A stretch of DNA of 64,000 bases from a virus, in IMG/VR virus record IMGVR_UViG_3300025875_000013, positions 4,583 through 68,582 of that record; one strand, given 5' to 3'. Position 1 is the first letter of the stretch, and each line of letters opens with the position of its first letter. Below the pieces are notes generated by a model. It had not been told where the DNA came from. It saw only the letters and a program-made list of their open reading frames with translations, and did not search any database. Below, in pieces: positions 1-64,000 of the stretch. The translations under genes were made by a program, and so were the position numbers.

Positions 1-72
1 AGCCGAAGTGTATTTAAACATGATTTATGGATAGAAAAAAGAGAGTTTTCCAAGTTTGAAGCGTGGGTAGAT

Positions 73-678
73 TTGTTACAAATGGCCTCTTTCGATCAGG
101 AAGAAAAAACCAAATTGGTAGGGCTTAATATATTAAAATGGGGACGGGGGCAATTACCTGCATCAGTGCGTTTTTTACAGGATCGATGGCAATGGAAGAG
201 CACAAAGCGCGTTTTTAACTTTCTTCAACTGCTCATCAATGAAAAGATGATAATCGTAAAAAAGGAAACAGGACAAAACATTATAACTATCTGTAAATAT
301 GATAATTACAACTCTATTTCAAAAACCGGGAAACGGCAGGGAAACGCGAAGGAAACGGCAGGGAAACGCGAAGGAAACGAAACTAATAAAGAAAATAAAG
401 AAAATAAAGAAAAGAATGATTATATCATTCCCGAAGGTTTTGACGATAGATGGAATAAATTTCAAACATGGGTGAAAGACCAGGATTTTAAATATGTGCC
501 GAAAATAGAAGAACAGCTTACCGCTACACAATTGAAAAACCTGATCGACAAAGTTAATGCCACGGTAATCAAAGATAAGCTACTGGCCTTAGAAAACGGG
601 GGTACAAAATACATAAAAAATAAATCGGTTTACCTGACCATAAACAATTGGATTAACAGAGATTTGCAGAATGGCTAA
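73..678 (+). CDS. hypothetical early protein; possible DNA-binding/replication organizer with internal low-complexity K/E/N stretch
   Basis: ORF sits immediately upstream of, and overlaps by 8 nt, the primase-helicase gene. It contains two 22-nt tandem repeats (330-373) and three copies of GAAAATAAA (390-416) that encode a low-complexity 'GKRQGNAKETAGKREGNETNKENKENKEKN' segment. No catalytic motif recognised. Confidence 0.3.
   Translation: MLQMASFDQEEKTKLVGLNILKWGRGQLPASVRFLQDRWQWKSTKRVFNFLQLLINEKMIIVKKETGQNIITICKYDNYNSISKTGKRQGNAKETAGKREGNETNKENKENKEKNDYIIPEGFDDRWNKFQTWVKDQDFKYVPKIEEQLTATQLKNLIDKVNATVIKDKLLALENGGTKYIKNKSVYLTINNWINRDLQNG
330..416 (+). repeat. short tandem repeats inside the first ORF (2 x 22 nt, then 3 x 9 nt)
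   Basis: GAAACGGCAGGGAAACGCGAAG twice (330-373) and GAAAATAAA three times (390-416). Confidence 0.6.
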
Positions 679-2632
679 TTACGAATATTGCACCCGCTTA
701 AACGATCGCGGCCACGTCATCAAAGAATCAGAAATGCAGATCACTCCTGTAGCCGAAGAAAGATATACTGGCATGTTTGGGTATGACAATTCAATCTATG
801 ACCATTTGGCTATTGCCAATTCTGTTTCCGGATTTAAAGGCAATTTTTTCTGTAAGTACGTGTATTTCGATATTGACTCAGACGATTTGGAGGAATCACA
901 CGAAATGGCAAAAAACTTTTGCCTGTTGCTGTACAACATGCTCAACATCAATCCGAAATGGTTATTTATTAGTTTTTCCGGCAACAAGGGTTTCCATATC
1001 GGCATACATCAAAACTTATTCGGCGGTATTGAACCTAGTAAAAATTTACCGCAAATAATCCGGGTATTGATTACTAAAATTCTTTGCGAATGCTTTGAAG
1101 TAACGATTAGCGATATCCAAGAAGCGGTATATAAGCGACCGGATAAAAAGAAAGTTTATAACCATATGGATTTAGGGATTTATAATGATAATCGTTTATT
1201 CCGGATTATTAACTCCCTTAACGCAAAAAGCAACTTGTATAAAATCGGATTAACGTATGAAGAACTTACTACGCTCAGCATTAACCAGATAAAAGACCTG
1301 GCTAAAACCGCTAAACCTTATCGCCCTGAAGTGCCGGCCAGTGCTTTGCAGGTTATCCCCGAATTAAAAGGATTGTTAATTGATTCAGTTAATTTCAATG
1401 TAGATGCTTATAATGGAAATTTTAAAGCTGAAAAGAAATCTAATACCGGTGCTATTTTTTACGCGCCGCATGAAGGAGGCCGAAATGACGCATTATTTTA
1501 TCAGGCCGCTTACTTGTTTGATAAGTCCGAATTGTATGAAGATCATATTTTGCAGATTATAGGGCTTATAAACGCTTCAAGTATAAAACCCTTACCAGAG
1601 TCCGAAATAAAGACGATCGTGCATTCTGCGTACAAACGGACGCTAAAAAACAAGGTCTATAAAGAAGTTCCCTTAAAGGAAATTGAAATTTATAACGATT
1701 GGTTAAATGAATGGGCGGAATATTATTCACAGGAACCCAAATCTTTTACTTACCTGTGCGATAAAATAGACCAGGATCAGGAAAGTAATTTCAGCGGCAA
1801 ACTGGCTTGTTTTATTGGGCAGGGCGGCACACGTAAAAGTTATTACGCGCTAAATATTGTAGCCCAAAACATCATTCATCACAACGCCCGGGCTATGTAT
1901 TCCAGCATGGAAATGGGAAAAGTAGAATTCGTAAACCGTGTGTTGGATATGACTTTTAGCCCCGAAAACGGCATTCCGGCCAGCAAGATTTGCCGAAATA
2001 ATTTAAAATCCGGCAAGGATAAATATTTACAGGTTTTAAAAAAGGCGATTACACATATTGATGACCGGCTTATTTTATCTTCAGTATCAGGCCGAACAAC
2101 AGAAAATTATTTAAAAGATTACAACAAAGCATTAGAACTGTACGGACAAATTGACTTTCTCATAGTGGATGGTTTAAGTATGATGGGCGGAACTGGCCCG
2201 GAAACGGAAAGGTTCGAAAAGCATACCAAAGAATTAAAAGGTTTAGCGAATGCGACCGGATTAAATATTATACTCATTTGCCATACTACCAAAGAGGCAA
2301 AACAATGGACGCGCGATAGTGCCCCGTTTGCCAGGGGATCGGGTAAAATATTTGATAATTGCGATTTTACAATTTCCTTTTCCAATTTAATAAACGATGC
2401 GGCCAGCACTCCGGAAAACATTGAATTTATGCCCTGCCTAGGCCATCTCAAATATTACAACAAAAGAGGCACAGGGTTAATGTTAAATCAGATTTATGAT
2501 TTTAGCGGAGTTACAAAGAAAATAACCGCCACAAACCATGATCCACGTCATTTCCCCGAATACGAAGCATTTGTAAAACAATACAATAAAAAACAAAGAT
2601 CAAAAGAGCCCATAGAACTAGATCCTTTTTAA
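671..2632 (+). CDS. bifunctional primase-polymerase (AEP/PrimPol N-terminus) fused to SF4/DnaB-like helicase
   Basis: N-terminal AEP motifs: 'FDIDSDD' (motif I, DxD), 'FSGNKGFHIGIH' (motif II, sGxGxH) and 'DNRLFRIINSLNAK' (motif III). C-terminal P-loop 'FIGQGGTRKS', Walker B 'FLIVDGLS' and 'ICHTTK', typical of RecA-fold replicative helicases. Confidence 0.7.
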   Translation: MANYEYCTRLNDRGHVIKESEMQITPVAEERYTGMFGYDNSIYDHLAIANSVSGFKGNFFCKYVYFDIDSDDLEESHEMAKNFCLLLYNMLNINPKWLFISFSGNKGFHIGIHQNLFGGIEPSKNLPQIIRVLITKILCECFEVTISDIQEAVYKRPDKKKVYNHMDLGIYNDNRLFRIINSLNAKSNLYKIGLTYEELTTLSINQIKDLAKTAKPYRPEVPASALQVIPELKGLLIDSVNFNVDAYNGNFKAEKKSNTGAIFYAPHEGGRNDALFYQAAYLFDKSELYEDHILQIIGLINASSIKPLPESEIKTIVHSAYKRTLKNKVYKEVPLKEIEIYNDWLNEWAEYYSQEPKSFTYLCDKIDQDQESNFSGKLACFIGQGGTRKSYYALNIVAQNIIHHNARAMYSSMEMGKVEFVNRVLDMTFSPENGIPASKICRNNLKSGKDKYLQVLKKAITHIDDRLILSSVSGRTTENYLKDYNKALELYGQIDFLIVDGLSMMGGTGPETERFEKHTKELKGLANATGLNIILICHTTKEAKQWTRDSAPFARGSGKIFDNCDFTISFSNLINDAASTPENIEFMPCLGHLKYYNKRGTGLMLNQIYDFSGVTKKITATNHDPRHFPEYEAFVKQYNKKQRSKEPIELDPF

Positions 2633-2792
2633 AACAAACAAATATGAGAAAATTTAAATGCGGAAAATGCGAAACAGGTATTATTTTATTAGCGACATTA
2701 GAATCTAAAAAATTTATTACGTGTAGAGTTTCGCGCTGCACTGATTGTAAATTCCAGTATGGAGTTAAAGGATTGACTAACCTAAAAGAAAT

Positions 2793-3014
2793 ATGAAAAT
2801 AAAAATAATTTACCCGGAAACCGCTGTTAGAAGTCTAGAATTAGTAGTATCAGAAGAATTTTACGAAAATATTCAAAACATGTGTATTGAAGAAAAAGCA
2901 GATTTTATTTATAAGGCTGTACAGGAAGATAGCTATGAAAATGCAGGCTGGACCAGCCGTAAGCTCATTATGGGCGCGCTAGATACGGATTATGCTACAA
3001 TAAAAAAGATTTGA
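2793..3014 (+). CDS. hypothetical phage protein
   Basis: Small ORF in a tightly packed same-strand early operon. No motif recognised. Confidence 0.25.
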   Translation: MKIKIIYPETAVRSLELVVSEEFYENIQNMCIEEKADFIYKAVQEDSYENAGWTSRKLIMGALDTDYATIKKI

Positions 3015-3017
3015 ACC

Positions 3018-3230
3018 ATGAATTATTCAAAACTTACCGCCAGACTTAGCAAAGAAGAAATAGGAGCCATATATATGAATTGGCTTGAAAGGCGATATTG
3101 CATTGTAAATAGGTATTGTAGTTTAAAAAGAGGTTGGCAAAATGATAAGGCTGTTAATTTAGCCCACGAATTACACATTCGCTTGATAAATTTAAGTAAT
3201 ATCTATGGTGTTGACGAATTGCCATTTTAA
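3018..3230 (+). CDS. hypothetical phage protein
   Basis: Small ORF starting 4 nt after the previous stop, in the same operon. Confidence 0.25.
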   Translation: MNYSKLTARLSKEEIGAIYMNWLERRYCIVNRYCSLKRGWQNDKAVNLAHELHIRLINLSNIYGVDELPF

Positions 3231-3350
3231 CATGACAGCGCAACAACTTATAACCTGGTGGGAGTGCGTACTCTACAACACAACCGATTTACAGGAAAGG
3301 GAGAGGATAAAGATTAGGATTATGAATATAGAATTTAACGGATATTAATT

Positions 3351-3557
3351 ATGAAAAAAGTCAAAGTAAATATAAGGGCCTCTCAAACAGTTCAATACGA
3401 TCAAATTATTGAAATGGATGAGGAGGAGTATATGCGATTGAGTTCTATATGGAGTAGCGATAAATTAGCTCAAGAACTTGAAAAATACACTGATACAACC
3501 GAAGTAACAGATGCCGACCAAATGGAAGATGGTGAAATCTACTTAGAGGAAGAATAG
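3351..3557 (+). CDS. hypothetical acidic protein
   Basis: Small ORF with an acidic C-terminus. Confidence 0.25.
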   Translation: MKKVKVNIRASQTVQYDQIIEMDEEEYMRLSSIWSSDKLAQELEKYTDTTEVTDADQMEDGEIYLEEE

Positions 3558-3559
3558 AT

Positions 3560-3745
3560 ATGAAAATAACACTTAAGGAGCCCCTTAAATTCTGTACAAA
3601 TCATTCCTGCCTGTTACGCTTAACCTGTCACCGCTATTTGTCCAGACCCAGCGAATTCAACCAAAGCTACACGCTGTTTGAGCCGGTTGATGGGAAATGT
3701 GAAAAATATTTGAAACACTTAGCCCTTGAATTATTACAACAATAA
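3560..3745 (+). CDS. hypothetical Cys-rich small protein
   Basis: 'CTNHSCLLRLTCHRY' plus a later Cys, zinc-ribbon-like. Start is 3 nt after the upstream stop. Confidence 0.25.
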   Translation: MKITLKEPLKFCTNHSCLLRLTCHRYLSRPSEFNQSYTLFEPVDGKCEKYLKHLALELLQQ

Positions 3746-3760
3746 CTACTTAGAAAAATT

Positions 3761-3979
3761 ATGAAGCAAGAATCATATAATTACAAAAATCTACCCAATC
3801 TGGATGAAATGACTAGAGATCAAGTAGTACCGTATTATCAAAATCTTATAGAAGTTGCTGTAGGCAATAACATGGATGAAGATATAAAAAATATAAATGC
3901 TAAAATTATAAAACGATGGTCTTTAGCAGCCTTAGAATATATCAAAAAGAAAGCCTGGAAAAACTTTGACCAACAATAA
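3761..3979 (+). CDS. hypothetical protein
   Basis: Small ORF. Its leader 'caacaataactacttagaaaaattatg' is repeated before the next ORF at 3966. Confidence 0.25.
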   Translation: MKQESYNYKNLPNLDEMTRDQVVPYYQNLIEVAVGNNMDEDIKNINAKIIKRWSLAALEYIKKKAWKNFDQQ

Positions 3980-4196
3980 CTACTTAGAAAAAATTATGAA
4001 AAGAATAAAAATAGAAGTCATTTATGAATATGTATTAGACATAGATGAATCAAATCATATTGTTAAAGAATATGAAGGAAGAGATGAATTAATTTCTGAT
4101 TTGGTAGCATATAGGTTCGATATCTTGCCAGTACTTGAAGAAGGAGTTAAGGTTGTTGATGTAGAACATGTTGACTGGAATTATATAGAAAAATAG
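3966..4196 (+). CDS. hypothetical protein
   Basis: Small ORF preceded by the same ~25-nt leader as the 3761 ORF, suggesting a local paralog pair. Confidence 0.25.
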   Translation: MTNNNYLEKIMKRIKIEVIYEYVLDIDESNHIVKEYEGRDELISDLVAYRFDILPVLEEGVKVVDVEHVDWNYIEK

Positions 4197-4198
4197 GA

Positions 4199-4594
4199 AT
4201 GAACAATACTAAACCCTTAACTCCGCAACTTACAGAAAAGCAGCTTGCTTTATACTTGGGATGTGAGGCAGAGCTTAAATATGATCCGACAGGAACCGGG
4301 AAAGTTGAGCTGTTGCGAACCAGCATTAAACCAATAACAGCAGATGTATTGGCCGAATTAGGAGTATATTATTCTGTTAAGCCCATTTTACGACGATTAG
4401 AGAGTATTACAGAAGAGGAAGTAGTAGAAGGCGGTTTTTATAAATATAAAGAAGCCGATCAATTTTTTGAAGAATGGGTTCAATCGTGGGTATCAAGAAT
4501 AAAAAAATTCACACCCAAACAATTTGCTTATCTCTTATCTAAAGGTTTTGACTTAAAACTATTTCCAGAAGGAACTTATATACTAAAAGATTAA
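4199..4594 (+). CDS. hypothetical protein
   Basis: 131-aa ORF in the same operon. No motif recognised. Confidence 0.3.
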   Translation: MNNTKPLTPQLTEKQLALYLGCEAELKYDPTGTGKVELLRTSIKPITADVLAELGVYYSVKPILRRLESITEEEVVEGGFYKYKEADQFFEEWVQSWVSRIKKFTPKQFAYLLSKGFDLKLFPEGTYILKD

Positions 4595-4598
4595 TACT

Positions 4599-4814
4599 AT
4601 GAATAGAGAAGATATTGTTAAAGTAAATTCAATTGTGCAAGTAAATGAAACTGGCCCGGAAGGATGGATAGGTTGTTTGTTGCAAGTATCAGAAGTTAAA
4701 TCGTTTGGTATACAAGGCTGGGTTCAAATGCCAAAGCAAGGGGCCGCTTATATTCGTATTAAATGGGAACAAATAGAATATATAGGTGACGCAATAATGA
4801 AACACCATGAATAA
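4599..4814 (+). CDS. hypothetical protein
   Basis: 71-aa ORF with stop/start overlap to the VRR-NUC gene. Confidence 0.25.
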   Translation: MNREDIVKVNSIVQVNETGPEGWIGCLLQVSEVKSFGIQGWVQMPKQGAAYIRIKWEQIEYIGDAIMKHHE

Positions 4815-5229
4815 ACCAATGAAAATATCTAATGCGGAGGGCCGCAAACTTTTAGCTAAACAACCGAAAAAACAAAACAATGAAGAGAGTGCTATGCAAA
4901 TTTCGTTTGTAAAATGGTTCCGCCTCACTTATCCTCAATATTCTAAACTTTTAGCCCATATCCCAAATGAAGGCAAAAGAAGCCCTAGGACAGGCGCTAA
5001 TTTAAAGAAACTTGGTATGCTCCCCGGTTGGCCTGATATTCAACTAATGATACCAAAAAGCACATTTAGTGGGCTGTTTATCGAAATGAAGGTAAAAGGC
5101 GGTAAGGTATCACCAAAGCAGGAAGAAATATTACTGGAGCTTCGAAAGGTAGGTTATTTCGCCCTGGTTGTCTGGGATCTAGAACGCGCCAAACAAGTTG
5201 TCATCGAATACTTAATGAGAAACGATTAA
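4807..5229 (+). CDS. VRR-NUC domain nuclease (PD-(D/E)xK fold)
   Basis: 'ISFVKWFRL...AHIPNEG...GWPDIQLMIP...GLFIEMKVKGGKVSPKQEE...LVVWD' matches the VRR-NUC pattern (hIPNEG, PD...ExK, 'sp.Q'). This domain is common in phage replication/recombination modules. Confidence 0.6.
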   Translation: MNKPMKISNAEGRKLLAKQPKKQNNEESAMQISFVKWFRLTYPQYSKLLAHIPNEGKRSPRTGANLKKLGMLPGWPDIQLMIPKSTFSGLFIEMKVKGGKVSPKQEEILLELRKVGYFALVVWDLERAKQVVIEYLMRND

Positions 5230-5494
5230 TGAACATTTAGGAATTAAGCCTGTATATATAGTGGAACATATCCTGGCGTTCTTGAAATAAAGTAGATATG
5301 CGACAGTCTAAAAAGCCTAAGAAGCTGTAATTATTATCTTATGCAGGAACATAAGCAGGGTTATTATTAATTTAAAGATAAAAAGCTAAAATGGGTGTTC
5401 TCATAGACATTCAGCCGCTGCCCGTAAGGGAGGTAATACCCGGCCCAAGTCGGTATAATGAGACGTAAATTAAGGCCGCGTTAGTGCCTTAAAT

Positions 5495-5567
5495 TGTCCG
5501 GTGGTGGAACTGGCAATACATCAGACTTTGATTCTGAAGATTCTAGGTTCGAAACCTAGTCGGACAA
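5495..5567 (+). tRNA. tRNA-Gln (anticodon UUG)
   Basis: Hand-folded cloverleaf of 73 nt. Acceptor TGTCCGG/TCGGACA (7 bp, one G-U). U8, A14, G18 G19, A21. D-stem GTGG/ATAC. Anticodon stem TCAGA/TCTGA with loop CTTTGAT (U33, UUG, A37). Variable AGAT. T-arm CTAGG-TTCGAAA-CCTAG with G53-C61. Discriminator A. No encoded CCA. Confidence 0.75.
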
Positions 5568-5660
5568 CTGCAAATATTTTTAGCCTAAATACAATAGATA
5601 ATCCAAACTATCCGTATATTTAGGCTGAACTGCTTATAAACAGCCTTTCCCGCTAAATTT

Positions 5661-6398
5661 ATGGGTAAACTTTTCACCATCCGCGAAATAAGATTTTTAG
5701 AAGAAAATTACCTCCAACAATCCGACGCCGACATGGCTAAAAACCTAAAGCGATCTGTTAGATCGGTAACGGAAAAGCGGAAACTGCTAAACCTGCACCG
5801 GGATTACCATTTTACCAAATCAGAGAAAACTTTTATCAAGGAAAACTACCAGACTTTAACGGACGCTCAAATCAGTGAAAACCTGCACCGGGGTATTTAT
5901 TCCATAGAAAGATACCGCCGGCGGAACAAATTATTTAAACGGCAAGGCATTTATAAAAAAACAGAACTTTGTAGTTATGCCGGAATGCGTAATATCCGGC
6001 ACCTACACGGAAATAACAAACTATATTCCTGTATCGTAACCCCGGATAATCAATGGCAGGCCGAACACGTTTACAGCTGGATTAAAAAGAACGGGCCGGT
6101 ACCGGATGGTATGATACTACGCTGCCGGGATGGCAATACGCTAAACACCAATCCCGACAACTGGCAGGCGGTAACCAGGAAAGAACATTTAGCCCTTTGT
6201 AAGTTAAATACAGATCAGGCCTTAGTAAATCAAAAAATGAGCGTTGCTATAAAAGACAAGTGGAACCGGGCTAAAATAATGGAAGCTAACGGACTGCCCA
6301 CGCGCTGCAAATACCGTTCGACTAAAAAAGTATGCAACCCCTCACCCGCCCCGGTTATTCACCGCATTAATACAACTGCCCAATTCGACTTTTTTTAA
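5661..6398 (+). CDS. free-standing HNH endonuclease with two N-terminal HTH-like repeats
   Basis: Two N-terminal repeats ('FTIREIRFLEENYLQQSDADMAKNLKRSVRSV' and 'FTKSEKTFIKENYQTLTDAQISENLHRGI'). C-terminal HNH-type motif 'AEHVYSW...CRDGNTLNTNPDNWQAVTRKEH'. Confidence 0.55.
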   Translation: MGKLFTIREIRFLEENYLQQSDADMAKNLKRSVRSVTEKRKLLNLHRDYHFTKSEKTFIKENYQTLTDAQISENLHRGIYSIERYRRRNKLFKRQGIYKKTELCSYAGMRNIRHLHGNNKLYSCIVTPDNQWQAEHVYSWIKKNGPVPDGMILRCRDGNTLNTNPDNWQAVTRKEHLALCKLNTDQALVNQKMSVAIKDKWNRAKIMEANGLPTRCKYRSTKKVCNPSPAPVIHRINTTAQFDFF

Positions 6399-6435
6399 CC
6401 TGCTTTTTGTATATTGAAATAGACAAAAAGCAAAG

Positions 6436-7779
6436 ATGCAGCTACAGGCGTTCCCGGTATACCCCTTAAAATCCCAACAGTTCCGGTTTACCTCTCCAAC
6501 AACGGATGTGGCAGGCTACGCCCTGTATGCGCCTGACAATGCCTTTCTCCCTTTTCGGGTAATAAAACCCGCCGACGGCCGGATATTCGCCTGCGTTACC
6601 GTGTTTGACCTCTTGGATCAGGAAATTACGACCATCGGCAAATCCGGCATGAACTGGAAAATGTTCAGCGATGGTAATTACGATTACGTTTACTATTTCG
6701 GAACTCCGATATCCGGACTTAACCTGCCCTGTGGTAAGTACTACTTACAGATAGGTTCTTATTATTCGGAAGTCTTTACCGTTGGGTCGGATATCAATAG
6801 CTTGCTCAAGCTCACCTGGCGTTCGGGGAAACCGGTAGGGAATCTTACTTACGTGCCGGGCTGGTATCAAACTGCGTACCTGAACAACGGTATCGATCAG
6901 CCGGAGTACCCGGTAGACGTTGCCTTTCAAACAAACGGTCTTAACCAGGATATTATCCAGACCGGCAAGGTAGCAAAAGTGTACCGCATCGTTACCGAAC
7001 CTTTACCGGAGTTCTTGACCGACGCCCTGTCCCTGTTGCCCTTACACAGCGAAATAAGCGTAGGCAGTATTACTGGAGTACAGAAAGTTGAGCTCAGACC
7101 GTCATACCTAGCACATGGGCTTAACCTTTCAAGTCTGGAAATTAAATTTACAGAGGAAGAAATATTTACCGGCGGCTGCAACAACGATTTGTTTACCGAA
7201 ATAAACGCTGATGGGGCGGGTAATTTACCCGGTTCCTGCGGCATCCAGGCTGATACCAGCGCGTATTGGGTGGATACCCCGAATTACACCTGTGAGAAAA
7301 CCAATGGCCAGAATACGGGCTACGCCAATCAGGAGCAAAAAGACCAGAACCCGGATTCGCCTACTTACGGACAAACCAGAACGGTAAGGATTGCCAGTAA
7401 TTTATGCCCGGTAGTAGTCGCTGTGTACAAAAATACTGAAATAATAGACTTTATCACCCGTAATAATTGCGAATACGGGTATGAGGGAGAACAGGTGTTG
7501 TATACTGTGCCCGCCGGACAATTTACCTCCACCGTTAGCCAACAAGAAGCCCAAAGCCAGGCGCAAGCGTATTTTGATGCCAACAAACAGGCCTATGCAA
7601 ATGAAAACGGTAGCTGTTTTATAAGCGAATGGGAGCCTGTATATAGCAAATCCGGTTGTTTTGATAACATCATGCAAAAAGGTAACCAGCGCCGCGCGGC
7701 TACGTCGACCGAAATAAAGCAATACGCAAGAGAGTTTGACGACGATGGTAACCCATGTCAGAACCTTAACGGATTATAA
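6436..7779 (+). CDS. hypothetical Cys-containing protein (possible virion/receptor-associated, uncertain)
   Basis: 447-aa ORF with several Cys pairs and a Q/A-rich 'SQQEAQSQAQAYFDANKQAYANENGSC' segment. One copy of the 36-nt repeat element lies inside it (7090-7125). Confidence 0.3.
   Translation: MQLQAFPVYPLKSQQFRFTSPTTDVAGYALYAPDNAFLPFRVIKPADGRIFACVTVFDLLDQEITTIGKSGMNWKMFSDGNYDYVYYFGTPISGLNLPCGKYYLQIGSYYSEVFTVGSDINSLLKLTWRSGKPVGNLTYVPGWYQTAYLNNGIDQPEYPVDVAFQTNGLNQDIIQTGKVAKVYRIVTEPLPEFLTDALSLLPLHSEISVGSITGVQKVELRPSYLAHGLNLSSLEIKFTEEEIFTGGCNNDLFTEINADGAGNLPGSCGIQADTSAYWVDTPNYTCEKTNGQNTGYANQEQKDQNPDSPTYGQTRTVRIASNLCPVVVAVYKNTEIIDFITRNNCEYGYEGEQVLYTVPAGQFTSTVSQQEAQSQAQAYFDANKQAYANENGSCFISEWEPVYSKSGCFDNIMQKGNQRRAATSTEIKQYAREFDDDGNPCQNLNGL
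7090..7125 (+). repeat. 36-nt conserved element copy C (GAGCTCAGACCGTCATACCTAGCACATGGGCTTAAC) inside the 6436 ORF
   Basis: 31 of 36 positions identical to copy A. In-frame within a coding region. Confidence 0.4.
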
Positions 7780-7844
7780 CGGTAAGCGAAATATTCTTTA
7801 TCTTTTAAGGGTATAAATATTTATTCAAACCCAAAAAAAGAAAC

Positions 7845-8393
7845 ATGGATCCAACCTGTGCCACCGGCTGTCTTGACGAAGAGTTAGTACTACCGGATTT
7901 TTTACAAGATGACTGCGTACCGGAGGTAAACTTCGGCCAGATTTCGGAGATATTCCTAGGAATACCCGGAAACTATTTTACAACCGGCAACCTGGCCGAA
8001 TGGACTGCCCGTTTAGCTGCTACGGATGCTACCCGGTTAATCCGTTTGCTGGTAATCGGCGACCGTCCCCGTTCTACCGCCGCCGCTCCTTTGGAGCTTT
8101 CCGGAGGCCGTAAAAAATCAGTTCCGCGTGATTTCACCATTAACGCGTCAATTGATGATGTGAACCCAACCAACCACGCCGCTATCCGTCAAATCCAGTG
8201 CGGTGGTAACTTCCAATTGTGGTATAAAACCCTGGACGGTAAATACTACTTCGGTGGATTACAAGGTATGCGCGCGTTTATCGACGGCGATATGGTTATT
8301 CCTAGAGAAAAGGCCGGTGCTATCACCTATGAATTAACCGTTACCTGGTCTGGTCAGTTCATGGAGGAGATGACTGCTTATCCTTTAGTTTAA
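7845..8393 (+). CDS. hypothetical protein
   Basis: 182-aa ORF followed by a strong intrinsic terminator. Confidence 0.3.
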   Translation: MDPTCATGCLDEELVLPDFLQDDCVPEVNFGQISEIFLGIPGNYFTTGNLAEWTARLAATDATRLIRLLVIGDRPRSTAAAPLELSGGRKKSVPRDFTINASIDDVNPTNHAAIRQIQCGGNFQLWYKTLDGKYYFGGLQGMRAFIDGDMVIPREKAGAITYELTVTWSGQFMEEMTAYPLV

Positions 8394-8410
8394 GCAACCC
8401 TTACACGCAT

Positions 8411-8440
8411 AAAAAGCCGCCTTAGTAAGGCGGCTTTTTA
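8411..8440. terminator. Rho-independent terminator (bidirectional hairpin)
   Basis: AAAAAGCCGCCTT-AGTA-AGGCGGCTTTTT: perfect GC-rich stem flanked by an A-run and a T-run. Confidence 0.65.
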
Positions 8441-8574
8441 TGTTTATACGCTAACTTCTTAACATTAAAATGTTGATAAATAATCTCATTATTTTGTCTA
8501 ACAATTTGCACAGTACAAACTTTATCTTTATATTTACGTATAAATAATAAAGAAACAATCTAAAGCAATTAGAC

Positions 8575-8976
8575 ATGGAAATTTACAGAGGTATCGCATT
8601 AAATGAAGGTGAAAATATTAACAATGAAAACTTAGGCTGTTCATGGTCTTTGTGTTCTGTTTTCGCAAAAAAACACGCTAGATCTATTGCAAAGGCTACA
8701 GGCAAAGAAGGTGTTATTGTTTTGACTGCTGAAATATCAGAAGACGCGATCGATATTGATAACACTTTGTACGCCATGGAAAAGCGGCCTTATGAGTATG
8801 AAGTAGTAGTAACTGGTTCATTGGTTTGTGAAGTTTGCTATTCTGAATTAGAAGAAATTGAAGAAGGTACTGAAATAGAAGGTTCAGTAGGGTATAACGA
8901 CTTTGAAGATTATAATAATAATTATGAAGGCAGTTTGACAATGCCTGATTTTTTAACCTTAGCTGATGAGTTTTAA
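8575..8976 (+). CDS. hypothetical acidic protein
   Basis: 133-aa ORF, strongly acidic, with Cys pairs 'CEVCYSE'. Confidence 0.3.
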   Translation: MEIYRGIALNEGENINNENLGCSWSLCSVFAKKHARSIAKATGKEGVIVLTAEISEDAIDIDNTLYAMEKRPYEYEVVVTGSLVCEVCYSELEEIEEGTEIEGSVGYNDFEDYNNNYEGSLTMPDFLTLADEF

Positions 8977-9280
8977 TATGAAAATGAAGTCCACAGACTA
9001 CTTGATAGCAGAAATTTCTGATAAGCTCATTAACTTGATGAGCGCAACATTTCCAGGTCGTCCTTATACTTGTTATGTTACCCGGTGGGACGACGATACC
9101 TTTAAGGTTATTGTAAGTTCAACTCTTTTTGACTTGCCCCAGCATGAAGCCATTAGACAGCCAGAATATAAAAAGTACGTGAAAGAGTATAAGTATTACG
9201 CAGACGAAATAACTTATACAGAACGTGAAGAAATCAAGACTGGCAACCCCAATATGCCGCTGGTTCAAGAAAATAAATAA
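8966..9280 (+). CDS. hypothetical protein
   Basis: 104-aa ORF overlapping the previous stop. Confidence 0.3.
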   Translation: MSFNMKMKSTDYLIAEISDKLINLMSATFPGRPYTCYVTRWDDDTFKVIVSSTLFDLPQHEAIRQPEYKKYVKEYKYYADEITYTEREEIKTGNPNMPLVQENK

Positions 9281-9288
9281 AAAAATAA

Positions 9289-9504
9289 ATGGAGCAAGTA
9301 ACGCCCCAATACATATTAGATCAGATGCAGGTTTTAGGCTTGCATCGGTCTGATTTGATGAAAGACCTGAAAATTAACGGACCCACTATTAGCTCGTATT
9401 TATCGGGCTATACCAATTTAAGCAAGGCCGGCAAGGCAATGTTTTATTATTATTTTAAATTTAAAAAGCTAGAAAATGACACAAGGACAGGTAGAGACCG
9501 CTGA
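9289..9504 (+). CDS. hypothetical protein
   Basis: 71-aa ORF. Confidence 0.2.
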   Translation: MEQVTPQYILDQMQVLGLHRSDLMKDLKINGPTISSYLSGYTNLSKAGKAMFYYYFKFKKLENDTRTGRDR

Positions 9505-9745
9505 AAGAAAAGCTTTCAATGTGTTCGATAAGTGGAATGATGTATCCGGTTTTGTTGCCCCTGATACCGGTTATTATTACGAAATACAGGCGGTTATAAA
9601 AGATGCGGTTCATATTGGCATTCAAATGGCAATTAACGGCAAAATTGAATATACTAACGAAGGAGAGGTAAAAAAATGGCATTCAATAACGATTTTCAGG
9701 CAGATTTTGAATTTGATAGCGATGCGTTTTCGGACTTTGAAATAG
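9476..9745 (+). CDS. hypothetical protein
   Basis: 89-aa ORF overlapping its neighbours. Confidence 0.2.
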   Translation: MTQGQVETAERKAFNVFDKWNDVSGFVAPDTGYYYEIQAVIKDAVHIGIQMAINGKIEYTNEGEVKKWHSITIFRQILNLIAMRFRTLK

Positions 9746-10386
9746 ATTTTGAAACGGAAAACGACTTCGAAACCCGGTACATCAAACCGCCGCGCACCAA
9801 AGAAATACCGGAAAAAAGATTAAAGTATCAGAACGCCGAAAAGTTAGCTAAGGAAATTAAGCTAACAGAAGGTTCCCGTTATTTCGCCATAGTAGAAGGT
9901 AGTTTCATATTTGGTGACTTCATAGAAGCCTTTATAGTGCTGAATAACGCCCACGTAAAGGAAATGACTATATCTACCTTGTCTATGAGTCAGAACAACG
10001 TAGACAGCCTGGCAGGGTTATTAAATGGCGGTTATATTGAAAGGCTTAACTTGATAATATCGGATTATTTCTTTTCGCATGAAAGATTCGGATTAATTAA
10101 GTATATTTATGATAAGCTGGATGTAGATAATAAGTTTCAGCTGGCGGTTGCTTCTACACATTGCAAGACCTGTATATTTGAAACCGAAGGAGGCAAGAAA
10201 GTAGTTATACATGGTTCGGCTAACCTTAGAAGCAGCAGTAATATTGAGCAGATTGTAATAGAAGAAAGTAAGGACTTATACGATTTTAACCACGGGTACC
10301 AAAGCAAGATTATCGACGTATATAAGACTATAAATAAGTCGATCCGACGTAAGAAACTTTGGAACGCTGTAATAGGAAAGGAATAA
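9676..10386 (+). CDS. PLD-family (single HKD motif) nuclease-like protein with acidic DFE-repeat N-terminus
   Basis: 'THCKTCIFETEGGKKVVIHGSANL' fits the HxK(x)4[DE](x)6GSxN HKD motif of Nuc/BfiI-type phospholipase-D nucleases. The N-terminus 'DFQADFEFDSDAFSDFEIDFETENDFE' is acidic/aromatic and repetitive. Confidence 0.5.
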   Translation: MAFNNDFQADFEFDSDAFSDFEIDFETENDFETRYIKPPRTKEIPEKRLKYQNAEKLAKEIKLTEGSRYFAIVEGSFIFGDFIEAFIVLNNAHVKEMTISTLSMSQNNVDSLAGLLNGGYIERLNLIISDYFFSHERFGLIKYIYDKLDVDNKFQLAVASTHCKTCIFETEGGKKVVIHGSANLRSSSNIEQIVIEESKDLYDFNHGYQSKIIDVYKTINKSIRRKKLWNAVIGKE

Positions 10387-10539
10387 CAATATGGCATCAG
10401 GAAGCAAGATAACGAATATCAGAAAGTATTATTCCGGCGATACAGCCGCATCAACCAGGGCAAGCTTAAGGACTAAATATTCGGCTGCTGCAAGTGCAGG
10501 TGATCCGTTTTAAAATGAAAAATTGAGAAAGGGTTAAGA

Positions 10540-10896
10540 GTGTACGAATTTACAGATGAGCAAATGGAGAGTGCAATTGTCGGCAGTGCTGGCATTGTGT
10601 CTACTATTGCCAAAAGGTTAGCAAAATTCGCCAATGTTAAGCGTATTAGTTGGTCAACTGCGGAAAAGTACGCTAATTCAAAACCTGAATATATCCAGCT
10701 TTTAAAAGATGAAACTGAAACAGTTCTGGATATGGCCGATGGTAAGCTATATGAACAAATAAAAAATGGTGAAGCCTGGGCAATTAAATGGCTACAAGCT
10801 ACAAAAGGGAAAAAACGCGGGTATGTAGAAAGAACCGAATCAGCCGTAACGCATAAATTCGGAATAGATGCCGATGATGAAGAATATGTTGATTGA
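10540..10896 (+). CDS. terminase small subunit (putative)
   Basis: 118-aa ORF immediately upstream of and overlapping the large-terminase gene, with an HTH-like N-terminal half. Assignment is by position and size. Confidence 0.4.
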   Translation: MYEFTDEQMESAIVGSAGIVSTIAKRLAKFANVKRISWSTAEKYANSKPEYIQLLKDETETVLDMADGKLYEQIKNGEAWAIKWLQATKGKKRGYVERTESAVTHKFGIDADDEEYVD

Positions 10897-12346
10897 TGAA
10901 CCTGTACAAGCCCCGCGTTTACAGCTAAAAAAAAAGTGGTTCAATCCGCTTTACTTTATCCTGAATGAGATAATTAAAGATGATACAATCCGGAATGTGT
11001 TGATATATGGCAGCAAGTCCGCCGCTAAAACAATTACCGTATCTCAAATCCTGGCAAAAGAAGCGTTTGTTAAGAAATCCAACACAATAGCTTTTCGGAA
11101 AGAATCTACGCTGATTCAGACTACGCTAAAAAAGTCTTTTAACCTTGCCATTGAAACGTTACGGCTTAAAAACGGGTTTGATAGGTTTTTATTCCAATAC
11201 CGGTGCATCAATGGCAGCGAAATAGTGTTAAAAGGTCTGGATGATCCGGAAAAGGCCAAAGGTATTGAATCTTTTAAGTACGTGTACCTGGATGAGTTAA
11301 ATCACTTTGAACAGGAAGAGTACGAACAGTTTAATTTATCGCTCAGGGGTATACCGGGGCAAAAGATATTCGGTTCCTGGAACCCGGTAAGTGAAACGTC
11401 CTGGATTAAAACAGAATTACTAGATAACTATACCTTTACCGCTACTGATCGGTTCGGGAAATTAGTAGACCCTAATTCATTCGTTAAAATATCAGAGGAT
11501 GGTAAAATAATTCTGATTAAAACAACTTACAAAGATAATTTCTGGATAACCGGTAGTCCGGACGGTAATTACGGTTATAGAGATGAAAATTTAATCCAGG
11601 CTTACGAAACACTTAAAGACCGCAACCCGAACTCTTACCGGGTAAACGTATTGGGAGAATGGGGTAAGGCACTAACCGGAGGCGAATACGCGCATAAGTT
11701 CGATAAGCTTACTCACGTAAAGAAAGTACCCTTCCTGGAAGATGCAAGGTTACCTATTCATTTAAGCCTGGACTTTAATGTCAACCCGTACATGACGGGT
11801 CTGTGCGCCCAGTTGATACTAAACGCACCGGATGGACGGCAAAAGCTACGCATATTCAAAGAATACTGTCTACCCTCACCGCGTAACACCACGGCTGATA
11901 TTTGTTCGGCATTGGTTACGGATTACGGGCATAAGATGAGGGGGTTATTCTACTACGGAGACCCGAACGGACGCACCCGCCAAACCGTTACCAAAGAGTA
12001 CGCAAATAACTTTGACGCGCTGGCAAAGCACCTTAGAAAATACCTGAACACTAATTCTGATCGGGTTATTACCCGTTACCCTGATTTATTGAACAGCCGG
12101 GACTTCCTAAATAATATTCTTTCCGGTTACTATGGCATCGACCTGGAAATAGATGAAAATTGCGTTAATTTAATAGCGGATTTAGAGTTCGGTAAAGAAG
12201 GCCCGAACGGGGGTATGTTAAAAGAGAAGGCAGTTAATAAGACAACAGGTATCAGTTACGAAAAGTACGGGCATACTACCGACGCTCTTAGATATATGAT
12301 TGTTGCTATATTTGAAAAGCTATACGATAGTATTAACAAGATTTAA
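10868..12346 (+). CDS. terL: terminase large subunit (ATPase + nuclease)
   Basis: 492-aa ORF. P-loop 'LIYGSKSAAKT', Walker B 'YVYLDELNHF', and a C-terminal acidic-residue-rich nuclease half ('HLSLDFNVNPY...'). Positioned before the portal gene. Confidence 0.75.
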   Translation: MPMMKNMLIDEPVQAPRLQLKKKWFNPLYFILNEIIKDDTIRNVLIYGSKSAAKTITVSQILAKEAFVKKSNTIAFRKESTLIQTTLKKSFNLAIETLRLKNGFDRFLFQYRCINGSEIVLKGLDDPEKAKGIESFKYVYLDELNHFEQEEYEQFNLSLRGIPGQKIFGSWNPVSETSWIKTELLDNYTFTATDRFGKLVDPNSFVKISEDGKIILIKTTYKDNFWITGSPDGNYGYRDENLIQAYETLKDRNPNSYRVNVLGEWGKALTGGEYAHKFDKLTHVKKVPFLEDARLPIHLSLDFNVNPYMTGLCAQLILNAPDGRQKLRIFKEYCLPSPRNTTADICSALVTDYGHKMRGLFYYGDPNGRTRQTVTKEYANNFDALAKHLRKYLNTNSDRVITRYPDLLNSRDFLNNILSGYYGIDLEIDENCVNLIADLEFGKEGPNGGMLKEKAVNKTTGISYEKYGHTTDALRYMIVAIFEKLYDSINKI

Positions 12347-12397
12347 TTAATTCGCAAAAAGTTGTAATTTAAAAGAAAAACAACTACATGATAACCA

Positions 12398-12484
12398 TAG
12401 ATCAGGCGCTAATCATACTGCAAAAGACAATTAAGGAGGGCATACGTCACGCCGAAATCATATATCAATTATAAGTCTACTACC
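12398..12484 (+). pseudogene. remnant N-terminal fragment of the portal-like gene (duplicate of the start of the 14342 ORF)
   Basis: Encodes 'MITIDQALIILQKTIKEGIRHAEI...'. The ORF at 14342 starts 'MITVDEALPILQKTIKENIRHVDY'. The fragment lies directly after terL and before the HTH/HNH cassette. Confidence 0.45.
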
Positions 12485-12661
12485 TAATGCTTCTGAAATT
12501 TTGGTGAGGGTTTTAACACACACATTCTGCTTACCAGATTCTATCCTAAAGACACCTTCTTTTTTGGTGCCTATTTTTTGGCCTAACTCTTCCATAGTAA
12601 GGCCCTTTTCTAACCTAGCTGCTTTTATCTTATTTCCGAGTTCTTTTAAGTCCATATACAA
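12458..12661 (-). CDS. XRE-family helix-turn-helix transcriptional regulator (Cro/CI-like)
   Basis: 'LKELGNKIKAARLEKGLTMEELGQKIGTKKEGVFRIESGKQNVCVKTLTKISEALG' is a canonical HTH_3 fold. It is divergent from the HNH gene. Confidence 0.7.
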   Translation of the reverse strand: MYMDLKELGNKIKAARLEKGLTMEELGQKIGTKKEGVFRIESGKQNVCVKTLTKISEALGSRLIIDI

Positions 12662-12716
12662 ACATACTAAAAAGTTAACATATAGGTGAATATATTTCTT
12701 ATTAAGCTTTGATATA

Positions 12717-13457
12717 ATGAACGTATATGTTAACTTTAAAGTAAGAATAAAGCATGTTACTTATATGGAAACTATAAAAGAAGAGTTTAACGGAGTTGTT
12801 TACACCCGTTGTGTGAATGCCAAAGATGTAACTCACCGCCGCTATTATTATGGGAAGAGACCTAATTCAAAGAGAAGAACTTTATTACACCGGGATAAAT
12901 GGGAGTTCTACAACGGCAAAATTCCGGAAGGTTATCATATTCATCACAAAGATGAAAACCCTTTAAACAATGATTTATCTAATTTGGAATGTTTAAGCAA
13001 GGTTGACCATCATAAACGGCATGCAGGTAAGGCTTGGCATGCTATGAGTGATGAACAAAGAAAAGAACAATTAGCTAAAATGCATGAAGCTGGCAAAAAT
13101 TGGCATTATACGCCGGAAGGAATAAAGCATCATAAAGAATTAGCCGCAGCAAACTTAGCTAACAGGGTGTTAATCGAAAAGACTTGCACCTATTGTGGAA
13201 AGAAGTATGAAGTTTATAATGCTCTTTCTGGTAGACCTAAGTTTTGCTCTCCAAAATGCAGGGGTAAAGTAGAAAGACAAAAAAAATATAACTACGAGAA
13301 AAGAATATGTATTGTCTGCAATGGTGAATTTGATATTAGTAAGTATTCAGGTCAAATAGCTTGCAGCAGGGCTTGCGGCTATAAATACCGGACAATAAAC
13401 TCCCCTCATATTGCTAATAATGGATTTAAAGTAAGAAACCCACAATCAACAGTTTAA
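12717..13457 (+). CDS. HNH endonuclease with C-terminal Cys-rich repeats
   Basis: 'YHIHHKDENPLNNDLSNLECLSKVDHHKRH' is a HNH motif. The C-terminal half carries CxxC...C(x)2C repeats ('CTYCGKKY...CSPKCRG', 'CIVCNGEF...CSRACGYKY'). Free-standing in the terminase/portal junction, a classical homing-endonuclease position. Confidence 0.75.
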   Translation: MNVYVNFKVRIKHVTYMETIKEEFNGVVYTRCVNAKDVTHRRYYYGKRPNSKRRTLLHRDKWEFYNGKIPEGYHIHHKDENPLNNDLSNLECLSKVDHHKRHAGKAWHAMSDEQRKEQLAKMHEAGKNWHYTPEGIKHHKELAAANLANRVLIEKTCTYCGKKYEVYNALSGRPKFCSPKCRGKVERQKKYNYEKRICIVCNGEFDISKYSGQIACSRACGYKYRTINSPHIANNGFKVRNPQSTV

Positions 13458-13459
13458 TT

Positions 13460-13654
13460 ATGGATAAACAACAAAAGATACAAAGAGAATTAATTGAAAA
13501 ACATATTGGAGGTTGGCACTTAGACGTTATGCGTAATGCTTCTATAGAACACTTTTATAAAACTGGAAAGGCTTCTGGTAGTTTCCTTCTTGCTTTACAG
13601 AATATGATGAATGAGTATAAAGATCTATTAATTCATAATAAAACAGATGATTAA
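13460..13654 (+). CDS. hypothetical protein
   Basis: 64-aa ORF. Confidence 0.2.
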   Translation: MDKQQKIQRELIEKHIGGWHLDVMRNASIEHFYKTGKASGSFLLALQNMMNEYKDLLIHNKTDD

Positions 13655-13849
13655 AGTTAAAAAAGAATACAAAAATAGAACTTGGCTAAGTGAGGAAATA
13701 AACCAAGAAAACCCTTTGATAAATTTTGAAAAAGATATTACTGCTTTAATTAAAAGTAAGTCTATTCTAAAACTTCCGGTTGATGGTAGGCGTGTGCTTT
13801 TTACTCCTAAAATTTTAAGTAAGTCTATAATTACTTTGATAATAAACCC

Positions 13850-14062
13850 ATGAAAGATGCGTTCCATGTAAATCCTATAAATGATTTAAAAGAACATGAT
13901 TTATCAATTCCAAATATAATCCCTGATAAAGAAACGGGTAAATATTGTCAATGCAAGTGTTTGCCACGCGAAGAATGGGAGAACGACTGTTTAATTATAA
14001 TTCATAACGCTTATGATGGTAGGCAACAATTAGAACAAGCGAATGATATTTTAAACCCATGA
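13850..14062 (+). CDS. hypothetical Cys-containing protein
   Basis: 70-aa ORF with 'CQCKC...C'. Confidence 0.2.
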   Translation: MKDAFHVNPINDLKEHDLSIPNIIPDKETGKYCQCKCLPREEWENDCLIIIHNAYDGRQQLEQANDILNP

Positions 14063-14253
14063 TTTTGAATTATATAAAATTAATAAACGCATGGGTTAGG
14101 TGTAAAATATGGGGGTTTTGCCCCAAATGCAATAGTAGTGCGCCGAATTTATATGATTGTAATATTTGTGACTGGTATACAAATACACCGGCTAAGATGT
14201 GGCGCAAAAAATATTGGTGGCGTTTGTACAAACAGGAATTAAAAATAAAGTAG
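14059..14253 (+). CDS. hypothetical zinc-ribbon-like protein
   Basis: 64-aa ORF with 'CKIWGFCPKC...CNICDW'. Confidence 0.2.
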   Translation: MILNYIKLINAWVRCKIWGFCPKCNSSAPNLYDCNICDWYTNTPAKMWRKKYWWRLYKQELKIK

Positions 14254-14341
14254 AATCTAGGATAGATGCAGAGTAGGTGCTTTGGTTTTTATTATCAATG
14301 AAATTGTGTAAATTAAAACTGCGCAATATATCTGATAGAAA

Positions 14342-16165
14342 ATGATTACAGTAGACGAAGCTTTACCTATTCTACAAAAAACTATTAAGGAAAATATCCG
14401 GCATGTCGACTACGACCGCGTTGTAGACTTAGCCGCATGGTATCATAAGGTTATTACCGGTAAGGACATAGATGCCCTCTTACGCCGCTTTGTACGCCGA
14501 GAGGATGATGTGATGTTCGAACAGCGCAAAGCCCTGACCGTCGCCATTACCCCCGCCGTGGCAGAGACCTTAATCAACCCGTTTTACCGTATAGGGAGGC
14601 TGGATAACGTACGCAAACAGATCGCCTACGCTGATGGTCAGGCCGGGGCCGATAAGAAGGTAGAGGAGCTTAACGATCGCATTAATAAATTTTGGGGTAG
14701 CGAAAGCCTGGACAAATACCTGGCGACCCGCTTTATACAGTTAGGGGCAACCGATCCTAACGCCTGGATTGCCGTAGAGTTCGGAAGCTTCGATGCCAGG
14801 TACGAAAAGGCTAGACCTTTCCCGGTGGAGTTCAGCGCCGAACAGGCTATCAATTTTCAGATAACCAATAACGAAACGGACTGGTTAATTGTACGACAGG
14901 AATACAAGATAGAGGTAAATAAGATACCTAAGAAGGGTTACCGGTACTTCATGTACCTGCCAAATGATATACTGGTTTATACCCCGGAATTCGGTACTAC
15001 TAACTTCTTAGAGACCGGTACGGAGTTTTGGCGGTCGGAGGCCCAGAACTATATCCTTACCCAATACACGCCCAAGGGTGGTAGCGTTCAGGCTATGCGG
15101 GTGGGATATAAGCTGGATATGGAAACCGACGGACGTACGTATGTTAATCCTTTCCACGCGGCAAAGCCTTACTTTGAAAAGTCGATTAAGGCAGTATCGG
15201 AATTAGACATAGCTGTAGCCCTGCATGTGCATCCGCAAAAATTGCAACGGGTTCAACCATGTACGGGAACAGAAGAATCATTATGCGATCATGGCAGAGA
15301 CGTAAACGGCAACCTTTGCGGAGCTTGTAAAGGAACCGGCGAAAGGTTAGATGTTAGCACGTCGGGACAAGATATAATTAAGGTCGATTACCCGGATAAA
15401 AATACTACGCCGGAACAAAAGGTTGCTTTAACAGATATTGTTGTATATGTACAAGGCGTACCCATTGATGGCATAAAATGGTTAGATGAATACATTGATA
15501 AACTGGAAACTAAAAGTTACCGGACGGTATACGCTCCAGATGCTTTAATTCAAGCCTCTATCCATAAGACAGCAACCGAAATTGCCTATAGTCAAGATGA
15601 AAAATATAATACCCTACAGCCCTTTGCAGAGCATTTCAGTCGTGTTTGGCGTAAGGTTGTTAGCCTGATTGCGGCTTTTACTGATAACGGGCAAGGCTTA
15701 GAGCTCATACATGAGTTCCCATCTGATTTTAAGCTCAAGACCGTAGCCGAATTATATCAGGACTTGAAACTGGCTAAAGATTCCGGGGCCAGCGCCTTTG
15801 TTATTCAACAGATTGAAGATGATATAGCATCTAAGATATATATAGATGATAAGAACGCGTATTTAAAGTTCCGGGTAAAAGATAGGTTTACCCCTTTCCG
15901 GGGCAAAAACGAAGAGTGGGTAAAATATATGATGGAAACGCAGCAAATCCGACAGGAAGATGCTATCTTGTACAACTATTCGGATTCTATCTTTGATGAG
16001 CTGGAAAATGAAGTACCGGGCTTCTTTTTATTCGCTTATAATAAGCAATGGGTGGAAATTAAGCGTAAGATAGAAGATATTAAGGCCCAATTACCTAAAC
16101 AAACGTTAGCTGTAAGTTTTAGGGATGCGCAAACTGTAGACACGGATCAAACAGTAGAGGTATAA
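14342..16165 (+). CDS. portal protein (putative, by position) with internal Cys4 cluster
   Basis: 607-aa ORF, the first large gene after terL and the inserted HNH cassette. Its N-terminus is duplicated as a remnant next to terL. Contains 'CTGTEESLCDH...CGACKGTGE'. Confidence 0.35.
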   Translation: MITVDEALPILQKTIKENIRHVDYDRVVDLAAWYHKVITGKDIDALLRRFVRREDDVMFEQRKALTVAITPAVAETLINPFYRIGRLDNVRKQIAYADGQAGADKKVEELNDRINKFWGSESLDKYLATRFIQLGATDPNAWIAVEFGSFDARYEKARPFPVEFSAEQAINFQITNNETDWLIVRQEYKIEVNKIPKKGYRYFMYLPNDILVYTPEFGTTNFLETGTEFWRSEAQNYILTQYTPKGGSVQAMRVGYKLDMETDGRTYVNPFHAAKPYFEKSIKAVSELDIAVALHVHPQKLQRVQPCTGTEESLCDHGRDVNGNLCGACKGTGERLDVSTSGQDIIKVDYPDKNTTPEQKVALTDIVVYVQGVPIDGIKWLDEYIDKLETKSYRTVYAPDALIQASIHKTATEIAYSQDEKYNTLQPFAEHFSRVWRKVVSLIAAFTDNGQGLELIHEFPSDFKLKTVAELYQDLKLAKDSGASAFVIQQIEDDIASKIYIDDKNAYLKFRVKDRFTPFRGKNEEWVKYMMETQQIRQEDAILYNYSDSIFDELENEVPGFFLFAYNKQWVEIKRKIEDIKAQLPKQTLAVSFRDAQTVDTDQTVEV

Positions 16166-16170
16166 TAGCT

Positions 16171-16491
16171 ATGAAAGAATATATATTATGTGCTGCTATT
16201 TGGTATAAAGAATTGCCAACTCAGCATTTCTTACCTAGTAATTTAGACGCTGGTGTAGTAGTTTGCGGTTTAAGGCATGGGCATTGCATCGATATTGTCA
16301 AACAGCTGTCCGGTCTTAGGTCTGTTAAAATTTCACCGGACGGGGTTGGAGAAACAGTTCAAGGGTTTTTGACTAATACTAATAGATTTGCAGATAGAAA
16401 AGAAGCGTTAGAAATAGCATTAAAAGCAAATCAGGTATTAAATCCTAACGCAATCAGAGGCAATGATCTATACAGTGAAGATTTATATTAA
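16171..16491 (+). CDS. hypothetical protein
   Basis: 106-aa ORF. Confidence 0.25.
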   Translation: MKEYILCAAIWYKELPTQHFLPSNLDAGVVVCGLRHGHCIDIVKQLSGLRSVKISPDGVGETVQGFLTNTNRFADRKEALEIALKANQVLNPNAIRGNDLYSEDLY

Positions 16492-16502
16492 CCTGAATAG
16501 GT

Positions 16503-16925
16503 ATGATTCACGAATTCCAGTACTTCACGCTTGAATACAACCCCGAAACCGGGGCGGTAACTACTACCTATCCCGATGGTACGCACTGCCCGGTGCAGGT
16601 GAATCAGGATCATGCTTATCACGCTAATCTGACGGGCATAAGTCCGGCTAACTATAATCTTTTACATGAGTTGTGTCATCACATAATAGCTTTTACACAT
16701 GGCCATAAGACGTGTCCTATCGTTTGGGCCTCAGCACATGGTTTACCTATGCCGGATAATGCACAGTTGTTAGAATGGCAGATAACAGCGTTCAGTTACT
16801 TTGCGTTAGAAGCAGAGATGCGGGATAGTAGTGAATGGGGTGCTATTATGGATATTGCAAAGCTTGCTAACGTGTATGCTTTGAAAGAAACGTTGCTAAG
16901 CTTGTTTAATAAGTTGAAGGATTGA
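16503..16925 (+). CDS. hypothetical protein with HExxH-like motif
   Basis: 'LLHELCHHIIAFTHGH' is a possible metal-binding or metallopeptidase-like motif. Confidence 0.25.
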   Translation: MIHEFQYFTLEYNPETGAVTTTYPDGTHCPVQVNQDHAYHANLTGISPANYNLLHELCHHIIAFTHGHKTCPIVWASAHGLPMPDNAQLLEWQITAFSYFALEAEMRDSSEWGAIMDIAKLANVYALKETLLSLFNKLKD

Positions 16926-16934
16926 ATATAAGTT

Positions 16935-17144
16935 ATGAATTGGATAAAAGTTAAAGATGAATTACCCATACCTTTTGTTGATTTGATATTATGGGATGGC
17001 AATACAAGACACAGAGGCTTTTATATCAATGCCAGCCACAATAATCCAGGTCTTAATTTTGAAATTCGGGATGGTTATGATAAACCCACATCAAAGCCAA
17101 TAACGCATTGGATGTTATGGCCTGATCCACCTAAAGTACAATAA
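16935..17144 (+). CDS. hypothetical protein
   Basis: 69-aa ORF. Confidence 0.2.
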   Translation: MNWIKVKDELPIPFVDLILWDGNTRHRGFYINASHNNPGLNFEIRDGYDKPTSKPITHWMLWPDPPKVQ

Positions 17145-17427
17145 ATTTAAGACAAATCGCGGTAATATGGATAAAAATATTTAAAAAGTGCAAATAAAGG
17201 GCAAACTTTCAATCAAAACACGGATTAGGTGAAATAGTATATCTTATAACCGATCCTATGCAGGAACCACGTATGGTATCAGATATTACTTTCTATCCTA
17301 ATGGTGTGCTTTACAAGTTGGCAGGTGGAACAATGACCACCAGTCATTATGAAATGGAGATAAGCGATTTTGTAAATGAAAGCTTACGTATGGGTATTGA
17401 TTCAGGAACACCAAATGTAAATTAATT

Positions 17428-17685
17428 ATGACAGCAAATGAAGCCAGGGCCAGACAGGTAGAAATACTTAAACGCGAAGTAGATAAAATCTATCAGGTTA
17501 TTGAGGATCATATAAATTCTAAAAATCAGGAACAATACATCTATTGGCATGAAGACTTATCTCTTAAAGATAAGGCAACATTAGAAGATGAGGGATATGA
17601 AATAAAGAGTATTGTTAACCCATCAAACTTTCTAAATGCAGGCGTTTCTTACCAGATTAGTTGGAAAGAACAATTAACATGCTGA
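17428..17685 (+). CDS. hypothetical protein
   Basis: 85-aa ORF. Confidence 0.2.
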   Translation: MTANEARARQVEILKREVDKIYQVIEDHINSKNQEQYIYWHEDLSLKDKATLEDEGYEIKSIVNPSNFLNAGVSYQISWKEQLTC

Positions 17686-17812
17686 TATTCATCATAATTA
17701 TAACCATCCTGATACTTGTCATACCCGCGCTTGTATTTATAGCAGCTCCGAAAGATGCGCTGAAAGAGGAGGAGAATGCGGTAAATGTTGACGACGATTA
17801 TATACAGGATTA

Positions 17813-18109
17813 ATGGCTAAGAAACTTAACTTCATTATTCCGCTTGTGATTTATCCTTTTGATGTTATGGTTAGTATAGGACAAACTAATTATGAAATAC
17901 GCAAAGAATTAGAGTTGCTAGATTTACCAGAAGATGATATTCAACTTGCCCTATTTGAAAATGAATATGTACAAGGCCGGGCAGTTATGTTTTCTAGTAA
18001 CCAAACGTTAATCCGGATCAGGCATTACCCAAAAACACCTGAACAATTTGGAGCCTTAGCCCACGAAATATTTCACGCCGTTACTTTATTATGTGGAAGA
18101 GAGGTATGA
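17813..18109 (+). CDS. hypothetical small HExxH protein (possible metallopeptidase-like)
   Basis: 'ALAHEIFHAV' is a HExxH motif. Confidence 0.25.
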   Translation: MAKKLNFIIPLVIYPFDVMVSIGQTNYEIRKELELLDLPEDDIQLALFENEYVQGRAVMFSSNQTLIRIRHYPKTPEQFGALAHEIFHAVTLLCGREV

Positions 18110-18198
18110 AATTAGTCGTAACGAAAAGCGATGAAGACTACGCATACCTGATTTCTTGTTTAACTGAGGAAGTATTTAAGGAGCTTAAACGCAAATAA

Positions 18199-19116
18199 AT
18201 GGCTTTAGAAGACACTCTTGCAAAGGAACGTATCGAATACATAGCCAAGCAGCAAGCCTTGCTAGAAACGGCTGTATCTGATTTGCAACGTACGCTATTT
18301 GAAGCTATCCTGATTAAGCTGGAAGCCATTACCAAAGATCCAACCGTATTAGACGCATTGTTCCGTACTTTCACAAAAGACCACCACCTGAAAGTTATTA
18401 ACCAGTTCGCTAACGATATTGTGAATGTGGGTAAGCGCAATGATGCGTACTTTAAATCACTACTAGAGTCGGATATTCCCAAAAACTACACAGCCATAAA
18501 AAAACAAGCGGACGCTTATCTGTTAAAACGTTTCGGACTAACAGAAAAAGGCGCTATAGTTGAAGAGGGGTTTTTAGACAGCTTTGTGAAAGACCCGACT
18601 ATTAAAAGAGAGCTAAAAGCCTACGCGTATAAAGCGACGCAAAGCAGCGGGGTGGGGTTGGATGCTTTCAAGAAAGGGTTTAAGGATATAATTATTGGCA
18701 GTCCTGAGGCAAATAACGGTTCACTACAGCTATATTATAAACAATGGGGTTATGATACCTACCAACAAGTAGACGCGACGATACAGAAGTTCTACGCCGA
18801 TAAATTAGCACTGCCAGCCGCTTTATACTTAGGTACAAAAAGAGATGGTTCCCGCGAATTCTGTTTAGCAAGGAAAGGTAAATGTTTCACCATTGAAGAA
18901 ATAAAGCTATTTGGGACATCGAAAGATAAATACGGAGGGTACACTAATAAATCAGAAGGTAAATTCAAGGGTAAGCCTAAAACTTACAACCCTTTCATAG
19001 ATAGAGGTGGGCCGGGATGTGTTGACGCACTAAATTTCGTTACTGCAAAAATGGCCCTACGCCGCCGTGATGACTTAGAGTTAGTAGATGGCAAATTACA
19101 AATTAAAGCCACTTAG
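18199..19116 (+). CDS. head-morphogenesis-like protein (speculative)
   Basis: 305-aa ORF downstream of the putative portal. Size and position fit Mu-F/SPP1-gp7-like minor head proteins. No motif-level proof. Confidence 0.25.
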   Translation: MALEDTLAKERIEYIAKQQALLETAVSDLQRTLFEAILIKLEAITKDPTVLDALFRTFTKDHHLKVINQFANDIVNVGKRNDAYFKSLLESDIPKNYTAIKKQADAYLLKRFGLTEKGAIVEEGFLDSFVKDPTIKRELKAYAYKATQSSGVGLDAFKKGFKDIIIGSPEANNGSLQLYYKQWGYDTYQQVDATIQKFYADKLALPAALYLGTKRDGSREFCLARKGKCFTIEEIKLFGTSKDKYGGYTNKSEGKFKGKPKTYNPFIDRGGPGCVDALNFVTAKMALRRRDDLELVDGKLQIKAT

Positions 19117-19354
19117 GAGGAGGTGACTTATCTTTCTTGTCCATAACCCATATTTCATCTATAAATATTATATTCCATATAAAAAGTACGGGTATAAGCC
19201 ACCAACTACCAATTATTCCTAATATCACGCAGCCACGAACATCTTTCCAGGTCCAGGGCAGGTTACGACCAAGTCTTTTTAATATAAATCGCGAATAATA
19301 ATAAACGACTATAAACCCGGAAAGATAAATAAGCACATTAGTTAATATTATCAT
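19103..19354 (-). CDS. small membrane protein
   Basis: 83-aa ORF with two hydrophobic helices ('IYLSGFIVVYYY', 'VILGIIGSWWLIPVLFIWNIIF'). Confidence 0.3.
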   Translation of the reverse strand: MIILTNVLIYLSGFIVVYYYSRFILKRLGRNLPWTWKDVRGCVILGIIGSWWLIPVLFIWNIIFIDEIWVMDKKDKSPPPKWL

Positions 19355-19758
19355 TTTAGTACAAATTAAGGATTAGAATTGTTTTCAGAATTAGCTGATA
19401 ATGTATAAGATTCAATAATGTTTTCTTTTAATAATTTCGCCTTTGCTTTCCGTTCCTCATTCCGCGCTTTCCATGCCCGTATCGCCTCTGCATCTTGCTT
19501 AGATAGCAGAGCTTTAAATTGCTGCTTTGCTTTGTTGAGATTTAACATGGTTACTGTTAATCAACCCTATAACAAGTATCGTCCGTAAGCTCTACATACC
19601 CCCTGGATTTAAGCCTCCTGATTCTTAGAAACGCGTAGATATTAATCAATAAGCTGGTTATAAGTGCAATTGTTATCATGTTGTTATTGGTTAAATATAT
19701 TTATCAAATATAATCTACAAAATAGCAGGGCCAGGACATACCCAACCCTGCCACTACC

Positions 19759-26177: not shown

Positions 26178-27110
26178 ATGGATTTACAAGAAAAATTACT
26201 GGCGTTTACCGCTACCGCGTTAGGAGTAGCAACCACTGATGTTGAGGCTAAACTTGAAGATGCCGAAGATGCAACCCCAATTCTTGACCTGCATAAAGCA
26301 AAGGTTAGAGAGCAGAAGGAAAAAAATTTTAATGACGGCTTTAAAAAAGCTGAAAGGAAAGTTTTAACCGACCGCGAAAAAGAAATAAAAGAAGAGTTTG
26401 GGATTGAATCTGACAAAATAGGCTTAGACCTGATACGCGAACTTTTAGAAGCCCAAACCAAAAGTACCGATCTGGAAGATACTGACACGGATAAAGAAGG
26501 CAAGAAAAAGCCTCTTTCCTGGAAAGACATTCCGATTGAAGTACTTAAAAAACATCCTGAGTTCATCAAAATGGAAGATGATAAGGTGAAAGCAGTTGAG
26601 GCGAATAATAAAAAATGGCAGTCAGAAGTCGAAGCTGTAAAGGCTGAATATGCCGCTAAAGAAATTTCCGAAACCGTAGGGAAACGTGCCCTGGTAGAAT
26701 TTAGAAAATTGAAACCGCTTCTTTCTCTCGATCCTGAAAAAGCAGCTCGTCAAGAAAAGGATTTCATTGCCAAAGTTGTTGCGAATAACAAGTTCGAACT
26801 TGTAGGTGAAGAAACTTTAATTTTAGATGATAGCGGTAATAAGAAAGAAGATCCGCATGGGAATACCTTAAAATTCAATGAATTTATAAGGAACACAGCG
26901 GAGTTATATCACGATTTTCAAGTAGCAGAAGAACGAAGTTCTCCGGGCGCTACTACCAGCAACACGGCCCCAGGTCAAAAGAAGTATACCGGCAAGCAGC
27001 CAACCAGTCTGGAAGAAAAAAATCGGCTTATAATGGATACTAGCATTCCTTTAGAAGCGCGCAATGAAATTCAAAAAGATTGGGAGGAAAAACATACTTC
27101 TAACGTCTAA
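26178..27110 (+). CDS. scaffolding-like protein (putative)
   Basis: 310-aa K/E-rich predicted coiled coil directly upstream of the putative major capsid gene. Confidence 0.4.
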   Translation: MDLQEKLLAFTATALGVATTDVEAKLEDAEDATPILDLHKAKVREQKEKNFNDGFKKAERKVLTDREKEIKEEFGIESDKIGLDLIRELLEAQTKSTDLEDTDTDKEGKKKPLSWKDIPIEVLKKHPEFIKMEDDKVKAVEANNKKWQSEVEAVKAEYAAKEISETVGKRALVEFRKLKPLLSLDPEKAARQEKDFIAKVVANNKFELVGEETLILDDSGNKKEDPHGNTLKFNEFIRNTAELYHDFQVAEERSSPGATTSNTAPGQKKYTGKQPTSLEEKNRLIMDTSIPLEARNEIQKDWEEKHTSNV

Positions 27111-27121
27111 ACACTAAAAAA

Positions 27122-28150
27122 ATGGCCTTCTTAGGAGCCCAACTACCCGATATTATTTTAAAGCTGGATAACATGGCCGCAAACCAGAATATCCTGAAAG
27201 AATACCAGCCGCAAATTGCTGGTTTACGATTAATACAGCAAAATCAAACCGCTGCTTTTGCGGATGTAACCAATGCTTTGGCCCGTAACGATAAAGATTA
27301 TTTCGACGGCAAAGTTAAAGTTAACTGGCTAACCGGAGTAGCAGGTGACGAAGAAGCTGTAGAACCTAATTGCGACTTGACCGGTGATCCTTTGGGTTCA
27401 GATGAGCAAGATTATTCATTGGGAATGGATTTCAAAAAAGACTTTGAAATCGATGAAGATGAGGCCAAAACCCACATATACGAAGTGCAGGAGCAACAGG
27501 CGCGGGGTATGTTAGATTTGTTCCGTATTATGGATCAGGGCTACGCTAAACGCGTTATTGCTAAGTTAGATTCGTTTACAGGTACAAACTTATTCACCAA
27601 TGGGTATACCGTAGATGAAACTACTGGTAACTTGCTTATACCCGCTGTTGACTACAATGTGACCTTTATGGCCTACCTGTCTTTAGCCGCAATTTATAAC
27701 CGTTTAAATAATTACTACATTATCGACAACGGTAAAAATCTGTATTTGCCTAAATTTTTCGCAGATGCCGGTCAAACAAAAGACGGGTATTCTACTTCGA
27801 ATATTTACGACCAGTACAAAATCGATTTTGATTTTATCAATTTTGCTAAAGCTGCTGTTGCTACTGATACTTTATTGGTTGATACCAATTCTGTATTCTT
27901 TGCTACCCGTAATCGTTTTGGTAACCGTAATCCGATTGAACGTCCGGCAGAAAAGGGACAGATGTTTGTTTCGGTAGTTACCTCACCTTACACCGGTATC
28001 AACTACGATCTATACGTGCAGATTAAATGTCGCGTCGTAAACGGAAAAGACCACTTAGTACGGATTTACCGTTTGCAAACCAAAGGCGATTTACTGCAAG
28101 CTCCTGAGCTTACCTATCCATCAGTATTAGGCTTTCAAAAAGCAGCTTAA
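27122..28150 (+). CDS. major capsid protein (putative)
   Basis: 342-aa ORF following the scaffold-like gene and followed by an intrinsic terminator (a position typical for the most highly expressed structural gene). No sequence-level proof. Confidence 0.5.
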   Translation: MAFLGAQLPDIILKLDNMAANQNILKEYQPQIAGLRLIQQNQTAAFADVTNALARNDKDYFDGKVKVNWLTGVAGDEEAVEPNCDLTGDPLGSDEQDYSLGMDFKKDFEIDEDEAKTHIYEVQEQQARGMLDLFRIMDQGYAKRVIAKLDSFTGTNLFTNGYTVDETTGNLLIPAVDYNVTFMAYLSLAAIYNRLNNYYIIDNGKNLYLPKFFADAGQTKDGYSTSNIYDQYKIDFDFINFAKAAVATDTLLVDTNSVFFATRNRFGNRNPIERPAEKGQMFVSVVTSPYTGINYDLYVQIKCRVVNGKDHLVRIYRLQTKGDLLQAPELTYPSVLGFQKAA

Positions 28151-28167
28151 TGATTAATAACCTATAA

Positions 28168-28200
28168 CAGAAAAGCCGGGCAATGTTCCGGCTTTTTGTC
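28168..28200 (+). terminator. Rho-independent terminator after the capsid gene
   Basis: AAAAGCCGG-GCAATGTT-CCGGCTTTTT. Confidence 0.55.
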
Positions 28201-29259
28201 CTTAAAGCCATGATGCACAAACGTTTTAAATATATTTTTGGCCTCACCCGTGGCCCGGTTGCCGTACAAGGAGGGGGCAGGGTGAATGATGACCAGAATA
28301 CGTTTACCTTTTCGGTAGAAAAAGCAACCGCCCGGATAAATCAGAGCGATTCCGGATTATACCTGGACGAAATGCAGGAATTTAACCTGAACAAAGTACC
28401 CGTAGAGGTTGATGCCACCACCGGGCTACCGGTTGAAGGTTCATTATGGCAGAAAGCGCACCACGCGCGGCGGGAGGCGTTAAAGGAGATGGAAACGGCT
28501 TTATTTGCTGGCTTGGGCACTATGAACCGGTTAAAAAACGATCCCTATACCGGCTTTTTGGGTAGCAAGGATAAAAAAAACTATTATAAGTTTCAAAATG
28601 GGCAGGTAGTAACTACGGTTATACAAACCAACAATATCCCCGGCCATGTGATGCGCATTAAATCACTGGCCTTGCATACTTCTTTGGAAACTATTGTTCC
28701 TGTAACCATTAACGGAAAGGTTTACGAAATTAAAACGCGGCCTGCTCTCTATACAAACATTCTACCTACGCCTATTGTTATTCCGATTAATGGAGAGGAT
28801 ATTACTATCTCCTATACCGTTAATGAGTTTATGGTTGGGATAAACACCATGTGTTACGGGTGCCAGGGCGTAGTTAGAAAGATTAGCCCTTATTTCCCTA
28901 ATATCGAAGGGCAGGAAGGTAACGGGCTGGTTATTGATATGACGCTAACCTGCCAGCCGGATAATGTGATTTATGAGAACTACAACACCAATCACAACGG
29001 TATTGCACATGTATTGGCTTATGCCGCGCGGTTTAAAACGGCTGAACTATTAATAGAAAGCATCCTTAGCAGTGGAACCATTAACCGCTTTACCATGATG
29101 GATAATCAGTATCTTTGGGGTAAGCGTAATCATTTCCGGAAAGAGTTTCAAGATCGCATTAACTGGCTTATCAGTACGGACGGGTTTGATTTGAGTACGG
29201 ATAATTGCTATCAGTGCAAGCCGGTGGCAGGATTTAGGAAGACAGGGATATTAACATGA
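28183..29259 (+). CDS. hypothetical structural protein (start probably downstream of the annotated ATG)
   Basis: 358-aa ORF. The annotated start lies inside the terminator hairpin, so Met codons at 28210/28213 ('MMHKRF') are more plausible starts. Confidence 0.3.
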   Translation: MFRLFVLKAMMHKRFKYIFGLTRGPVAVQGGGRVNDDQNTFTFSVEKATARINQSDSGLYLDEMQEFNLNKVPVEVDATTGLPVEGSLWQKAHHARREALKEMETALFAGLGTMNRLKNDPYTGFLGSKDKKNYYKFQNGQVVTTVIQTNNIPGHVMRIKSLALHTSLETIVPVTINGKVYEIKTRPALYTNILPTPIVIPINGEDITISYTVNEFMVGINTMCYGCQGVVRKISPYFPNIEGQEGNGLVIDMTLTCQPDNVIYENYNTNHNGIAHVLAYAARFKTAELLIESILSSGTINRFTMMDNQYLWGKRNHFRKEFQDRINWLISTDGFDLSTDNCYQCKPVAGFRKTGILT

Positions 29260-30008
29260 TCTATAAACAGATATTCGATTTAATCGGGACTACTAAGCAG
29301 GTAAATATTATCAAAGAAGGCTTAGATAAAATAAAATTTCCTTGGGAGCGTATTACACCACCGGAAAGAGTGTTTAAAATAGGCTGGCAGGATTTGAATA
29401 ATGGCTTATTTGCAAAGGCCAGAGCGCACAAAGGACACGGTAATGAACCGGTTTCTATTACCGGCAAGCTAAATGGTCGTAAGTATATTATGGGCGTATT
29501 TTATCCGCATAACGGGGATATATTCGTAGATAACAAGCTTGTAAATTACCCTGAGATAGCGCAAACAACAGTATCGGCGGAGGCCGCGCATTTAGCAGAC
29601 GAATATCTACCATTAACAGATGCGCAAAGATTAGCCCTGCATAAGCTAATGCACCCCGGCGGTATTATTCCAAAGGATGAAGCATTCTGGTGGGAGAAAA
29701 TAGATTACGAAACAGAATATTTTAGCCTGGCCGGTGAGTTCTTTATGTGCCTGTTTACCCTTGCTTATTCGGATATGCTGTTTGACGCATCCGGTTTTAC
29801 CCATACCATAGAGCCGAATTTAATACCGAAAGTTCGGGAAATTATCGGCATAGAGCGCACAGACTTAGTGCCGGCAACACCTTTGAAAGAGTTCAAAGTT
29901 ATTGGTACAAGTAAAATATATCACAAACTTTCACATTATCCCGCAAAATCAGGAAAAATTGTAACCAATATAAGTAAATTAACGCCTTGTAAAACGTGTA
30001 AACCTTAG
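29256..30008 (+). CDS. hypothetical protein
   Basis: 250-aa ORF with start/stop overlap to the previous gene. Confidence 0.3.
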   Translation: MIYKQIFDLIGTTKQVNIIKEGLDKIKFPWERITPPERVFKIGWQDLNNGLFAKARAHKGHGNEPVSITGKLNGRKYIMGVFYPHNGDIFVDNKLVNYPEIAQTTVSAEAAHLADEYLPLTDAQRLALHKLMHPGGIIPKDEAFWWEKIDYETEYFSLAGEFFMCLFTLAYSDMLFDASGFTHTIEPNLIPKVREIIGIERTDLVPATPLKEFKVIGTSKIYHKLSHYPAKSGKIVTNISKLTPCKTCKP

Positions 30009-30559
30009 GTTGATTCTTGTAATAATCGTTTCACCTTGTTTATTTCTTCCTCAGTATGAACTGTGCCCCCTGTATTCATTTCTAAATACCATTGTAATAC
30101 CTCGGCTTTGGTTTGAAGATTATTTATGTTAAAGCGTATGTCATGCGAAATCCTTATTTTATCTTCGTATTCCGACCGTTTAAATCCAAATACAGGTATT
30201 TCATCTCTTAGGAACCGAATAATAGAAGTAAGTCTTTGCAGGCCGTCTACAATTACAAAATCATCATAAGGGGTAGTCGCGCGGCCCTGCCAACTTGGTT
30301 TATTAAAATAAAGAACCCTTCCGCTTTTGCCACCCTTTAACAGGTACTCCATAAATGCGATTTGTTGTTGCATAGTCCAAACGTGCCCTCTTTGGAAATC
30401 GGGATTTAGGTCTAATTTAAAATACGAATTTTCAACCCATTCTTTTATCTTGTCATCCAGCAAAAACAAAGGCATGTTAATTTCGTATCCGTTTTCTCTA
30501 GTAAACTGCTTAATATCCTGAAATTTCATTTTCTTAAACTTCTTTTTCTTCATGTACAT
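30005..30559 (-). CDS. DUF262 (ParB/sulfiredoxin-fold, GmrSD N-terminal-like) domain protein
   Basis: 'DFQRGHVW' and 'IVDGLQRLTS' match the DUF262 signature (DGQQR). Stand-alone 184 aa, with no DUF1524/HNH partner domain. Confidence 0.55.
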   Translation of the reverse strand: MYMKKKKFKKMKFQDIKQFTRENGYEINMPLFLLDDKIKEWVENSYFKLDLNPDFQRGHVWTMQQQIAFMEYLLKGGKSGRVLYFNKPSWQGRATTPYDDFVIVDGLQRLTSIIRFLRDEIPVFGFKRSEYEDKIRISHDIRFNINNLQTKAEVLQWYLEMNTGGTVHTEEEINKVKRLLQEST

Positions 30560-31215
30560 TAACTAACCAGCAAGCCCGATTATAAAACACCTGATTACCC
30601 TTGCTCATAATTTTATCTTTCTTTCCAATATTTCAAAGAATTTGTATAGTTCGTTTTTTAGCCAGAGTTTGAAGCGATGCCGCATTATTTTTTAATCCCT
30701 GTCACTGTCACGTTTACATAAGACCTTTCTCTTGGGTCTTTGTAATCAGCTTGATATTTATAAACATTAATTGTTGACTTTTCTTCTTGTAAACCATAAT
30801 ACTTACAAAGGACTTCTTTTAAATCCTTTTCAGATAATTCTATTGTTGTTTTCTCTGTTGCCATTCTATTTATCCTTTTTTTAATTGTTATTTAATCTAA
30901 TAACAAATGAACATAAAACGGATGATTGCCGCCGTTCTTGCTAGTAGAGTAGTAAAACACCCATTTGCCTTTGCAGGTGTAAATTGTTTCAGTCCAATTA
31001 GCTATCATTCTCCTTATCCTTTAATTATTTATTTCTCAGATTATTCTTTGCGTTAACCCATGCATTGCTTTCAGTTTTGCCTTCTGATAATCTAATTGGG
31101 TTTTCAGATTGATAATCTGACCATATCAGCCAATACGCCTTATTAAAAGGCCCGTGATTTCTATATTTTTTAGCCTTCGCGTTAGGGTATTTGGATTTAA
31201 CAAATTCTTTAGCCT

Positions 31216-31560
31216 TCATGGTTTATCTTTTAGTTGTTCTTCTACAATACGAAACCCTTCATTAATGGCAGATATTAAGGCGGTGTCGTGGTCTGTATAA
31301 TTGGTGCCTACATCATAACCAGCAATAGCCCATCCCCAAGAAAGTGCAGGAGTATGTAAGCTGCTAATAGGGCAAGCCCACAAATAGATTCCCCTATCTC
31401 TTAAATAAGCAGTATAAACGCCGCTTCTAAAATTAAAGGGCAAGTCTTCGAATGCCCACCATGAAACATTGAAATTATGTTCCCTTGCAACATACCACTT
31501 CCTAAAATCTGCTTTTACTTTTTCCTGCATTACAATAGCAGGGGTTTCTTTTGTTTCCAT
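31216..31560 (-). CDS. hypothetical protein
   Basis: 114-aa ORF in the minus-strand island. Confidence 0.3.
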   Translation of the reverse strand: METKETPAIVMQEKVKADFRKWYVAREHNFNVSWWAFEDLPFNFRSGVYTAYLRDRGIYLWACPISSLHTPALSWGWAIAGYDVGTNYTDHDTALISAINEGFRIVEEQLKDKP

Positions 31561-31563
31561 AGG

Positions 31564-31797
31564 TTATCTTCCTAACTTCTTAAATTTTTTTTCGGCGTTC
31601 TTTTGATTTAAAGCGTAAACCTCCACACCTTCAATTAAAAATTTATGATGACCTTTAGGTATAATTGGCGATGGATCTTTAGGAGGCGCACCCTTTAAAC
31701 CTTCGTTTCGATCATTCCCACCTGTGGCATGTACACCCAAGTCACCCAACAACAGCGCTGAAAGACCCATTAATTTTAAAAACTTTTCTTTGCTCAT
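31564..31797 (-). CDS. small secreted protein (signal-peptide-like N-terminus)
   Basis: 'MSKEKFLKLMGLSALLLGDLGVHA' is an N-terminal hydrophobic segment. Confidence 0.3.
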   Translation of the reverse strand: MSKEKFLKLMGLSALLLGDLGVHATGGNDRNEGLKGAPPKDPSPIIPKGHHKFLIEGVEVYALNQKNAEKKFKKLGR

Positions 31798-32142
31798 TTC
31801 AATTTTTCTCTACGTTTTACTTCTTTTTCGTACTCTTTTAAGCTCATTACCTGAAAGCGATAATTATGATTGTGCATACTTATAACCCAATCGTAATTCT
31901 GTGCTAAATACTGAAGGTAGTATTTCAGGTACATTATAGTAGCTTAAAATCCCTTATTAAAACTCCCCTTACTTTAACACCTTCACTTTTCCCAACCACT
32001 TCTTTATAATGCAGTTGCAGCCGTTCTATATCGCTTTGGGAATTAATCGGTCTTTTGTATTTAGTAACGGTACTGCCCTCATACTTTTCGGATTTGCCTT
32101 CTACTGTAAATACAAAGTGTACAAAATATCTGTATATCTTTC

Positions 32143-32505
32143 TCATAATTCTAAAATATCAGTTTCACCTTTCAGGTAAGAAATAAGCTCCGCGTTTTTG
32201 GCGTACGGTTGACAGGTGTAGAAGTCTATTGGTGAGTATGATCTAAAGAATGTGTCATCAAAACCACGTTTATGATATTCATAGACAATAAGATTATAGC
32301 CATAAGGGATAGAACAAATTTGTAGTAACTGTAATGATCTTTCAGAAAAACAACTCCCCGTCATTTGGCCGTATATACACAACCATAAATCTCCAGGTTT
32401 TAACCTGCTAAAATCTAATCTGCCCCGTTCCTCTACCGTAGCAAATTCCCGTAATTTAGCCGCTTCATCGCGTACCAGTTCTTTTAAGTTTTCTGTTTGT
32501 TCCAT
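32143..32505 (-). CDS. hypothetical protein
   Basis: 120-aa ORF. Confidence 0.3.
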   Translation of the reverse strand: MEQTENLKELVRDEAAKLREFATVEERGRLDFSRLKPGDLWLCIYGQMTGSCFSERSLQLLQICSIPYGYNLIVYEYHKRGFDDTFFRSYSPIDFYTCQPYAKNAELISYLKGETDILEL

Positions 32506-32509
32506 CTGG

Positions 32510-32878
32510 TTATTTATTCTTAAGAATTTCAGGAAAATTAGCCTTAATCATAGCCCTGACATTTTTATAAAGTTTGGCCGGTGAACTTAATCTATCTAAA
32601 TATTCGCGCGTAACCTTATTTTTTAGAAGGGACAATCTTAAAGAAATAGAAGGAAAATTTTGTTCATCTTGTTTCATAAGCCAACCGATACAAGCAGAAC
32701 CATTCTTTTTATGACACATATAAACGGAGCCCATGTGGTCGTTTTCATTTTCTAATAATCTCTCAAATTCGTGCTTGTCCCAAAGTTTTAATGGTGCATC
32801 TGTACGGTATGGGCAATTATTACAAGGAGAAACACAATGAAATAAAGGAACCTTATTAGGTATATCTGTTTGTTCCAT
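32510..32878 (-). CDS. hypothetical Cys-rich protein
   Basis: 'CVSPCNNCPY...C...C' is a possible Zn-binding motif. Confidence 0.3.
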   Translation of the reverse strand: MEQTDIPNKVPLFHCVSPCNNCPYRTDAPLKLWDKHEFERLLENENDHMGSVYMCHKKNGSACIGWLMKQDEQNFPSISLRLSLLKNKVTREYLDRLSSPAKLYKNVRAMIKANFPEILKNK

Positions 32879-32882
32879 TTGG

Positions 32883-33221
32883 CTAAAAAAGATTGATATT
32901 TGCTATTATTTTACTTGAATTTTGACAGATAACGAAGTGTTGAAATTTCTCATAGAATTTATATTCATAAGACTCATAAACATAAATGAAGTAACCAAAG
33001 CTTTGTAGTCTTATAATTTCGTCTATGGAAAACCAATTTAATAACTCTCCAATTGATCTAGTAGCTGATAAAAACCCTATTAATTCGCTATCAAAAGGCA
33101 TTTGCAATTCGTTACTTTTGCAAAAGCTTAATTCCTTATGAACCAATCCAGTAAAATTACCCTTCTGATTATACCAAAGGCCGTGTTTAGTAATGTTGTT
33201 CGCTATTCTAAAAAATTCCAT
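32883..33221 (-). CDS. hypothetical protein
   Basis: 112-aa ORF. Confidence 0.3.
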   Translation of the reverse strand: MEFFRIANNITKHGLWYNQKGNFTGLVHKELSFCKSNELQMPFDSELIGFLSATRSIGELLNWFSIDEIIRLQSFGYFIYVYESYEYKFYEKFQHFVICQNSSKIIANINLF

Positions 33222-33337
33222 AATTATAATAAATCGTTTATTATTTCCCCAAAAGCCCAGGCCGCCAAAGCCGAAACAAACACCAGTGTTAAAATCGCGA
33301 ACCCAGTCCCGATGTATTTAAGTATTGTTTTCATATC

Positions 33338-33658
33338 TTAATCTAACTTTACACATGGACAATTTAAAATGCTTTCCTTGTCAACACTCATACTCCAAGC
33401 CATACCAGATATACCAGAAATTCTATCAGATTTAACTTTAGCTGCTTCTGCTGCTAGTTTTATTTGTTCTTCTAACAGCGCTTGTACCTCACCTTTGGTG
33501 TAGGTATTCGGATTAGATCGAAAACCGTAAATAAAACCGTCGGCATATAGCTTTGTGTAGGGTTGATCGTCAGTATTTTTAATATCCTTACCGAACATTT
33601 CCTTTACAATCGATAAAGCTTCTTGCTGTAATTCTTTAAGACTTATTTTCATATTCAT
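33338..33658 (-). CDS. hypothetical protein
   Basis: 106-aa ORF. It shares 'NPNIYTKEEV' with the next ORF, making a paralogous pair. Confidence 0.3.
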   Translation of the reverse strand: MNMKISLKELQQEALSIVKEMFGKDIKNTDDQPYTKLYADGFIYGFRSNPNTYTKGEVQALLEEQIKLAAEAAKVKSDRISGISGMAWSMSVDKESILNCPCVKLD

Positions 33659-33918
33659 ATAATGTTCTTGCTTTTACAATCATCTATAAAGTCCCAACCG
33701 TCCGGATAACTCCATTCGTGATTCTCTAACTCTCTAGCAGAATCAAAGGCGTATTTTATAAGTAGAATTACCTCTTCTTTGGTGTAGATATTTGGATTGG
33801 CTTTGTAACCTGCCTTAGAAGCTTCGTACCCCCATGTAATAGGCTTGTTTGCCTTGCCGCCTTCTTGATGGGCATAATCCGAAGCTAAATTAGATAATTT
33901 GATATTGCTTATAGTCAT
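33655..33918 (-). CDS. hypothetical protein (paralog of previous)
   Basis: 'KANPNIYTKEEV' matches 'RSNPNTYTKGEV' in the 33338 ORF. Confidence 0.3.
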   Translation of the reverse strand: MTISNIKLSNLASDYAHQEGGKANKPITWGYEASKAGYKANPNIYTKEEVILLIKYAFDSARELENHEWSYPDGWDFIDDCKSKNII

Positions 33919-33922
33919 TTTC

Positions 33923-34117
33923 TTAAAACCTCCCGCAAAACTTAACTATCCGCTTATTACCCTTTCGGTGTAATTTCCTGTCCAGAATCCGGCCTATCTG
34001 ATTCTTTTGTGCCCTGGTATAGATATTAACCGATGCGTTCCGGTTTTTCGGTTTGGGGCCGGCTTTTACGTTGGTGAAACAGGCGGCAAGCAAAATGAGA
34101 GTAAATAGTGTTTTCAT
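33923..34117 (-). CDS. small secreted protein
   Basis: 'MKTLFTLILLAACFTNVKA' is a signal peptide. Confidence 0.3.
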   Translation of the reverse strand: MKTLFTLILLAACFTNVKAGPKPKNRNASVNIYTRAQKNQIGRILDRKLHRKGNKRIVKFCGRF

Positions 34118-34461
34118 TGTTTTTAAATTAAACCTAACTCATTTTTTCTTGCCCAGACATGGATTGAAACAGGATAATTAACATCTATAGATTCGAATCT
34201 CACCCAAAAAGGGTGCGCATTACGGAACTCAATAAAAGCGGTACGACCTTTATAATAGGCATTATTTAAGCCTTTGCGATACGCTTTTAAACCTGATTTA
34301 AATTCTTGCTTTGTCATAATACTTACATTTTAAAATTTAACACTCAAATACAAACCTTGTTGAAAAATGCGCTATTGCCTGGGCCTTTGCCAGTTCGCAA
34401 GAATCAGCGTTGAATACTTTTACAGCGCCGGCGTTATTTCTGAATTTGTAGCGATTCATGA

Positions 34462-34689
34462 TTAGTTTACAGAAGTATAATCAAGCTCGATTTTGCCATT
34501 GTGATCTTTTAAAACAATTGTTTTTTCGCCATAATTAAGCAAGTGCATAGCGTTTTGTTCATCACTTTGTCTGAAATAACCATTAGCCGCGTGTTTTACA
34601 ATCCTGCTAACTACTGACCGGCTTACTTTGCCAGAATGCGGATGAACAATGTTTAAACCGTAAAAAGTGGTGGTGGTTTTAGTTTTCAT
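34462..34689 (-). CDS. hypothetical protein
   Basis: 75-aa ORF. Confidence 0.25.
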   Translation of the reverse strand: MKTKTTTTFYGLNIVHPHSGKVSRSVVSRIVKHAANGYFRQSDEQNAMHLLNYGEKTIVLKDHNGKIELDYTSVN

Positions 34690-34735
34690 AATGCTTATCT
34701 GTTTGTGTTTCTAACTATACAAATGTAGCAATTAT

Positions 34736-34754
34736 ATTTGATATAGCAATAATA
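34736..34754. promoter_or_regulatory. operator-like near-palindrome ATTTGATATAGCAATAATA
   Basis: 18 of 19 positions identical to the copy at 38632-38650. The core ATTTGATATAGCAAAT is an imperfect palindrome. Intergenic, next to an XRE-like HTH gene. Confidence 0.35.
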
Positions 34755-34773
34755 TTTGCTAATTATTTTTCAT

Positions 34774-34956
34774 TTATTTTTCATTAGTATTCAACCCGTC
34801 TAAATAAGCATGTATTTTATCTATTGTTTCCTGTGAGCCGTAATTTTTTGTACCTGAAAGGATGTGAGAGAGCGTAAACGGGGAAATCCCGATGGCCTCT
34901 GCAATTTTATATTTTTTAAGGCCTGTTTTTTCTATTTTTTCTACTAAATCTTGCAT
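34774..34956 (-). CDS. small HTH (XRE/Cro-like) regulator
   Basis: 'KKYKIAEAIGISPFTLSHILSG' is a HTH. Confidence 0.55.
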   Translation of the reverse strand: MQDLVEKIEKTGLKKYKIAEAIGISPFTLSHILSGTKNYGSQETIDKIHAYLDGLNTNEK

Positions 34957-34988
34957 ATTATTCTTTGTTATTTGTTATAAAATATCAG

Positions 34989-35636
34989 CTATTCAGGCGA
35001 TAAGCAAAAAGACTGGTTTTCAGATAGCCAGTAAGGAGGTCTCCAAGCCATCATTCTAACCGAAATACTCTCTTTAAGGCCGCTTTCCTTTGCCGGTATT
35101 GGCCTTATAACCTTATCAAAAGGATTGTAATTAACGGATTCGATATGAAAACCCGAAATTTCACCTTTGCCTTGGCTGGTTTTTTTGCCAATACCCCGTA
35201 AATGCCGTAATAAATATTCAACCCGCACAATATCATTACTGGCAAAATAAAACCATACTGTTTTGATACTGTGCAGAACTAAGGGCATATCATAACTTTT
35301 GTATTCACCTGCATTAATCCGCACCTTTCGTACTTTCTTGCCAAAGTCAGCCAGGAAATCATACTGGTTTGCCCATCGTTTCTTCCAACTGCCTGTAAAC
35401 TCCGCTGCCTTGTTGTAATCAAATTGCATCCAACTAGCCAGAAAGTAGCCGTCTGAGTGCCGGATAAGGGGTAGGTCATCAAAAGATTCCAGTTCTTCTT
35501 TCGGGATGCTTAACCGCTGCTGTACACTACCATCTTTTTCTTTCATGTAGCAGTAGGCTAATAAGGCATCAAAAACAGGCAAATCTATAAAGCTGATGGC
35601 TGATGCAAGGTTGAAGCTGATTTTATAGTATTGCAT
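34989..35636 (-). CDS. Cas5-like RAMP protein (candidate Csf3-like)
   Basis: Glycine-rich loop 'GIGKKTSQGKGEISG' (GhGxxxxxGxG) near the C-terminus and ~215 aa are typical of Cas5/Cas6-family RAMPs. It sits next to a Cas7-like gene and a CysH-like gene. Confidence 0.35.
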   Translation of the reverse strand: MQYYKISFNLASAISFIDLPVFDALLAYCYMKEKDGSVQQRLSIPKEELESFDDLPLIRHSDGYFLASWMQFDYNKAAEFTGSWKKRWANQYDFLADFGKKVRKVRINAGEYKSYDMPLVLHSIKTVWFYFASNDIVRVEYLLRHLRGIGKKTSQGKGEISGFHIESVNYNPFDKVIRPIPAKESGLKESISVRMMAWRPPYWLSENQSFCLSPE

Positions 35637-35896
35637 AGTCTTGATTTTTTAATTTTAATGGCGTTTTCTGTTTTGCCCAGCATTGCTGCTACTTCTTTTG
35701 GATGAAATTGCTGTATATATTCCTGTTCTTCACGTGTATAATTTCGCTTACGGCTTAAGCCTAGTTTTACCGCCATCCGACTAATGCTTTTGTCTGATTT
35801 ATCCCGCATATATCCAACCTTTTGCATTTGCTTGTAAGGCATCTTCCCGTAATTTATGCGTAGGAACACCTTGTCTGATAACTTCCACTTAGACAT
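35585..35896 (-). CDS. small HTH-repeat DNA-binding protein
   Basis: Two HTH-like repeats ('...SISRMAVKLGLS...' and '...PKEVAAMLGKTENAIKIKKSRL'), similar to the N-terminal repeats of the 5661 HNH ORF. Overlaps both neighbours. Confidence 0.35.
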   Translation of the reverse strand: MSKWKLSDKVFLRINYGKMPYKQMQKVGYMRDKSDKSISRMAVKLGLSRKRNYTREEQEYIQQFHPKEVAAMLGKTENAIKIKKSRLCNTIKSASTLHQPSAL

Positions 35897-36578
35897 AAGT
35901 TTTAATAATAGGGTATTTAGAGGCGAAACTATTAAACGATTCCGGAAAGCACTTTTTTAAAGTATGGGCTTGCCCGTATTGTAGGGCCCTGTGATTGGCA
36001 AAAGGCCCTATACGTTGCTTTTCTACTGGAATGAAATTGTTATGCATAACGTCATAGGCCTGGTTGTAAGGAACCTCATGGGCATGAATATATGTCCAAA
36101 TATCATCAACGCTCCACCATGCTAAAGGAGAACAATTTCTTTTACCGTTCTTCATTTGATGGATTAAACCAAACCGGTTTAGATGTTTCCTGCGATAACT
36201 ATTTTCATCTGCCCTTAATCCTAAAAAGCAAAGATCAAATTCAAAGTTACTTAAATCGTTTCTGCCTTCATTCGTAATGAACCAATCGGTATGGTGCGCT
36301 TCGGTATGTAGCATTTTGAGATTCGGAACTGTGTCTAAATATTTTTGGGTTTGCGGTAATATAAATTCATCATCGTGATATATAGCCCTGCATTCCGGCA
36401 TATAACTACGTACCAAATGCAGTAAAACAGTAGAATCCTTACCGCCAGAAAGCGAAACATAAGGTTTATTGCAGGAGGCTAAAGCGGTTTTTACGCACGC
36501 TTTAGCCTGTTCAAGATTGGCTTTGAACCCCTTCTGCTCCGATAGTAATAGATAATATTCCTTATCCATTAGCACCAA
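35889..36578 (-). CDS. PAPS-reductase family (CysH-like) PP-loop protein
   Basis: PP-loop 'VSLSGGKDST' and 'LGLRADENSYRR' (GxRxxES..R). Confidence 0.65.
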   Translation of the reverse strand: MVLMDKEYYLLLSEQKGFKANLEQAKACVKTALASCNKPYVSLSGGKDSTVLLHLVRSYMPECRAIYHDDEFILPQTQKYLDTVPNLKMLHTEAHHTDWFITNEGRNDLSNFEFDLCFLGLRADENSYRRKHLNRFGLIHQMKNGKRNCSPLAWWSVDDIWTYIHAHEVPYNQAYDVMHNNFIPVEKQRIGPFANHRALQYGQAHTLKKCFPESFNSFASKYPIIKTYV

Positions 36579-37851
36579 AAAACTGTTTTATAGCTTCTTT
36601 ATTCTCTTCAATATGCTGCAAGTACAGACTATCATCCATATCCGGCAAGGCTGTTAAATTAACGTGCCCGTGCCCGATGCTGCTCTTAGCACACACGTAG
36701 GCATTTTGCTTGAATAGATTAACTAACCGGGCAAAAGCAGCTTCCATTAGAGGGTTGTCAGACCAGCAGGCCAGCGTATGCCGGAAAGGAGTACCGGTTG
36801 CGTAAACCTCATATTCATACTTCATCTGGTGGGTTTCAGGCTTGGCTTCTGGTAATACTTCAATGGTGCTTTCCAGTTTTTCGGAATCCAAACGGGTGCC
36901 AAACTGAATATGTACAAAGTCGTGAAAACTAGCCCGACCTAATCCGTTCTCAAAGCAAAGGGGTTTCGCATCGCCTACGGTAAGTTCGCCTTGTATAGTC
37001 TGGTTGCCTACGGCCGAACCAAAAAGGCCGATCATAGGACACATCTGAATATAATTTTGCCTTGCCTGTAAATCTTCGAAACCGTTGCTGTCGTTAATGG
37101 TGCCGCCCGTAAACAAACGGTGGTACAGCCCTGCTTCTATTTTTTCTATGCGGGCCAGTATGGCAAAGTCATACATAACCAAGCGTCGCAGTAATCCCCG
37201 GATGCTGTTACCAGAAATAACCGGCACCATTTCGTACATTTTGTGCGTGTCCGTGTCCTGAAAAGGTTGCAGCTGAACCTCTCCTAATTGGTCTTGCAGG
37301 ACATCTAATGGGTTCAAGTCACCCGTACCTTCGTTGAAGAGAGTAAGGCTGGTTACTTTTTTCTTTTTACCATTTTCCTTATCCCAATTCACGGTATCAT
37401 CTTTCAGTTTCCGGAAAACAGCCATAATGTATTGGTGTTCATCCCGGATAACCTGCAATAACTCTTCATCATCAAACAACTCCAGAATATCTATCACATC
37501 AAACCGCCCGTCTTCTTTTTGGGTAATCTGCCGGATTTCCAGTTTCTGGCAGATGGTATTAAGAAAATCTTCTTTGCTCCGTACAGAAGTAGAGGATATT
37601 AATTTGGCCGCTACTTCGTCGTATATCGTTACCCGGCCTTTATCCTCCATTTTGTTCCAGAGCTTTATAAGCAGGTAGGCTACGGCCATTCGTTTTAATT
37701 TGCGTTGGTCCGGCGTGAAGCGGCTGCGAATAACTTTTGCTTTTTCCTGTATTACCCTTTCCCTTCTTAAGGTGCGCAGGGTGCCCATATTCAAATCGGA
37801 GCCGGTATGTATGGGTTCCAGGGCGGTAAACTGATAGTTAATTTTTTGCAT
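36562..37851 (-). CDS. Cas7-like RAMP protein (candidate Csf2-like backbone subunit)
   Basis: N-terminal 'ALEPIHTGSD' (Cas7 PLHIGSG-type motif). Central 'VPVISGNSIRGLLRRL' (RAMP IPGSSxKGxxR motif). C-terminal small G-rich 'SSIGHGHV'. Confidence 0.5.
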   Translation of the reverse strand: MQKINYQFTALEPIHTGSDLNMGTLRTLRRERVIQEKAKVIRSRFTPDQRKLKRMAVAYLLIKLWNKMEDKGRVTIYDEVAAKLISSTSVRSKEDFLNTICQKLEIRQITQKEDGRFDVIDILELFDDEELLQVIRDEHQYIMAVFRKLKDDTVNWDKENGKKKKVTSLTLFNEGTGDLNPLDVLQDQLGEVQLQPFQDTDTHKMYEMVPVISGNSIRGLLRRLVMYDFAILARIEKIEAGLYHRLFTGGTINDSNGFEDLQARQNYIQMCPMIGLFGSAVGNQTIQGELTVGDAKPLCFENGLGRASFHDFVHIQFGTRLDSEKLESTIEVLPEAKPETHQMKYEYEVYATGTPFRHTLACWSDNPLMEAAFARLVNLFKQNAYVCAKSSIGHGHVNLTALPDMDDSLYLQHIEENKEAIKQFFGANG

Positions 37852-38551
37852 AAGATTTCTGTAAAAAATGGACGATTAAATTAAATATATTGGTGTTCCG
37901 GAATTGATTCAGAGCTTCATTTTCCTGTTCAAACCTTTCTAATCCATAAGCTGCTATCTTTTGGTACATCGGTAATTTTTCACCCCTGATTTCTTCTTTG
38001 GTGAAATAAGTAGGGGGCATGGCAGCATCTTCTTTGCCGGTTACAACCGTGTACCAGGAAGAAATAATAGGCAGGAATTGATTTACCTGTTCCCGGTCAA
38101 AATAACAGTTGTATTTATCGGTAGTAATTAAGAAATAACCCTTATCGGTGTTGGTAACGGTTTTATAACTGGTATGCTTTTTATTGGAAAAAGTAAGGGC
38201 AATATGAAAAGGGGTTTCGGGTATATTCAGGAGCAAATCTAAAACCTCATTGGATTTAAGGATGCGAAAAACACTTTCGGAAGCGTAGTAATTATAGTTG
38301 CGGAGTGAATTGAAACCTTTACCACTTTCACTAGGATAAACTTCTTCAATACACAATGCTGCCTCCACCGAACTATAAGGAGAAGGGTATTTTACATACT
38401 CATGATCGGTGAATGTGTCTTTTATCAGGTCTTTATTCCTTACACCTTCGCTTATTTTTTTGCCGGTGAAAGAACAAATGCTGCCTTCCGGCATTTCAAA
38501 TACCGGTATTTTTAGATTTCCCCGGATAAGATGCTTGGCTATTATTTCCAT
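37838..38551 (-). CDS. hypothetical protein, first gene of the RAMP/CysH cluster (possible large-subunit analog, speculative)
   Basis: 237-aa ORF overlapping the Cas7-like gene start. No motif recognised. Confidence 0.25.
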   Translation of the reverse strand: MEIIAKHLIRGNLKIPVFEMPEGSICSFTGKKISEGVRNKDLIKDTFTDHEYVKYPSPYSSVEAALCIEEVYPSESGKGFNSLRNYNYYASESVFRILKSNEVLDLLLNIPETPFHIALTFSNKKHTSYKTVTNTDKGYFLITTDKYNCYFDREQVNQFLPIISSWYTVVTGKEDAAMPPTYFTKEEIRGEKLPMYQKIAAYGLERFEQENEALNQFRNTNIFNLIVHFLQKSYAKN

Positions 38552-38631
38552 GATTTAACTCCGCTTAAATTTAGTACCAGATTGTCGTTATAGGAAACCA
38601 CTTTATTAGTCATATTATTTATATCATTTTA

Positions 38632-38650
38632 ATTTGATATAGCAAATATA
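38632..38650. promoter_or_regulatory. operator-like near-palindrome ATTTGATATAGCAAATATA
   Basis: Second copy of the 19-nt site, in the divergent intergenic region between the RAMP cluster (minus) and the plus-strand genes. Confidence 0.35.
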
Positions 38651-38682
38651 ATTGTTATTTTTGTTAAATCAAACTAAACATT

Positions 38683-38919
38683 ATGGAAAACACTTTAAAA
38701 TACGAAAAGGAAGTAAATCAATTATTGCGCGATTTATTTTATGAGGATTGGATGGGCGAAGGCGAATGGCAGGAATTTATTCAGCTTTTATTAAGGGAGA
38801 ATAAATTATCAATCGGACTATTATCTAAACAAATAGAGACAGGGGTAAATAATGGGTATAGTGTAGACTACCAGATAAAGCTACTTAAAGTCATAACAAA
38901 ATCAACGGTGAAAAACTAA
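38683..38919 (+). CDS. hypothetical protein (paralog pair, first member)
   Basis: Starts 'MENTLKYEKE'. Preceded by a 21-nt leader identical to that of the next gene. Confidence 0.3.
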   Translation: MENTLKYEKEVNQLLRDLFYEDWMGEGEWQEFIQLLLRENKLSIGLLSKQIETGVNNGYSVDYQIKLLKVITKSTVKN

Positions 38920-38924
38920 ACATT

Positions 38925-39164
38925 ATGGAAAACCTACTCAACTCAAACAATCTTATCGAAATCGACGAGGCCTTAACCAAATTTAAGGAGCATCATAAAA
39001 GAGAAGCCGCAAAAGATATACATTTGCAAACCATGCTTACCTTTCAAGTCAATGTAGAAATCAGAAATGGAGATGCCCCAACAGGCTATTATATGGGCTA
39101 TGATAACGCTGTGCGGGACGTATTGGAATTTATAGGCAATAACTTTACACCTAAGAAGGCCTAG
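38925..39164 (+). CDS. hypothetical protein (paralog pair, second member)
   Basis: Starts 'MENLLNSNNL'. Same 21-nt leader AAACTAAACATTATGGAAAAC. Confidence 0.3.
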   Translation: MENLLNSNNLIEIDEALTKFKEHHKREAAKDIHLQTMLTFQVNVEIRNGDAPTGYYMGYDNAVRDVLEFIGNNFTPKKA

Positions 39165-39464
39165 AATTCAAGGAATAATACCTAAATTAAGGTATGCTCA
39201 AACAACCTAAATTTATTACCCTTCGCGTTGCACCCTATAAAGGATGGTTTTGGTATACTAATTATGAAGGAGAATATGCAACATCCGGATTCCTATATAT
39301 GAATTGATATGACTAGATATAATCCAAACTTTCTTATAATCCTAGTAGCGGAGCAATATAGGGGCTATTTTTTCTTTGAGACATTAGAAAATGAATACGT
39401 ACCAACACCTTATATTTATTTTAACTAATGCCTACAACGAACAATTTATTGAACATCTAAAATT

Positions 39465-39704
39465 ATGAAAAAATTAATCTGCTATCTTTTCAATCACAAG
39501 TACAGGCTTCTTAGAAAGATAAGCCCAAGTGTCAGGGAAATAAAATGCACAAGATGCTTACAGGAGTTTGGAATGAATGATAATCTTAAGGCATTAATTC
39601 CTTTAGACGGGGAACTTAGAGATATTCATAATGAAATGTTGTTTATTCATAAAATAAAGGAGGATATGTGGCGGCAACACCAGAGCAATTTATTGAACAG
39701 CTAA
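39465..39704 (+). CDS. hypothetical Cys-containing protein
   Basis: 79-aa ORF with 'CYLFNHK...CTRC'. Confidence 0.25.
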   Translation: MKKLICYLFNHKYRLLRKISPSVREIKCTRCLQEFGMNDNLKALIPLDGELRDIHNEMLFIHKIKEDMWRQHQSNLLNS

Positions 39705-40192
39705 AAGCCTTGCAAAAAGCCTTGCAAACCGAAGGGCTGAAAATAGCGCAGAAAATGGCTTTAACCGGCAAATCCTTAGTACAGGAACGCATACAGCGTG
39801 AAGGTTTGCCGGGTGAGCAATACTCAACTAATGAGATGCCTACTTTCCTTTGGGAAGATCAGGTGCGTAACGCTGGGGGTACAAAGTATTTGGAAGATAA
39901 CAGTTCCGGTACGTGGGGCAACTTTCGAAAGGCCCAGGGGTTAAATAGCTCCTTTGTGGATTTAACTTATTCAGGGAGGATGTTTAATGGTTTGCGACCG
40001 ATTAAAAAGTTTGCTACGGGTACCACTTTTGAGGTACACATGGGCGGTACGGATCAGGAAGTAGACAATAAGCTGATGTGGAATATAGAGCGATACGGGG
40101 ACTTTCTGCAACCTAACCAGGAAGAACAGAAAGAAATTGATGAAATAGTAGACGATGAAGTTGGTAATTTAATAGACAAATATTTAAGATGA
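39668..40192 (+). CDS. hypothetical structural protein (head-tail joining region)
   Basis: 174-aa ORF at the start of the tail module. Assignment by position only. Confidence 0.3.
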   Translation: MAATPEQFIEQLKALQKALQTEGLKIAQKMALTGKSLVQERIQREGLPGEQYSTNEMPTFLWEDQVRNAGGTKYLEDNSSGTWGNFRKAQGLNSSFVDLTYSGRMFNGLRPIKKFATGTTFEVHMGGTDQEVDNKLMWNIERYGDFLQPNQEEQKEIDEIVDDEVGNLIDKYLR

Positions 40193-40524
40193 TTAATGCA
40201 AAAGGATTAAGCTTGGGCAATTTATTATACTTCCAACGAAAAATAATAGCGGTCACACTTACTGATTTGGAATGGATAAAAAATGGCGAAAAGCTATACA
40301 GACCCATTCCTTTAACAGAAGAATGGTTATTAAGAGCGAATTTTGAAGAAATAGGCAACAACACCTTCACTCATGGCAATATCTGGCTTTGTAAAAAAGA
40401 TGGAGGCTATTTTTTTATTAACGATGAGTGGCAAGAAGTTACAGATAAAATATATTTATACTTACATGAAATACAAAATTTAGTTTTTGTGCTAAGTGAT
40501 TATGAGTTGAAAATTAAGCTATAA
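40189..40524 (+). CDS. hypothetical protein
   Basis: 111-aa ORF. Confidence 0.25.
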   Translation: MINAKGLSLGNLLYFQRKIIAVTLTDLEWIKNGEKLYRPIPLTEEWLLRANFEEIGNNTFTHGNIWLCKKDGGYFFINDEWQEVTDKIYLYLHEIQNLVFVLSDYELKIKL

Positions 40525-40540
40525 TAGAAAAGTATTTGAA

Positions 40541-40729
40541 ATGAGCGATTTAGAATGCGCTGCTATGGCAATTGCATGGCAAATGATGCAATATGAAAAG
40601 ACAGGAGCACCCAAAGGAACCCGCAAGTGGTTTCCTAGACACATTTACAGTAAAAGTGAAGGATGGGAATTAGTAAATTGTGAAAACGGGTGTGTAATTG
40701 CCAATATGCGACCGAAAAGAAGAAAATAA
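40541..40729 (+). CDS. hypothetical Cys-containing small protein
   Basis: 62-aa ORF with 'CAAMAIAW...CENGC'. Confidence 0.2.
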   Translation: MSDLECAAMAIAWQMMQYEKTGAPKGTRKWFPRHIYSKSEGWELVNCENGCVIANMRPKRRK

Positions 40730-41448
40730 TGGATATAAATAAACCGCTAGGAAGAAGGGCGTACGGTTCTATTCCGCATCTTCCTGGTTCCAGGCTTGGA
40801 CCCGGTGATTATTGCATTAATAAAGGACAGGCCCGGATAGCCACAGAAAAACCAAGAGATAAGCACGATTTAATAATTGTGCAGGAAAAGCTAGACGGCT
40901 CAAATGTTGCTGTAGTAAAAGTAGAAGGCGAAATATATGCCCTAACCCGTGCCGGATATTCAGCGGAAACATCTCCTTACGTGCAGCATCATTTTTTCGC
41001 TAAGTGGGTAGAGCAAAACGAAGGGCGCTTTGCTCGCCTGCTTTATGAAGGAGAAAGATTATCCGGAGAATGGTTGGCAATGGCCCACGGTACTCAGTAT
41101 AATTTACCGCATGAACCGTTCGTGGCCTTTGATTTATTTACTAGCAGCAACGAACGGGTTCCGTATAAAAAATTTGAAGCGGCTGTAAAAGATTATGATT
41201 TTATTATTCCAAAACTGCTTCACATAGGCAATAATTCTTTTTCAGTAGAGCAAATGAAGGAGGCAATTACTACAAGCGGTCACGGGGCCATAGATGAGGT
41301 TGAAGGCGCTGTCTGGAGAGTTGAACGAAAAGAAAAAGTTGATTTCTTATGCAAGTACGTTCATCACAATAAACAGGATGGTAAGTATTTTGCCGAACAT
41401 ACAGGCAAGGGCAATTTATGGAATTGCGACATTTCACAATGGGAATAA
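40690..41448 (+). CDS. ATP-dependent polynucleotide ligase, Rnl2-like nucleotidyltransferase domain (probable RNA ligase)
   Basis: Motif I 'VQEKLDGSNV' (KxDGxN), motif III 'LSGEWLAMAHG', motif IV 'EGAVWRV', motif V 'FLCKYVHHNK'. At 252 aa it has an adenylyltransferase domain only. Confidence 0.55.
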   Translation: MCNCQYATEKKKIMDINKPLGRRAYGSIPHLPGSRLGPGDYCINKGQARIATEKPRDKHDLIIVQEKLDGSNVAVVKVEGEIYALTRAGYSAETSPYVQHHFFAKWVEQNEGRFARLLYEGERLSGEWLAMAHGTQYNLPHEPFVAFDLFTSSNERVPYKKFEAAVKDYDFIIPKLLHIGNNSFSVEQMKEAITTSGHGAIDEVEGAVWRVERKEKVDFLCKYVHHNKQDGKYFAEHTGKGNLWNCDISQWE

Positions 41449-42198
41449 TATAATTAAAAATAATTTGTAAATTACAGCACATTCTAAATATTATGCTAAA
41501 CTCCTTTCAACGGGCTAAAATAAGCGCCCTTTTACCCGAAATAGCGCAGCGTACCGGTATCCCTTATCCGAAACTTGCCGAATTACTTTGCGGTGAACCA
41601 GTAACGATAAATCCGTTTGTCTGTGAAGATGAACCGCAGGATAGATATCTTACTGAATTTACCGAAGATTGTTTTTGTGATGAACATGGTAGGCGTTATT
41701 GATCATTTTTATGAAAATGGTAATAGAAATCATTATAGCGTGTATTATCGGATTATCAGGTGGCTTGTCATGTGGATTAGGCTTTTGGCCTAAATATGAG
41801 ATAAGAAAAAACTTTAGAATACAAATATACTTAGGAGTCGTTTCTTTATTCTTTACTTTAATTCTATTTCTGATTTTACAATTATAAAAAATAAAATAGC
41901 AGTAGTCACGTGTTTAAATGATATTATTGTGCCCGATTTTAAATGTTTAGAACAGGTTGAATATAAAAGTTCACGTAGTTACCGGGATGCGAAAAAGAAA
42001 ATGCGTAGATTAGCAAAGCAAGGTTTCAGTAAACCATATAGAGGTGAATAATCCTACCTGGCTTGATTTGACACTACTTTGCCTTTCCTGTGTTTGGATA
42101 GGGTGGGGCTTACATGCAACGTATGTAGAATCAGAAAGAGAATTTCAACAATGGAGACGAAAGTTTGAGAAAACTAAGAAAAGGTTTAATAAATAATT

Positions 42199-42507
42199 AT
42201 GGCTAAAAACAGAATTACACCCAAAACCGAAAAAGCTTTAAAAGAATTAGCTGCGCGTTTACCCGTTCCTCAAAAGGTTGGCAAAGTGCCTGTAACCGGT
42301 AAAGAGCTGATAGACAGAAACCCCGATGCGAAAGATAGTAGCGGTAATCCAGTTGATCCTAAGTTAAATTATTTTCACTCTTACCCACCGGCTGTAAATC
42401 ATCTACGTAGGATGCGTAAAGCTTATGAAGAGGGCGGCAATGCGGCGGTAAATAAGTATTTGAAGCCATACTTAAAGAAAGAATATTCTGAACCTGCAAC
42501 CAGCTAA
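42199..42507 (+). CDS. hypothetical protein
   Basis: 102-aa ORF. Confidence 0.25.
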   Translation: MAKNRITPKTEKALKELAARLPVPQKVGKVPVTGKELIDRNPDAKDSSGNPVDPKLNYFHSYPPAVNHLRRMRKAYEEGGNAAVNKYLKPYLKKEYSEPATS

Positions 42508-42519
42508 TTTATTTTAACC

Positions 42520-42816
42520 ATGAACATAACAGCATTTTTAATAAGCTTTTTCTTGATATTTATTATTACCGGGGGCTTTAGGACCATGCTGGAGCTCTTT
42601 TTTAATGCTAAAAAACCAGAAACATGTAAGCTAAAAATACCAGAGGATCATAAAAACCACCCTAATATCATTTATGATGATCCGAAAGATAAAAAAAATA
42701 GCACTTATGAGATTGATGGCTATGTATATTATAAAGGAATGTTACTTCAGTGGCCGGTAATCCTATTAGGAGTACCCAGTCCTTACAAACCTTTAAAGGA
42801 ACACGAAATTGAATAG
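42520..42816 (+). CDS. small membrane protein
   Basis: 'ITAFLISFFLIFIITGGF' is an N-terminal TM helix. Confidence 0.25.
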   Translation: MNITAFLISFFLIFIITGGFRTMLELFFNAKKPETCKLKIPEDHKNHPNIIYDDPKDKKNSTYEIDGYVYYKGMLLQWPVILLGVPSPYKPLKEHEIE

Positions 42817-43381
42817 GGATTTAGCACTTATTATCCGGGACGCTATCAAAACCTTGCCCTTTGTAGATAAAGCCACCGGACTTGTAAAAACAATTGAACA
42901 GGAACGAACTAGCGAAGACGGCAAGACTATCGTTATACGCTTTCCCGCTTCTTTGGACGTAGAGGAACCGCTTGCGCCCGGACAATACAGCGATTGCACC
43001 CCGGACGATAAGTATAAAAGCGTTTTCTTTGTAGAAGATAGAGGTGGTAGGTCAAAGGGGAAAGATAATAGGGGAGCGGTAAGTCTTACTTCAACATTGC
43101 GACTGGTAGGCTGGCTGAATAGTAGGTTTAAACCAGGCGCTGACGGATTGGCTATAATGAATATTATCAAAGCAATTCCCGAACGCCCTGCAAATACAGA
43201 CCTGCTTAAAAATATTACCTGTACAGCCGGGGCAATCTTAGGAGTAGAAGACCGGATATTTGGACGATATACATTTGAGGAACGTACAAAGCAATATCTT
43301 ATGTCTCCTTACACCGCCTTTGCGATAGACTATACATTTGAATACCAGATCGGAACCGCCTGCCTCCCCGAATATGAATAA
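42809..43381 (+). CDS. major tail (tube) protein (putative, by position)
   Basis: 190-aa ORF upstream of the G/GT chaperone pair and the tape measure gene. Confidence 0.35.
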   Translation: MNRDLALIIRDAIKTLPFVDKATGLVKTIEQERTSEDGKTIVIRFPASLDVEEPLAPGQYSDCTPDDKYKSVFFVEDRGGRSKGKDNRGAVSLTSTLRLVGWLNSRFKPGADGLAIMNIIKAIPERPANTDLLKNITCTAGAILGVEDRIFGRYTFEERTKQYLMSPYTAFAIDYTFEYQIGTACLPEYE

Positions 43382-43694
43382 TCTATATCTAATGGCTTTA
43401 GAATTAGCCCTAACCGCTTACGTGTATTCAGAGGTGCTGACGCAGCCCGGAATGATACTGAATGGTTTTTATAATTGGCTGGAAAGAAACCTGGTTACCG
43501 AATCACAGGGACGGCTTGAAGTGATATTTAAGCCGCTTATCGGTTGTTACCTATGTGTTGCCGGGCAATTTGCTTTATGGGGCTACCTCATTGCTTACCT
43601 GCCGCATTACAATTTATTTGAACACGTATTTTTTATCTGTTTAACTATATTTATAGCAAGAATTTTGCACCGTATTTATACATGGAAGAAGTAA
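43338..43694 (+). CDS. hypothetical hydrophobic protein
   Basis: 118-aa ORF with hydrophobic segments. Overlaps both neighbours and may be spurious. Confidence 0.2.
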   Translation: MNTRSEPPASPNMNNLYLMALELALTAYVYSEVLTQPGMILNGFYNWLERNLVTESQGRLEVIFKPLIGCYLCVAGQFALWGYLIAYLPHYNLFEHVFFICLTIFIARILHRIYTWKK

Positions 43695-44212
43695 TTAACC
43701 CGTTAGACGAATTTCAGGAACCACAGGAAGAGGGCTTTGTATCTAAACTATGGATGCCGCCACTACATGCTACTTCTTTTGAAGCGAACGGCAAAACCTA
43801 CTATAAAGCAAATTCTATCTCTATATCCAGAATGAGGGCTTACGAAAAGCTAACCGTAGGGGGAGTTCTGGATTTTAAAAGGGCATGGGATAAACTGGTA
43901 CTGGCTAAAGCACATCTAAATAAAGGACTTATTGTAGATGCCGGTATTGAATTAGACAAAGTAATGTCCGGGATGGTAAATATAGATGAAGGCGAAGTAC
44001 AGGCAGTTATGATTTGTACTTTATTTTGGAATATTAAAGATGAAGATGATAGATTCTACGTGCATACTAAAATGCTGGAAAAAATAGAAGATTGGTCTTT
44101 AAGTGGCCTAGACAGCCAATTTTTTTTTCAGGATGCGGCCCTTTCTTTACCCGGCTTTATAGCCGCTTGCAAAGATCGTATCCAAACCTCTTTGAAAACA
44201 GAAAAGATTTAA
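43682..44212 (+). CDS. tail assembly chaperone (gpG-like, 0-frame product)
   Basis: Located immediately upstream of the tape measure gene. Contains the slippery run U UUU UUU (44120-44128), and the -1 frame ORF overlaps it. Confidence 0.55.
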   Translation: MEEVINPLDEFQEPQEEGFVSKLWMPPLHATSFEANGKTYYKANSISISRMRAYEKLTVGGVLDFKRAWDKLVLAKAHLNKGLIVDAGIELDKVMSGMVNIDEGEVQAVMICTLFWNIKDEDDRFYVHTKMLEKIEDWSLSGLDSQFFFQDAALSLPGFIAACKDRIQTSLKTEKI

Positions 44213-44448
44213 CCCTTCCTGAATCCAAAAAACCGCAAACCATAGCCCAACGGAAGCTAGAAAGAGATAAGTATTGGACTCAACTTTTGTTTAATATGGC
44301 AGACGGTAATATGCAAGATATGGAGGTATTAAATGGCTTAGATGTATTTGAATTTTACGCCAGGTTCACTATTTGGGAAAAAAGGCTTGACGATCAATTA
44401 AGAAATGCAGACAAACCCGTAGCGAAAGCCAGAACATCGCGCCGTTAA
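44092..44448 (+). CDS. gpT-like -1 frame extension of the tail assembly chaperone (GT fusion via programmed frameshift)
   Basis: The ORF in the -1 frame relative to 43682 begins upstream of the slippery site and extends 320 nt beyond the 0-frame stop, the conserved G/GT arrangement. Confidence 0.5.
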   Translation: MVFKWPRQPIFFSGCGPFFTRLYSRLQRSYPNLFENRKDLTLPESKKPQTIAQRKLERDKYWTQLLFNMADGNMQDMEVLNGLDVFEFYARFTIWEKRLDDQLRNADKPVAKARTSRR

Positions 44449-44652
44449 TCTTTCATTTATTTTTAGTATTTTAATAACCATAAACAGGCATGTCTATGGT
44501 TATTTCTATTTATATCCTATCCATACTTCTATTAATTTCTTTCTGCTTAAATATCCGTTATGTCCGGGCGTATCGAAAAGCTATGCGGTATAATGAGCGG
44601 CTCTTTAAAGAGGTTATAACCTTGCAGGATAAAGTAAACGCGGAGGTATAAT

Positions 44653-47600
44653 ATGGCAGAAGTTGTATCAAAGGCAATATTCGAAACCGGGGATGCGCAA
44701 AGCAGTATTCAGGGTTTAATAAATAGTATTGAAAAGTATCAGAATGCGGTAGACCAAACTAATTCCGCCGCAAAACAGCCGTTCAAAGACAGTGCAAAAA
44801 ATATTCAGGATTTCAATAAAGAGCTATCCAACGGGGTAAAGGTTTATCAGAAAATTGAAAACACCGCGCAGGGCTACAAAGATGAAATAAAAAGGCTTAA
44901 CACATTACTACAAGACCTGACCAGAAGCCAATCTAAATTTATTGCCGCCGGTAAATACGATGTAATACAAAAAGATATTGCCAAGGTTAAATCCCGGTTG
45001 CAGGAATTAAAATCTGTTCAGGAGGACAACACCAAAGCCGGCAACGGTTTTGCTAAAGTTATTCAGAATATCGGGGCTACAATGGCCGCATATTTTGCTA
45101 TAGATACTATTATCAACCTGGGCAAGCAAATTTTTAATGTTACAGCGGAATTTCAAAAATTTGAAGCTGTACTTACTACCTCTTTGGGATCAAATTCGGC
45201 GGCGGAACGGGCTATGAACATGATTGCTGATTTTGCTGCTACTACGCCGTTCTCTGTAGCCGAACTCACCGATTCTTATGTAAAACTTGCCAGTCGGGGT
45301 ATCCGGGCTACGGCGGAGCAAATGGAGAATCTGGGCGATATTGCATCTTCTACCGGCAAATCATTTGACCAGCTCACGGAAGCTGTTTTGGACAGCCTTT
45401 CAGGTGAAAACGAACGCTTAAAAGAATTTGGTATTCAGGCGCAAAAAACCGGGCAAACTACACAGTACACATTTAAAGGCGTTACTACCGAAGTAAAGAA
45501 CACCAAAGAAGCCATATTAGCGTACATGGTTTCTTTAGGTGATCTGAACGGCGTACAGGGTTCATCAGAGGCTATTTCCAAGACTTTAACCGGACAAATA
45601 TCAAACTTGGGCGATGCGTTTGATCGCTTGCTTTTAACCGTTGGCAATCAACAGGAGGGTATTTTTGGCAGTACAATTAGCCTATTTACCCGCATGACTG
45701 AAAGGGCTACTTTCTTACTAAGTTCTGTAGATCAATTGGGAGAAAAATTAGCGTCAGAAGATGTTTCCAAGTTTGCTGAAAAAATAGAAGCCGACTTTGG
45801 TAAAATAGCGGAAAAAACTAAAGCGGCCGGGGGTGATGTTGCCGCTGTTCTAAGAGATCAGGCTTTTTTGTTGCAGCGCGACCTGGAAGAGAAAAGAGGC
45901 ATGGCGCAAGCGCAATTGGATATAGCCAAAGAGAATTACGACTTCTTAGCCAAAGCCGATGATTTTCTATTGGGCAGGACCACCAACAAAGAAGCCGCCG
46001 CCAAGATAGCAGCCGAAGTTAAAAAAGCAGAAGGCGAATTAGCAGCTATTGACGATGCTTTACGGGTTGTATTGGAAAGAAGCAGCGCAAAACCCGGATA
46101 TGATGCGGAAGCTGCTAAAAAAGCAGAGGATGAAGCTAAAAAAAGAGCCGCCGCATTAAAAGCAGCCGAAAAAGAACTACAGCGCGAACTGGAAGCTCTA
46201 GAAAAACAGGCCGCCCAGGCAAGGCTGGATATGCTGGATAAGAATTCCAAAGAGTACCAGGTTGAGTTATTAGCCCAACGCAGCAAAGAGATAGGCATTA
46301 TTGAGGATTCACTAAAAGAGGCAGAACGTAAAGCTGGGAAAGATGGCAAGCTTGACACCAAACAGGAAGATCAGTTAAGCATCTTACGGCAAGCCGCGCA
46401 AAAGCAATATAATGAGGCTATCTATAATATTGAACTGGCAGCTAGTAAAAAGCTACTGGACTTGCAGGCTGATTCGCATCAAAAAGAACTGGATCAGATT
46501 AATCAACGCTACGATGCAGAAATATTCGCGGCCAATGTTGCCAAAGACCGGGTATTAGCCGCCGCATTGGAACAGGCAAGGGAAAGGGAATTGATAGCCG
46601 CCCGTTTCAACCAACAGGAGAGTGATGCGGATCAGGGAGAAACCCTAGCTATTGAGGTTGCCACGCAGTACACTTATTCTGAATCTGATGATCCGGTAAA
46701 TATTGAACGGGATAAGCAGGAAAAAATATTAGCTATTCAGATTGAGTACGCTAAAAAGCGCATGGAAAATGCGTTGCTGCTATCCGGGCAAGAAGGTGAA
46801 ATACGCCGCTTAGAACTGAAAAACTACATTGACGAACTGGAAAAACAACAAAAAGAAATAGGCAAGCTAAATCAGGCAGACAAGTTCGATATACTGGAAT
46901 TATTAGGAGTAAAAGATGAAGATAAAGACGCGGTTAGGCAAGCATTTAATGAAGTAATAGGCTTTGTTAGCGATTTTACCCGGCAGCAATTAGATTTAGC
47001 CAATGAGGTACTAGCTTCACGCCGGGAGGAAGTTAAGGAAAAAGAGGGGCAGTTAGACCGGGAAATTGAATTAAATAAGCTGGGCTTCGCCTCTAATGTA
47101 GAAACTCGCCGCGCCGAATTAGAGGAGGCCAAAAAAGCCAGATCAGAGGCCATAGCAGATCAGCAAAAAGCGCAAAAAGCTCAGAATACCATTGATACCC
47201 TGCAACAATTAACAGCATTAGGAACAAGTGCCGCTAATATTATTAAAGGATTTAGTGCTATTCCAATAGTGGGCCTGCCTTTAGGTATTGCCGCTGTTAC
47301 CGCTATGTTCGTAGCCTTTGCCAGCGCTAAAAGCCGCGCCACCGCCGCAACTAAGGCCGAAAAGGGTTTAAGTTCAGTAGGAGGCAAGCGCCATGCGCAG
47401 GGGGGCAACCGGTTTGTGTCGATTGATAACCATAACGACGTACTGGAAATTGAAGAGGGTGAACGGATTGTAAACCGTAAATCCAATTCTAAATATTGGG
47501 AATGGCTGGAGGCTATTAACAATGATGATATGCGCAAATTTGAGCGCCTTGCTTTTAATTATACCCTGGAAGAAATGCCGATCCGGCCCCGCCGGGAATT

Positions 47601-47814
47601 AGCGCAGGAAATCGAAAAGAAAGCGGAAATTCAGCGCGAAATTAAAGACAAGTCTTACAACAATGAGGCGGTACTCAAAGAATTGCAACAGTTACGGGAG
47701 GAAGTAAAAGGGGTACGTTCCAATACCAACGAAAAAGAAGAAATCATTGAAACCCCGACCGAAACCATTCATAAAAAAGGTAGTCGTACCTGGCGGGTTA
47801 AGAAGCAAGCTTAG
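44653..47814 (+). CDS. tail tape measure protein
   Basis: 1053-aa ORF, largest gene in the tail module. Extensive coiled coil and Ala/Lys/Glu-rich repeats ('AAKKAEDEAKKRAAALKAAEKELQRELEALEKQAAQ'). Hydrophobic segment 'GLPLGIAAVTAMFVAFASA'. Confidence 0.8.
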   Translation: MAEVVSKAIFETGDAQSSIQGLINSIEKYQNAVDQTNSAAKQPFKDSAKNIQDFNKELSNGVKVYQKIENTAQGYKDEIKRLNTLLQDLTRSQSKFIAAGKYDVIQKDIAKVKSRLQELKSVQEDNTKAGNGFAKVIQNIGATMAAYFAIDTIINLGKQIFNVTAEFQKFEAVLTTSLGSNSAAERAMNMIADFAATTPFSVAELTDSYVKLASRGIRATAEQMENLGDIASSTGKSFDQLTEAVLDSLSGENERLKEFGIQAQKTGQTTQYTFKGVTTEVKNTKEAILAYMVSLGDLNGVQGSSEAISKTLTGQISNLGDAFDRLLLTVGNQQEGIFGSTISLFTRMTERATFLLSSVDQLGEKLASEDVSKFAEKIEADFGKIAEKTKAAGGDVAAVLRDQAFLLQRDLEEKRGMAQAQLDIAKENYDFLAKADDFLLGRTTNKEAAAKIAAEVKKAEGELAAIDDALRVVLERSSAKPGYDAEAAKKAEDEAKKRAAALKAAEKELQRELEALEKQAAQARLDMLDKNSKEYQVELLAQRSKEIGIIEDSLKEAERKAGKDGKLDTKQEDQLSILRQAAQKQYNEAIYNIELAASKKLLDLQADSHQKELDQINQRYDAEIFAANVAKDRVLAAALEQARERELIAARFNQQESDADQGETLAIEVATQYTYSESDDPVNIERDKQEKILAIQIEYAKKRMENALLLSGQEGEIRRLELKNYIDELEKQQKEIGKLNQADKFDILELLGVKDEDKDAVRQAFNEVIGFVSDFTRQQLDLANEVLASRREEVKEKEGQLDREIELNKLGFASNVETRRAELEEAKKARSEAIADQQKAQKAQNTIDTLQQLTALGTSAANIIKGFSAIPIVGLPLGIAAVTAMFVAFASAKSRATAATKAEKGLSSVGGKRHAQGGNRFVSIDNHNDVLEIEEGERIVNRKSNSKYWEWLEAINNDDMRKFERLAFNYTLEEMPIRPRRELAQEIEKKAEIQREIKDKSYNNEAVLKELQQLREEVKGVRSNTNEKEEIIETPTETIHKKGSRTWRVKKQA

Positions 47815-47841
47815 ACCGTCACACCTGGCACATCAGCTTAA
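47806..47841 (+). promoter_or_regulatory. 36-nt conserved element copy B (AAGCTTAGACCGTCACACCTGGCACATCAGCTTAAA)
   Basis: Overlaps the tape measure stop codon and ends 10 nt before the next gene's ATG. Confidence 0.4.
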
Positions 47842-47851
47842 AGAGAAATAA

Positions 47852-49756
47852 ATGATAGCTCCGTACCGATATATTTTACGCACCGCTACAGATCAAACCA
47901 TCCTAAACCCTACGGGCGTGGACGGGCTTAAAATACGCAGCGAAAAGGAAGGGGAAAACATCTTTCACCGGCGTAAGCTATCGGGAACATTGCGCCTGAC
48001 TGATAATGAAAATTCAAAAGATTTTGATAAGGTATGGCAAATTGAAACCAGCGCCGGGCGTTGTGAGGAAATATACCTGGATGTAGAAAAACTGTGTTCC
48101 GGTGTTTACTTACCGGAATGGCAGGGAGTAATGGGGATGAATGATGTTAAGTGGAATAAATCGCTGTGTCAAGCCGAATTTTTACCCCGGCCCAATGACG
48201 GTTACCGGCAAATACTGGAAAATTACACCAAAGAACATAATATCCTCAAGTTGCCGGCCACAGATAGCGTGAGCGTGAAGCTGGATTTTGAAGGCCAGTT
48301 TGAATTTTTGGCTATTGAAGCCGGTACGCAGCAAGATGTAGATGATGCGGACACGTGGGCGGTATTTTTGAATATAAAGCACTGGATACAAGGAGACTTA
48401 TTCCACAAAGGCCACTATGAAAAATTAGATGTGCTGTTCCGGTTGATTACCTACCGCGACTTAGTGGCTGGTGCAGCAGAAACTCTGGATACCTGGACTA
48501 TCATAAGCCAGGACGAAAGCAGCGCGAAATATGCCAAAGTGCCGGACTTGTATAATTTTGAGCCTTATGTATGGGCCTCTGACGAAGATTTTGACAAGTA
48601 TCCGGAATTGCGGCAAATACCGTGTAATAGCGATTACGATACGGTCAACTACATACAGGCTACTGATAGGTGTTTGAATATCCGGAAAAAGATAACCGAA
48701 GACCGGTATATGAATATTATTTGGGAGTTCGGCCGCTTTAATTTTAACCGGAACCGGAAATTACTCAATGTTATTCACTACCTGGTACAGCAAACCGCCC
48801 CGGATGCCGCACCTTTGCAGCCCGGCGAATTAAGCGAATTCTTTACCTCTGAAATTAATTACGTCACCAATGAGCCTAACAAGCTGATTAACCTCTTAAT
48901 AGCGCAAAAGAGCGACATACTAAGCTGGAAAAGCAGTGAAGCCGCCACAAAGGGTATGTTAAGCCTCAAAGACTTGCAGGAAGAACTACACTCCATGTTC
49001 GATGTGCATTGGTTTTTGAACGCAGCAGGTAAATACCAGATAGAGCACCGCTCTTATTTTGAAACGCTCACTACGGTAGATTTAACCGTACCCAAATACG
49101 CGGACTACGTGCGGGGTAAGTACGCGTATTCCTACGATATCGATAAGATGCCACGCTACCAGAAATTAACCTTTCCCACGGCCTTAAATGAAGATTTTGA
49201 GCAAGGAATAATAGAATACAGCGGGGCTTGCGTTACCTATCAGGAAGGCCAGGACACGCAGGAAAAAACCGTTAGCAAAATTACTACTGATATTGAGTAT
49301 CTGGTCACGGCGTCGGGAGCGGATAAAAACGGTTTTGTAATGATCTGCCAGCAAAACAACGAAATTGCCAAAGAAGCCGGGGTAATCACGGGCGAAATAT
49401 TACCCAATGCGCATTTAGCCGCCGCTAATCTGGTGCAAGCCTACTGGACCCACGGGCGGGTATTGTTTACCGGGCTGGTTAACGGTAACCCGAAAGTATT
49501 CCGCAGCGTGGAGAAAACCAAGAAGCAGGTGGAATTAACTATTCCTATCTGCTGCGGGGAAGAGTTTGGTGCTTTTGCCGAATATATAACCGAATTAGGA
49601 GCTGCCGGGGAATTAGTAAGTTCCGATTTAAGCCTGAAAGACCAGTTTATTACCTTAACGGTAGCCTTTGCCGCCGGAGAGCCGGTAGAAGGGGAGCCGG
49701 TAATACCGAAAGACCCGCGTCAGTTCGATGATTCTTTTGATGATTCCTTCTTATAA
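47852..49756 (+). CDS. distal tail protein-like / baseplate component (putative)
   Basis: 634-aa ORF directly after the tape measure gene. Position analogous to Dit. Confidence 0.4.
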   Translation: MIAPYRYILRTATDQTILNPTGVDGLKIRSEKEGENIFHRRKLSGTLRLTDNENSKDFDKVWQIETSAGRCEEIYLDVEKLCSGVYLPEWQGVMGMNDVKWNKSLCQAEFLPRPNDGYRQILENYTKEHNILKLPATDSVSVKLDFEGQFEFLAIEAGTQQDVDDADTWAVFLNIKHWIQGDLFHKGHYEKLDVLFRLITYRDLVAGAAETLDTWTIISQDESSAKYAKVPDLYNFEPYVWASDEDFDKYPELRQIPCNSDYDTVNYIQATDRCLNIRKKITEDRYMNIIWEFGRFNFNRNRKLLNVIHYLVQQTAPDAAPLQPGELSEFFTSEINYVTNEPNKLINLLIAQKSDILSWKSSEAATKGMLSLKDLQEELHSMFDVHWFLNAAGKYQIEHRSYFETLTTVDLTVPKYADYVRGKYAYSYDIDKMPRYQKLTFPTALNEDFEQGIIEYSGACVTYQEGQDTQEKTVSKITTDIEYLVTASGADKNGFVMICQQNNEIAKEAGVITGEILPNAHLAAANLVQAYWTHGRVLFTGLVNGNPKVFRSVEKTKKQVELTIPICCGEEFGAFAEYITELGAAGELVSSDLSLKDQFITLTVAFAAGEPVEGEPVIPKDPRQFDDSFDDSFL

Positions 49757-49790
49757 ATTGATTATCTTATATACTGAAAACTAATAATAA

Positions 49791-50471
49791 ATGGCAGGCA
49801 GATCGCAGGTATGGAATAACATACTTTCCCTTATTACGGATCAGTTAAACCGGCAAAACACCGCCGCCAGAGTAAGGGCGGCCTTAAAATTAATCCTGGA
49901 TAACAGCTATAACATTACTGATACGGTAATAGGTATTGATGATGTGCGGGGGTTACGGGAGGTTTTAACCGTATCGGTATTACCTTCTTTAGCTACCGCC
50001 GAATCTAACGGATTATTAAGCGCTGCTGATTTTATTTATATCCGTTCCTTAGAAGAAAGGTTACTAGCCTTAGAGCAATCCGTAGCCCGTATTTTGAACG
50101 GGGGGCAGGGTGCCCCAGCTTTTCCTTTTATTATTGTCGATGTTTTAGAAGTTGAAGAAACCTTGCCGCAGGGCGGGCATCCTAATTACGCTTACGCCTG
50201 GAAAACGCTTAACGCCGATAATAAAATAGAACTACATACCTGGGTGTGGATACCCGGCGTAGGACAGTACGTGGATTTTGGCGTTTACGGTAGTGGGGCT
50301 GGGGGTGGAGGTACGTTGTTTATTCCTATTACCAAAGATCAATACGGTACACACCCCGCATTTAACAGTCAAAGAGAAATAGACGCCTTTTTATTAGGCA
50401 AATCTACTACTTCTACTACAAGCGGCAGCAGCGGTTATGTAGATGATATAAACAACATTTTTACTTTTTAA
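49791..50471 (+). CDS. hypothetical tail protein
   Basis: 226-aa ORF with a Gly-rich stretch 'GVYGSGAGGGGTLF' and an S/T-rich C-terminus. Confidence 0.3.
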   Translation: MAGRSQVWNNILSLITDQLNRQNTAARVRAALKLILDNSYNITDTVIGIDDVRGLREVLTVSVLPSLATAESNGLLSAADFIYIRSLEERLLALEQSVARILNGGQGAPAFPFIIVDVLEVEETLPQGGHPNYAYAWKTLNADNKIELHTWVWIPGVGQYVDFGVYGSGAGGGGTLFIPITKDQYGTHPAFNSQREIDAFLLGKSTTSTTSGSSGYVDDINNIFTF

Positions 50472-50472
50472 A

Positions 50473-53400
50473 ATGGCAGCACTAAACGAACGGGAATTTA
50501 CTTATACTACTGTCGAAGGCGTTGTAGTAGATTGGACGGTTTGCAATACCTCTAATGCCAGGCTGGTAAATGGCAAGATTCAGCTAATACTGCCTAACGT
50601 AAATATCGCCGTAGGCATGTTAAAGGTGCGCCCAGTGGGTAGCACTGATCCGGCATCGGTAATAAGCAATCACGCGCCTTTCACCGCTAAAACGCTAACC
50701 CCTAACCAATACCAGGGTACGAATGATGAAGGCGAATGGGGTATTTGGGATTTACCCGAAAGCGCAGAGGCGGTTGTTCTAAGTATGGTGGATAACCTCA
50801 CCAATGACTTCTACTTTCAGCCGTTATCTGCTACCAAAAACGATCACGAATTCACCTATACCGGAGCCGATAATGAAGGAAACTTTGTACTGGTTAACTG
50901 GACAAAGCTTACGGAAGCTAATTCCAGCTTAGAAAACATCAACGGCGAATCCTTTGTCAGAATAAATGTAGGGGACGTTAATATACCCGTAGGAGAATTA
51001 CAATACAGGTTAGTTGGTGGTGGTGAAGCTTATTTTAATAGGGATGCTTTTACAATTATTGCTGTTAGTAATGCTAATGTTACCGAATTTACCCCGATTG
51101 CCGCAAACCAATTTGCCCCACCCAACCATCCGGCAGCAGCTACTTTAATGGAGGCCCTGGAATATTTGTATACCAAGGCTGGTAGTGGAGCTGAACCAAT
51201 AAACACACCACCAGTAGCCAGCGCCGGGGCAGATAATGTAATTACACTACCTACAAATACGGTAGTTTTACAAGGTTCGGCTACGGATACAGACGGCACA
51301 ATAGTTTCTTATTTATGGGAGCAAGTTATTGGGCCGGCTGTAAATATTTCTAATCCCAATATAGCCCAACCTACCGCAGGGATATTTAATACCCCCGGTA
51401 CGTATGAGTTTAGGTTAACTGTTGCTGATGATAAGGGCGCAATACATACGGATAGTAATGTCATAACAGTAAATCAGCCCATATCGCAGGGTACGGCAAA
51501 AGTTATGGTAATGTCCGGACAAAGTAATATTTTAGGGTATGCTTATCGTACAGATTTAGACGACCCCTCCTACAGCTACTTAGACCTTAAACGGGAGTTT
51601 CAACGGGTAAAAATATGGAACCCGACTACAAATGCTTACGAAAAATTAAAGCTAGGCGTTAATTCCTTAAATAACGAACTAGAAGAGCTTAACGGTAGAC
51701 CCCTGGGATTCGGGCCAGAGTTAGCCATTGCAGCAAGATGGGAATTAGAGAACTCAACCGAAACACTATATATTGTTAAGCATGGCTGGGGCGCTACCAC
51801 TTTGCAGGATTGGGCTAAAGGGGGGAAATATTACAATGAACTTAAAAGTAGGTCGGATAAGTCGCGCATATGGTTAACAAATAACGGGTTTATAGACGAA
51901 AGAGTAGGTGTTGACTGGATGCAAGGCGAATCAAGTTCCGCCGGAGAAACAACAGCTAGTTACCAGGCAGCTTTAACTCAGCTGATGGCTGATTTTGAGG
52001 CTGATGGAATCATTTCTGCTGCTTCCCGCCGTGTTATTTCAGAGGCCCGGAATCGCCCGGAAATTTCTTTGGCTCAAGAAGCATACGTAAATTCCGACCC
52101 AACCCGTGCTCGGTTTATTGATACGACATTTTATTCTGTTATTGCAAATGATGTTTTACATTATAACGCAAAATCTGTTATAAGAAGCGGTGGAACAGAT
52201 GTATATAATGCTATTTTTGGTACGACAGGCCGACTAGTTGAATTAAATTATTTGTTGAAGGCTAAATCTTATGTAGGCGCTAATACCTCCGAAACTTGGG
52301 TTAATCTAGCTAATTCAGCAAAGAATGTATACCAGCCCGATGCAACCAAGCGCTATACATTAGAGCCAAATGTCTTAAACGGCAAAGCTGGCTATTATTC
52401 TGACGGCACCAATCAAAAGCATTTTATTGTCCCACCATTACGTAGTGATGCCGGAGAGTATACTGTACAATTTGCCGTAAGGCCAACTGTAGCGAACAAC
52501 GGAATAACTCTAATGGATATACAAAGTGGTCGGACTGTTATGGGAGTTGGAACGAATAATGATGTCTTTACCGCTACGGTTCGCTACAATAATGCACCTA
52601 AGTTATCGCAAGCTTTGCACGTGGTAACCTACAAGCTGCAAAGTGGCACAAATAAGGCGGAAATGTGGATAGACAAAACAATAGTATGGACAGGTACTAT
52701 TACACCTTTGGCTATGCAGGGGCTAATCAATATTGGTAAGTTTTATGATAATGGCCAGGTAACACCAATTGTTGGTTATATATTCGGTGCATTTGTTATT
52801 GATGAAATATTGTCCACTAATGACATTAATGCCAATATTGACGCTTTTTATGCTGATTTAATACCCAATGGAGAGGTTGAAGTAAGTTTGCCTGCCACTC
52901 CCGTAAGTGCTTATAAAATGTATGCTAAATCTTATGAAGGTGCAAACACTCCTGAAACGTGGGTTAATCTGGCTAATAGTGCGGTTAATATTACCCAAAA
53001 CGACCCTGCTAAACAGTTTACTTTGCAAACTAATGTATTAAACGAAAAAGCTGCTTATTTTACCAGTGGTACAAATGGAAACTTCTTCAACGTACCTGCT
53101 TTATCTTCTACGAGTACAAGTTACACCGTTCAATTCGCCTATAAACCTAGTGGTTCAAGAGGGGTAACCTTTATGGATATTCAGTATGGGCGCACTCTTT
53201 TTGGTATTGGTACTTCGTACGATTTAATGGTAGGTGGAACAACCAAAAAGGCAGGACTTCCCGTTTTAAGTACTAATCTGAACGTTATAACTTATAGATT
53301 AAATGCTACAACAGGTGTAGCTACTATTATGGTTAATAAGGATGTGGTTTTTACAGGCACTACCGGGGGTACAGCAATGAATGGAAGTATAGTAATAGGA

Positions 53401-53538
53401 AAGCAATATGATGGACCCGGTGCACAAATGATGGGCTATTTATTCGGTGTTTTGATTATTGCTGCTAACCTTACCGATGCAGAGGTTTACAAAAATATAA
53501 ACATGTTCCGAACCGATTTAGGCTTGGAGGCTATCTAA
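50473..53538 (+). CDS. tail fiber / receptor-binding protein with PKD-like domain, SGNH/SASA-type esterase domain and duplicated lectin-like domains
   Basis: PKD-like segment 'TVVLQGSATDTDGTIVSYLWEQVIGPAVNI...GTYEFRLTVADDKGA'. SASA/SGNH motif 'VMVMSGQSNILGYA'. Two ~190-aa tandem repeats ('YVGANTSETWVNLANSAKNVYQPDATKRYTLEPNVLNGKAGYYSDGTN...' and 'YEGANTPETWVNLANSAVNITQNDPAKQFTLQTNVLNEKAAYFTSGTN...'). N-terminal repeats 'EFTYT...'. Confidence 0.55.
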   Translation: MAALNEREFTYTTVEGVVVDWTVCNTSNARLVNGKIQLILPNVNIAVGMLKVRPVGSTDPASVISNHAPFTAKTLTPNQYQGTNDEGEWGIWDLPESAEAVVLSMVDNLTNDFYFQPLSATKNDHEFTYTGADNEGNFVLVNWTKLTEANSSLENINGESFVRINVGDVNIPVGELQYRLVGGGEAYFNRDAFTIIAVSNANVTEFTPIAANQFAPPNHPAAATLMEALEYLYTKAGSGAEPINTPPVASAGADNVITLPTNTVVLQGSATDTDGTIVSYLWEQVIGPAVNISNPNIAQPTAGIFNTPGTYEFRLTVADDKGAIHTDSNVITVNQPISQGTAKVMVMSGQSNILGYAYRTDLDDPSYSYLDLKREFQRVKIWNPTTNAYEKLKLGVNSLNNELEELNGRPLGFGPELAIAARWELENSTETLYIVKHGWGATTLQDWAKGGKYYNELKSRSDKSRIWLTNNGFIDERVGVDWMQGESSSAGETTASYQAALTQLMADFEADGIISAASRRVISEARNRPEISLAQEAYVNSDPTRARFIDTTFYSVIANDVLHYNAKSVIRSGGTDVYNAIFGTTGRLVELNYLLKAKSYVGANTSETWVNLANSAKNVYQPDATKRYTLEPNVLNGKAGYYSDGTNQKHFIVPPLRSDAGEYTVQFAVRPTVANNGITLMDIQSGRTVMGVGTNNDVFTATVRYNNAPKLSQALHVVTYKLQSGTNKAEMWIDKTIVWTGTITPLAMQGLINIGKFYDNGQVTPIVGYIFGAFVIDEILSTNDINANIDAFYADLIPNGEVEVSLPATPVSAYKMYAKSYEGANTPETWVNLANSAVNITQNDPAKQFTLQTNVLNEKAAYFTSGTNGNFFNVPALSSTSTSYTVQFAYKPSGSRGVTFMDIQYGRTLFGIGTSYDLMVGGTTKKAGLPVLSTNLNVITYRLNATTGVATIMVNKDVVFTGTTGGTAMNGSIVIGKQYDGPGAQMMGYLFGVLIIAANLTDAEVYKNINMFRTDLGLEAI

Positions 53539-54119
53539 TGAAAAGACTAATATCCGGTAATTTTTGGAATGGAATATTCACGCATCTGGGCTTCACTGGC
53601 ATGAAAGATTATTTTGCCACGGTGTTAGGCTTAAAAGTTGGTGAGTTTTTCTCTATAAAGGTTATCGGTACATTTGTTGCCGCGGTAATAGCTTTCTTTG
53701 CGGAATGGATTTGGTTTCAGCCTTTGGCTATTGGGCTATTTGTAGTAATGAACTTTGGCAATGCCCGGTACGGTTACCTGGTGGCAAAAGCAAAAGGCGA
53801 ACCTTTCAGCTGGGCTAAATTCAAGAAAACGCATTCTATTATTGTTTCAGACGTGTTTATCATGGCCTTGTTACATAATGCGGTTAAGTTACACCCGGAA
53901 TACCATTGGATTAGGGATGTGCTCTTTGGCTGGTTATTCGGCGATAAATTCCGGGCAATATTATCGCACATGGCAGAGTTAAGATTACAGAGCGAAGGAT
54001 TGAAAGGCGTATTATTATCTATAGCAAAATATATACTGAAAACAAAATTCGGAACTAATTTTGTTGATGAAATGCAGCAGATTGAAACAAAAAAAGAAGA
54101 AGTTCAAGTAAAAAAATAA
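53538..54119 (+). CDS. membrane protein (holin-like candidate)
   Basis: 193-aa ORF with several hydrophobic helices, at the start of the lysis cassette. Confidence 0.3.
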   Translation: MKRLISGNFWNGIFTHLGFTGMKDYFATVLGLKVGEFFSIKVIGTFVAAVIAFFAEWIWFQPLAIGLFVVMNFGNARYGYLVAKAKGEPFSWAKFKKTHSIIVSDVFIMALLHNAVKLHPEYHWIRDVLFGWLFGDKFRAILSHMAELRLQSEGLKGVLLSIAKYILKTKFGTNFVDEMQQIETKKEEVQVKK

Positions 54120-54124
54120 ATAAA

Positions 54125-54682
54125 ATGGAAGAATTATATTCTTATGTACCGCATATTTGCGTATTTTTAATCGTGTTAGGGATTATCCTGATTGTGTACC
54201 CGGTTGCCGTCCGCGTTGCCAGCGATATTTGTATTAATCCTGTTACTGGCAAGTTGGCAGAAAAGAGTACCTACGCCTTTGGAGCGTATATTGTAGGTAT
54301 GCTTACTTTTCTAAATGATTTTGTACATCTTAGTTTTAATCCGGTATTTGAATTTCATTTCGACAAGGTGCCGATTGAGAAACAAGTTTTGCTCTTTGGG
54401 GCAGCGGGAATGTTAGCTGGATTTAACGTAGCTGGTAAATTCTTTAGCCGAAAAACGAAAGACGGTTATGGAAACGACTTGGCCCCAATTGTAACAAGCG
54501 CCCCGGCCCCAAATATAAGCGCACCTTTGGAGCCTATGGATGCCGTTAATACAGAGCCGATACCAGAAGTGAAAAGCGAATGCCCGGCGGCTAAGAAAGC
54601 GGCAGAGATGGAGATTAACGCTAATGCCACGGTGCCTTTTGTAGCAAAACGCGCGAATGATGATGAAGGCGTAAGTAAATGA
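54125..54682 (+). CDS. membrane protein
   Basis: 185-aa ORF with TM helices ('ICVFLIVLGIILIVYPVAV', 'AFGAYIVGMLTFL'). Confidence 0.3.
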   Translation: MEELYSYVPHICVFLIVLGIILIVYPVAVRVASDICINPVTGKLAEKSTYAFGAYIVGMLTFLNDFVHLSFNPVFEFHFDKVPIEKQVLLFGAAGMLAGFNVAGKFFSRKTKDGYGNDLAPIVTSAPAPNISAPLEPMDAVNTEPIPEVKSECPAAKKAAEMEINANATVPFVAKRANDDEGVSK

Positions 54683-54685
54683 TAG

Positions 54686-55297
54686 ATGAATGAATATGCT
54701 TTTTATGGAGAAGTACGATCTAAGTTATTCCGGGGCAAATTAAGCACCGGGGCTTACAACACCATAAAAGAAATTTTGGAAGAATGCCGGGAAAGAAAGG
54801 TTTATGATTATAGACACCAGGCATATATATTATCAACATGCTATTGGGAATCGTATAGCTACGCAAAAAACCCAGATTGGAACCCTGTACGTGAAGGGTT
54901 TGCCACAACAAACCAGGGAGCAATAAATGCCGTAACAGCCTTATATAAAGCGGGTAAGGTTAAAAGTAATTACGCTTTGCCGCAATCTAATGGCAAAAGT
55001 TATTACGGCAGAGGATATACGCAAATTTCTTTGCCCGATAATTACAAACAGGCTGGCGATTATTATGGAATACCCTTGTACGATAACCCAGACTTAGCTT
55101 TACAGCGGCCAATTGCTACCTTATTATTAGTTGGCGGCATAATGGAGGGGTGGTGGACAGGCAAAAAACTTACAGATTATATTACAACTACCAATACCGA
55201 TTTTCTAGGGGCAAGAAGAACTGTGAACGGAACCGACAAGGCCAAAGAAATTGAAAAAATAGCAATGATATTCTACAGCGCAATGATTTTACTTTAA
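54686..55297 (+). CDS. endolysin, GH19 (chitinase-like lysozyme) family
   Basis: 'YYGRGYTQISLPDNY' resembles the GH19 GRGPIQLTWNYNY block. 'TCYWES' may be the catalytic-Glu region. Position is within the lysis cassette. Confidence 0.55.
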   Translation: MNEYAFYGEVRSKLFRGKLSTGAYNTIKEILEECRERKVYDYRHQAYILSTCYWESYSYAKNPDWNPVREGFATTNQGAINAVTALYKAGKVKSNYALPQSNGKSYYGRGYTQISLPDNYKQAGDYYGIPLYDNPDLALQRPIATLLLVGGIMEGWWTGKKLTDYITTTNTDFLGARRTVNGTDKAKEIEKIAMIFYSAMILL

Positions 55298-55309
55298 ATA
55301 AATAAAACA

Positions 55310-55507
55310 ATGACAAAAGAAAGAACCCCGCGAATTAATCGCAAATCCGCTAAAGATGATATTGTGGAATTATTGAAAGACAGAAAAGTAACTGCTAGTA
55401 TTAATATACCTTTGGGCGGCGATGTTACCAGTATTTACCGACAAGGCATTTTAGATGCTGCTAGAGTTGCAGGTATAAAGATAAAACCAGAAGACTATGC
55501 TGAATAA
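55310..55507 (+). CDS. hypothetical protein
   Basis: 65-aa ORF. Confidence 0.2.
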   Translation: MTKERTPRINRKSAKDDIVELLKDRKVTASINIPLGGDVTSIYRQGILDAARVAGIKIKPEDYAE

Positions 55508-55862
55508 ATACGGGAAAATAGGAAGTATAGCAATCTTTATTCTAGTTGCTATACTTTGCGCGTTCGGTATCGGTAGATGCACACGCGCAAAAAATGAAGC
55601 AGATAGGGAATACAGGCTTAATAAAGCAATAGCGCGGCAAGATTCTATTACCCAAATTGTTGTTAAGCAAGATGCGCAACTAAAAGAAGAATACGAAAAA
55701 ATTATAACTAGAATAATACTTAATCAAAAAAGAGGTTTTAGAACTTATGAAGAAATACAGAATAGTATTCCTGATAGCCTTTCTGATGCTGAGCTACGCC
55801 GCGAAATCTCAAGAATCTTATTCGAGAACGGAGCTGAATCAGTTAAGAAAGCTGGCAGATAG
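55497..55862 (+). CDS. i-spanin-like membrane-anchored protein (putative)
   Basis: N-terminal TM 'IGSIAIFILVAILCAFGIG' followed by a charged coiled coil. Overlaps the next ORF in the usual spanin pattern. Confidence 0.35.
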   Translation: MLNKYGKIGSIAIFILVAILCAFGIGRCTRAKNEADREYRLNKAIARQDSITQIVVKQDAQLKEEYEKIITRIILNQKRGFRTYEEIQNSIPDSLSDAELRREISRILFENGAESVKKAGR

Positions 55863-56136
55863 TGTAAAACCTCTGCGTGCAGAGGTGGCAAAACGCGATT
55901 CTACTATTGCAAATTTAGAAACAAAGTACAATATTAGTAATAGCCGGGTGCTTAGTTTAACAGTTGAAAATTCATCTTTGCAAAACAGCATTTTAAATAA
56001 AGATAATTTACACCTGAAAGATATTAGTAAGCTAAACCGCAAATTAAAAGTGCAGAAGGGCTTGAAATGGGGCTTCTTAGCTTTGCCGCCGTTAGGTTAC
56101 ATGGGGTACAAATTATTAAAACCCAAATTATTTTAA
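55747..56136 (+). CDS. o-spanin-like / signal-peptide coiled-coil protein (putative)
   Basis: Signal-like 'IVFLIAFLMLSYAAKSQ' then a coiled coil. Embedded in and extending past the previous ORF. Confidence 0.3.
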   Translation: MKKYRIVFLIAFLMLSYAAKSQESYSRTELNQLRKLADSVKPLRAEVAKRDSTIANLETKYNISNSRVLSLTVENSSLQNSILNKDNLHLKDISKLNRKLKVQKGLKWGFLALPPLGYMGYKLLKPKLF

Positions 56137-56137
56137 G

Positions 56138-58669
56138 ATGACCGTAGAAGAATTATTTTCACAAATAAAAACCCTTGCTGAAATAAAAACAGCCAAGGCT
56201 GGAACCATTGTAAGAGATGATTACTGGAATGTATTTATCGCCTTATTTGACACCCCGGAACCACCCAAACAGGGCACTGATTATAAACAACCTATACCAG
56301 AACAAGACAAATACTACTTATACCTGACCTGGCAGCAATTCAATCAAATTAAAGAAGATATGGCAAAGAAAACAACAAAGCCCGGAAACTCAGGCAATGC
56401 GCCCGGCCACAATAAAGACCCGGAAACCGGTAAGCCTACCAAACCGGTAACGCCCGCGCCGGTGCCAACTCCTGAAATTGAAACACCAACCTCAAAGCCT
56501 ACACCGGAACCGGAAGAGCCGGTTGTAGTAATACCTCCTATTGTTATACCAGAGGTTGAGAAACCTGCGGATGTAATTGTACCAGTAGGGGAGCCGGTTA
56601 CAGATACACCAAAGCTAGATCCGATATTTAAGCCTTTGCCAGAGGAACCAGCAGCGCCGCAGGTAGAGCAGCCCCGGCCAGAGCCACAACCAGAGCAGAT
56701 AGAAACCAAACCGCTACCCGATCAGGTTGTAGTGCCAGACCCGACACCAATAACGGATATTCCAGCCGGCCAAAAAATCAAAGGTGATATAACACATTTG
56801 GTACAGGTATTTCATGCCGATGTAGGCCCGCAAATATTCGATGCATTGAATGACGGGAATACGACCGAACCAACACAGGCCACTAACTACGATATGAAAT
56901 TGAAGCTACAAAACAATCTTCAATATCACCTGGTAGAACCGCGCGCGAACGCGAAAACTGAATATATAGACGTATACCACGGGAAGCATACCAATACTGG
57001 TATTAAGTATCATGCCTACCTGAAAAACGGGAGTTATGTAGAAAATATCTTCGGGAATTACACGCCAAAAGCGAATAGCAAGGTAACGCTTAAACTAAAA
57101 GCGGAGCACCAGAATCTATTGTGCTTGGTTCAGGAAACGGCCAATACGATTAACACCCGCGCGGAAGGGCTACCCGCCGAAATAGATTTTTTCGGTGAAG
57201 CGGATAATTATATTCCGAAACCTTACCTAAAAACTAAAATTCCGATTGAAAAACATATCGGGTGTGTGATCTACGACTGGAACGCGCTTAACGGGTCCGG
57301 CCGGGGCCTGAATCAGGATAAAATGAAAATGTTAGTTGACACCGCGGCTATTGTACGGTGGTATTCTGACACCAGTAATAAGTACCGTCCGGAAACCAAA
57401 AGCTGGTGTTTCAATCCTGCTAATTCGGGCGGCTGGAAAGAAGATGAAATGGCAAAAGCCTTTCACGACAATAATATTGACGCTATCTACTGTTTGAAAG
57501 GAGATGAGGCCACGCCATATTATGTTGATGGGGTGCGCCAGGTTGCAATACGTTGGGGCAGTAATAAAAACGTTGATCCTAAGTTGATTAATATTTATAC
57601 TGATCCAGCTAAAAATACTCCTACTAATCAAATACTAGTAGGTATGGGTTGGCTGAAAAAGATTCAGTTTGGTAATGAACGTAACCGCTGGTGGAAAGGC
57701 CGCGCCGATGTGAAAAACCAAATCAATCTGGTAGGTTTTGTTGATGCGTTTGAACATTGCGCCCAGGATATATTGTGTTACAACGCCGTAAAAGAGATTG
57801 ACCCGACGATTGAGGTTGTAATGTCCGGTATGGCCCTGACTAATCCCGGATATATTCAGGCGATGGCCTTTTACGCGAAGTACATTAACAAGGTGCCAAT
57901 TTACGGCGGCAATAAGGTACCCTGGGATTCTTTCGCCGCACACATGTATAACAACGAAAAGGGCGGACAGCGTCAAGGTGCTGTACGGGGATTACCGCCG
58001 GAACAAACCAAGTTTGGCCAAAATATCGAACGATTATTACAAATAGAATTCGAAATACATGAGGACGATAACCGGGCACCTGGCGGATATGTAACCGAAC
58101 ACGGCTATAGCCATAGTACCGGGAATCCCGAACAAACTGCTTACGCCATTGCAGGATTAGGAGACCGTTTTGAAGTGGCGGGCATATGGACGGTACGTTC
58201 TTATTTATCTGCTGCCCGTCGTTACTTAACAGGGTCAACTGTATACCAGCAACGCGACGACACCTTATTCAAACAACGGCCGAATGCCCCGGATTTAGGC
58301 TGGGACTTATCAAACGGACAGATCGACGAAACGATATCACCGGAAAAACGCAGGGCTACCGCCGACTACAATATGCAATTATTGTCTTTCATTCGCGGCT
58401 ATTGCATGACAGTGCCGGGAGATGAAAAAGCAGAAGTAGTAATCGATAAGCTAGAAAAACCCGGCAACCCTGATTTATATGCTATAGGATTACCAAGTAT
58501 AAAAGGCGCCACAAAGGAAATTGAGTTCAACATAGCAGGTGCAAAAAGCTACACCATAAGCGAATTGCGCACCGGAATGGACAAGCCCTATGTTAGTACT
58601 GTTCCAGCCACCGGGAAAAATAAATTTGTAGCTACTGAAAAAACTATGTTTATACACGTAAATAAATAA
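56138..58669 (+). CDS. large virion-associated protein with Pro/Thr/Glu-rich linker and C-terminal globular domain (possible glycan hydrolase, speculative)
   Basis: 843-aa ORF. A ~130-aa low-complexity linker 'PTKPVTPAPVPTPEIETPTSKPTPEPEEPVVVIPPIVIPEVEKP...' is followed by a large globular C-terminal half. Followed by a strong terminator. Confidence 0.3.
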   Translation: MTVEELFSQIKTLAEIKTAKAGTIVRDDYWNVFIALFDTPEPPKQGTDYKQPIPEQDKYYLYLTWQQFNQIKEDMAKKTTKPGNSGNAPGHNKDPETGKPTKPVTPAPVPTPEIETPTSKPTPEPEEPVVVIPPIVIPEVEKPADVIVPVGEPVTDTPKLDPIFKPLPEEPAAPQVEQPRPEPQPEQIETKPLPDQVVVPDPTPITDIPAGQKIKGDITHLVQVFHADVGPQIFDALNDGNTTEPTQATNYDMKLKLQNNLQYHLVEPRANAKTEYIDVYHGKHTNTGIKYHAYLKNGSYVENIFGNYTPKANSKVTLKLKAEHQNLLCLVQETANTINTRAEGLPAEIDFFGEADNYIPKPYLKTKIPIEKHIGCVIYDWNALNGSGRGLNQDKMKMLVDTAAIVRWYSDTSNKYRPETKSWCFNPANSGGWKEDEMAKAFHDNNIDAIYCLKGDEATPYYVDGVRQVAIRWGSNKNVDPKLINIYTDPAKNTPTNQILVGMGWLKKIQFGNERNRWWKGRADVKNQINLVGFVDAFEHCAQDILCYNAVKEIDPTIEVVMSGMALTNPGYIQAMAFYAKYINKVPIYGGNKVPWDSFAAHMYNNEKGGQRQGAVRGLPPEQTKFGQNIERLLQIEFEIHEDDNRAPGGYVTEHGYSHSTGNPEQTAYAIAGLGDRFEVAGIWTVRSYLSAARRYLTGSTVYQQRDDTLFKQRPNAPDLGWDLSNGQIDETISPEKRRATADYNMQLLSFIRGYCMTVPGDEKAEVVIDKLEKPGNPDLYAIGLPSIKGATKEIEFNIAGAKSYTISELRTGMDKPYVSTVPATGKNKFVATEKTMFIHVNK

Positions 58670-58674
58670 GTAAA

Positions 58675-58712
58675 AAATTAAGACCCGCAAAATGCGGGTC
58701 TTAATTTTTTAG
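58675..58712. terminator. Rho-independent terminator (bidirectional)
   Basis: TTAAGACCCGC-AAAAT-GCGGGTCTTAA followed by TTTTTT. Confidence 0.6.
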
Positions 58713-58728
58713 CACTTTTAATTATGAT

Positions 58729-59022
58729 CTAGTTCGTTTTATAGGCAGTCCGTATTATATTATCATTATCTGAAAAATCATTTATACAGATATACAGTTC
58801 GTTTTCAAATAGAACAGTTACAAACTCATGTTCAGAATTTAAGCCTGAAAATAATTTGACACTTAAAATATAAGGTTCAGAAACTATAGTAACTAAGCTT
58901 CTAGGTGTCTGGCAATCCCCTGCTAACCAACTCTGTTCTTTAGTTTTTAGGTTAACCTGGTAGCTATTATCAACCGGATAAGCCTTAGTTCCGATTAATT
59001 TTGTATTTAGTTGTGTTTTCAT
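58729..59022 (-). CDS. hypothetical protein
   Basis: 97-aa ORF. Confidence 0.25.
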   Translation of the reverse strand: MKTQLNTKLIGTKAYPVDNSYQVNLKTKEQSWLAGDCQTPRSLVTIVSEPYILSVKLFSGLNSEHEFVTVLFENELYICINDFSDNDNIIRTAYKTN

Positions 59023-59040
59023 AATTCCGGCATAGTTAAA

Positions 59041-59277
59041 TTAATCGTGCATATAATCGCCAATCCAATTATAACAATCCCCAGAAATATTTCTGTCAAA
59101 GTTTCCAATAATTAAGCAAGTTTGGAATAATTGCTTTTGTGCGTTTAACCGGTTCCACAGCGCGACACGGGTAGGATTGCCAGCTGAAGAGAAATGTATA
59201 TGATTATTTGCAAAAGTGCCTATCTCCATTTCAGGATCACATTTGCTTAAGATAGCTTCTAATTCTTTAACTTTCAT
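59041..59277 (-). CDS. hypothetical protein
   Basis: 78-aa ORF. Confidence 0.25.
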   Translation of the reverse strand: MKVKELEAILSKCDPEMEIGTFANNHIHFSSAGNPTRVALWNRLNAQKQLFQTCLIIGNFDRNISGDCYNWIGDYMHD

Positions 59278-60053
59278 TATTTAACACTTTTAAACATTAC
59301 TGGAGATTCGCCATAAAGCGGTGTTTTGCCATCCCACTTTTCTATAAATTGCTGCTGAATAAGCATCGGCGTTAAAGATTGCTGTTTTAATTCATTGGCT
59401 TCTTTTTCAGCCCTGGCAACAATCAATCTACGTTGTGCATCAATGCTATCCTTAACTAAGCTGTTACGGGCTTGTATGGCTTCCTGAATAGCTTTATTCT
59501 TTTGGTCGATAGCCTGGGTAATTGTTTGCGGATAGCGCATACCAAAGGTCATTTGCGCAACTTCAAACCCTTCCTTTTGCAAATCTTTCACCAGCGATGC
59601 GGTTACCTGATTATCAAATTGTTGCCGCTTGCTTAAAATATCGTCTGTGGTGTAGTTATTGAACACGTTTTTAAAAGCATCTTTCACCTCATTTCGGATA
59701 ATACCGGCCTCTATATCTTCAATTTGCACCCGGTACTTGCGAAATATATTAGGGCTTTGACCCCGCACGATTTGGTAACTTAATGTAGGGTCAACTTCAA
59801 AAATAGAACCATCTTTTGCGTTTACGGTAAACGGTTCGTAATCAACGGTTCTAACGTGTACAGGAAATTCAAATACATCTTCTGTAAGAGGATTGTAAAA
59901 TACCCTGCCAGACGCCAGAGATACACCTTGTCCCTTACCTTCACCTGAAAGGGCCACTTTCACTCCTTCATATCCGCCATCTATGACAGTTGAGCAGGAA
60001 TAAAATAATACTGATAAAATTAAAAGGTTACAAATTTTCATTAGATTTTTCAT
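59277..60053 (-). CDS. SPFH/band-7 (prohibitin-like) domain lipoprotein
   Basis: Lipoprotein signal 'LLILSVLFYSCST'. C-terminal 'QAIDQKNKAIQEAIQARNSLVKDSIDAQRRLIVARAEKEANELKQQ' matches the SPFH coiled-coil segment. Confidence 0.5.
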   Translation of the reverse strand: MKNLMKICNLLILSVLFYSCSTVIDGGYEGVKVALSGEGKGQGVSLASGRVFYNPLTEDVFEFPVHVRTVDYEPFTVNAKDGSIFEVDPTLSYQIVRGQSPNIFRKYRVQIEDIEAGIIRNEVKDAFKNVFNNYTTDDILSKRQQFDNQVTASLVKDLQKEGFEVAQMTFGMRYPQTITQAIDQKNKAIQEAIQARNSLVKDSIDAQRRLIVARAEKEANELKQQSLTPMLIQQQFIEKWDGKTPLYGESPVMFKSVK

Positions 60054-60103
60054 TTTTCTGTTTGTTAAAAAGTAGATATAAAATTATTATTTAAGCGTTA
60101 ATT

Positions 60104-60364
60104 TTATTGCATGTGCCCGAAAAACGCTTCTGGAATTTCCTGTAGATCGCTATCAGGATTTTCAACAAAGCAAACCGTATCATCATGGGTAAACTCTAAT
60201 ACAGTTAATATTTGGTTTTGGAAAAGACATTTATCCCCTTCGTTAATTTTGCCCTCAACTAAAATATAATCTTCCAAGTTTAGGCTACTTTTTTTCTTAA
60301 ATAAACTTTCTAAAACTGTAAAGTTAAAAAGGTTCGCAGCTATCTGCACAATCTTCTTGTTCAT
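60104..60364 (-). CDS. C-terminal part of an ORF interrupted by the 900-bp cassette
   Basis: The N-terminus 'MNKKIVQIAANLFNFTVLESLFKKK' is encoded by the 39-bp direct repeat. The same 'NFTVLESLFKK' peptide ends the ORF at 61187-61390, in the same frame. Confidence 0.3.
   Translation of the reverse strand: MNKKIVQIAANLFNFTVLESLFKKKSSLNLEDYILVEGKINEGDKCLFQNQILTVLEFTHDDTVCFVENPDSDLQEIPEAFFGHMQ
60292..60330. repeat. 39-bp perfect direct repeat, copy 1 (TTTTCTTAAATAAACTTTCTAAAACTGTAAAGTTAAAAA)
   Basis: Identical to 61192-61230, exactly 900 bp away. Confidence 0.8.
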
Positions 60365-61190
60365 CTAACTCAAAGTCATATTCAGAACCATCAGTAATCA
60401 TCGATTTATCGACAGCCAAATTAAAGGGTTCTTTACTTTCTTGTAGTAAGTCTCTAATGCTTTGCCAACCACGAAAAAACATTAATGGCAACTTACCTTT
60501 ATATTGTTTTGGAGACACATGTCCGTATTTTTCTTCCATGTTTTGTACCCACTTTGTAGAATTGGGGTCACTGACGATTTGGGTAAGTAGTTTTCTCTTA
60601 CTTTTTTTATGACACAGTTTGCAATTACCCTCCCAATCTTGCAATTGAAGGTCAAAATTTTGAGCCTTCCAGGAAACAGCCACATCAGCTTTGGTAATAC
60701 CCCATTCCCAGAGCGGATACCATTGTTTTTTCATCGCAGCAGTAATTAAATTAACCCTCTTAGGTTCGTCTTTTCTATACCCTATAACCATTAAGCAATC
60801 TTTAAAGCCTACACTTTTGGCAAATGACTTAATTGGGTTAGTTTTTAATTCCCTGGTACAATGTGGTGTAGATTTAGAAGGTATTCCGTATTTTTTTATA
60901 ACCTCTTCAAATATTTCGCCATTCCGCGCGGCTGTGTTGTAATTGACAATAGAATGCGTGCTTGATTTTCTTACTCCATGCCATACTTTCGCTTCCACCC
61001 AAACAATCGACATACCAAAATTTTGTTCTAACTGGTGTAAAAAAAGAAGTGTTTCTTCCTTTTCCCTGCTGGTATTGGCAAACACGAAGATCATTTCATA
61101 TTTATCTTTGTACCTAGTCCATAATAAATAAGCCATAAGCCCAGACGTTCGACCCCCGGAAACAGATACCAATAATTTTTGTCTATTCAT
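60324..61190 (-). CDS. PAPS-reductase family PP-loop protein (second copy in window), cassette-borne
   Basis: PP-loop 'LLVSVSGGRTSG', 'IGYRKDEPKR', C-terminal 'CKLCH'. The gene fills the interval between the two 39-bp direct repeats, and its stop codon lies inside copy 1. Confidence 0.6.
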   Translation of the reverse strand: MNRQKLLVSVSGGRTSGLMAYLLWTRYKDKYEMIFVFANTSREKEETLLFLHQLEQNFGMSIVWVEAKVWHGVRKSSTHSIVNYNTAARNGEIFEEVIKKYGIPSKSTPHCTRELKTNPIKSFAKSVGFKDCLMVIGYRKDEPKRVNLITAAMKKQWYPLWEWGITKADVAVSWKAQNFDLQLQDWEGNCKLCHKKSKRKLLTQIVSDPNSTKWVQNMEEKYGHVSPKQYKGKLPLMFFRGWQSIRDLLQESKEPFNLAVDKSMITDGSEYDFELDEQEDCADSCEPF

Positions 61191-61390
61191 CTTTTCTTAA
61201 ATAAACTTTCTAAAACTGTAAAGTTAAAAATTAATAGCGCGGCAATTATAAGCAGCCCCAGCCAAAACATATAATCCGATTCAGCATTAAAGCAATTAAA
61301 GGCCCACTGGATCGCTGTAAAATCCAGGCAGAGAATAAAGGGAAAGGCTATAAACCAACGGTAAAAGCGGATGCGGGATTTAGGAGTCAT
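61187..61390 (-). CDS. N-terminal part of the interrupted ORF (small membrane protein)
   Basis: Hydrophobic 'FIAFPFILCL...WLGLLIIAALLIF' then 'NFTVLESLFKKR*' encoded by repeat copy 2. Confidence 0.3.
   Translation of the reverse strand: MTPKSRIRFYRWFIAFPFILCLDFTAIQWAFNCFNAESDYMFWLGLLIIAALLIFNFTVLESLFKKR
61192..61230. repeat. 39-bp perfect direct repeat, copy 2
   Basis: Identical to 60292-60330. Confidence 0.8.
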
Positions 61391-61745
61391 ATTTTTTTAA
61401 TAAAAGAGAATTATTCAACATGAACGGAATAAAATCGGAAGTATCAAACTCATCTTTTAATTGTGGTATATCATAAATAACATTACTACCCCCCTTGATG
61501 GTCGCTATCATTTCTTCAAAATTATTATTGCCTATAATCGAAGTAAGCTCCATTAATGAATCTTTAACCTGTTTATACCAGTCTGGATTCTTTTCTTTTA
61601 AATAATCTACAGCAACAGGTATATGATGCATCATTAGATCATCATTACAGATATGGTTTAATATCATATATACATCTTCCATAAATGTTGATAGCCGCCC
61701 ATCCACTATTGAGAACAGTTGCAGTAATGTAAATTGCTTAGTCAT
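61380..61745 (-). CDS. hypothetical protein
   Basis: 121-aa ORF. Confidence 0.25.
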   Translation of the reverse strand: MTKQFTLLQLFSIVDGRLSTFMEDVYMILNHICNDDLMMHHIPVAVDYLKEKNPDWYKQVKDSLMELTSIIGNNNFEEMIATIKGGSNVIYDIPQLKDEFDTSDFIPFMLNNSLLLKKYDS

Positions 61746-61762
61746 AATATTTTTTTTAAATT

Positions 61763-62185
61763 TTAAAGTACAAATCCCATTTTTTCTAACTCATTAATCA
61801 ATTCCGATCTTTCCGCTTGTTTATGTCTTAACAAGATACCCAGTATCTCTAAGGTTTCATACACATTTAGAACTTCATCTAAAGCGGGTTTATCTTGTTT
61901 TTGCTGATTTGCATCATTCGTATCAATTCCCCAACGAAGAGCCATTTGCCGGGCTATCTGTTCCGCTATATTTCCTTTGTAAATCAAAGAACCATCCGGA
62001 TCAAGTATATCTTCTTTCTTGGGTTTCGGCGGTGTTAAGTCCTTTACGTGCAACTTAAGCTTTACCTCACAAATCGCATTGGCAAGCAGCATGGCTTGTT
62101 TATCGATGCGGATTATATCTTTATCCAGTTCCTGTATTTTAGCGAACAGGATAGAGGCTTTTTCTAATGTTTTAGCGCTGTTCAT
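61763..62185 (-). CDS. hypothetical protein
   Basis: 140-aa ORF. Confidence 0.25.
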   Translation of the reverse strand: MNSAKTLEKASILFAKIQELDKDIIRIDKQAMLLANAICEVKLKLHVKDLTPPKPKKEDILDPDGSLIYKGNIAEQIARQMALRWGIDTNDANQQKQDKPALDEVLNVYETLEILGILLRHKQAERSELINELEKMGFVL

Positions 62186-62379
62186 ATCAACTGGTTTTTT
62201 AACTTAAACTGATCCCTAAGCAAAGCTGTAACGTCTTTAAGTTGCCTGTCAACAACCTGTTTTTCTAATTGCTCCCATTCTACATCACTTAAATAGACGT
62301 TTTTGGTTCTAATATTTAATCTTGGTTCTAATACTTTTTTTCTACCCATTGTATTAATTATTAAATTATAAAATTTCAA
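62182..62379 (-). CDS. hypothetical protein
   Basis: 65-aa ORF. Confidence 0.2.
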   Translation of the reverse strand: MKFYNLIINTMGRKKVLEPRLNIRTKNVYLSDVEWEQLEKQVVDRQLKDVTALLRDQFKLKNQLI

Positions 62380-62551
62380 TTGATTCTTCAGAATAAGGAA
62401 TAGTTTCTAAATGCCCTTTAGGTGAGGTTGTTTCTTTTGTAATAAACAAACCTCCATTCTGTGTCTCCTCAATTACATAGGTGTTTTCGCCATTGATGAG
62501 CTTAACCATTTTAACATTATCAAAAACATCTTTATCTCTATTAACTCTCAT
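62366..62551 (-). CDS. hypothetical protein
   Basis: 61-aa ORF. Confidence 0.2.
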   Translation of the reverse strand: MRVNRDKDVFDNVKMVKLINGENTYVIEETQNGGLFITKETTSPKGHLETIPYSEESIEIL

Positions 62552-62703
62552 ATTTTTACGGTTTAAAATTTAACGTCCGAAAGGTAAGATAAGTTAAAAT
62601 AAAAAACAAATAATTAACAGATAAAATTAAAATAAAATTATTCGAAATTTATTAGATTATATCAAATTTCCTCCTTATACTTGCACAACAAAACAGCAAT
62701 ATT

Positions 62704-62973
62704 ATGAAAGAAAGGCTATTAGATATTGTTATTCCTATAGATGTTCAGGCAGAAGCTTACAACCTGGCTAACTCTGTAGAAGGATTGACACGGATATGGG
62801 TTAGCGGAACCTTATACTACCCTGGCAACAGCTTTAAGTGCATGATTCATGCGGTTTATGATAGCGTAATAGGGACCATTATTGTTACCCGTTATTCCAT
62901 TGAAGAAATGATTGAGGAATTTAAAACTATTATTCACGCCATACATAGTTGCAATTATGAAAACCGGAGCTGA
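62704..62973 (+). CDS. hypothetical protein
   Basis: 89-aa ORF. Confidence 0.25.
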   Translation: MKERLLDIVIPIDVQAEAYNLANSVEGLTRIWVSGTLYYPGNSFKCMIHAVYDSVIGTIIVTRYSIEEMIEEFKTIIHAIHSCNYENRS

Positions 62974-63192
62974 AATACTGGAAATGTTGCCTGAGGATAT
63001 CGCAGAAAAGGTAAAAACAAACATCGAAAACGAAGAAAAAGAAAATTTTCAAGATTTTTTAATGTTATTTTAAGAGAGGAATATGAAAACATTAAGGAAT
63101 TTATATATTCTTGCTTTATAATAAGCAGCAGCAATGAAGGCCGCGAATTTTGGATTAATTATACAGAAGAAAATAACGTTGAAATCATTAAT

Positions 63193-63576
63193 ATGAAAAT
63201 TATGGAAAGCAAATTAAAAACAAAACTTGAAATTATTGCAGAAGTAGAAGCGCACTTTGTAGCCAATCCGCGAAACAGGGCCTTAGACAAAAATAAGAGT
63301 TGTGTTTATTTTGATGTAGATACACAAAATAAATGCGCCGTTGGAATTTTTCTTAAAAATCCAGAGTGGATTGAAAAAAAATTTTCTGGTTTAAGCGCCG
63401 TTGAAGTTTTTGAAAAAAGTTTTACTTGCCTTAAACCGGAATACCAAATCGAAGACGTCGAATTTTGGAGAGACTTGCAAAGATTCCACGATTATAGCAA
63501 GCTTTGGGATTCGGATGGATTAACTGAAAGAGGCGTAAAATTCTTAAATTACTTAAAAGAAACATACAAGGACTAA
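63193..63576 (+). CDS. hypothetical protein
   Basis: 127-aa ORF. Confidence 0.25.
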   Translation: MKIMESKLKTKLEIIAEVEAHFVANPRNRALDKNKSCVYFDVDTQNKCAVGIFLKNPEWIEKKFSGLSAVEVFEKSFTCLKPEYQIEDVEFWRDLQRFHDYSKLWDSDGLTERGVKFLNYLKETYKD

Positions 63577-63670
63577 TGAAAAATAAAGTACCCACATTAA
63601 AAATCCGGACTAAGCTAAGCCTCTTGGTCGACGAAGTGAAAATAATTGCTAACCCTGTAAATTATAAGCA

Positions 63671-63982
63671 ATGAAAGGTAAATATACTACTGGACCATGG
63701 ACTTACAGGCTAGATGTGATTAATAAAAGTTTTTATATTGAAACAGAATACATGTCGCATCAAAATACCTTTATAGGGGACATCGGCGGCGGCTTGCAAA
63801 CTCAAGAAGAAATCGAGGCAAACGCACAATTAGTAGCCAATGCGCCCGATCTATTAAAAGCGCTAGAAGAGTGTCGTGCAGATTTATTTTACCAAATTTC
63901 CTCTAAGCATGGGGCTGAAAAAGCTAGGCAATACCCATCTATTATATTAGCCGAACGGGTAATTAAAAAAGCAACTGAATAA
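63671..63982 (+). CDS. hypothetical protein
   Basis: 103-aa ORF. Confidence 0.25.
   Translation: MKGKYTTGPWTYRLDVINKSFYIETEYMSHQNTFIGDIGGGLQTQEEIEANAQLVANAPDLLKALEECRADLFYQISSKHGAEKARQYPSIILAERVIKKATE

Positions 63983-64000: not shown

Follow-up and report, generated by a model that had tools for sequence, protein, structure and literature searches.

The locus at positions 34989-38551 raises the question of whether a phage can carry an effector of type IV-B, the least understood CRISPR-Cas subtype and one without an array and without a nuclease, and if so, how that effector is composed. The window (the whole 64-kb stretch of DNA analysed) belongs to a tailed-phage genome, with genes for a primase-helicase, large terminase, portal and tape-measure protein, and we infer a plausible Bacteroidota host. 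The original prediction was correct in its phage setting but not in deriving novelty from this location, as prophages and one archaeal virus with IV-B systems are already on record (PMC7038947, PMC10848311). A check of the ORFs in the window returned the five predicted minus-strand ORFs, and every motif quoted for them was found in the translations:

37838-38551, minus strand: csf1, type IV Cas8-like large subunit, 237 aa (PADLOC and TIGR03114)
36562-37851, minus strand: csf2/cas7, backbone subunit, 429 aa, with an internal Cas11 domain (PADLOC)
37261-37722, minus strand: Cas11 small-subunit domain within Cas7 (residues ~44-197), consisting of a helical bundle and, after it, a low-confidence linker of ~30 residues
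35889-36578, minus strand: cysH-like (CasCysH-type) gene of the PP-loop ATP alpha-hydrolase family, 229 aa, TTG start (Pfam and PHROG)
35585-35896, minus strand: small putative HTH protein between cysH and csf3, 103 aa (weak PHROG and Sigma70_r4_2 matches)
34989-35636, minus strand: csf3, type IV Cas5, 215 aa (PADLOC and TIGR03116)

In the resulting order, csf1-cas7/11-cysH-HTH-csf3, neighbouring genes overlap by 14, 17, 8 and 52 nt from the csf1 end to csf3, which fits a single translationally coupled operon. The same cassette genes were predicted by independent gene callers on three public contigs.

Profile searches placed the 429-aa and 215-aa proteins, for which Cas7 hallmarks and a Cas5/Cas6-type glycine-rich loop had been noted, in type IV Csf2 and Csf3 rather than in non-RAMP families. 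The 429-aa protein carries the motifs TALEPIHTGSD and VPVISGNSIRGLLRRL and matched the PADLOC Csf2 profile (E=3.8e-40), whilst the 215-aa protein, in which motif GIGKKTSQGKGEISG is present, matched Csf3_0_IV over residues 1-214 (E=5.5e-37), in addition to a precomputed PF27782 Csf3 assignment and a match to the Csf3 chain 8rc3_F in the PDB (E=0.0011). The 237-aa protein, initially left as an unknown, was identified as Csf1 (PADLOC PDLC01721 Csf1_0_IV, E=3e-21, residues 19-232), accompanied by a weak precomputed match to PF27781 Csf1. Such resemblance to Cas families greatly exceeds what chance would produce. Scores against the curated models were far under their cut-offs, at 29 bits (E=7.7e-7) of a required 140 for Csf1 against TIGR03114, 26.3 of 130 bits for Csf2 against the NCBIfam equivalog and 63.8 of 140 bits (E=1.7e-17) for Csf3 against TIGR03116, which indicates a divergent lineage; routine annotation leaves the IV-B lineage of the window largely unnamed. 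A profile of the Cas7 family matched IV-B Csf2 (1.7e-12) and ‘Cas7c’ 11fs (2.3e-14), and IV-A3 Csf2 far less well (2.6e-5). Together with the CysH-like gene described below, these assignments bear out the type IV-B-like reading first proposed for the locus. No Cas10 or HD domain, on which placement in type IV-C would depend, was matched by PADLOC in the window, the large subunit being the 237-aa Csf1.

A Cas11 small subunit, overlooked by the original prediction, is also encoded by the locus, as an internal domain of Cas7. In the AF2 model the 429 residues resolve into a single Cas7 core and a single Cas11 domain, and both AF2 models obtained were confident. When 67 cassettes were compared (66 IMG/VR loci and that of the window), the fused form constituted one clade of 21 cassettes; it did not occur in any of 72,556 plasmids. 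Clustered at 50% identity, the fused Cas7 family still comprises at least 52 groups, across which protein length, the site of insertion and a set of invariant residues are conserved. No published description of an internal Cas7-Cas11 fusion was found for type IV systems. An identity with type III-E was considered and rejected, as the protein of the window contains one Cas7 and one Cas11 domain in 429 aa and is of type IV by both sequence and structure.

The large subunit has also diverged. The CxxC...CxxC columns of Csf1 are kept in 42-44 of 44 cassettes with a free Cas11 and in 10 of 20 fused-type cassettes; in the window this zinc tetrad is degenerate, C26 being retained and the other three positions occupied by T29, S61 and A64. 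Loss of three of the four zinc-ligand cysteines could affect the large subunit.

The 229-aa protein, originally read as a PAPS-reductase-like PP-loop protein, carries the SGGKDS PP-loop and the motif LGLRADENSYRR and matched Pfam PAPS_reduct (E=2.2e-18) and PHROG 2302 (E=2.5e-28). This reading was substantiated by end-to-end alignment with the CysH-like genes of canonical IV-B loci, namely Orf44 of Skermania phage SPI1 (5e-18) and an IV-B-linked gene of a Natrinema plasmid (6e-13) in full-length BLASTP. The ECGLH catalytic-cysteine motif is missing from the window protein and from all 58 cassette-linked homologues, of which 48 retain SGGxDS and 56 retain SxGxDS. As the PP-loop is kept and the sulfonucleotide-reducing cysteine is missing, ATP-dependent modification is most likely, rather than PAPS reduction. 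Partial matches to BrxP (7.2e-15, covering 60 of 779 profile positions) and DndC (5e-7) were returned by PADLOC; Dnd/Ssp phosphorothioation and BREX type 4 were rejected, as no DndA/B/D/E, SspA-C or Brx partners occur among the 99 other ORFs of the window. Nor did BLASTP match the cassette CysH to the other PP-loop gene of the window.

The link between the CysH-like enzyme and the IV-B cassette is near-obligate, and elsewhere the enzyme is swapped for other enzyme-sized proteins: a methyltransferase-like gene or an uncharacterised ~230-aa family. The motifs of the latter, DSGAFG and LGAGW, are reminiscent of tRNA-guanine transglycosylase/DpdA, but Pfam and PDB profile searches yielded nothing significant and the family was left unassigned.

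The absence of an array, Cas6, Cas1/2 and nuclease noted at the outset held under closer inspection. Tandem Repeats Finder, a direct-repeat search and a spaced-repeat scan detected no CRISPR array in the 64-kb window, and PADLOC detected no cas1, cas2, cas4, cas6, cas3, cas10, dinG or recD among its other 99 ORFs. Types IV-A, IV-D and IV-E were accordingly rejected, there being no DinG/RecD, Cas6/Csf5 or array in the window. An Rfam scan of the window identified two tRNAs only and no RNA family near the cassette, and no conserved non-coding element that might serve as a guide or scaffold RNA was common to the flanks of the cassette in the window and in other loci.

A complete Cascade-like set of Csf1, Cas7, Cas11 domain and Cas5 might nonetheless load crRNAs from arrays of the host or of related phages, and thereby silence competing elements or host defence genes, stopping their transcription or replication with no cleavage involved, in the manner of type IV-A, for which nuclease-free interference is documented (PMC12669027). 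This proposal draws on a Fuxivirus IV-B locus with a mini-array (PMC10848311) and on L010, a fused-type relative on a phage-like contig (capsid, protease, portal) with an 11-repeat array (32-nt repeats, 33-34-nt spacers) ~950 nt from its cassette. However, L010 is the only one of 76 related loci with a nearby array, its spacers have no significant match to any fetched locus, and its repeat recurs on eight other viral contigs, the fetched portions of which carry no IV-B genes. Since the repeat is not linked to IV-B in these portions and the spacers are unmatched, arrays were not counted as part of the system. The guide-making Cas6 is also lacking in the window, and crRNAs co-expressed with the model IV-B complex were not enriched in it (PMC7937560). 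We hence regard such borrowing of guides as unlikely, though the real array beside a fused-type cassette leaves some doubt as to whether the clade works independently of crRNAs.

Relatives of the cassette were retrieved from 66 IMG/VR viral contigs. A DNA-level search of GenBank phages gave no match, whilst the protein-level search gave a sole match, Skermania phage SPI1, in which an unannotated canonical IV-B cassette was recognised (Orf40-44). The phages concerned are unrelated and have nothing but the cassette in common; it turns up in them as an intact unit, and is a mobile module. This recurrence has a bearing on whether the locus is a decaying, non-functional CRISPR-Cas remnant carried as passenger DNA, as might be suspected from the missing array, nuclease and adaptation genes, the lost Csf1 cysteines and the low scores against curated equivalog models. 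Every gene is intact, however, and tightly overlapped with its neighbours, and decay is difficult to reconcile with the confident AF2 models, with the breadth and conservation of the fused Cas7 family or with repeated occurrence as a unit in unrelated phages; we consider it extremely improbable.

Several small elements surround or interrupt the effector genes. The 103-aa protein, with weak matches only (PHROG 323 ‘transcriptional regulator’, E=7.7e-7; Sigma70_r4_2, E=0.006), has homologues at the equivalent position in two other cassettes (L006 and L008) with overlaps of 31 nt, compared with 52 nt with csf3 in the window, and its sequence suggests a putative HTH function. A 289-aa gene after cysH in L001 was considered as a fused HTH-Csf3 and rejected; csf3 of that locus lies 4.4 kb downstream. 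Further features were located at the ends of the module:

34774-34956, minus strand: XRE-type HTH protein, 60 aa, 32 nt downstream of csf3 (Pfam HTH_3, E=1.3e-4)
34726-34761, no strand assigned: two overlapping copies of an operator-like motif just downstream of the XRE gene (matches at 34729-34749, minus, and 34738-34758, plus)
38634-38657, no strand assigned: AT-rich, operator-like motif TTGATATAGCAAATATAATTG / TAGCAA-N6-TTGTTA, lying upstream of csf1 within a divergent promoter region of 131 nt

All three occurrences of the 21-nt motif in 64 kb, where 0.02 would be expected, fall at one or other end of the module; a perfect palindrome, TAGCAA-N6-TTGCTA, is present at 34744-34761. The XRE gene, which has no homologue in the other cassette loci, falls within the span bracketed by these motifs, and its product is a possible regulator; a regulatory role for the motif itself is likewise suggested by the sequence. 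A sigma-70-like minus-strand match was located at 38672-38645, though neither the promoter scan nor the terminator scan around the operon rose above background.

We consider it probable that the locus encodes an array-less phage IV-B effector with Cas11 inside Cas7 and a CysH-like partner. If the assembly resembles the solved Mycobacterium IV-B complex, copies of Cas7 would polymerise along RNA at ~6 nt per subunit, whilst the Cas11 domains, on flexible linkers of ~30 residues, would form the minor ‘belly’ filament at Cas7-Cas7 interfaces in a fixed 1:1 stoichiometry, and Csf3 and Csf1 would cap the filament. The CysH-like enzyme would most likely use ATP in modifying, by adenylylation or in some other way, a substrate that the RNP holds or finds. 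As there is no nuclease in the complex, it would affect a target, if at all, by binding or modifying it and not by cutting. The phage would probably employ the complex in conflict with its host or with competing mobile elements; the mobility of the cassette between unrelated phages and its swappable accessory gene likewise suggest that it serves in conflicts of phage with host or of phage with phage, through an RNP-delivered enzyme.

A phage-borne complex could alternatively act as a decoy, sequestering host crRNAs or other small defence RNAs and so disarming immunity. The idea has been raised previously (PMC7038947), and suits both the phage location and the sequence-nonspecific RNA binding of the model IV-B complex (PMC7937560). 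Its proposing authors nevertheless judged it unlikely, given the cost and complexity relative to known anti-CRISPRs (PMC7038947), and it leaves unexplained both the near-obligate CysH-like link and the fact that other enzyme-sized proteins take the place of this enzyme elsewhere. We therefore hold a decoy function to be decidedly improbable.

A more specific reading of the enzyme-carrying IV-B effector is offered tentatively: an undescribed, monophyletic, virus-borne IV-B lineage whose Cas11 has been placed within the loop of Cas7 where type III Csm3 carries its catalytic residue. Backbone and belly would then stand at 1:1, in what would be the type IV equivalent of the Cas7-11 fusion idea, and the ‘cysH slot’ would be interchangeable within this lineage, being occupied by a CysH-like gene, the ~230-aa family or a methyltransferase-like gene. 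If true, the Csf filament would be a general phage platform that brings different nucleic-acid-modifying enzymes to RNA-bound or RNA-specified substrates.

In comparison with known systems, phage location by itself is not new for IV-B; the new features are the fusion of Cas7 with Cas11, the lost zinc cysteines of Csf1 and the order of the genes. The IV-B system of the Mycobacterium sp. JS623 megaplasmid (PDB 7JHY; PMC7937560) resides on an actinobacterial plasmid and has a separate 143-aa Cas11, with six Csf2 to five Cas11 in the complex, whereas that of the window resides on a tailed phage, probably of Bacteroidota, and has Cas11 as an internal domain of Cas7; identities between the two are ~20% for Cas7 and 8% for Cas11. 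The canonical order is csf1-cas11-csf2-csf3(-cysH), in contrast to csf1-cas7/11-cysH-HTH-csf3 in the window. Nearer in setting are the viral free-cas11 cassettes (46 IMG/VR loci, L021-L066; SPI1 Orf40-44; and the archaeal ‘Fuxiviridae’, PMC10848311), which are likewise virus-borne csf1/cas11/cas7/csf3/cysH loci and array-less except for the Fuxivirus mini-array. These have a cas11 of 112-152 aa between csf1 and a ~280-aa cas7, whereas cas11 and cas7 are fused in the window, and the IMG/VR set forms the sister group of the window clade in a neighbour-joining tree of the Cas7 core, which covers viral loci only. The DinG helicase, Cas6/Csf5 and CRISPR array of type IV-A (PDB 7XG0, 8RC3) do not occur in the window, and type IV-A in turn is without the Cas11 and CysH that the cassette possesses.

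The type III-E Cas7-11 (gRAMP) and the type III-D Cas7-Cas5-Cas11 fusion (PDB 7WAH, 7Y80, 8S9T) have several Cas7 domains per large effector, need no polymerisation and cleave RNA, whereas the Cas7-11 of the window would still oligomerise. The fusion event is independent of those in types III-E and III-D, and the phage lineage thus represents a second, independent path to joining Cas7 with Cas11. As the covalent linkage fixes stoichiometry and reduces the number of components, reconstitution and imaging could be easier for this form of the complex.

The five minus-strand reading frames originally predicted at 34989-38551 were recovered with the same coordinates and lengths, and every motif quoted for them was found in the translations. 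Profile searches identified the 237-aa, 429-aa and 215-aa proteins as Csf1, Csf2 (Cas7) and Csf3 (Cas5), respectively.

Genes of the window cassette
37838-38551, minus strand: csf1, 237 aa (PADLOC-DB Csf1, E=3e-21)
36562-37851, minus strand: type IV Cas7/Csf2, 429 aa (PADLOC-DB, E=3.8e-40, residues 200-424)
35889-36578, minus strand: cysH-like gene, 229 aa (PAPS-reductase domain, Pfam 2.2e-18)
35585-35896, minus strand: HTH gene, 103 aa (HTH-type matches, all weak)
34989-35636, minus strand: csf3/cas5, 215 aa (PADLOC-DB Csf3/Cas5, E=5.5e-37, full length)

Each gene overlaps the next, by 14, 17, 8 and 52 nt in turn, as expected of a translationally coupled operon. The same cassette genes, including the 103-aa reading frame overlapping csf3, were called on three public contigs with an identical Cas7, among them a 69,377-bp ENA contig that evidently contains the window. 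NCBIfam concurs for Csf1, Csf2 and Csf3 (TIGR03114, TIGR03115 and TIGR03116) with scores far under the curated cut-offs, so that they go largely unnamed in standard annotation. With its genes for a primase-helicase, large terminase, portal and tape-measure protein, the window is a tailed-phage genome. No CRISPR array was detected in it by Tandem Repeats Finder, a direct-repeat search or our own spaced-repeat scan, and a PADLOC scan of its 99 other ORFs returned no Cas1, Cas2, Cas4, Cas6, Cas3, Cas10, DinG or RecD. These scans bear out the predicted lack of an array, Cas6 and Cas1/2 and, with the PADLOC-DB, NCBIfam and Pfam assignments, support the reading of the operon as a type IV-B-like effector that lacks an array and has a CysH-like gene.

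The defining genes of type IV-B are csf1, csf2, csf3 and cas11 (PMC8175902, PMC7937560), of which the window cassette lacks a separate cas11. The backbone subunit Cas7 contains the small subunit Cas11 as an internal domain, a conclusion on which sequence, profile-profile and structure comparisons agree. A type IV Cas11 match lies within the 429-aa Cas7 (residues 65-164; PADLOC, E=1e-7) and was retained by the excised insert (E=1.9e-8), whilst the insert profile matched a free-Cas11 profile over 105 columns with 98.9% probability (E=3.4e-17). In the multiple alignment this is a clean insertion at residues ~44-197, between the conserved flanks TALEPIHTGSD...LRRE and VPVISGNSIRG. The AlphaFold2 model of the whole protein was confident (pLDDT 88.4, pTM 0.82) and comprised a RAMP core, in line with the fold anticipated for this protein, a helical bundle at residues 47-164 and a low-confidence stretch at 161-180. 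The Cas11 domain itself had been overlooked in the original prediction.

A search of IMG/VR with the family alignment retrieved 66 viral loci, which were sorted by architecture using cassette HMMs from an iterated search. The fused architecture was found in 20 of these and in the window, with Cas7 proteins of 394-434 aa and, in most cases, csf1 abutting or slightly overlapping cas7. The other 46 loci were of the free architecture, with Cas7 proteins about 270-325 aa long, the majority near 280, and, in most, a 112-152-aa gene before cas7 with type IV Cas11 scores of 1e-19 to 1e-37. Of 44 free-Cas11 cassettes, 42-44 retain the CxxC...CxxC cysteine tetrad of Csf1, versus 10 of 20 fused-type cassettes (alignment of 66 sequences), and the window Csf1 (37838-38551) keeps one of the four cysteines. 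All 21 insert-bearing Cas7 proteins formed one clade in a neighbour-joining tree of the Cas7 core columns, inferred without bootstrap, which suggests that a single insertion event lies behind the fused Cas7.

For the 429-aa protein, a word-indexed search retrieved 139 homologues, nearly all full-length and almost all unnamed metagenome proteins. An exhaustive search of 1.84 billion representatives with the insert profile gave 355 matches at E<=1e-3, the best 150 of which included about 52 proteins of 355-506 aa matched at residues ~44-175 and about 85 free Cas11 proteins of 85-167 aa. A family this large and conserved contradicts the alternative that the cassette is a decayed remnant. The fused form was not found among PLSDB plasmids, where 53 records matched the core and none covered at least 80% of the query; among 185,579 species genomes it was found only in seven MAG contigs, including Paludibacter, Bacteroidales, Kapaibacterium and two Desulfobacterota MAGs. 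Given these taxa, and a large terminase nearest to those of Flavobacterium phages (33% identity), a Bacteroidota host is plausible for the window phage.

Only csf1, cas7, cysH, the HTH gene and csf3 are common to the window and other loci, the flanking genes being unrelated; the cassette is therefore mobile among different phages, in keeping with the earlier suggestion of a phage moron. Gene order varies within the fused clade (cas7-cysH-csf3, cas7-csf3-cysH, or csf1 placed last), and the 103-aa HTH gene occupies the same junction in L006 and L008. In two viral loci, L001 and L002, cysH is separated from csf3 by 4.4 kb of other genes, including a second PAPS-reductase/DUF3440 gene and a GNAT gene. 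A 61-nt direct repeat (90% identity between copies) brackets the L006 cassette, ~50-110 nt upstream of csf1 on one side and ~60-120 nt downstream of csf3 on the other, and may be a relic of the cassette's insertion.

The CysH-like protein carries the SGGKDS PP-loop. Amongst 58 cassette-linked CysH homologues shorter than 300 aa, SGGxDS was present in 48 and SxGxDS in 56, whilst ECGLH, the catalytic-cysteine motif of true PAPS reductases, was present in none, in agreement with the published description of ‘CasCysH’ (PMC8175902). The window protein aligned end to end with the gene that comes after csf3 in Skermania phage SPI1 (E=5e-18), whose cassette is canonical, and with a CysH-like gene close to the IV-B cassette on a Natrinema plasmid (E=6e-13). 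It had no BLASTP similarity to the second PP-loop gene of the window, and no CasCysH structure was found in the PDB. Other genes were observed in the cysH position of related cassettes or next to these cassettes.

PP-loop, cysH-slot and related genes
60324-61190, minus strand: second window PP-loop gene, 288 aa, SspD-like (PADLOC, E=3.9e-15)
L005 9299-9958; L013 9256-9963; L045 781-1506: cysH-slot protein family
L015 9238-9738: 166-aa protein between cas7 and csf3
L001 10915-12048; L002, L014, L016, L020-L022, L042, L051, L053, L055: extra 377-437-aa gene
Natrinema plasmid L077 8608-9957: corresponding gene, annotated DUF3440

In three IV-B cassettes cysH is absent and its position is occupied by a conserved 219-241-aa protein, the two genes being mutually exclusive in 3/3 loci. 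This unnamed family has at least 297 homologues, with invariant residues including D-S-G-A, A-P-D, H..LGAGW and D, and gave no Pfam domain or significant PDB sequence match. The contigs of several homologues match in length contigs that bear fused Cas7 proteins. The 166-aa protein of L015, a cysH-less fused-type locus, is weakly methyltransferase-like (PF03602, E=0.005; ELMAGSG motif). A long PAPS-reductase-family gene lies beside the cassette in 11 of the 66 viral loci, which therefore carry two genes of this family; a DUF3440 domain was confirmed for it in L001.

In the IV-B complex of Mycobacterium sp. JS623, six Csf2 subunits wrap an RNA that is kinked every 6 nt, Cas11 sits on the Csf2-Csf2 interfaces and never contacts the RNA, and the bound RNAs are heterogeneous and not crRNAs (PMC7937560). 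One alternative is that the cassette complex borrows guides, in favour of which a single fused-type relative, the phage-like L010 (= L081; capsid, ClpP-like protease and portal), lies next to a CRISPR array. This array (10416-11107), ~950 nt downstream of cysH, has 11 identical 32-nt repeats (GTTTCAATCCACGCCCCCGCGCGGGGGGCGAC) and 33-34-nt spacers. Its repeat also occurs on eight further IMG/VR contigs, whose fetched parts contain no IV-B genes, and its spacers matched none of the loci of this analysis. Another alternative is that the complex serves as a crRNA sponge.

With the parts list and fused Cas7-11 architecture of the cassette established, Cas7-11 would polymerise as does Csf2 of the Mycobacterium complex, a flexible ~30-residue segment after the bundle letting each Cas11 domain reach an interface. 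Cas11 would be inserted in the loop that joins the N-terminal strands to the G-rich helix, probably where Csm3 and JS623 Csf2 carry their (putative) catalytic loop, which faces the target strand; the Cas11 domain would thus emerge on the correct filament face. Since the CysH-like enzyme keeps nucleotide binding, and not sulfonucleotide reduction, the most economical reading would be ATP-dependent adenylylation or modification tied to the RNP, as proposed in PMC8175902. Without a nuclease or helicase, the outcome would be binding or modification rather than cleavage.

A 21-nt AT-rich motif (TTGATATAGCAAWTATAATTG), containing a TAGCAA-N6-TTGCTA palindrome, had three matches versus 0.02 expected in 64 kb. 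Across the whole window it is confined to both ends of the csf1-to-XRE module, and from their positions we infer a candidate operator pair bracketing it. Elsewhere in the window, three genes may form an RNA repair or tRNA-related phage module.

Operator-like sites and RNA-related genes
38634-38657: operator-like motif, csf1-upstream promoter region
34726-34761: operator-like motif, two overlapping copies just downstream of the 60-aa XRE gene following csf3
22994-24490, minus strand: 498-aa protein, PHROG 850 ‘RNA-binding protein’ (E=4.8e-45), adjoining the tRNA-Glu gene
24828-24903, minus strand: tRNA-Glu gene
40690-41448, plus strand: RNA-ligase-like gene, 2 kb from the cassette

Type IV-B systems, their link to cysH and their lack of arrays are established (PMC7038947, PMC8175902), and published reports place them on plasmids, in some prophages and in an archaeal virus family (PMC7038947, PMC10848311). 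Orf40-44 of the cultured actinophage SPI1 (KR011061.1 32609-36242; L087 2714-6347), all five annotated as hypothetical proteins, are a canonical csf1-cas11-csf2-csf3-cysH cassette. Given these reports, SPI1 and the 46 canonical viral loci, IV-B on a phage is not new, and the novelty originally predicted for a phage version with this gene order stands for the order and not for the location. Full-text searches of open-access papers, with targeted term look-ups in those retrieved, returned no description of the csf1-cas7/11-cysH-HTH-csf3 order, of a type IV Cas7 with an internal Cas11 domain, or of Csf1 losing its zinc cysteines, as it has in the window and in half of the fused clade. To a type IV specialist the fusion would be notable, as would how large the phage-borne clade is, and the fused form may offer a simpler way into the question of IV-B function. 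Canonical viral IV-B cassettes encode a free cas11, whereas that of the window carries Cas11 within Cas7.

What the first reader, a model, noticed from the sequence alone, without database searches (positions are those of the whole stretch)
60292..61230. 900-bp cassette carrying a second PAPS-reductase gene, bounded by perfect 39-bp direct repeats and splitting an older ORF in frame
The repeat TTTTCTTAAATAAACTTTCTAAAACTGTAAAGTTAAAAA occurs at 60292-60330 and 61192-61230, exactly 900 bp apart. The 288-aa PP-loop protein (SGGRTSG, IGYRKDEPKR) fills the interval. The upstream ORF 61187-61390 ends with NFTVLESLFKKR* encoded by repeat copy 2. The downstream ORF 60104-60364 begins MNKKIVQIAANLFNFTVLESLFKKK encoded by copy 1, in the same frame. 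Deleting one repeat plus the cassette (900 = 3 x 300) would restore a single ~130-aa membrane-protein gene. This looks like a mobile or recently inserted gene cassette, for example homing-like or site-specific recombination with a long duplicated target. Together with the CysH-like gene in the RAMP cluster the phage carries two PAPS-reductase paralogs.
Basis: seen in the sequence. Interest (0 to 1): 0.65.

Follow-up and report, generated by a model that had tools for sequence, protein, structure and literature searches.

The report
Single-gene insertion with duplicated 39-bp target
In an uncultured tailed phage, one enzyme gene sits exactly between two identical 39-base copies of the middle of a small membrane-protein gene, which is most likely a rare visible footprint of accessory-gene gain by sloppy recombination rather than a new kind of mobile element.

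Summary
A perfect 39-nt direct repeat lies at 60292-60330 and 61192-61230, exactly 900 bp apart. A 288-aa PP-loop gene fills the interval, and the two flanking small ORFs read the repeat in the same frame. The arrangement is identical in assemblies from six accessions, so it is not an artefact.

Insertion into a once-continuous 128-aa ORF is the most economical reading, but it cannot be confirmed. Neither the fused protein nor any homologue spanning both halves exists among about 15 billion public proteins. The one distant homologue of the downstream half has no membrane segment.

Nothing supports homing or site-specific recombination:
- The cassette holds a single ORF, from 1 nt upstream of its ATG to its stop.
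- The repeat has no structure and no third copy.
- 80 homologous loci show no conserved flanks.
- The 3' junction lies in a 7-nt microhomology (TTTTTAA, the gene family's native end).

Smaller single-ORF units bracketed by perfect 14-30-nt junction duplications occur elsewhere in this genome, and 14- and 54-nt ones occur in a related phage. My best explanation is illegitimate, microhomology-guided insertion with a de novo 32-39-bp target duplication.

The cargo is a stand-alone SspD/DndC-like enzyme. It is not a close paralogue of the CysH-like gene of the phage's type IV Cas-like module.

The parts
61192..61230 (-). Repeat copy upstream in the direction of transcription. It encodes the end of TM helix 2 and the C-terminus (FNFTVLESLFKK) of TM67, and it serves as the immediate 5' leader of the inserted gene.
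60292..60330 (-). Downstream repeat copy. It supplies the stop codon of the inserted gene (in one frame) and residues 13-24 of the 86-aa ORF (in the TM67 frame).
60331..61191 (-). 861-nt unique interior of the cassette: 1 nt (G) plus the PP-loop ORF without its last 7 nt. Nucleotide homology to relatives' genes covers only 60324 to about 61195.
60324..61190 (-). The cargo gene, a 288-aa PP-loop ATP-pyrophosphatase (SGGRTSG motif). Matches: PF01507, phrog_424, and SspD as the best defence-library hit. It has five conserved Cys (C111, C190, C193, C281, C285) and native family N- and C-termini (...CEPF*).
60324..60330 (-). TTTTTAA on the coding strand. It is both the native 3' end of the gene family (CC-T TTT TAA; identical in L051) and the first 7 nt of the target repeat, i.e. 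the microhomology at the 3' junction. The true target duplication is therefore 32-39 bp.
61187..61190 (-). ATGA overlap: the stop codon of TM67 is created by the insert and overlaps the start of the cargo gene (translational coupling inferred).
61187..61390 (-). TM67, a 67-aa ORF with two hydrophobic segments (KD19 1.73 and 2.47). It is the proposed 5' fragment of the interrupted gene and an ORFan.
60104..60364 (-). p86, an 86-aa ORF and the proposed 3' fragment. Its first 12 codons are an out-of-frame reading of the cargo gene's 3' end. Residues 32-82 (60119-60271) form a small soluble domain with one distant homologue (P0123).
58729..62551 (-). Leftward operon of small accessory genes that hosts the insertion: p61, p65, p140, DUF7736, TM67, cargo, p86, SPFH, p78, p97. 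A 19-bp perfect-stem terminator lies at 58671-58711.
3737..3992 (+). Analogous smaller unit. Perfect 22-nt repeat (about 30 nt across a 1-nt indel) made of stop, leader and ATG, on both sides of the single ORF72 (3761-3979). Unit length 234 nt.
38671..38933 (+). Analogous smaller unit. Perfect 21-nt repeat (TAA stop, leader, ATG GAA AAC) on both sides of the single ORF78 (38683-38919). Unit length 242 nt.
39442..39699 (+). Analogous smaller unit. Perfect 14-nt repeat (21 nt with one mismatch) bracketing the single ORF79b (39465-39704). Unit length 244 nt.

Best explanation
A single complete gene for a stand-alone SspD/DndC-like PP-loop enzyme was inserted by illegitimate, microhomology-guided recombination into a small gene (two TM helices plus a soluble domain) in an accessory-gene operon of a roughly 69-kb tailed phage. 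The donor was probably an unsampled phage.

The event copied 32-39 bp of the target onto both sides of the insert. The most likely route is copy-choice (template switching) during replication:
1. The growing strand left the target after ...AAGAAAA.
2. It copied the donor ORF up to its native end ...CCTTTTTAA.
3. It re-annealed on the target at TTTTTAA, 39 nt behind where it had left.

The result is A-R-cargo-R-B:
- The host gene is split into TM67, whose new stop overlaps the cargo's ATG, and p86.
- The cargo is expressed from the operon by translational coupling.
- Recombination between the two repeat copies would delete exactly 900 nt and restore the 128-aa ORF.

Shown: the geometry, the sharp edges, the single-ORF content, the microhomology and the reality of the arrangement. 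Inferred: the direction of the event (insertion), the template-switch route, the translational coupling, and an anti-defence or DNA-modification role for the cargo.
For: - Geometry: perfect 39-mers, only two copies, chance expectation 0. No similarity beyond either edge. Same reading frame on both sides, and an open 128-aa fusion after a 900-nt deletion.
- Content: the insert is exactly one ORF. Homologues align over 99-100% of it, and the family's native termini are M..LLVSVSGGR and ...CEPF*.
- Microhomology: relatives end GAACCTTTTTAA or GAACCATTTTAA, so the first 7 nt of the downstream repeat belong to both the cargo and the target. DNA homology to relatives is confined to 60324-61195.
- Mobility of the cargo: the same gene sits in a different context in every relative examined, next to TnpB, alone among tail genes, or in early clusters.
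- Homology-driven capture from a foreign donor is unlikely. The repeat is coding sequence of an ORFan found nowhere else among about 15 billion proteins or in three DNA collections.
- The signature recurs. Three more single-ORF units in this genome are bracketed by perfect sharp-edged 14-30-nt junction duplications (11 such repeats against 1.2 expected). Two nested cases of 54 and 14 nt occur in a related 75-kb phage, one around its homologue of this gene.
- The phage contig encodes an ERF-family annealing protein just beyond the window end.
- The arrangement is real in assemblies from six accessions.
Against: - No empty site, no uninterrupted homologue and no donor has been found, so the direction of the event (insertion versus some other origin of the second copy) rests on parsimony alone.
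- The only homologue of the downstream half carries the soluble domain at its N-terminus with no membrane segment. The ancestral gene therefore need not have been a TM-domain fusion.
- The cassette's GC and tetranucleotide composition are typical of the genome, so there is no compositional sign of recent foreign origin.
- Zero differences in 39 coding bases only bounds the divergence between the copies at about 7% (my calculation), so 'recent' is weakly supported.
- In two of the smaller units both the start and the stop of the enclosed ORF lie inside the repeat. That fits recombination at shared junction sequences at least as well as random template switching.
Confidence: 0.6

Rival explanations
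1. Campbell-type integration of a 900-bp circular cassette (repeat plus gene) by homologous recombination across the 39-bp sequence. It would be catalysed by the phage's own ERF-type annealing protein, and it would be analogous to PeSL minicircle shuffling in T4-type phages. The cassette would then be in dynamic equilibrium between integrated and excised states.
For: - A-R-X-R-B is exactly the product of single-crossover integration of a circle carrying R.
- 39 bp is within the range where annealing proteins work (general knowledge).
- ERF is encoded on the same contig.
- PeSL-flanked ORFans and their minicircles are documented (PMC2839356).
- In the smaller units the repeats contain stop, leader and start, i.e. 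junction sequences that related phages could share.
Against: - The circle must already have carried 39 nt of coding sequence of an ORFan that occurs nowhere else in public data. This model therefore explains spread within the lineage but not the origin.
- The repeat is not a dispersed family.
- The repeat contains no promoter or terminator module.
Confidence: 0.2
2. TM67 and p86 were always separate genes flanking the PP-loop gene. The 39-mer was copied from one to the other, by local gene conversion or duplication of a short segment, and no ORF was ever interrupted.
For: - The only p86 homologue (P0123) has the soluble domain at its N-terminus and no two-TM part.
- Same-frame continuity has about a 1-in-3 chance anyway.
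- TM67 looks like a complete small two-TM protein.
Against: - There is no similarity outside the 39-mer to suggest paralogy.
- The copy would have had to land so that it supplies the cargo's native stop codon and continues open, in frame, into the downstream domain.
- p86's first 12 codons are merely the out-of-frame 3' end of the cargo gene. Its ATG arises from a synonymous GAT codon that is GAC in L049.
- No known process moves a 39-bp segment 900 bp downstream on its own.
Confidence: 0.1
3. The cassette is a site-specific or homing mobile element: an integron-like cassette, a transposon with a target-site duplication, or an intron/intein-like insertion.
For: - The boundaries are precise, the flanking direct repeats are long, and the length is a multiple of 3.
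- Two free-standing HNH_3 endonuclease genes exist elsewhere in the genome.
Against: - The cassette encodes only the PP-loop protein, aligned end to end with its family.
- No integrase or transposase was found among the annotated ORFs.
- The HNH genes lie at least 46 kb away.
- The repeat has no inverted-repeat or hairpin character (z about 0).
- There is no Rfam intron.
- The host frame is broken by a stop and a frame change, so this is not an intein.
- 80 homologous loci show no conserved or repeated ends beyond the control level.
Confidence: 0.04
4. Assembly artefact or chimera: the repeat arose from mis-joining of strain variants.
For: Short-read metagenome assemblies can create or collapse repeats.
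Against: - The structure is identical in contigs from MEGAHIT-style ENA assemblies, in JGI assemblies of two samples (one a slightly different strain), and in a k=31 Logan graph that branches exactly at the repeat.
- A 39-nt repeat is shorter than a read.
Confidence: 0.02

Closest known systems
PeSL-mediated modular shuffling and PeSL minicircles in T4-type phages (Arbiol et al. 2010, PMC2839356)
   Same: A single accessory ORF is bracketed by direct repeats in a plastic region of a phage genome. Recombination between the repeats would excise the ORF as a small circle and leave one repeat copy, and the reverse reaction would insert it.
   Different: PeSLs are a dispersed family of intergenic elements, conserved over about 100 bp, with a sigma-70 promoter and a stem-loop terminator. 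Here the repeat is unique to the site, has only two copies, lies inside coding sequence, has no promoter or terminator module, and has razor-sharp edges. It therefore looks like a duplication created by the event rather than a shared recombination site.
Moron/accessory-gene acquisition by illegitimate recombination in mosaic phage genomes (general model; established knowledge)
   Same: Gain of a single foreign gene at an arbitrary point without dedicated mobility machinery. Short A/T-rich microhomology at a junction. The cargo is of the auxiliary or anti-defence type.
   Different: Mosaic joints normally leave no footprint. Here a 32-39-bp target duplication is preserved and a resident ORF is visibly split in frame.
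Target-site duplications of transposable elements, and repeat duplication at CRISPR spacer integration (established knowledge)
   Same: An insert is flanked by a perfect direct duplication of target sequence.
   Different: Transposon duplications are typically 2-15 bp and come with terminal inverted repeats and a transposase. Cas1-Cas2 duplicates an existing CRISPR repeat around a spacer of about 30 bp. None of those components is present here.
SspD / DndC PP-loop enzymes of DNA phosphorothioation systems, and stand-alone phage 'PAPS reductases' (phrog_424) found in anti-defence hotspots (PMC13551039)
   Same: PP-loop ATP-pyrophosphatase fold. SspD profile E=3.9e-15 and phrog_424 E=5.8e-41. 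Conserved cysteines compatible with an Fe-S cluster. Location in a variable accessory operon.
   Different: No Ssp or Dnd partner genes nearby. It does not reach the DndC or CysH equivalog models. The substrate and function are untested.
Integron gene cassettes, including those reported in phage genomes (PMC9892861)
   Same: A promoter-less single-ORF unit inserted into an expressed array.
   Different: Integron cassettes carry one structured attC site and need an IntI integrase. Here there are two identical unstructured direct repeats and no integrase.

Membership tests
PAPS_reduct / PP-loop ATP pyrophosphatase superfamily (PF01507) | Score above the Pfam gathering threshold | tested here: met
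   31.3 bits against a cut-off of 22.5, residues 6-149. phrog_424 E=5.8e-41.
PAPS_reduct / PP-loop ATP pyrophosphatase superfamily (PF01507) | N-terminal PP-loop motif SGGxxS, and a Rossmann-like alpha/beta fold | tested here: met
   SGGRTSG at residues 11-17. The AF2 model (pLDDT 91.3) matches LarE, TtuA, APS/PAPS reductase and GMP synthase folds with probability 1.0, at low TM-scores of 0.35-0.44.
Bona fide CysH (assimilatory PAPS/APS reductase) | Reaches the CysH/PAPS-reductase equivalog models, and has the C-terminal ECGLH catalytic motif | tested here: not met
   No hit to TIGR00434, TIGR02057 or NF002537 for this protein. The sequence ends ...DCADSCEPF and contains no ECGLH.
DndC / SspD of DNA phosphorothioation systems | Profile similarity to SspD or DndC | tested here: inconclusive
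   PADLOC SspD E=3.9e-15 over residues 7-203, and DndC E=1.5e-4. The NCBIfam DndC equivalog TIGR03183 gave no hit.
DndC / SspD of DNA phosphorothioation systems | Encoded with partner genes (DndA/B/D/E or SspA/B/C) | tested here: not met
   The neighbours are DUF7736, ORFans and an SPFH protein. None hits Dnd or Ssp models.
PeSL-type mobile regulatory cassette (T4-type phages) | The repeat belongs to a dispersed family of intergenic elements | tested here: not met
   Only two copies at up to 3 mismatches in 64 kb, and both lie in coding sequence.
PeSL-type mobile regulatory cassette (T4-type phages) | The repeat contains a promoter plus a stem-loop terminator | tested here: not met
   No promoter or terminator call inside the repeat. 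Folding energy is no better than shuffles.
PeSL-type mobile regulatory cassette (T4-type phages) | Excised minicircles and empty sites exist in the population | not testable with these tools
   Needs raw reads or PCR. All public contigs are filled, and the exact fusion protein is absent from the collection.
Transposon / IS element | Transposase gene and terminal inverted repeats inside the target duplication | tested here: not met
   The interior is one PP-loop ORF aligned end to end with its family. No inverted repeats were reported at the cassette ends.
Integron gene cassette | Structured attC site and an integron integrase | tested here: not met
   The repeat is unstructured. No integrase was found among the annotated ORFs of the window. 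Not every small ORF was scanned.
Homing endonuclease gene / group I or II intron / intein | Endonuclease ORF or ribozyme within the insert, or in-frame protein splicing | tested here: not met
   No nuclease domain in the cargo. Rfam finds only two tRNAs in the window. The host frame ends at a TGA, and the cargo is in another frame.

The most novel reading that the evidence does not exclude
This phage lineage has a general way of gaining, and reversibly losing, single ORFs that leaves 14-54-nt duplications of the target. Four such units occur in this genome and two in a relative.

The 39-bp pair would make the PP-loop gene an excisable 900-bp ORF minicircle. Its loss restores a functional membrane protein, and the circle can move between co-infecting phages through the phage's own ERF annealing protein. 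That would amount to a recombinase-free, sequence-independent gene-cassette system acting at coding as well as intergenic sites.
Probability: 0.12. Interest if true: 0.7.

Novelty: new variant of a known kind. Interest (0 to 1): 0.42.

Why it matters
- Phage genomes are mosaics, but the joints almost never reveal how a gene got in. Here the footprint is intact: a one-ORF insert, a 32-39-bp duplication of the target, microhomology at one junction, and a resident gene split in frame.
- The same kind of footprint recurs at smaller scale in this genome and in a relative.
- This gives a concrete, testable case for the mechanism of accessory-gene gain (template switching versus minicircle integration) and for the rate of the reverse deletion.
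- The cargo belongs to a gene class, stand-alone SspD/DndC-like 'PAPS reductases', that has been suggested to act in anti-defence.
- Practically, it shows that the two small 'hypothetical proteins' flanking the gene are probably fragments of a single gene.

Tried and rejected
**Searches for an empty site or a relative (all negative)**
- The fused 128-aa protein in the k-mer protein search, the exhaustive HMMER search of 1.84 G representatives and the exact look-up.
- The exact 39-mer in viral contigs.
- A degenerate back-translation of FNFTVLESLFKK in metagenome, genome and viral collections. These collections turned out not to hold this phage at all.
- The deposited-phage BLAST found only a 200-nt SPFH match to crAss-like phages.

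**Flanking genes as anchors**
- SPFH homologues in 37 viral loci share no other neighbour.
- DUF7736 has no viral-contig relatives.

**Checks on the repeat and the cassette**
- Extended, degenerate homology beyond the repeat: none. My eye-impression of IAALLIFNF versus IAANLFNF was not significant.
- Compositional foreignness of the cassette: none.

**P0123 as evidence that p86's annotated start is native**
- Rejected, because its called N-terminus overlaps a terminator hairpin.

**Repeat-flanking as a property of the gene family**
- Rejected by the 80-locus scan with shifted controls.

**Empty sites for the analogous units**
- Sought for the L049 structure and for the smaller units in the window. 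Every contig is identical or nearly so, and filled.

**Known element types and cargo structure**
- Known RNA elements, hairpin or attC-like structure, and integrase or transposase genes: nothing found.
- The fold search of the cargo gave only generic PP-loop matches.
Full report
**1. The observation**

The 39-mer TTTTCTTAAATAAACTTTCTAAAACTGTAAAGTTAAAAA is present at 60292-60330 and 61192-61230, perfectly identical and exactly 900 bp apart. At up to three mismatches there is no third copy in the 64-kb window, and none appeared in 100 dinucleotide-preserving shuffles. It is the longest perfect short-range repeat in the window.

All genes at the locus are on the minus strand. In the direction of transcription they are:
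- DUF7736 protein (61380-61745).
- A 67-aa ORF, here TM67 (61187-61390).
- The 288-aa PP-loop ORF (60324-61190).
- An 86-aa ORF, here p86 (60104-60364).
- An SPFH protein (59277-60053).

TM67 ends ...FNFTVLESLFKKR*. The first 12 of those residues are encoded by the upstream repeat copy, and the R and the stop come from the first bases of the insert. Its TGA overlaps the ATG of the PP-loop gene (ATGA, 61187-61190). The PP-loop ORF starts 1 nt after that copy, and its TAA is nt 5-7 of the downstream copy. p86 reads the downstream copy in the same frame as TM67. Removing 900 nt gives an open 128-aa ORF.

**2. It is real, but the population is clonal**

Contigs from two ENA assemblies (one of 69,377 bp) and from JGI samples 3300004186 and 3300025825 are 100% identical to the window across the locus and contain both copies. 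Sample 3300025825 carries a slightly different strain, with 1-2 SNPs per 4 kb elsewhere in the genome. In the Logan assembly of SRR6241618, two contigs stop exactly 30 nt into the repeat from either side, which is the expected behaviour of a k=31 graph at a 39-nt repeat. An assembly artefact is therefore excluded. There is, however, no sequence diversity to exploit.

**3.

- The hypothetical fused protein finds only p86 itself in the 5.8-billion-cluster search.
- An exhaustive HMMER scan of 1.84 billion representatives finds only TM67, p86 and one distant 189-aa protein, P0123.
- The exact fused sequence is not in the collection, and both half-ORFs are singleton clusters.
- A degenerate back-translation of the repeat peptide finds nothing in the metagenome, genome or viral collections.
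- P0123 shares only the soluble domain (query residues 74-124, 42% identity). In its contig the called N-terminal extension overlaps a terminator hairpin, so the protein most likely starts MKKKYIANYIIIEDE. That puts the domain at the N-terminus with no membrane part.

So there is no evidence for an intact ancestral TM-plus-domain ORF, and one weak hint against it.

**4. Anatomy of the junctions**

- Homology ends abruptly at both edges of the 39-mer. Local alignments of 60- and 170-nt flanks score no better than shuffles.
- The cargo aligns end to end with its many homologues, 2,802 at E<=0.001, the best at 68% identity. Most of them end exactly ...CEPF*.
- One relative ends TGC GAA CCT TTT TAA, base for base like the window, and another ends ...CCA TTT TAA. 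The first 7 nt of the downstream repeat (TTTTTAA, 60324-60330) are therefore native both to the cargo gene and to the target. The 3' junction lies in a 7-nt microhomology, and the true target duplication is 32-39 bp.
- DNA similarity to relatives' loci covers only 60324 to about 61195. The insert is a single ORF, from position -1 (or a few A's upstream) to its stop.
- p86's first 12 codons are an out-of-frame reading of the cargo's conserved C-terminus. Its ATG arises from a synonymous GAT Asp codon that is GAC in L049, so that start codon is probably fortuitous.
- TM67 has two strong hydrophobic segments, and the repeat encodes the last third of the second. p86's N-terminus is below the usual TM threshold.

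**5. What the repeat is not**

- It has no hairpin or attC-like structure (z about 0).
- It contains no promoter or terminator call.
- It is not a dispersed element.
- Rfam finds only two tRNAs in the window.
- No integrase or transposase was found among the larger ORFs. The only mobile-type nucleases are two free-standing HNH_3 genes at 5661-6398 and 12717-13457.
- The cassette's GC (37.3% against 39.0%) and tetranucleotide usage are typical of the genome.

**6. Is repeat-flanking a property of the gene family? No.**

In four relatives the gene sits in four unrelated contexts: beside a TnpB, alone and in opposite orientation among tail genes, in an early small-ORF cluster, and beside AAA_15/RNase H genes. 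That marks it as a frequently relocated accessory gene.

In 80 loci from viral contigs, the longest exact repeat bracketing the gene is 13 nt or less, the same as for position-shifted controls. The one exception is the phage represented by L049/L058.

**7. A recurring footprint**

The exception is instructive. In L049 a 54-nt leader element that includes ATGAAAA is duplicated on both sides of an [ORF57 + PP-loop gene] block. The downstream copy is itself split by a 49-aa zinc-ribbon ORF flanked by a 14-nt duplication, and that ORF's stop codon lies in the downstream copy. The element occurs nowhere else in that locus, so it is not a PeSL-like family.

In the window itself, perfect repeats of 14 nt or more within 2.5 kb number 11, against 1.2 in shuffles. 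Three of them bracket single ORFs with sharp edges:

| Repeat starts (copy 1 / copy 2) | Perfect repeat | Extended form | Contents of the repeat | Enclosed ORF | Unit length |
|---|---|---|---|---|---|
| 3737 / 3971 | 22 nt | about 30 nt across a 1-nt indel | stop + leader + ATG | ORF72 | 234 nt |
| 38671 / 38913 | 21 nt | none | TAA + leader + ATG GAA AAC | ORF78 | 242 nt |
| 39442 / 39686 | 14 nt | 21 nt with one mismatch | C-terminal codons of ORF79b in the downstream copy; leader upstream of its ATG in the upstream copy | ORF79b | 244 nt |

The ORFs on either side of each repeat are not paralogues, so these are not tandem gene duplications. All public contigs are again filled. The 39-mer pair is therefore the largest example, and the only intragenic one, of a pattern in which single ORFs are bracketed by a duplication of whatever sequence they were inserted into.

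**8. Mechanism**

The structure A-R-X-R-B can arise in two ways.

(i) *De novo duplication during an illegitimate event.* This means copy-choice or template switching with re-entry upstream of the exit point, or repair of a staggered break.

(ii) *Single-crossover integration of a circle carrying R.* This is the PeSL minicircle model (PMC2839356), possibly using the ERF annealing protein encoded just beyond the window end.

I favour (i) for the origin, for two reasons. R is coding sequence of an ORFan that exists nowhere else, so a foreign donor could not have shared it. And the 3' junction shows the microhomology expected of such events. Model (ii) remains possible for spread within the lineage. 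It also fits the smaller units, whose repeats contain start and stop codons.

Either way, R x R recombination would delete exactly 900 nt and restore the 128-aa ORF. Whether that occurs cannot be tested without reads.

**9. The cargo**

- Family matches: PF01507 above threshold, phrog_424 'phosphoadenosine phosphosulfate reductase' at E=5.8e-41, and SspD as the best defence-library match at E=3.9e-15, with weak DndC.
- No match to the CysH or DndC equivalog models.
- Five invariant or near-invariant cysteines.
- A confident AF2 model (pLDDT 91.3) whose nearest solved folds are [4Fe-4S] PP-loop sulfur transferases (LarE, TtuA, NcsA), APS/PAPS reductases and GMP synthase, all at low TM-scores.
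- No Dnd or Ssp partner genes nearby.

A recent paper notes that phage PAPS reductases resemble DndC/SspD, cluster in variable regions that are anti-defence hotspots, and that one was reported to promote evasion of Dnd (PMC13551039). An anti-defence or DNA-modification role is therefore a reasonable inference, but it is untested.

The second PF01507 protein of the window (35889-36578) shows no pairwise similarity to this one. It belongs to a Csf1-Cas11/Csf2-CysH-like-Csf3 module. The two are superfamily members, not recent paralogues.

**10. Verdict**

The insertion interpretation is plausible but unproven, and the homing or site-specific interpretation is not supported.

I class this as a new variant of a known kind: accessory-gene gain in a mosaic phage genome. 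What is unusual is the preserved long target duplication and its recurrence at several sites.

Interest is moderate (0.42). It is a clean natural footprint that makes the mechanism of gene gain testable, but it is a single clonal lineage, with no empty site, no donor and no new machinery.

Noticed in passing
window 34989-38551 (minus strand): A complete type IV CRISPR-Cas-like effector module carried by the phage:
- Csf1/Cas8-like, 237 aa (37838-38551, PADLOC E=3e-21).
- Cas11 + Csf2/Cas7, 429 aa (36562-37851, E=4e-40).
- CysH-like PAPS_reduct, 229 aa (35889-36578).
- A 103-aa ORF.
- Csf3/Cas5, 215 aa (34989-35636, E=5.5e-37).

The gene content resembles type IV-B, which typically lacks an array. 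I did not look for a CRISPR array.
   Followed up: partly
window 34726-34769 and 38622-38665: A 44-nt AT-rich repeat (75% identical) containing TATATTTG-like motifs lies on both sides of the type IV Cas-like module. It could be a Bacteroidota-type promoter element or a module boundary.
   Followed up: no
window 22994-24490 (minus) and 24729-24961: A TROVE/Ro60-like protein (PF05731, E=3.6e-21, with a vWA_Ro60 domain) lies next to tRNA-Glu (24828-24903). Two identical 19-nt tRNA D-arm-like fragments (TGCTCTACCAACTGAGCTA at 24729 and 24943) flank the tRNA but are not called as tRNAs. They may be Y-RNA-like (YrlA-type) genes with tRNA-like modules.
   Followed up: no
window 3737-3992, 38671-38933, 39442-39699: Three single small ORFs (72-79 aa; units of 234, 242 and 244 nt), each bracketed by perfect, sharp-edged direct repeats of 14-22 nt that carry stop codon, leader and/or start codon. 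The ORFs on either side of each repeat are unrelated.
   Followed up: partly
L049 4784-6104 (75-kb phage contig ERZ27264404 k141_5150430; same as IMGVR_UViG_3300025921_000002): Nested duplications. A 54-nt leader that includes ATGAAAA is duplicated around [ORF57 + PP-loop homologue]. A 49-aa CxxC...CxxC zinc-ribbon ORF is inserted into the downstream copy with a 14-nt duplication, and its stop codon lies in the duplicated sequence.
   Followed up: partly
L045 3879-5945 (Logan SRR13838932 contig): The closest homologue of the cargo (68% identity) lies 12 nt downstream of a 369-aa TnpB (OrfB_IS605 / Cas12f-like) gene in a phage-like contig.
   Followed up: no
window 7091-7122, 25263-25294, 47808-47839: A dispersed 32-nt repeat, AGCTCAGACCGTCATACCTAGCACATGGGCTT (84-91% identical, three copies, ends self-complementary AGCT...AGCTT). 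Its function is unknown.
   Followed up: no
window 5661-6398, 12717-13457, 30005-30559: Two free-standing HNH_3 endonuclease genes, one adjacent to tRNA-Gln and the other downstream of the large terminase gene, and a 184-aa GmrSD_N/DUF262-like protein.
   Followed up: no
window 39194-39428: Two adjacent tiny ORFs (37 and 39 aa) are clear paralogues (alignment score 68 against 21 +/- 4.5 in shuffles). This is a small tandem gene duplication.
   Followed up: no
L053 97-180: The database protein P0123 appears to have a mis-called start. Its first 23 codons overlap an intrinsic-terminator hairpin (ATGGCTC-TTTAT-GAGCCAT followed by a T-run), so the real start is probably the ATG at 176.
   Followed up: yes
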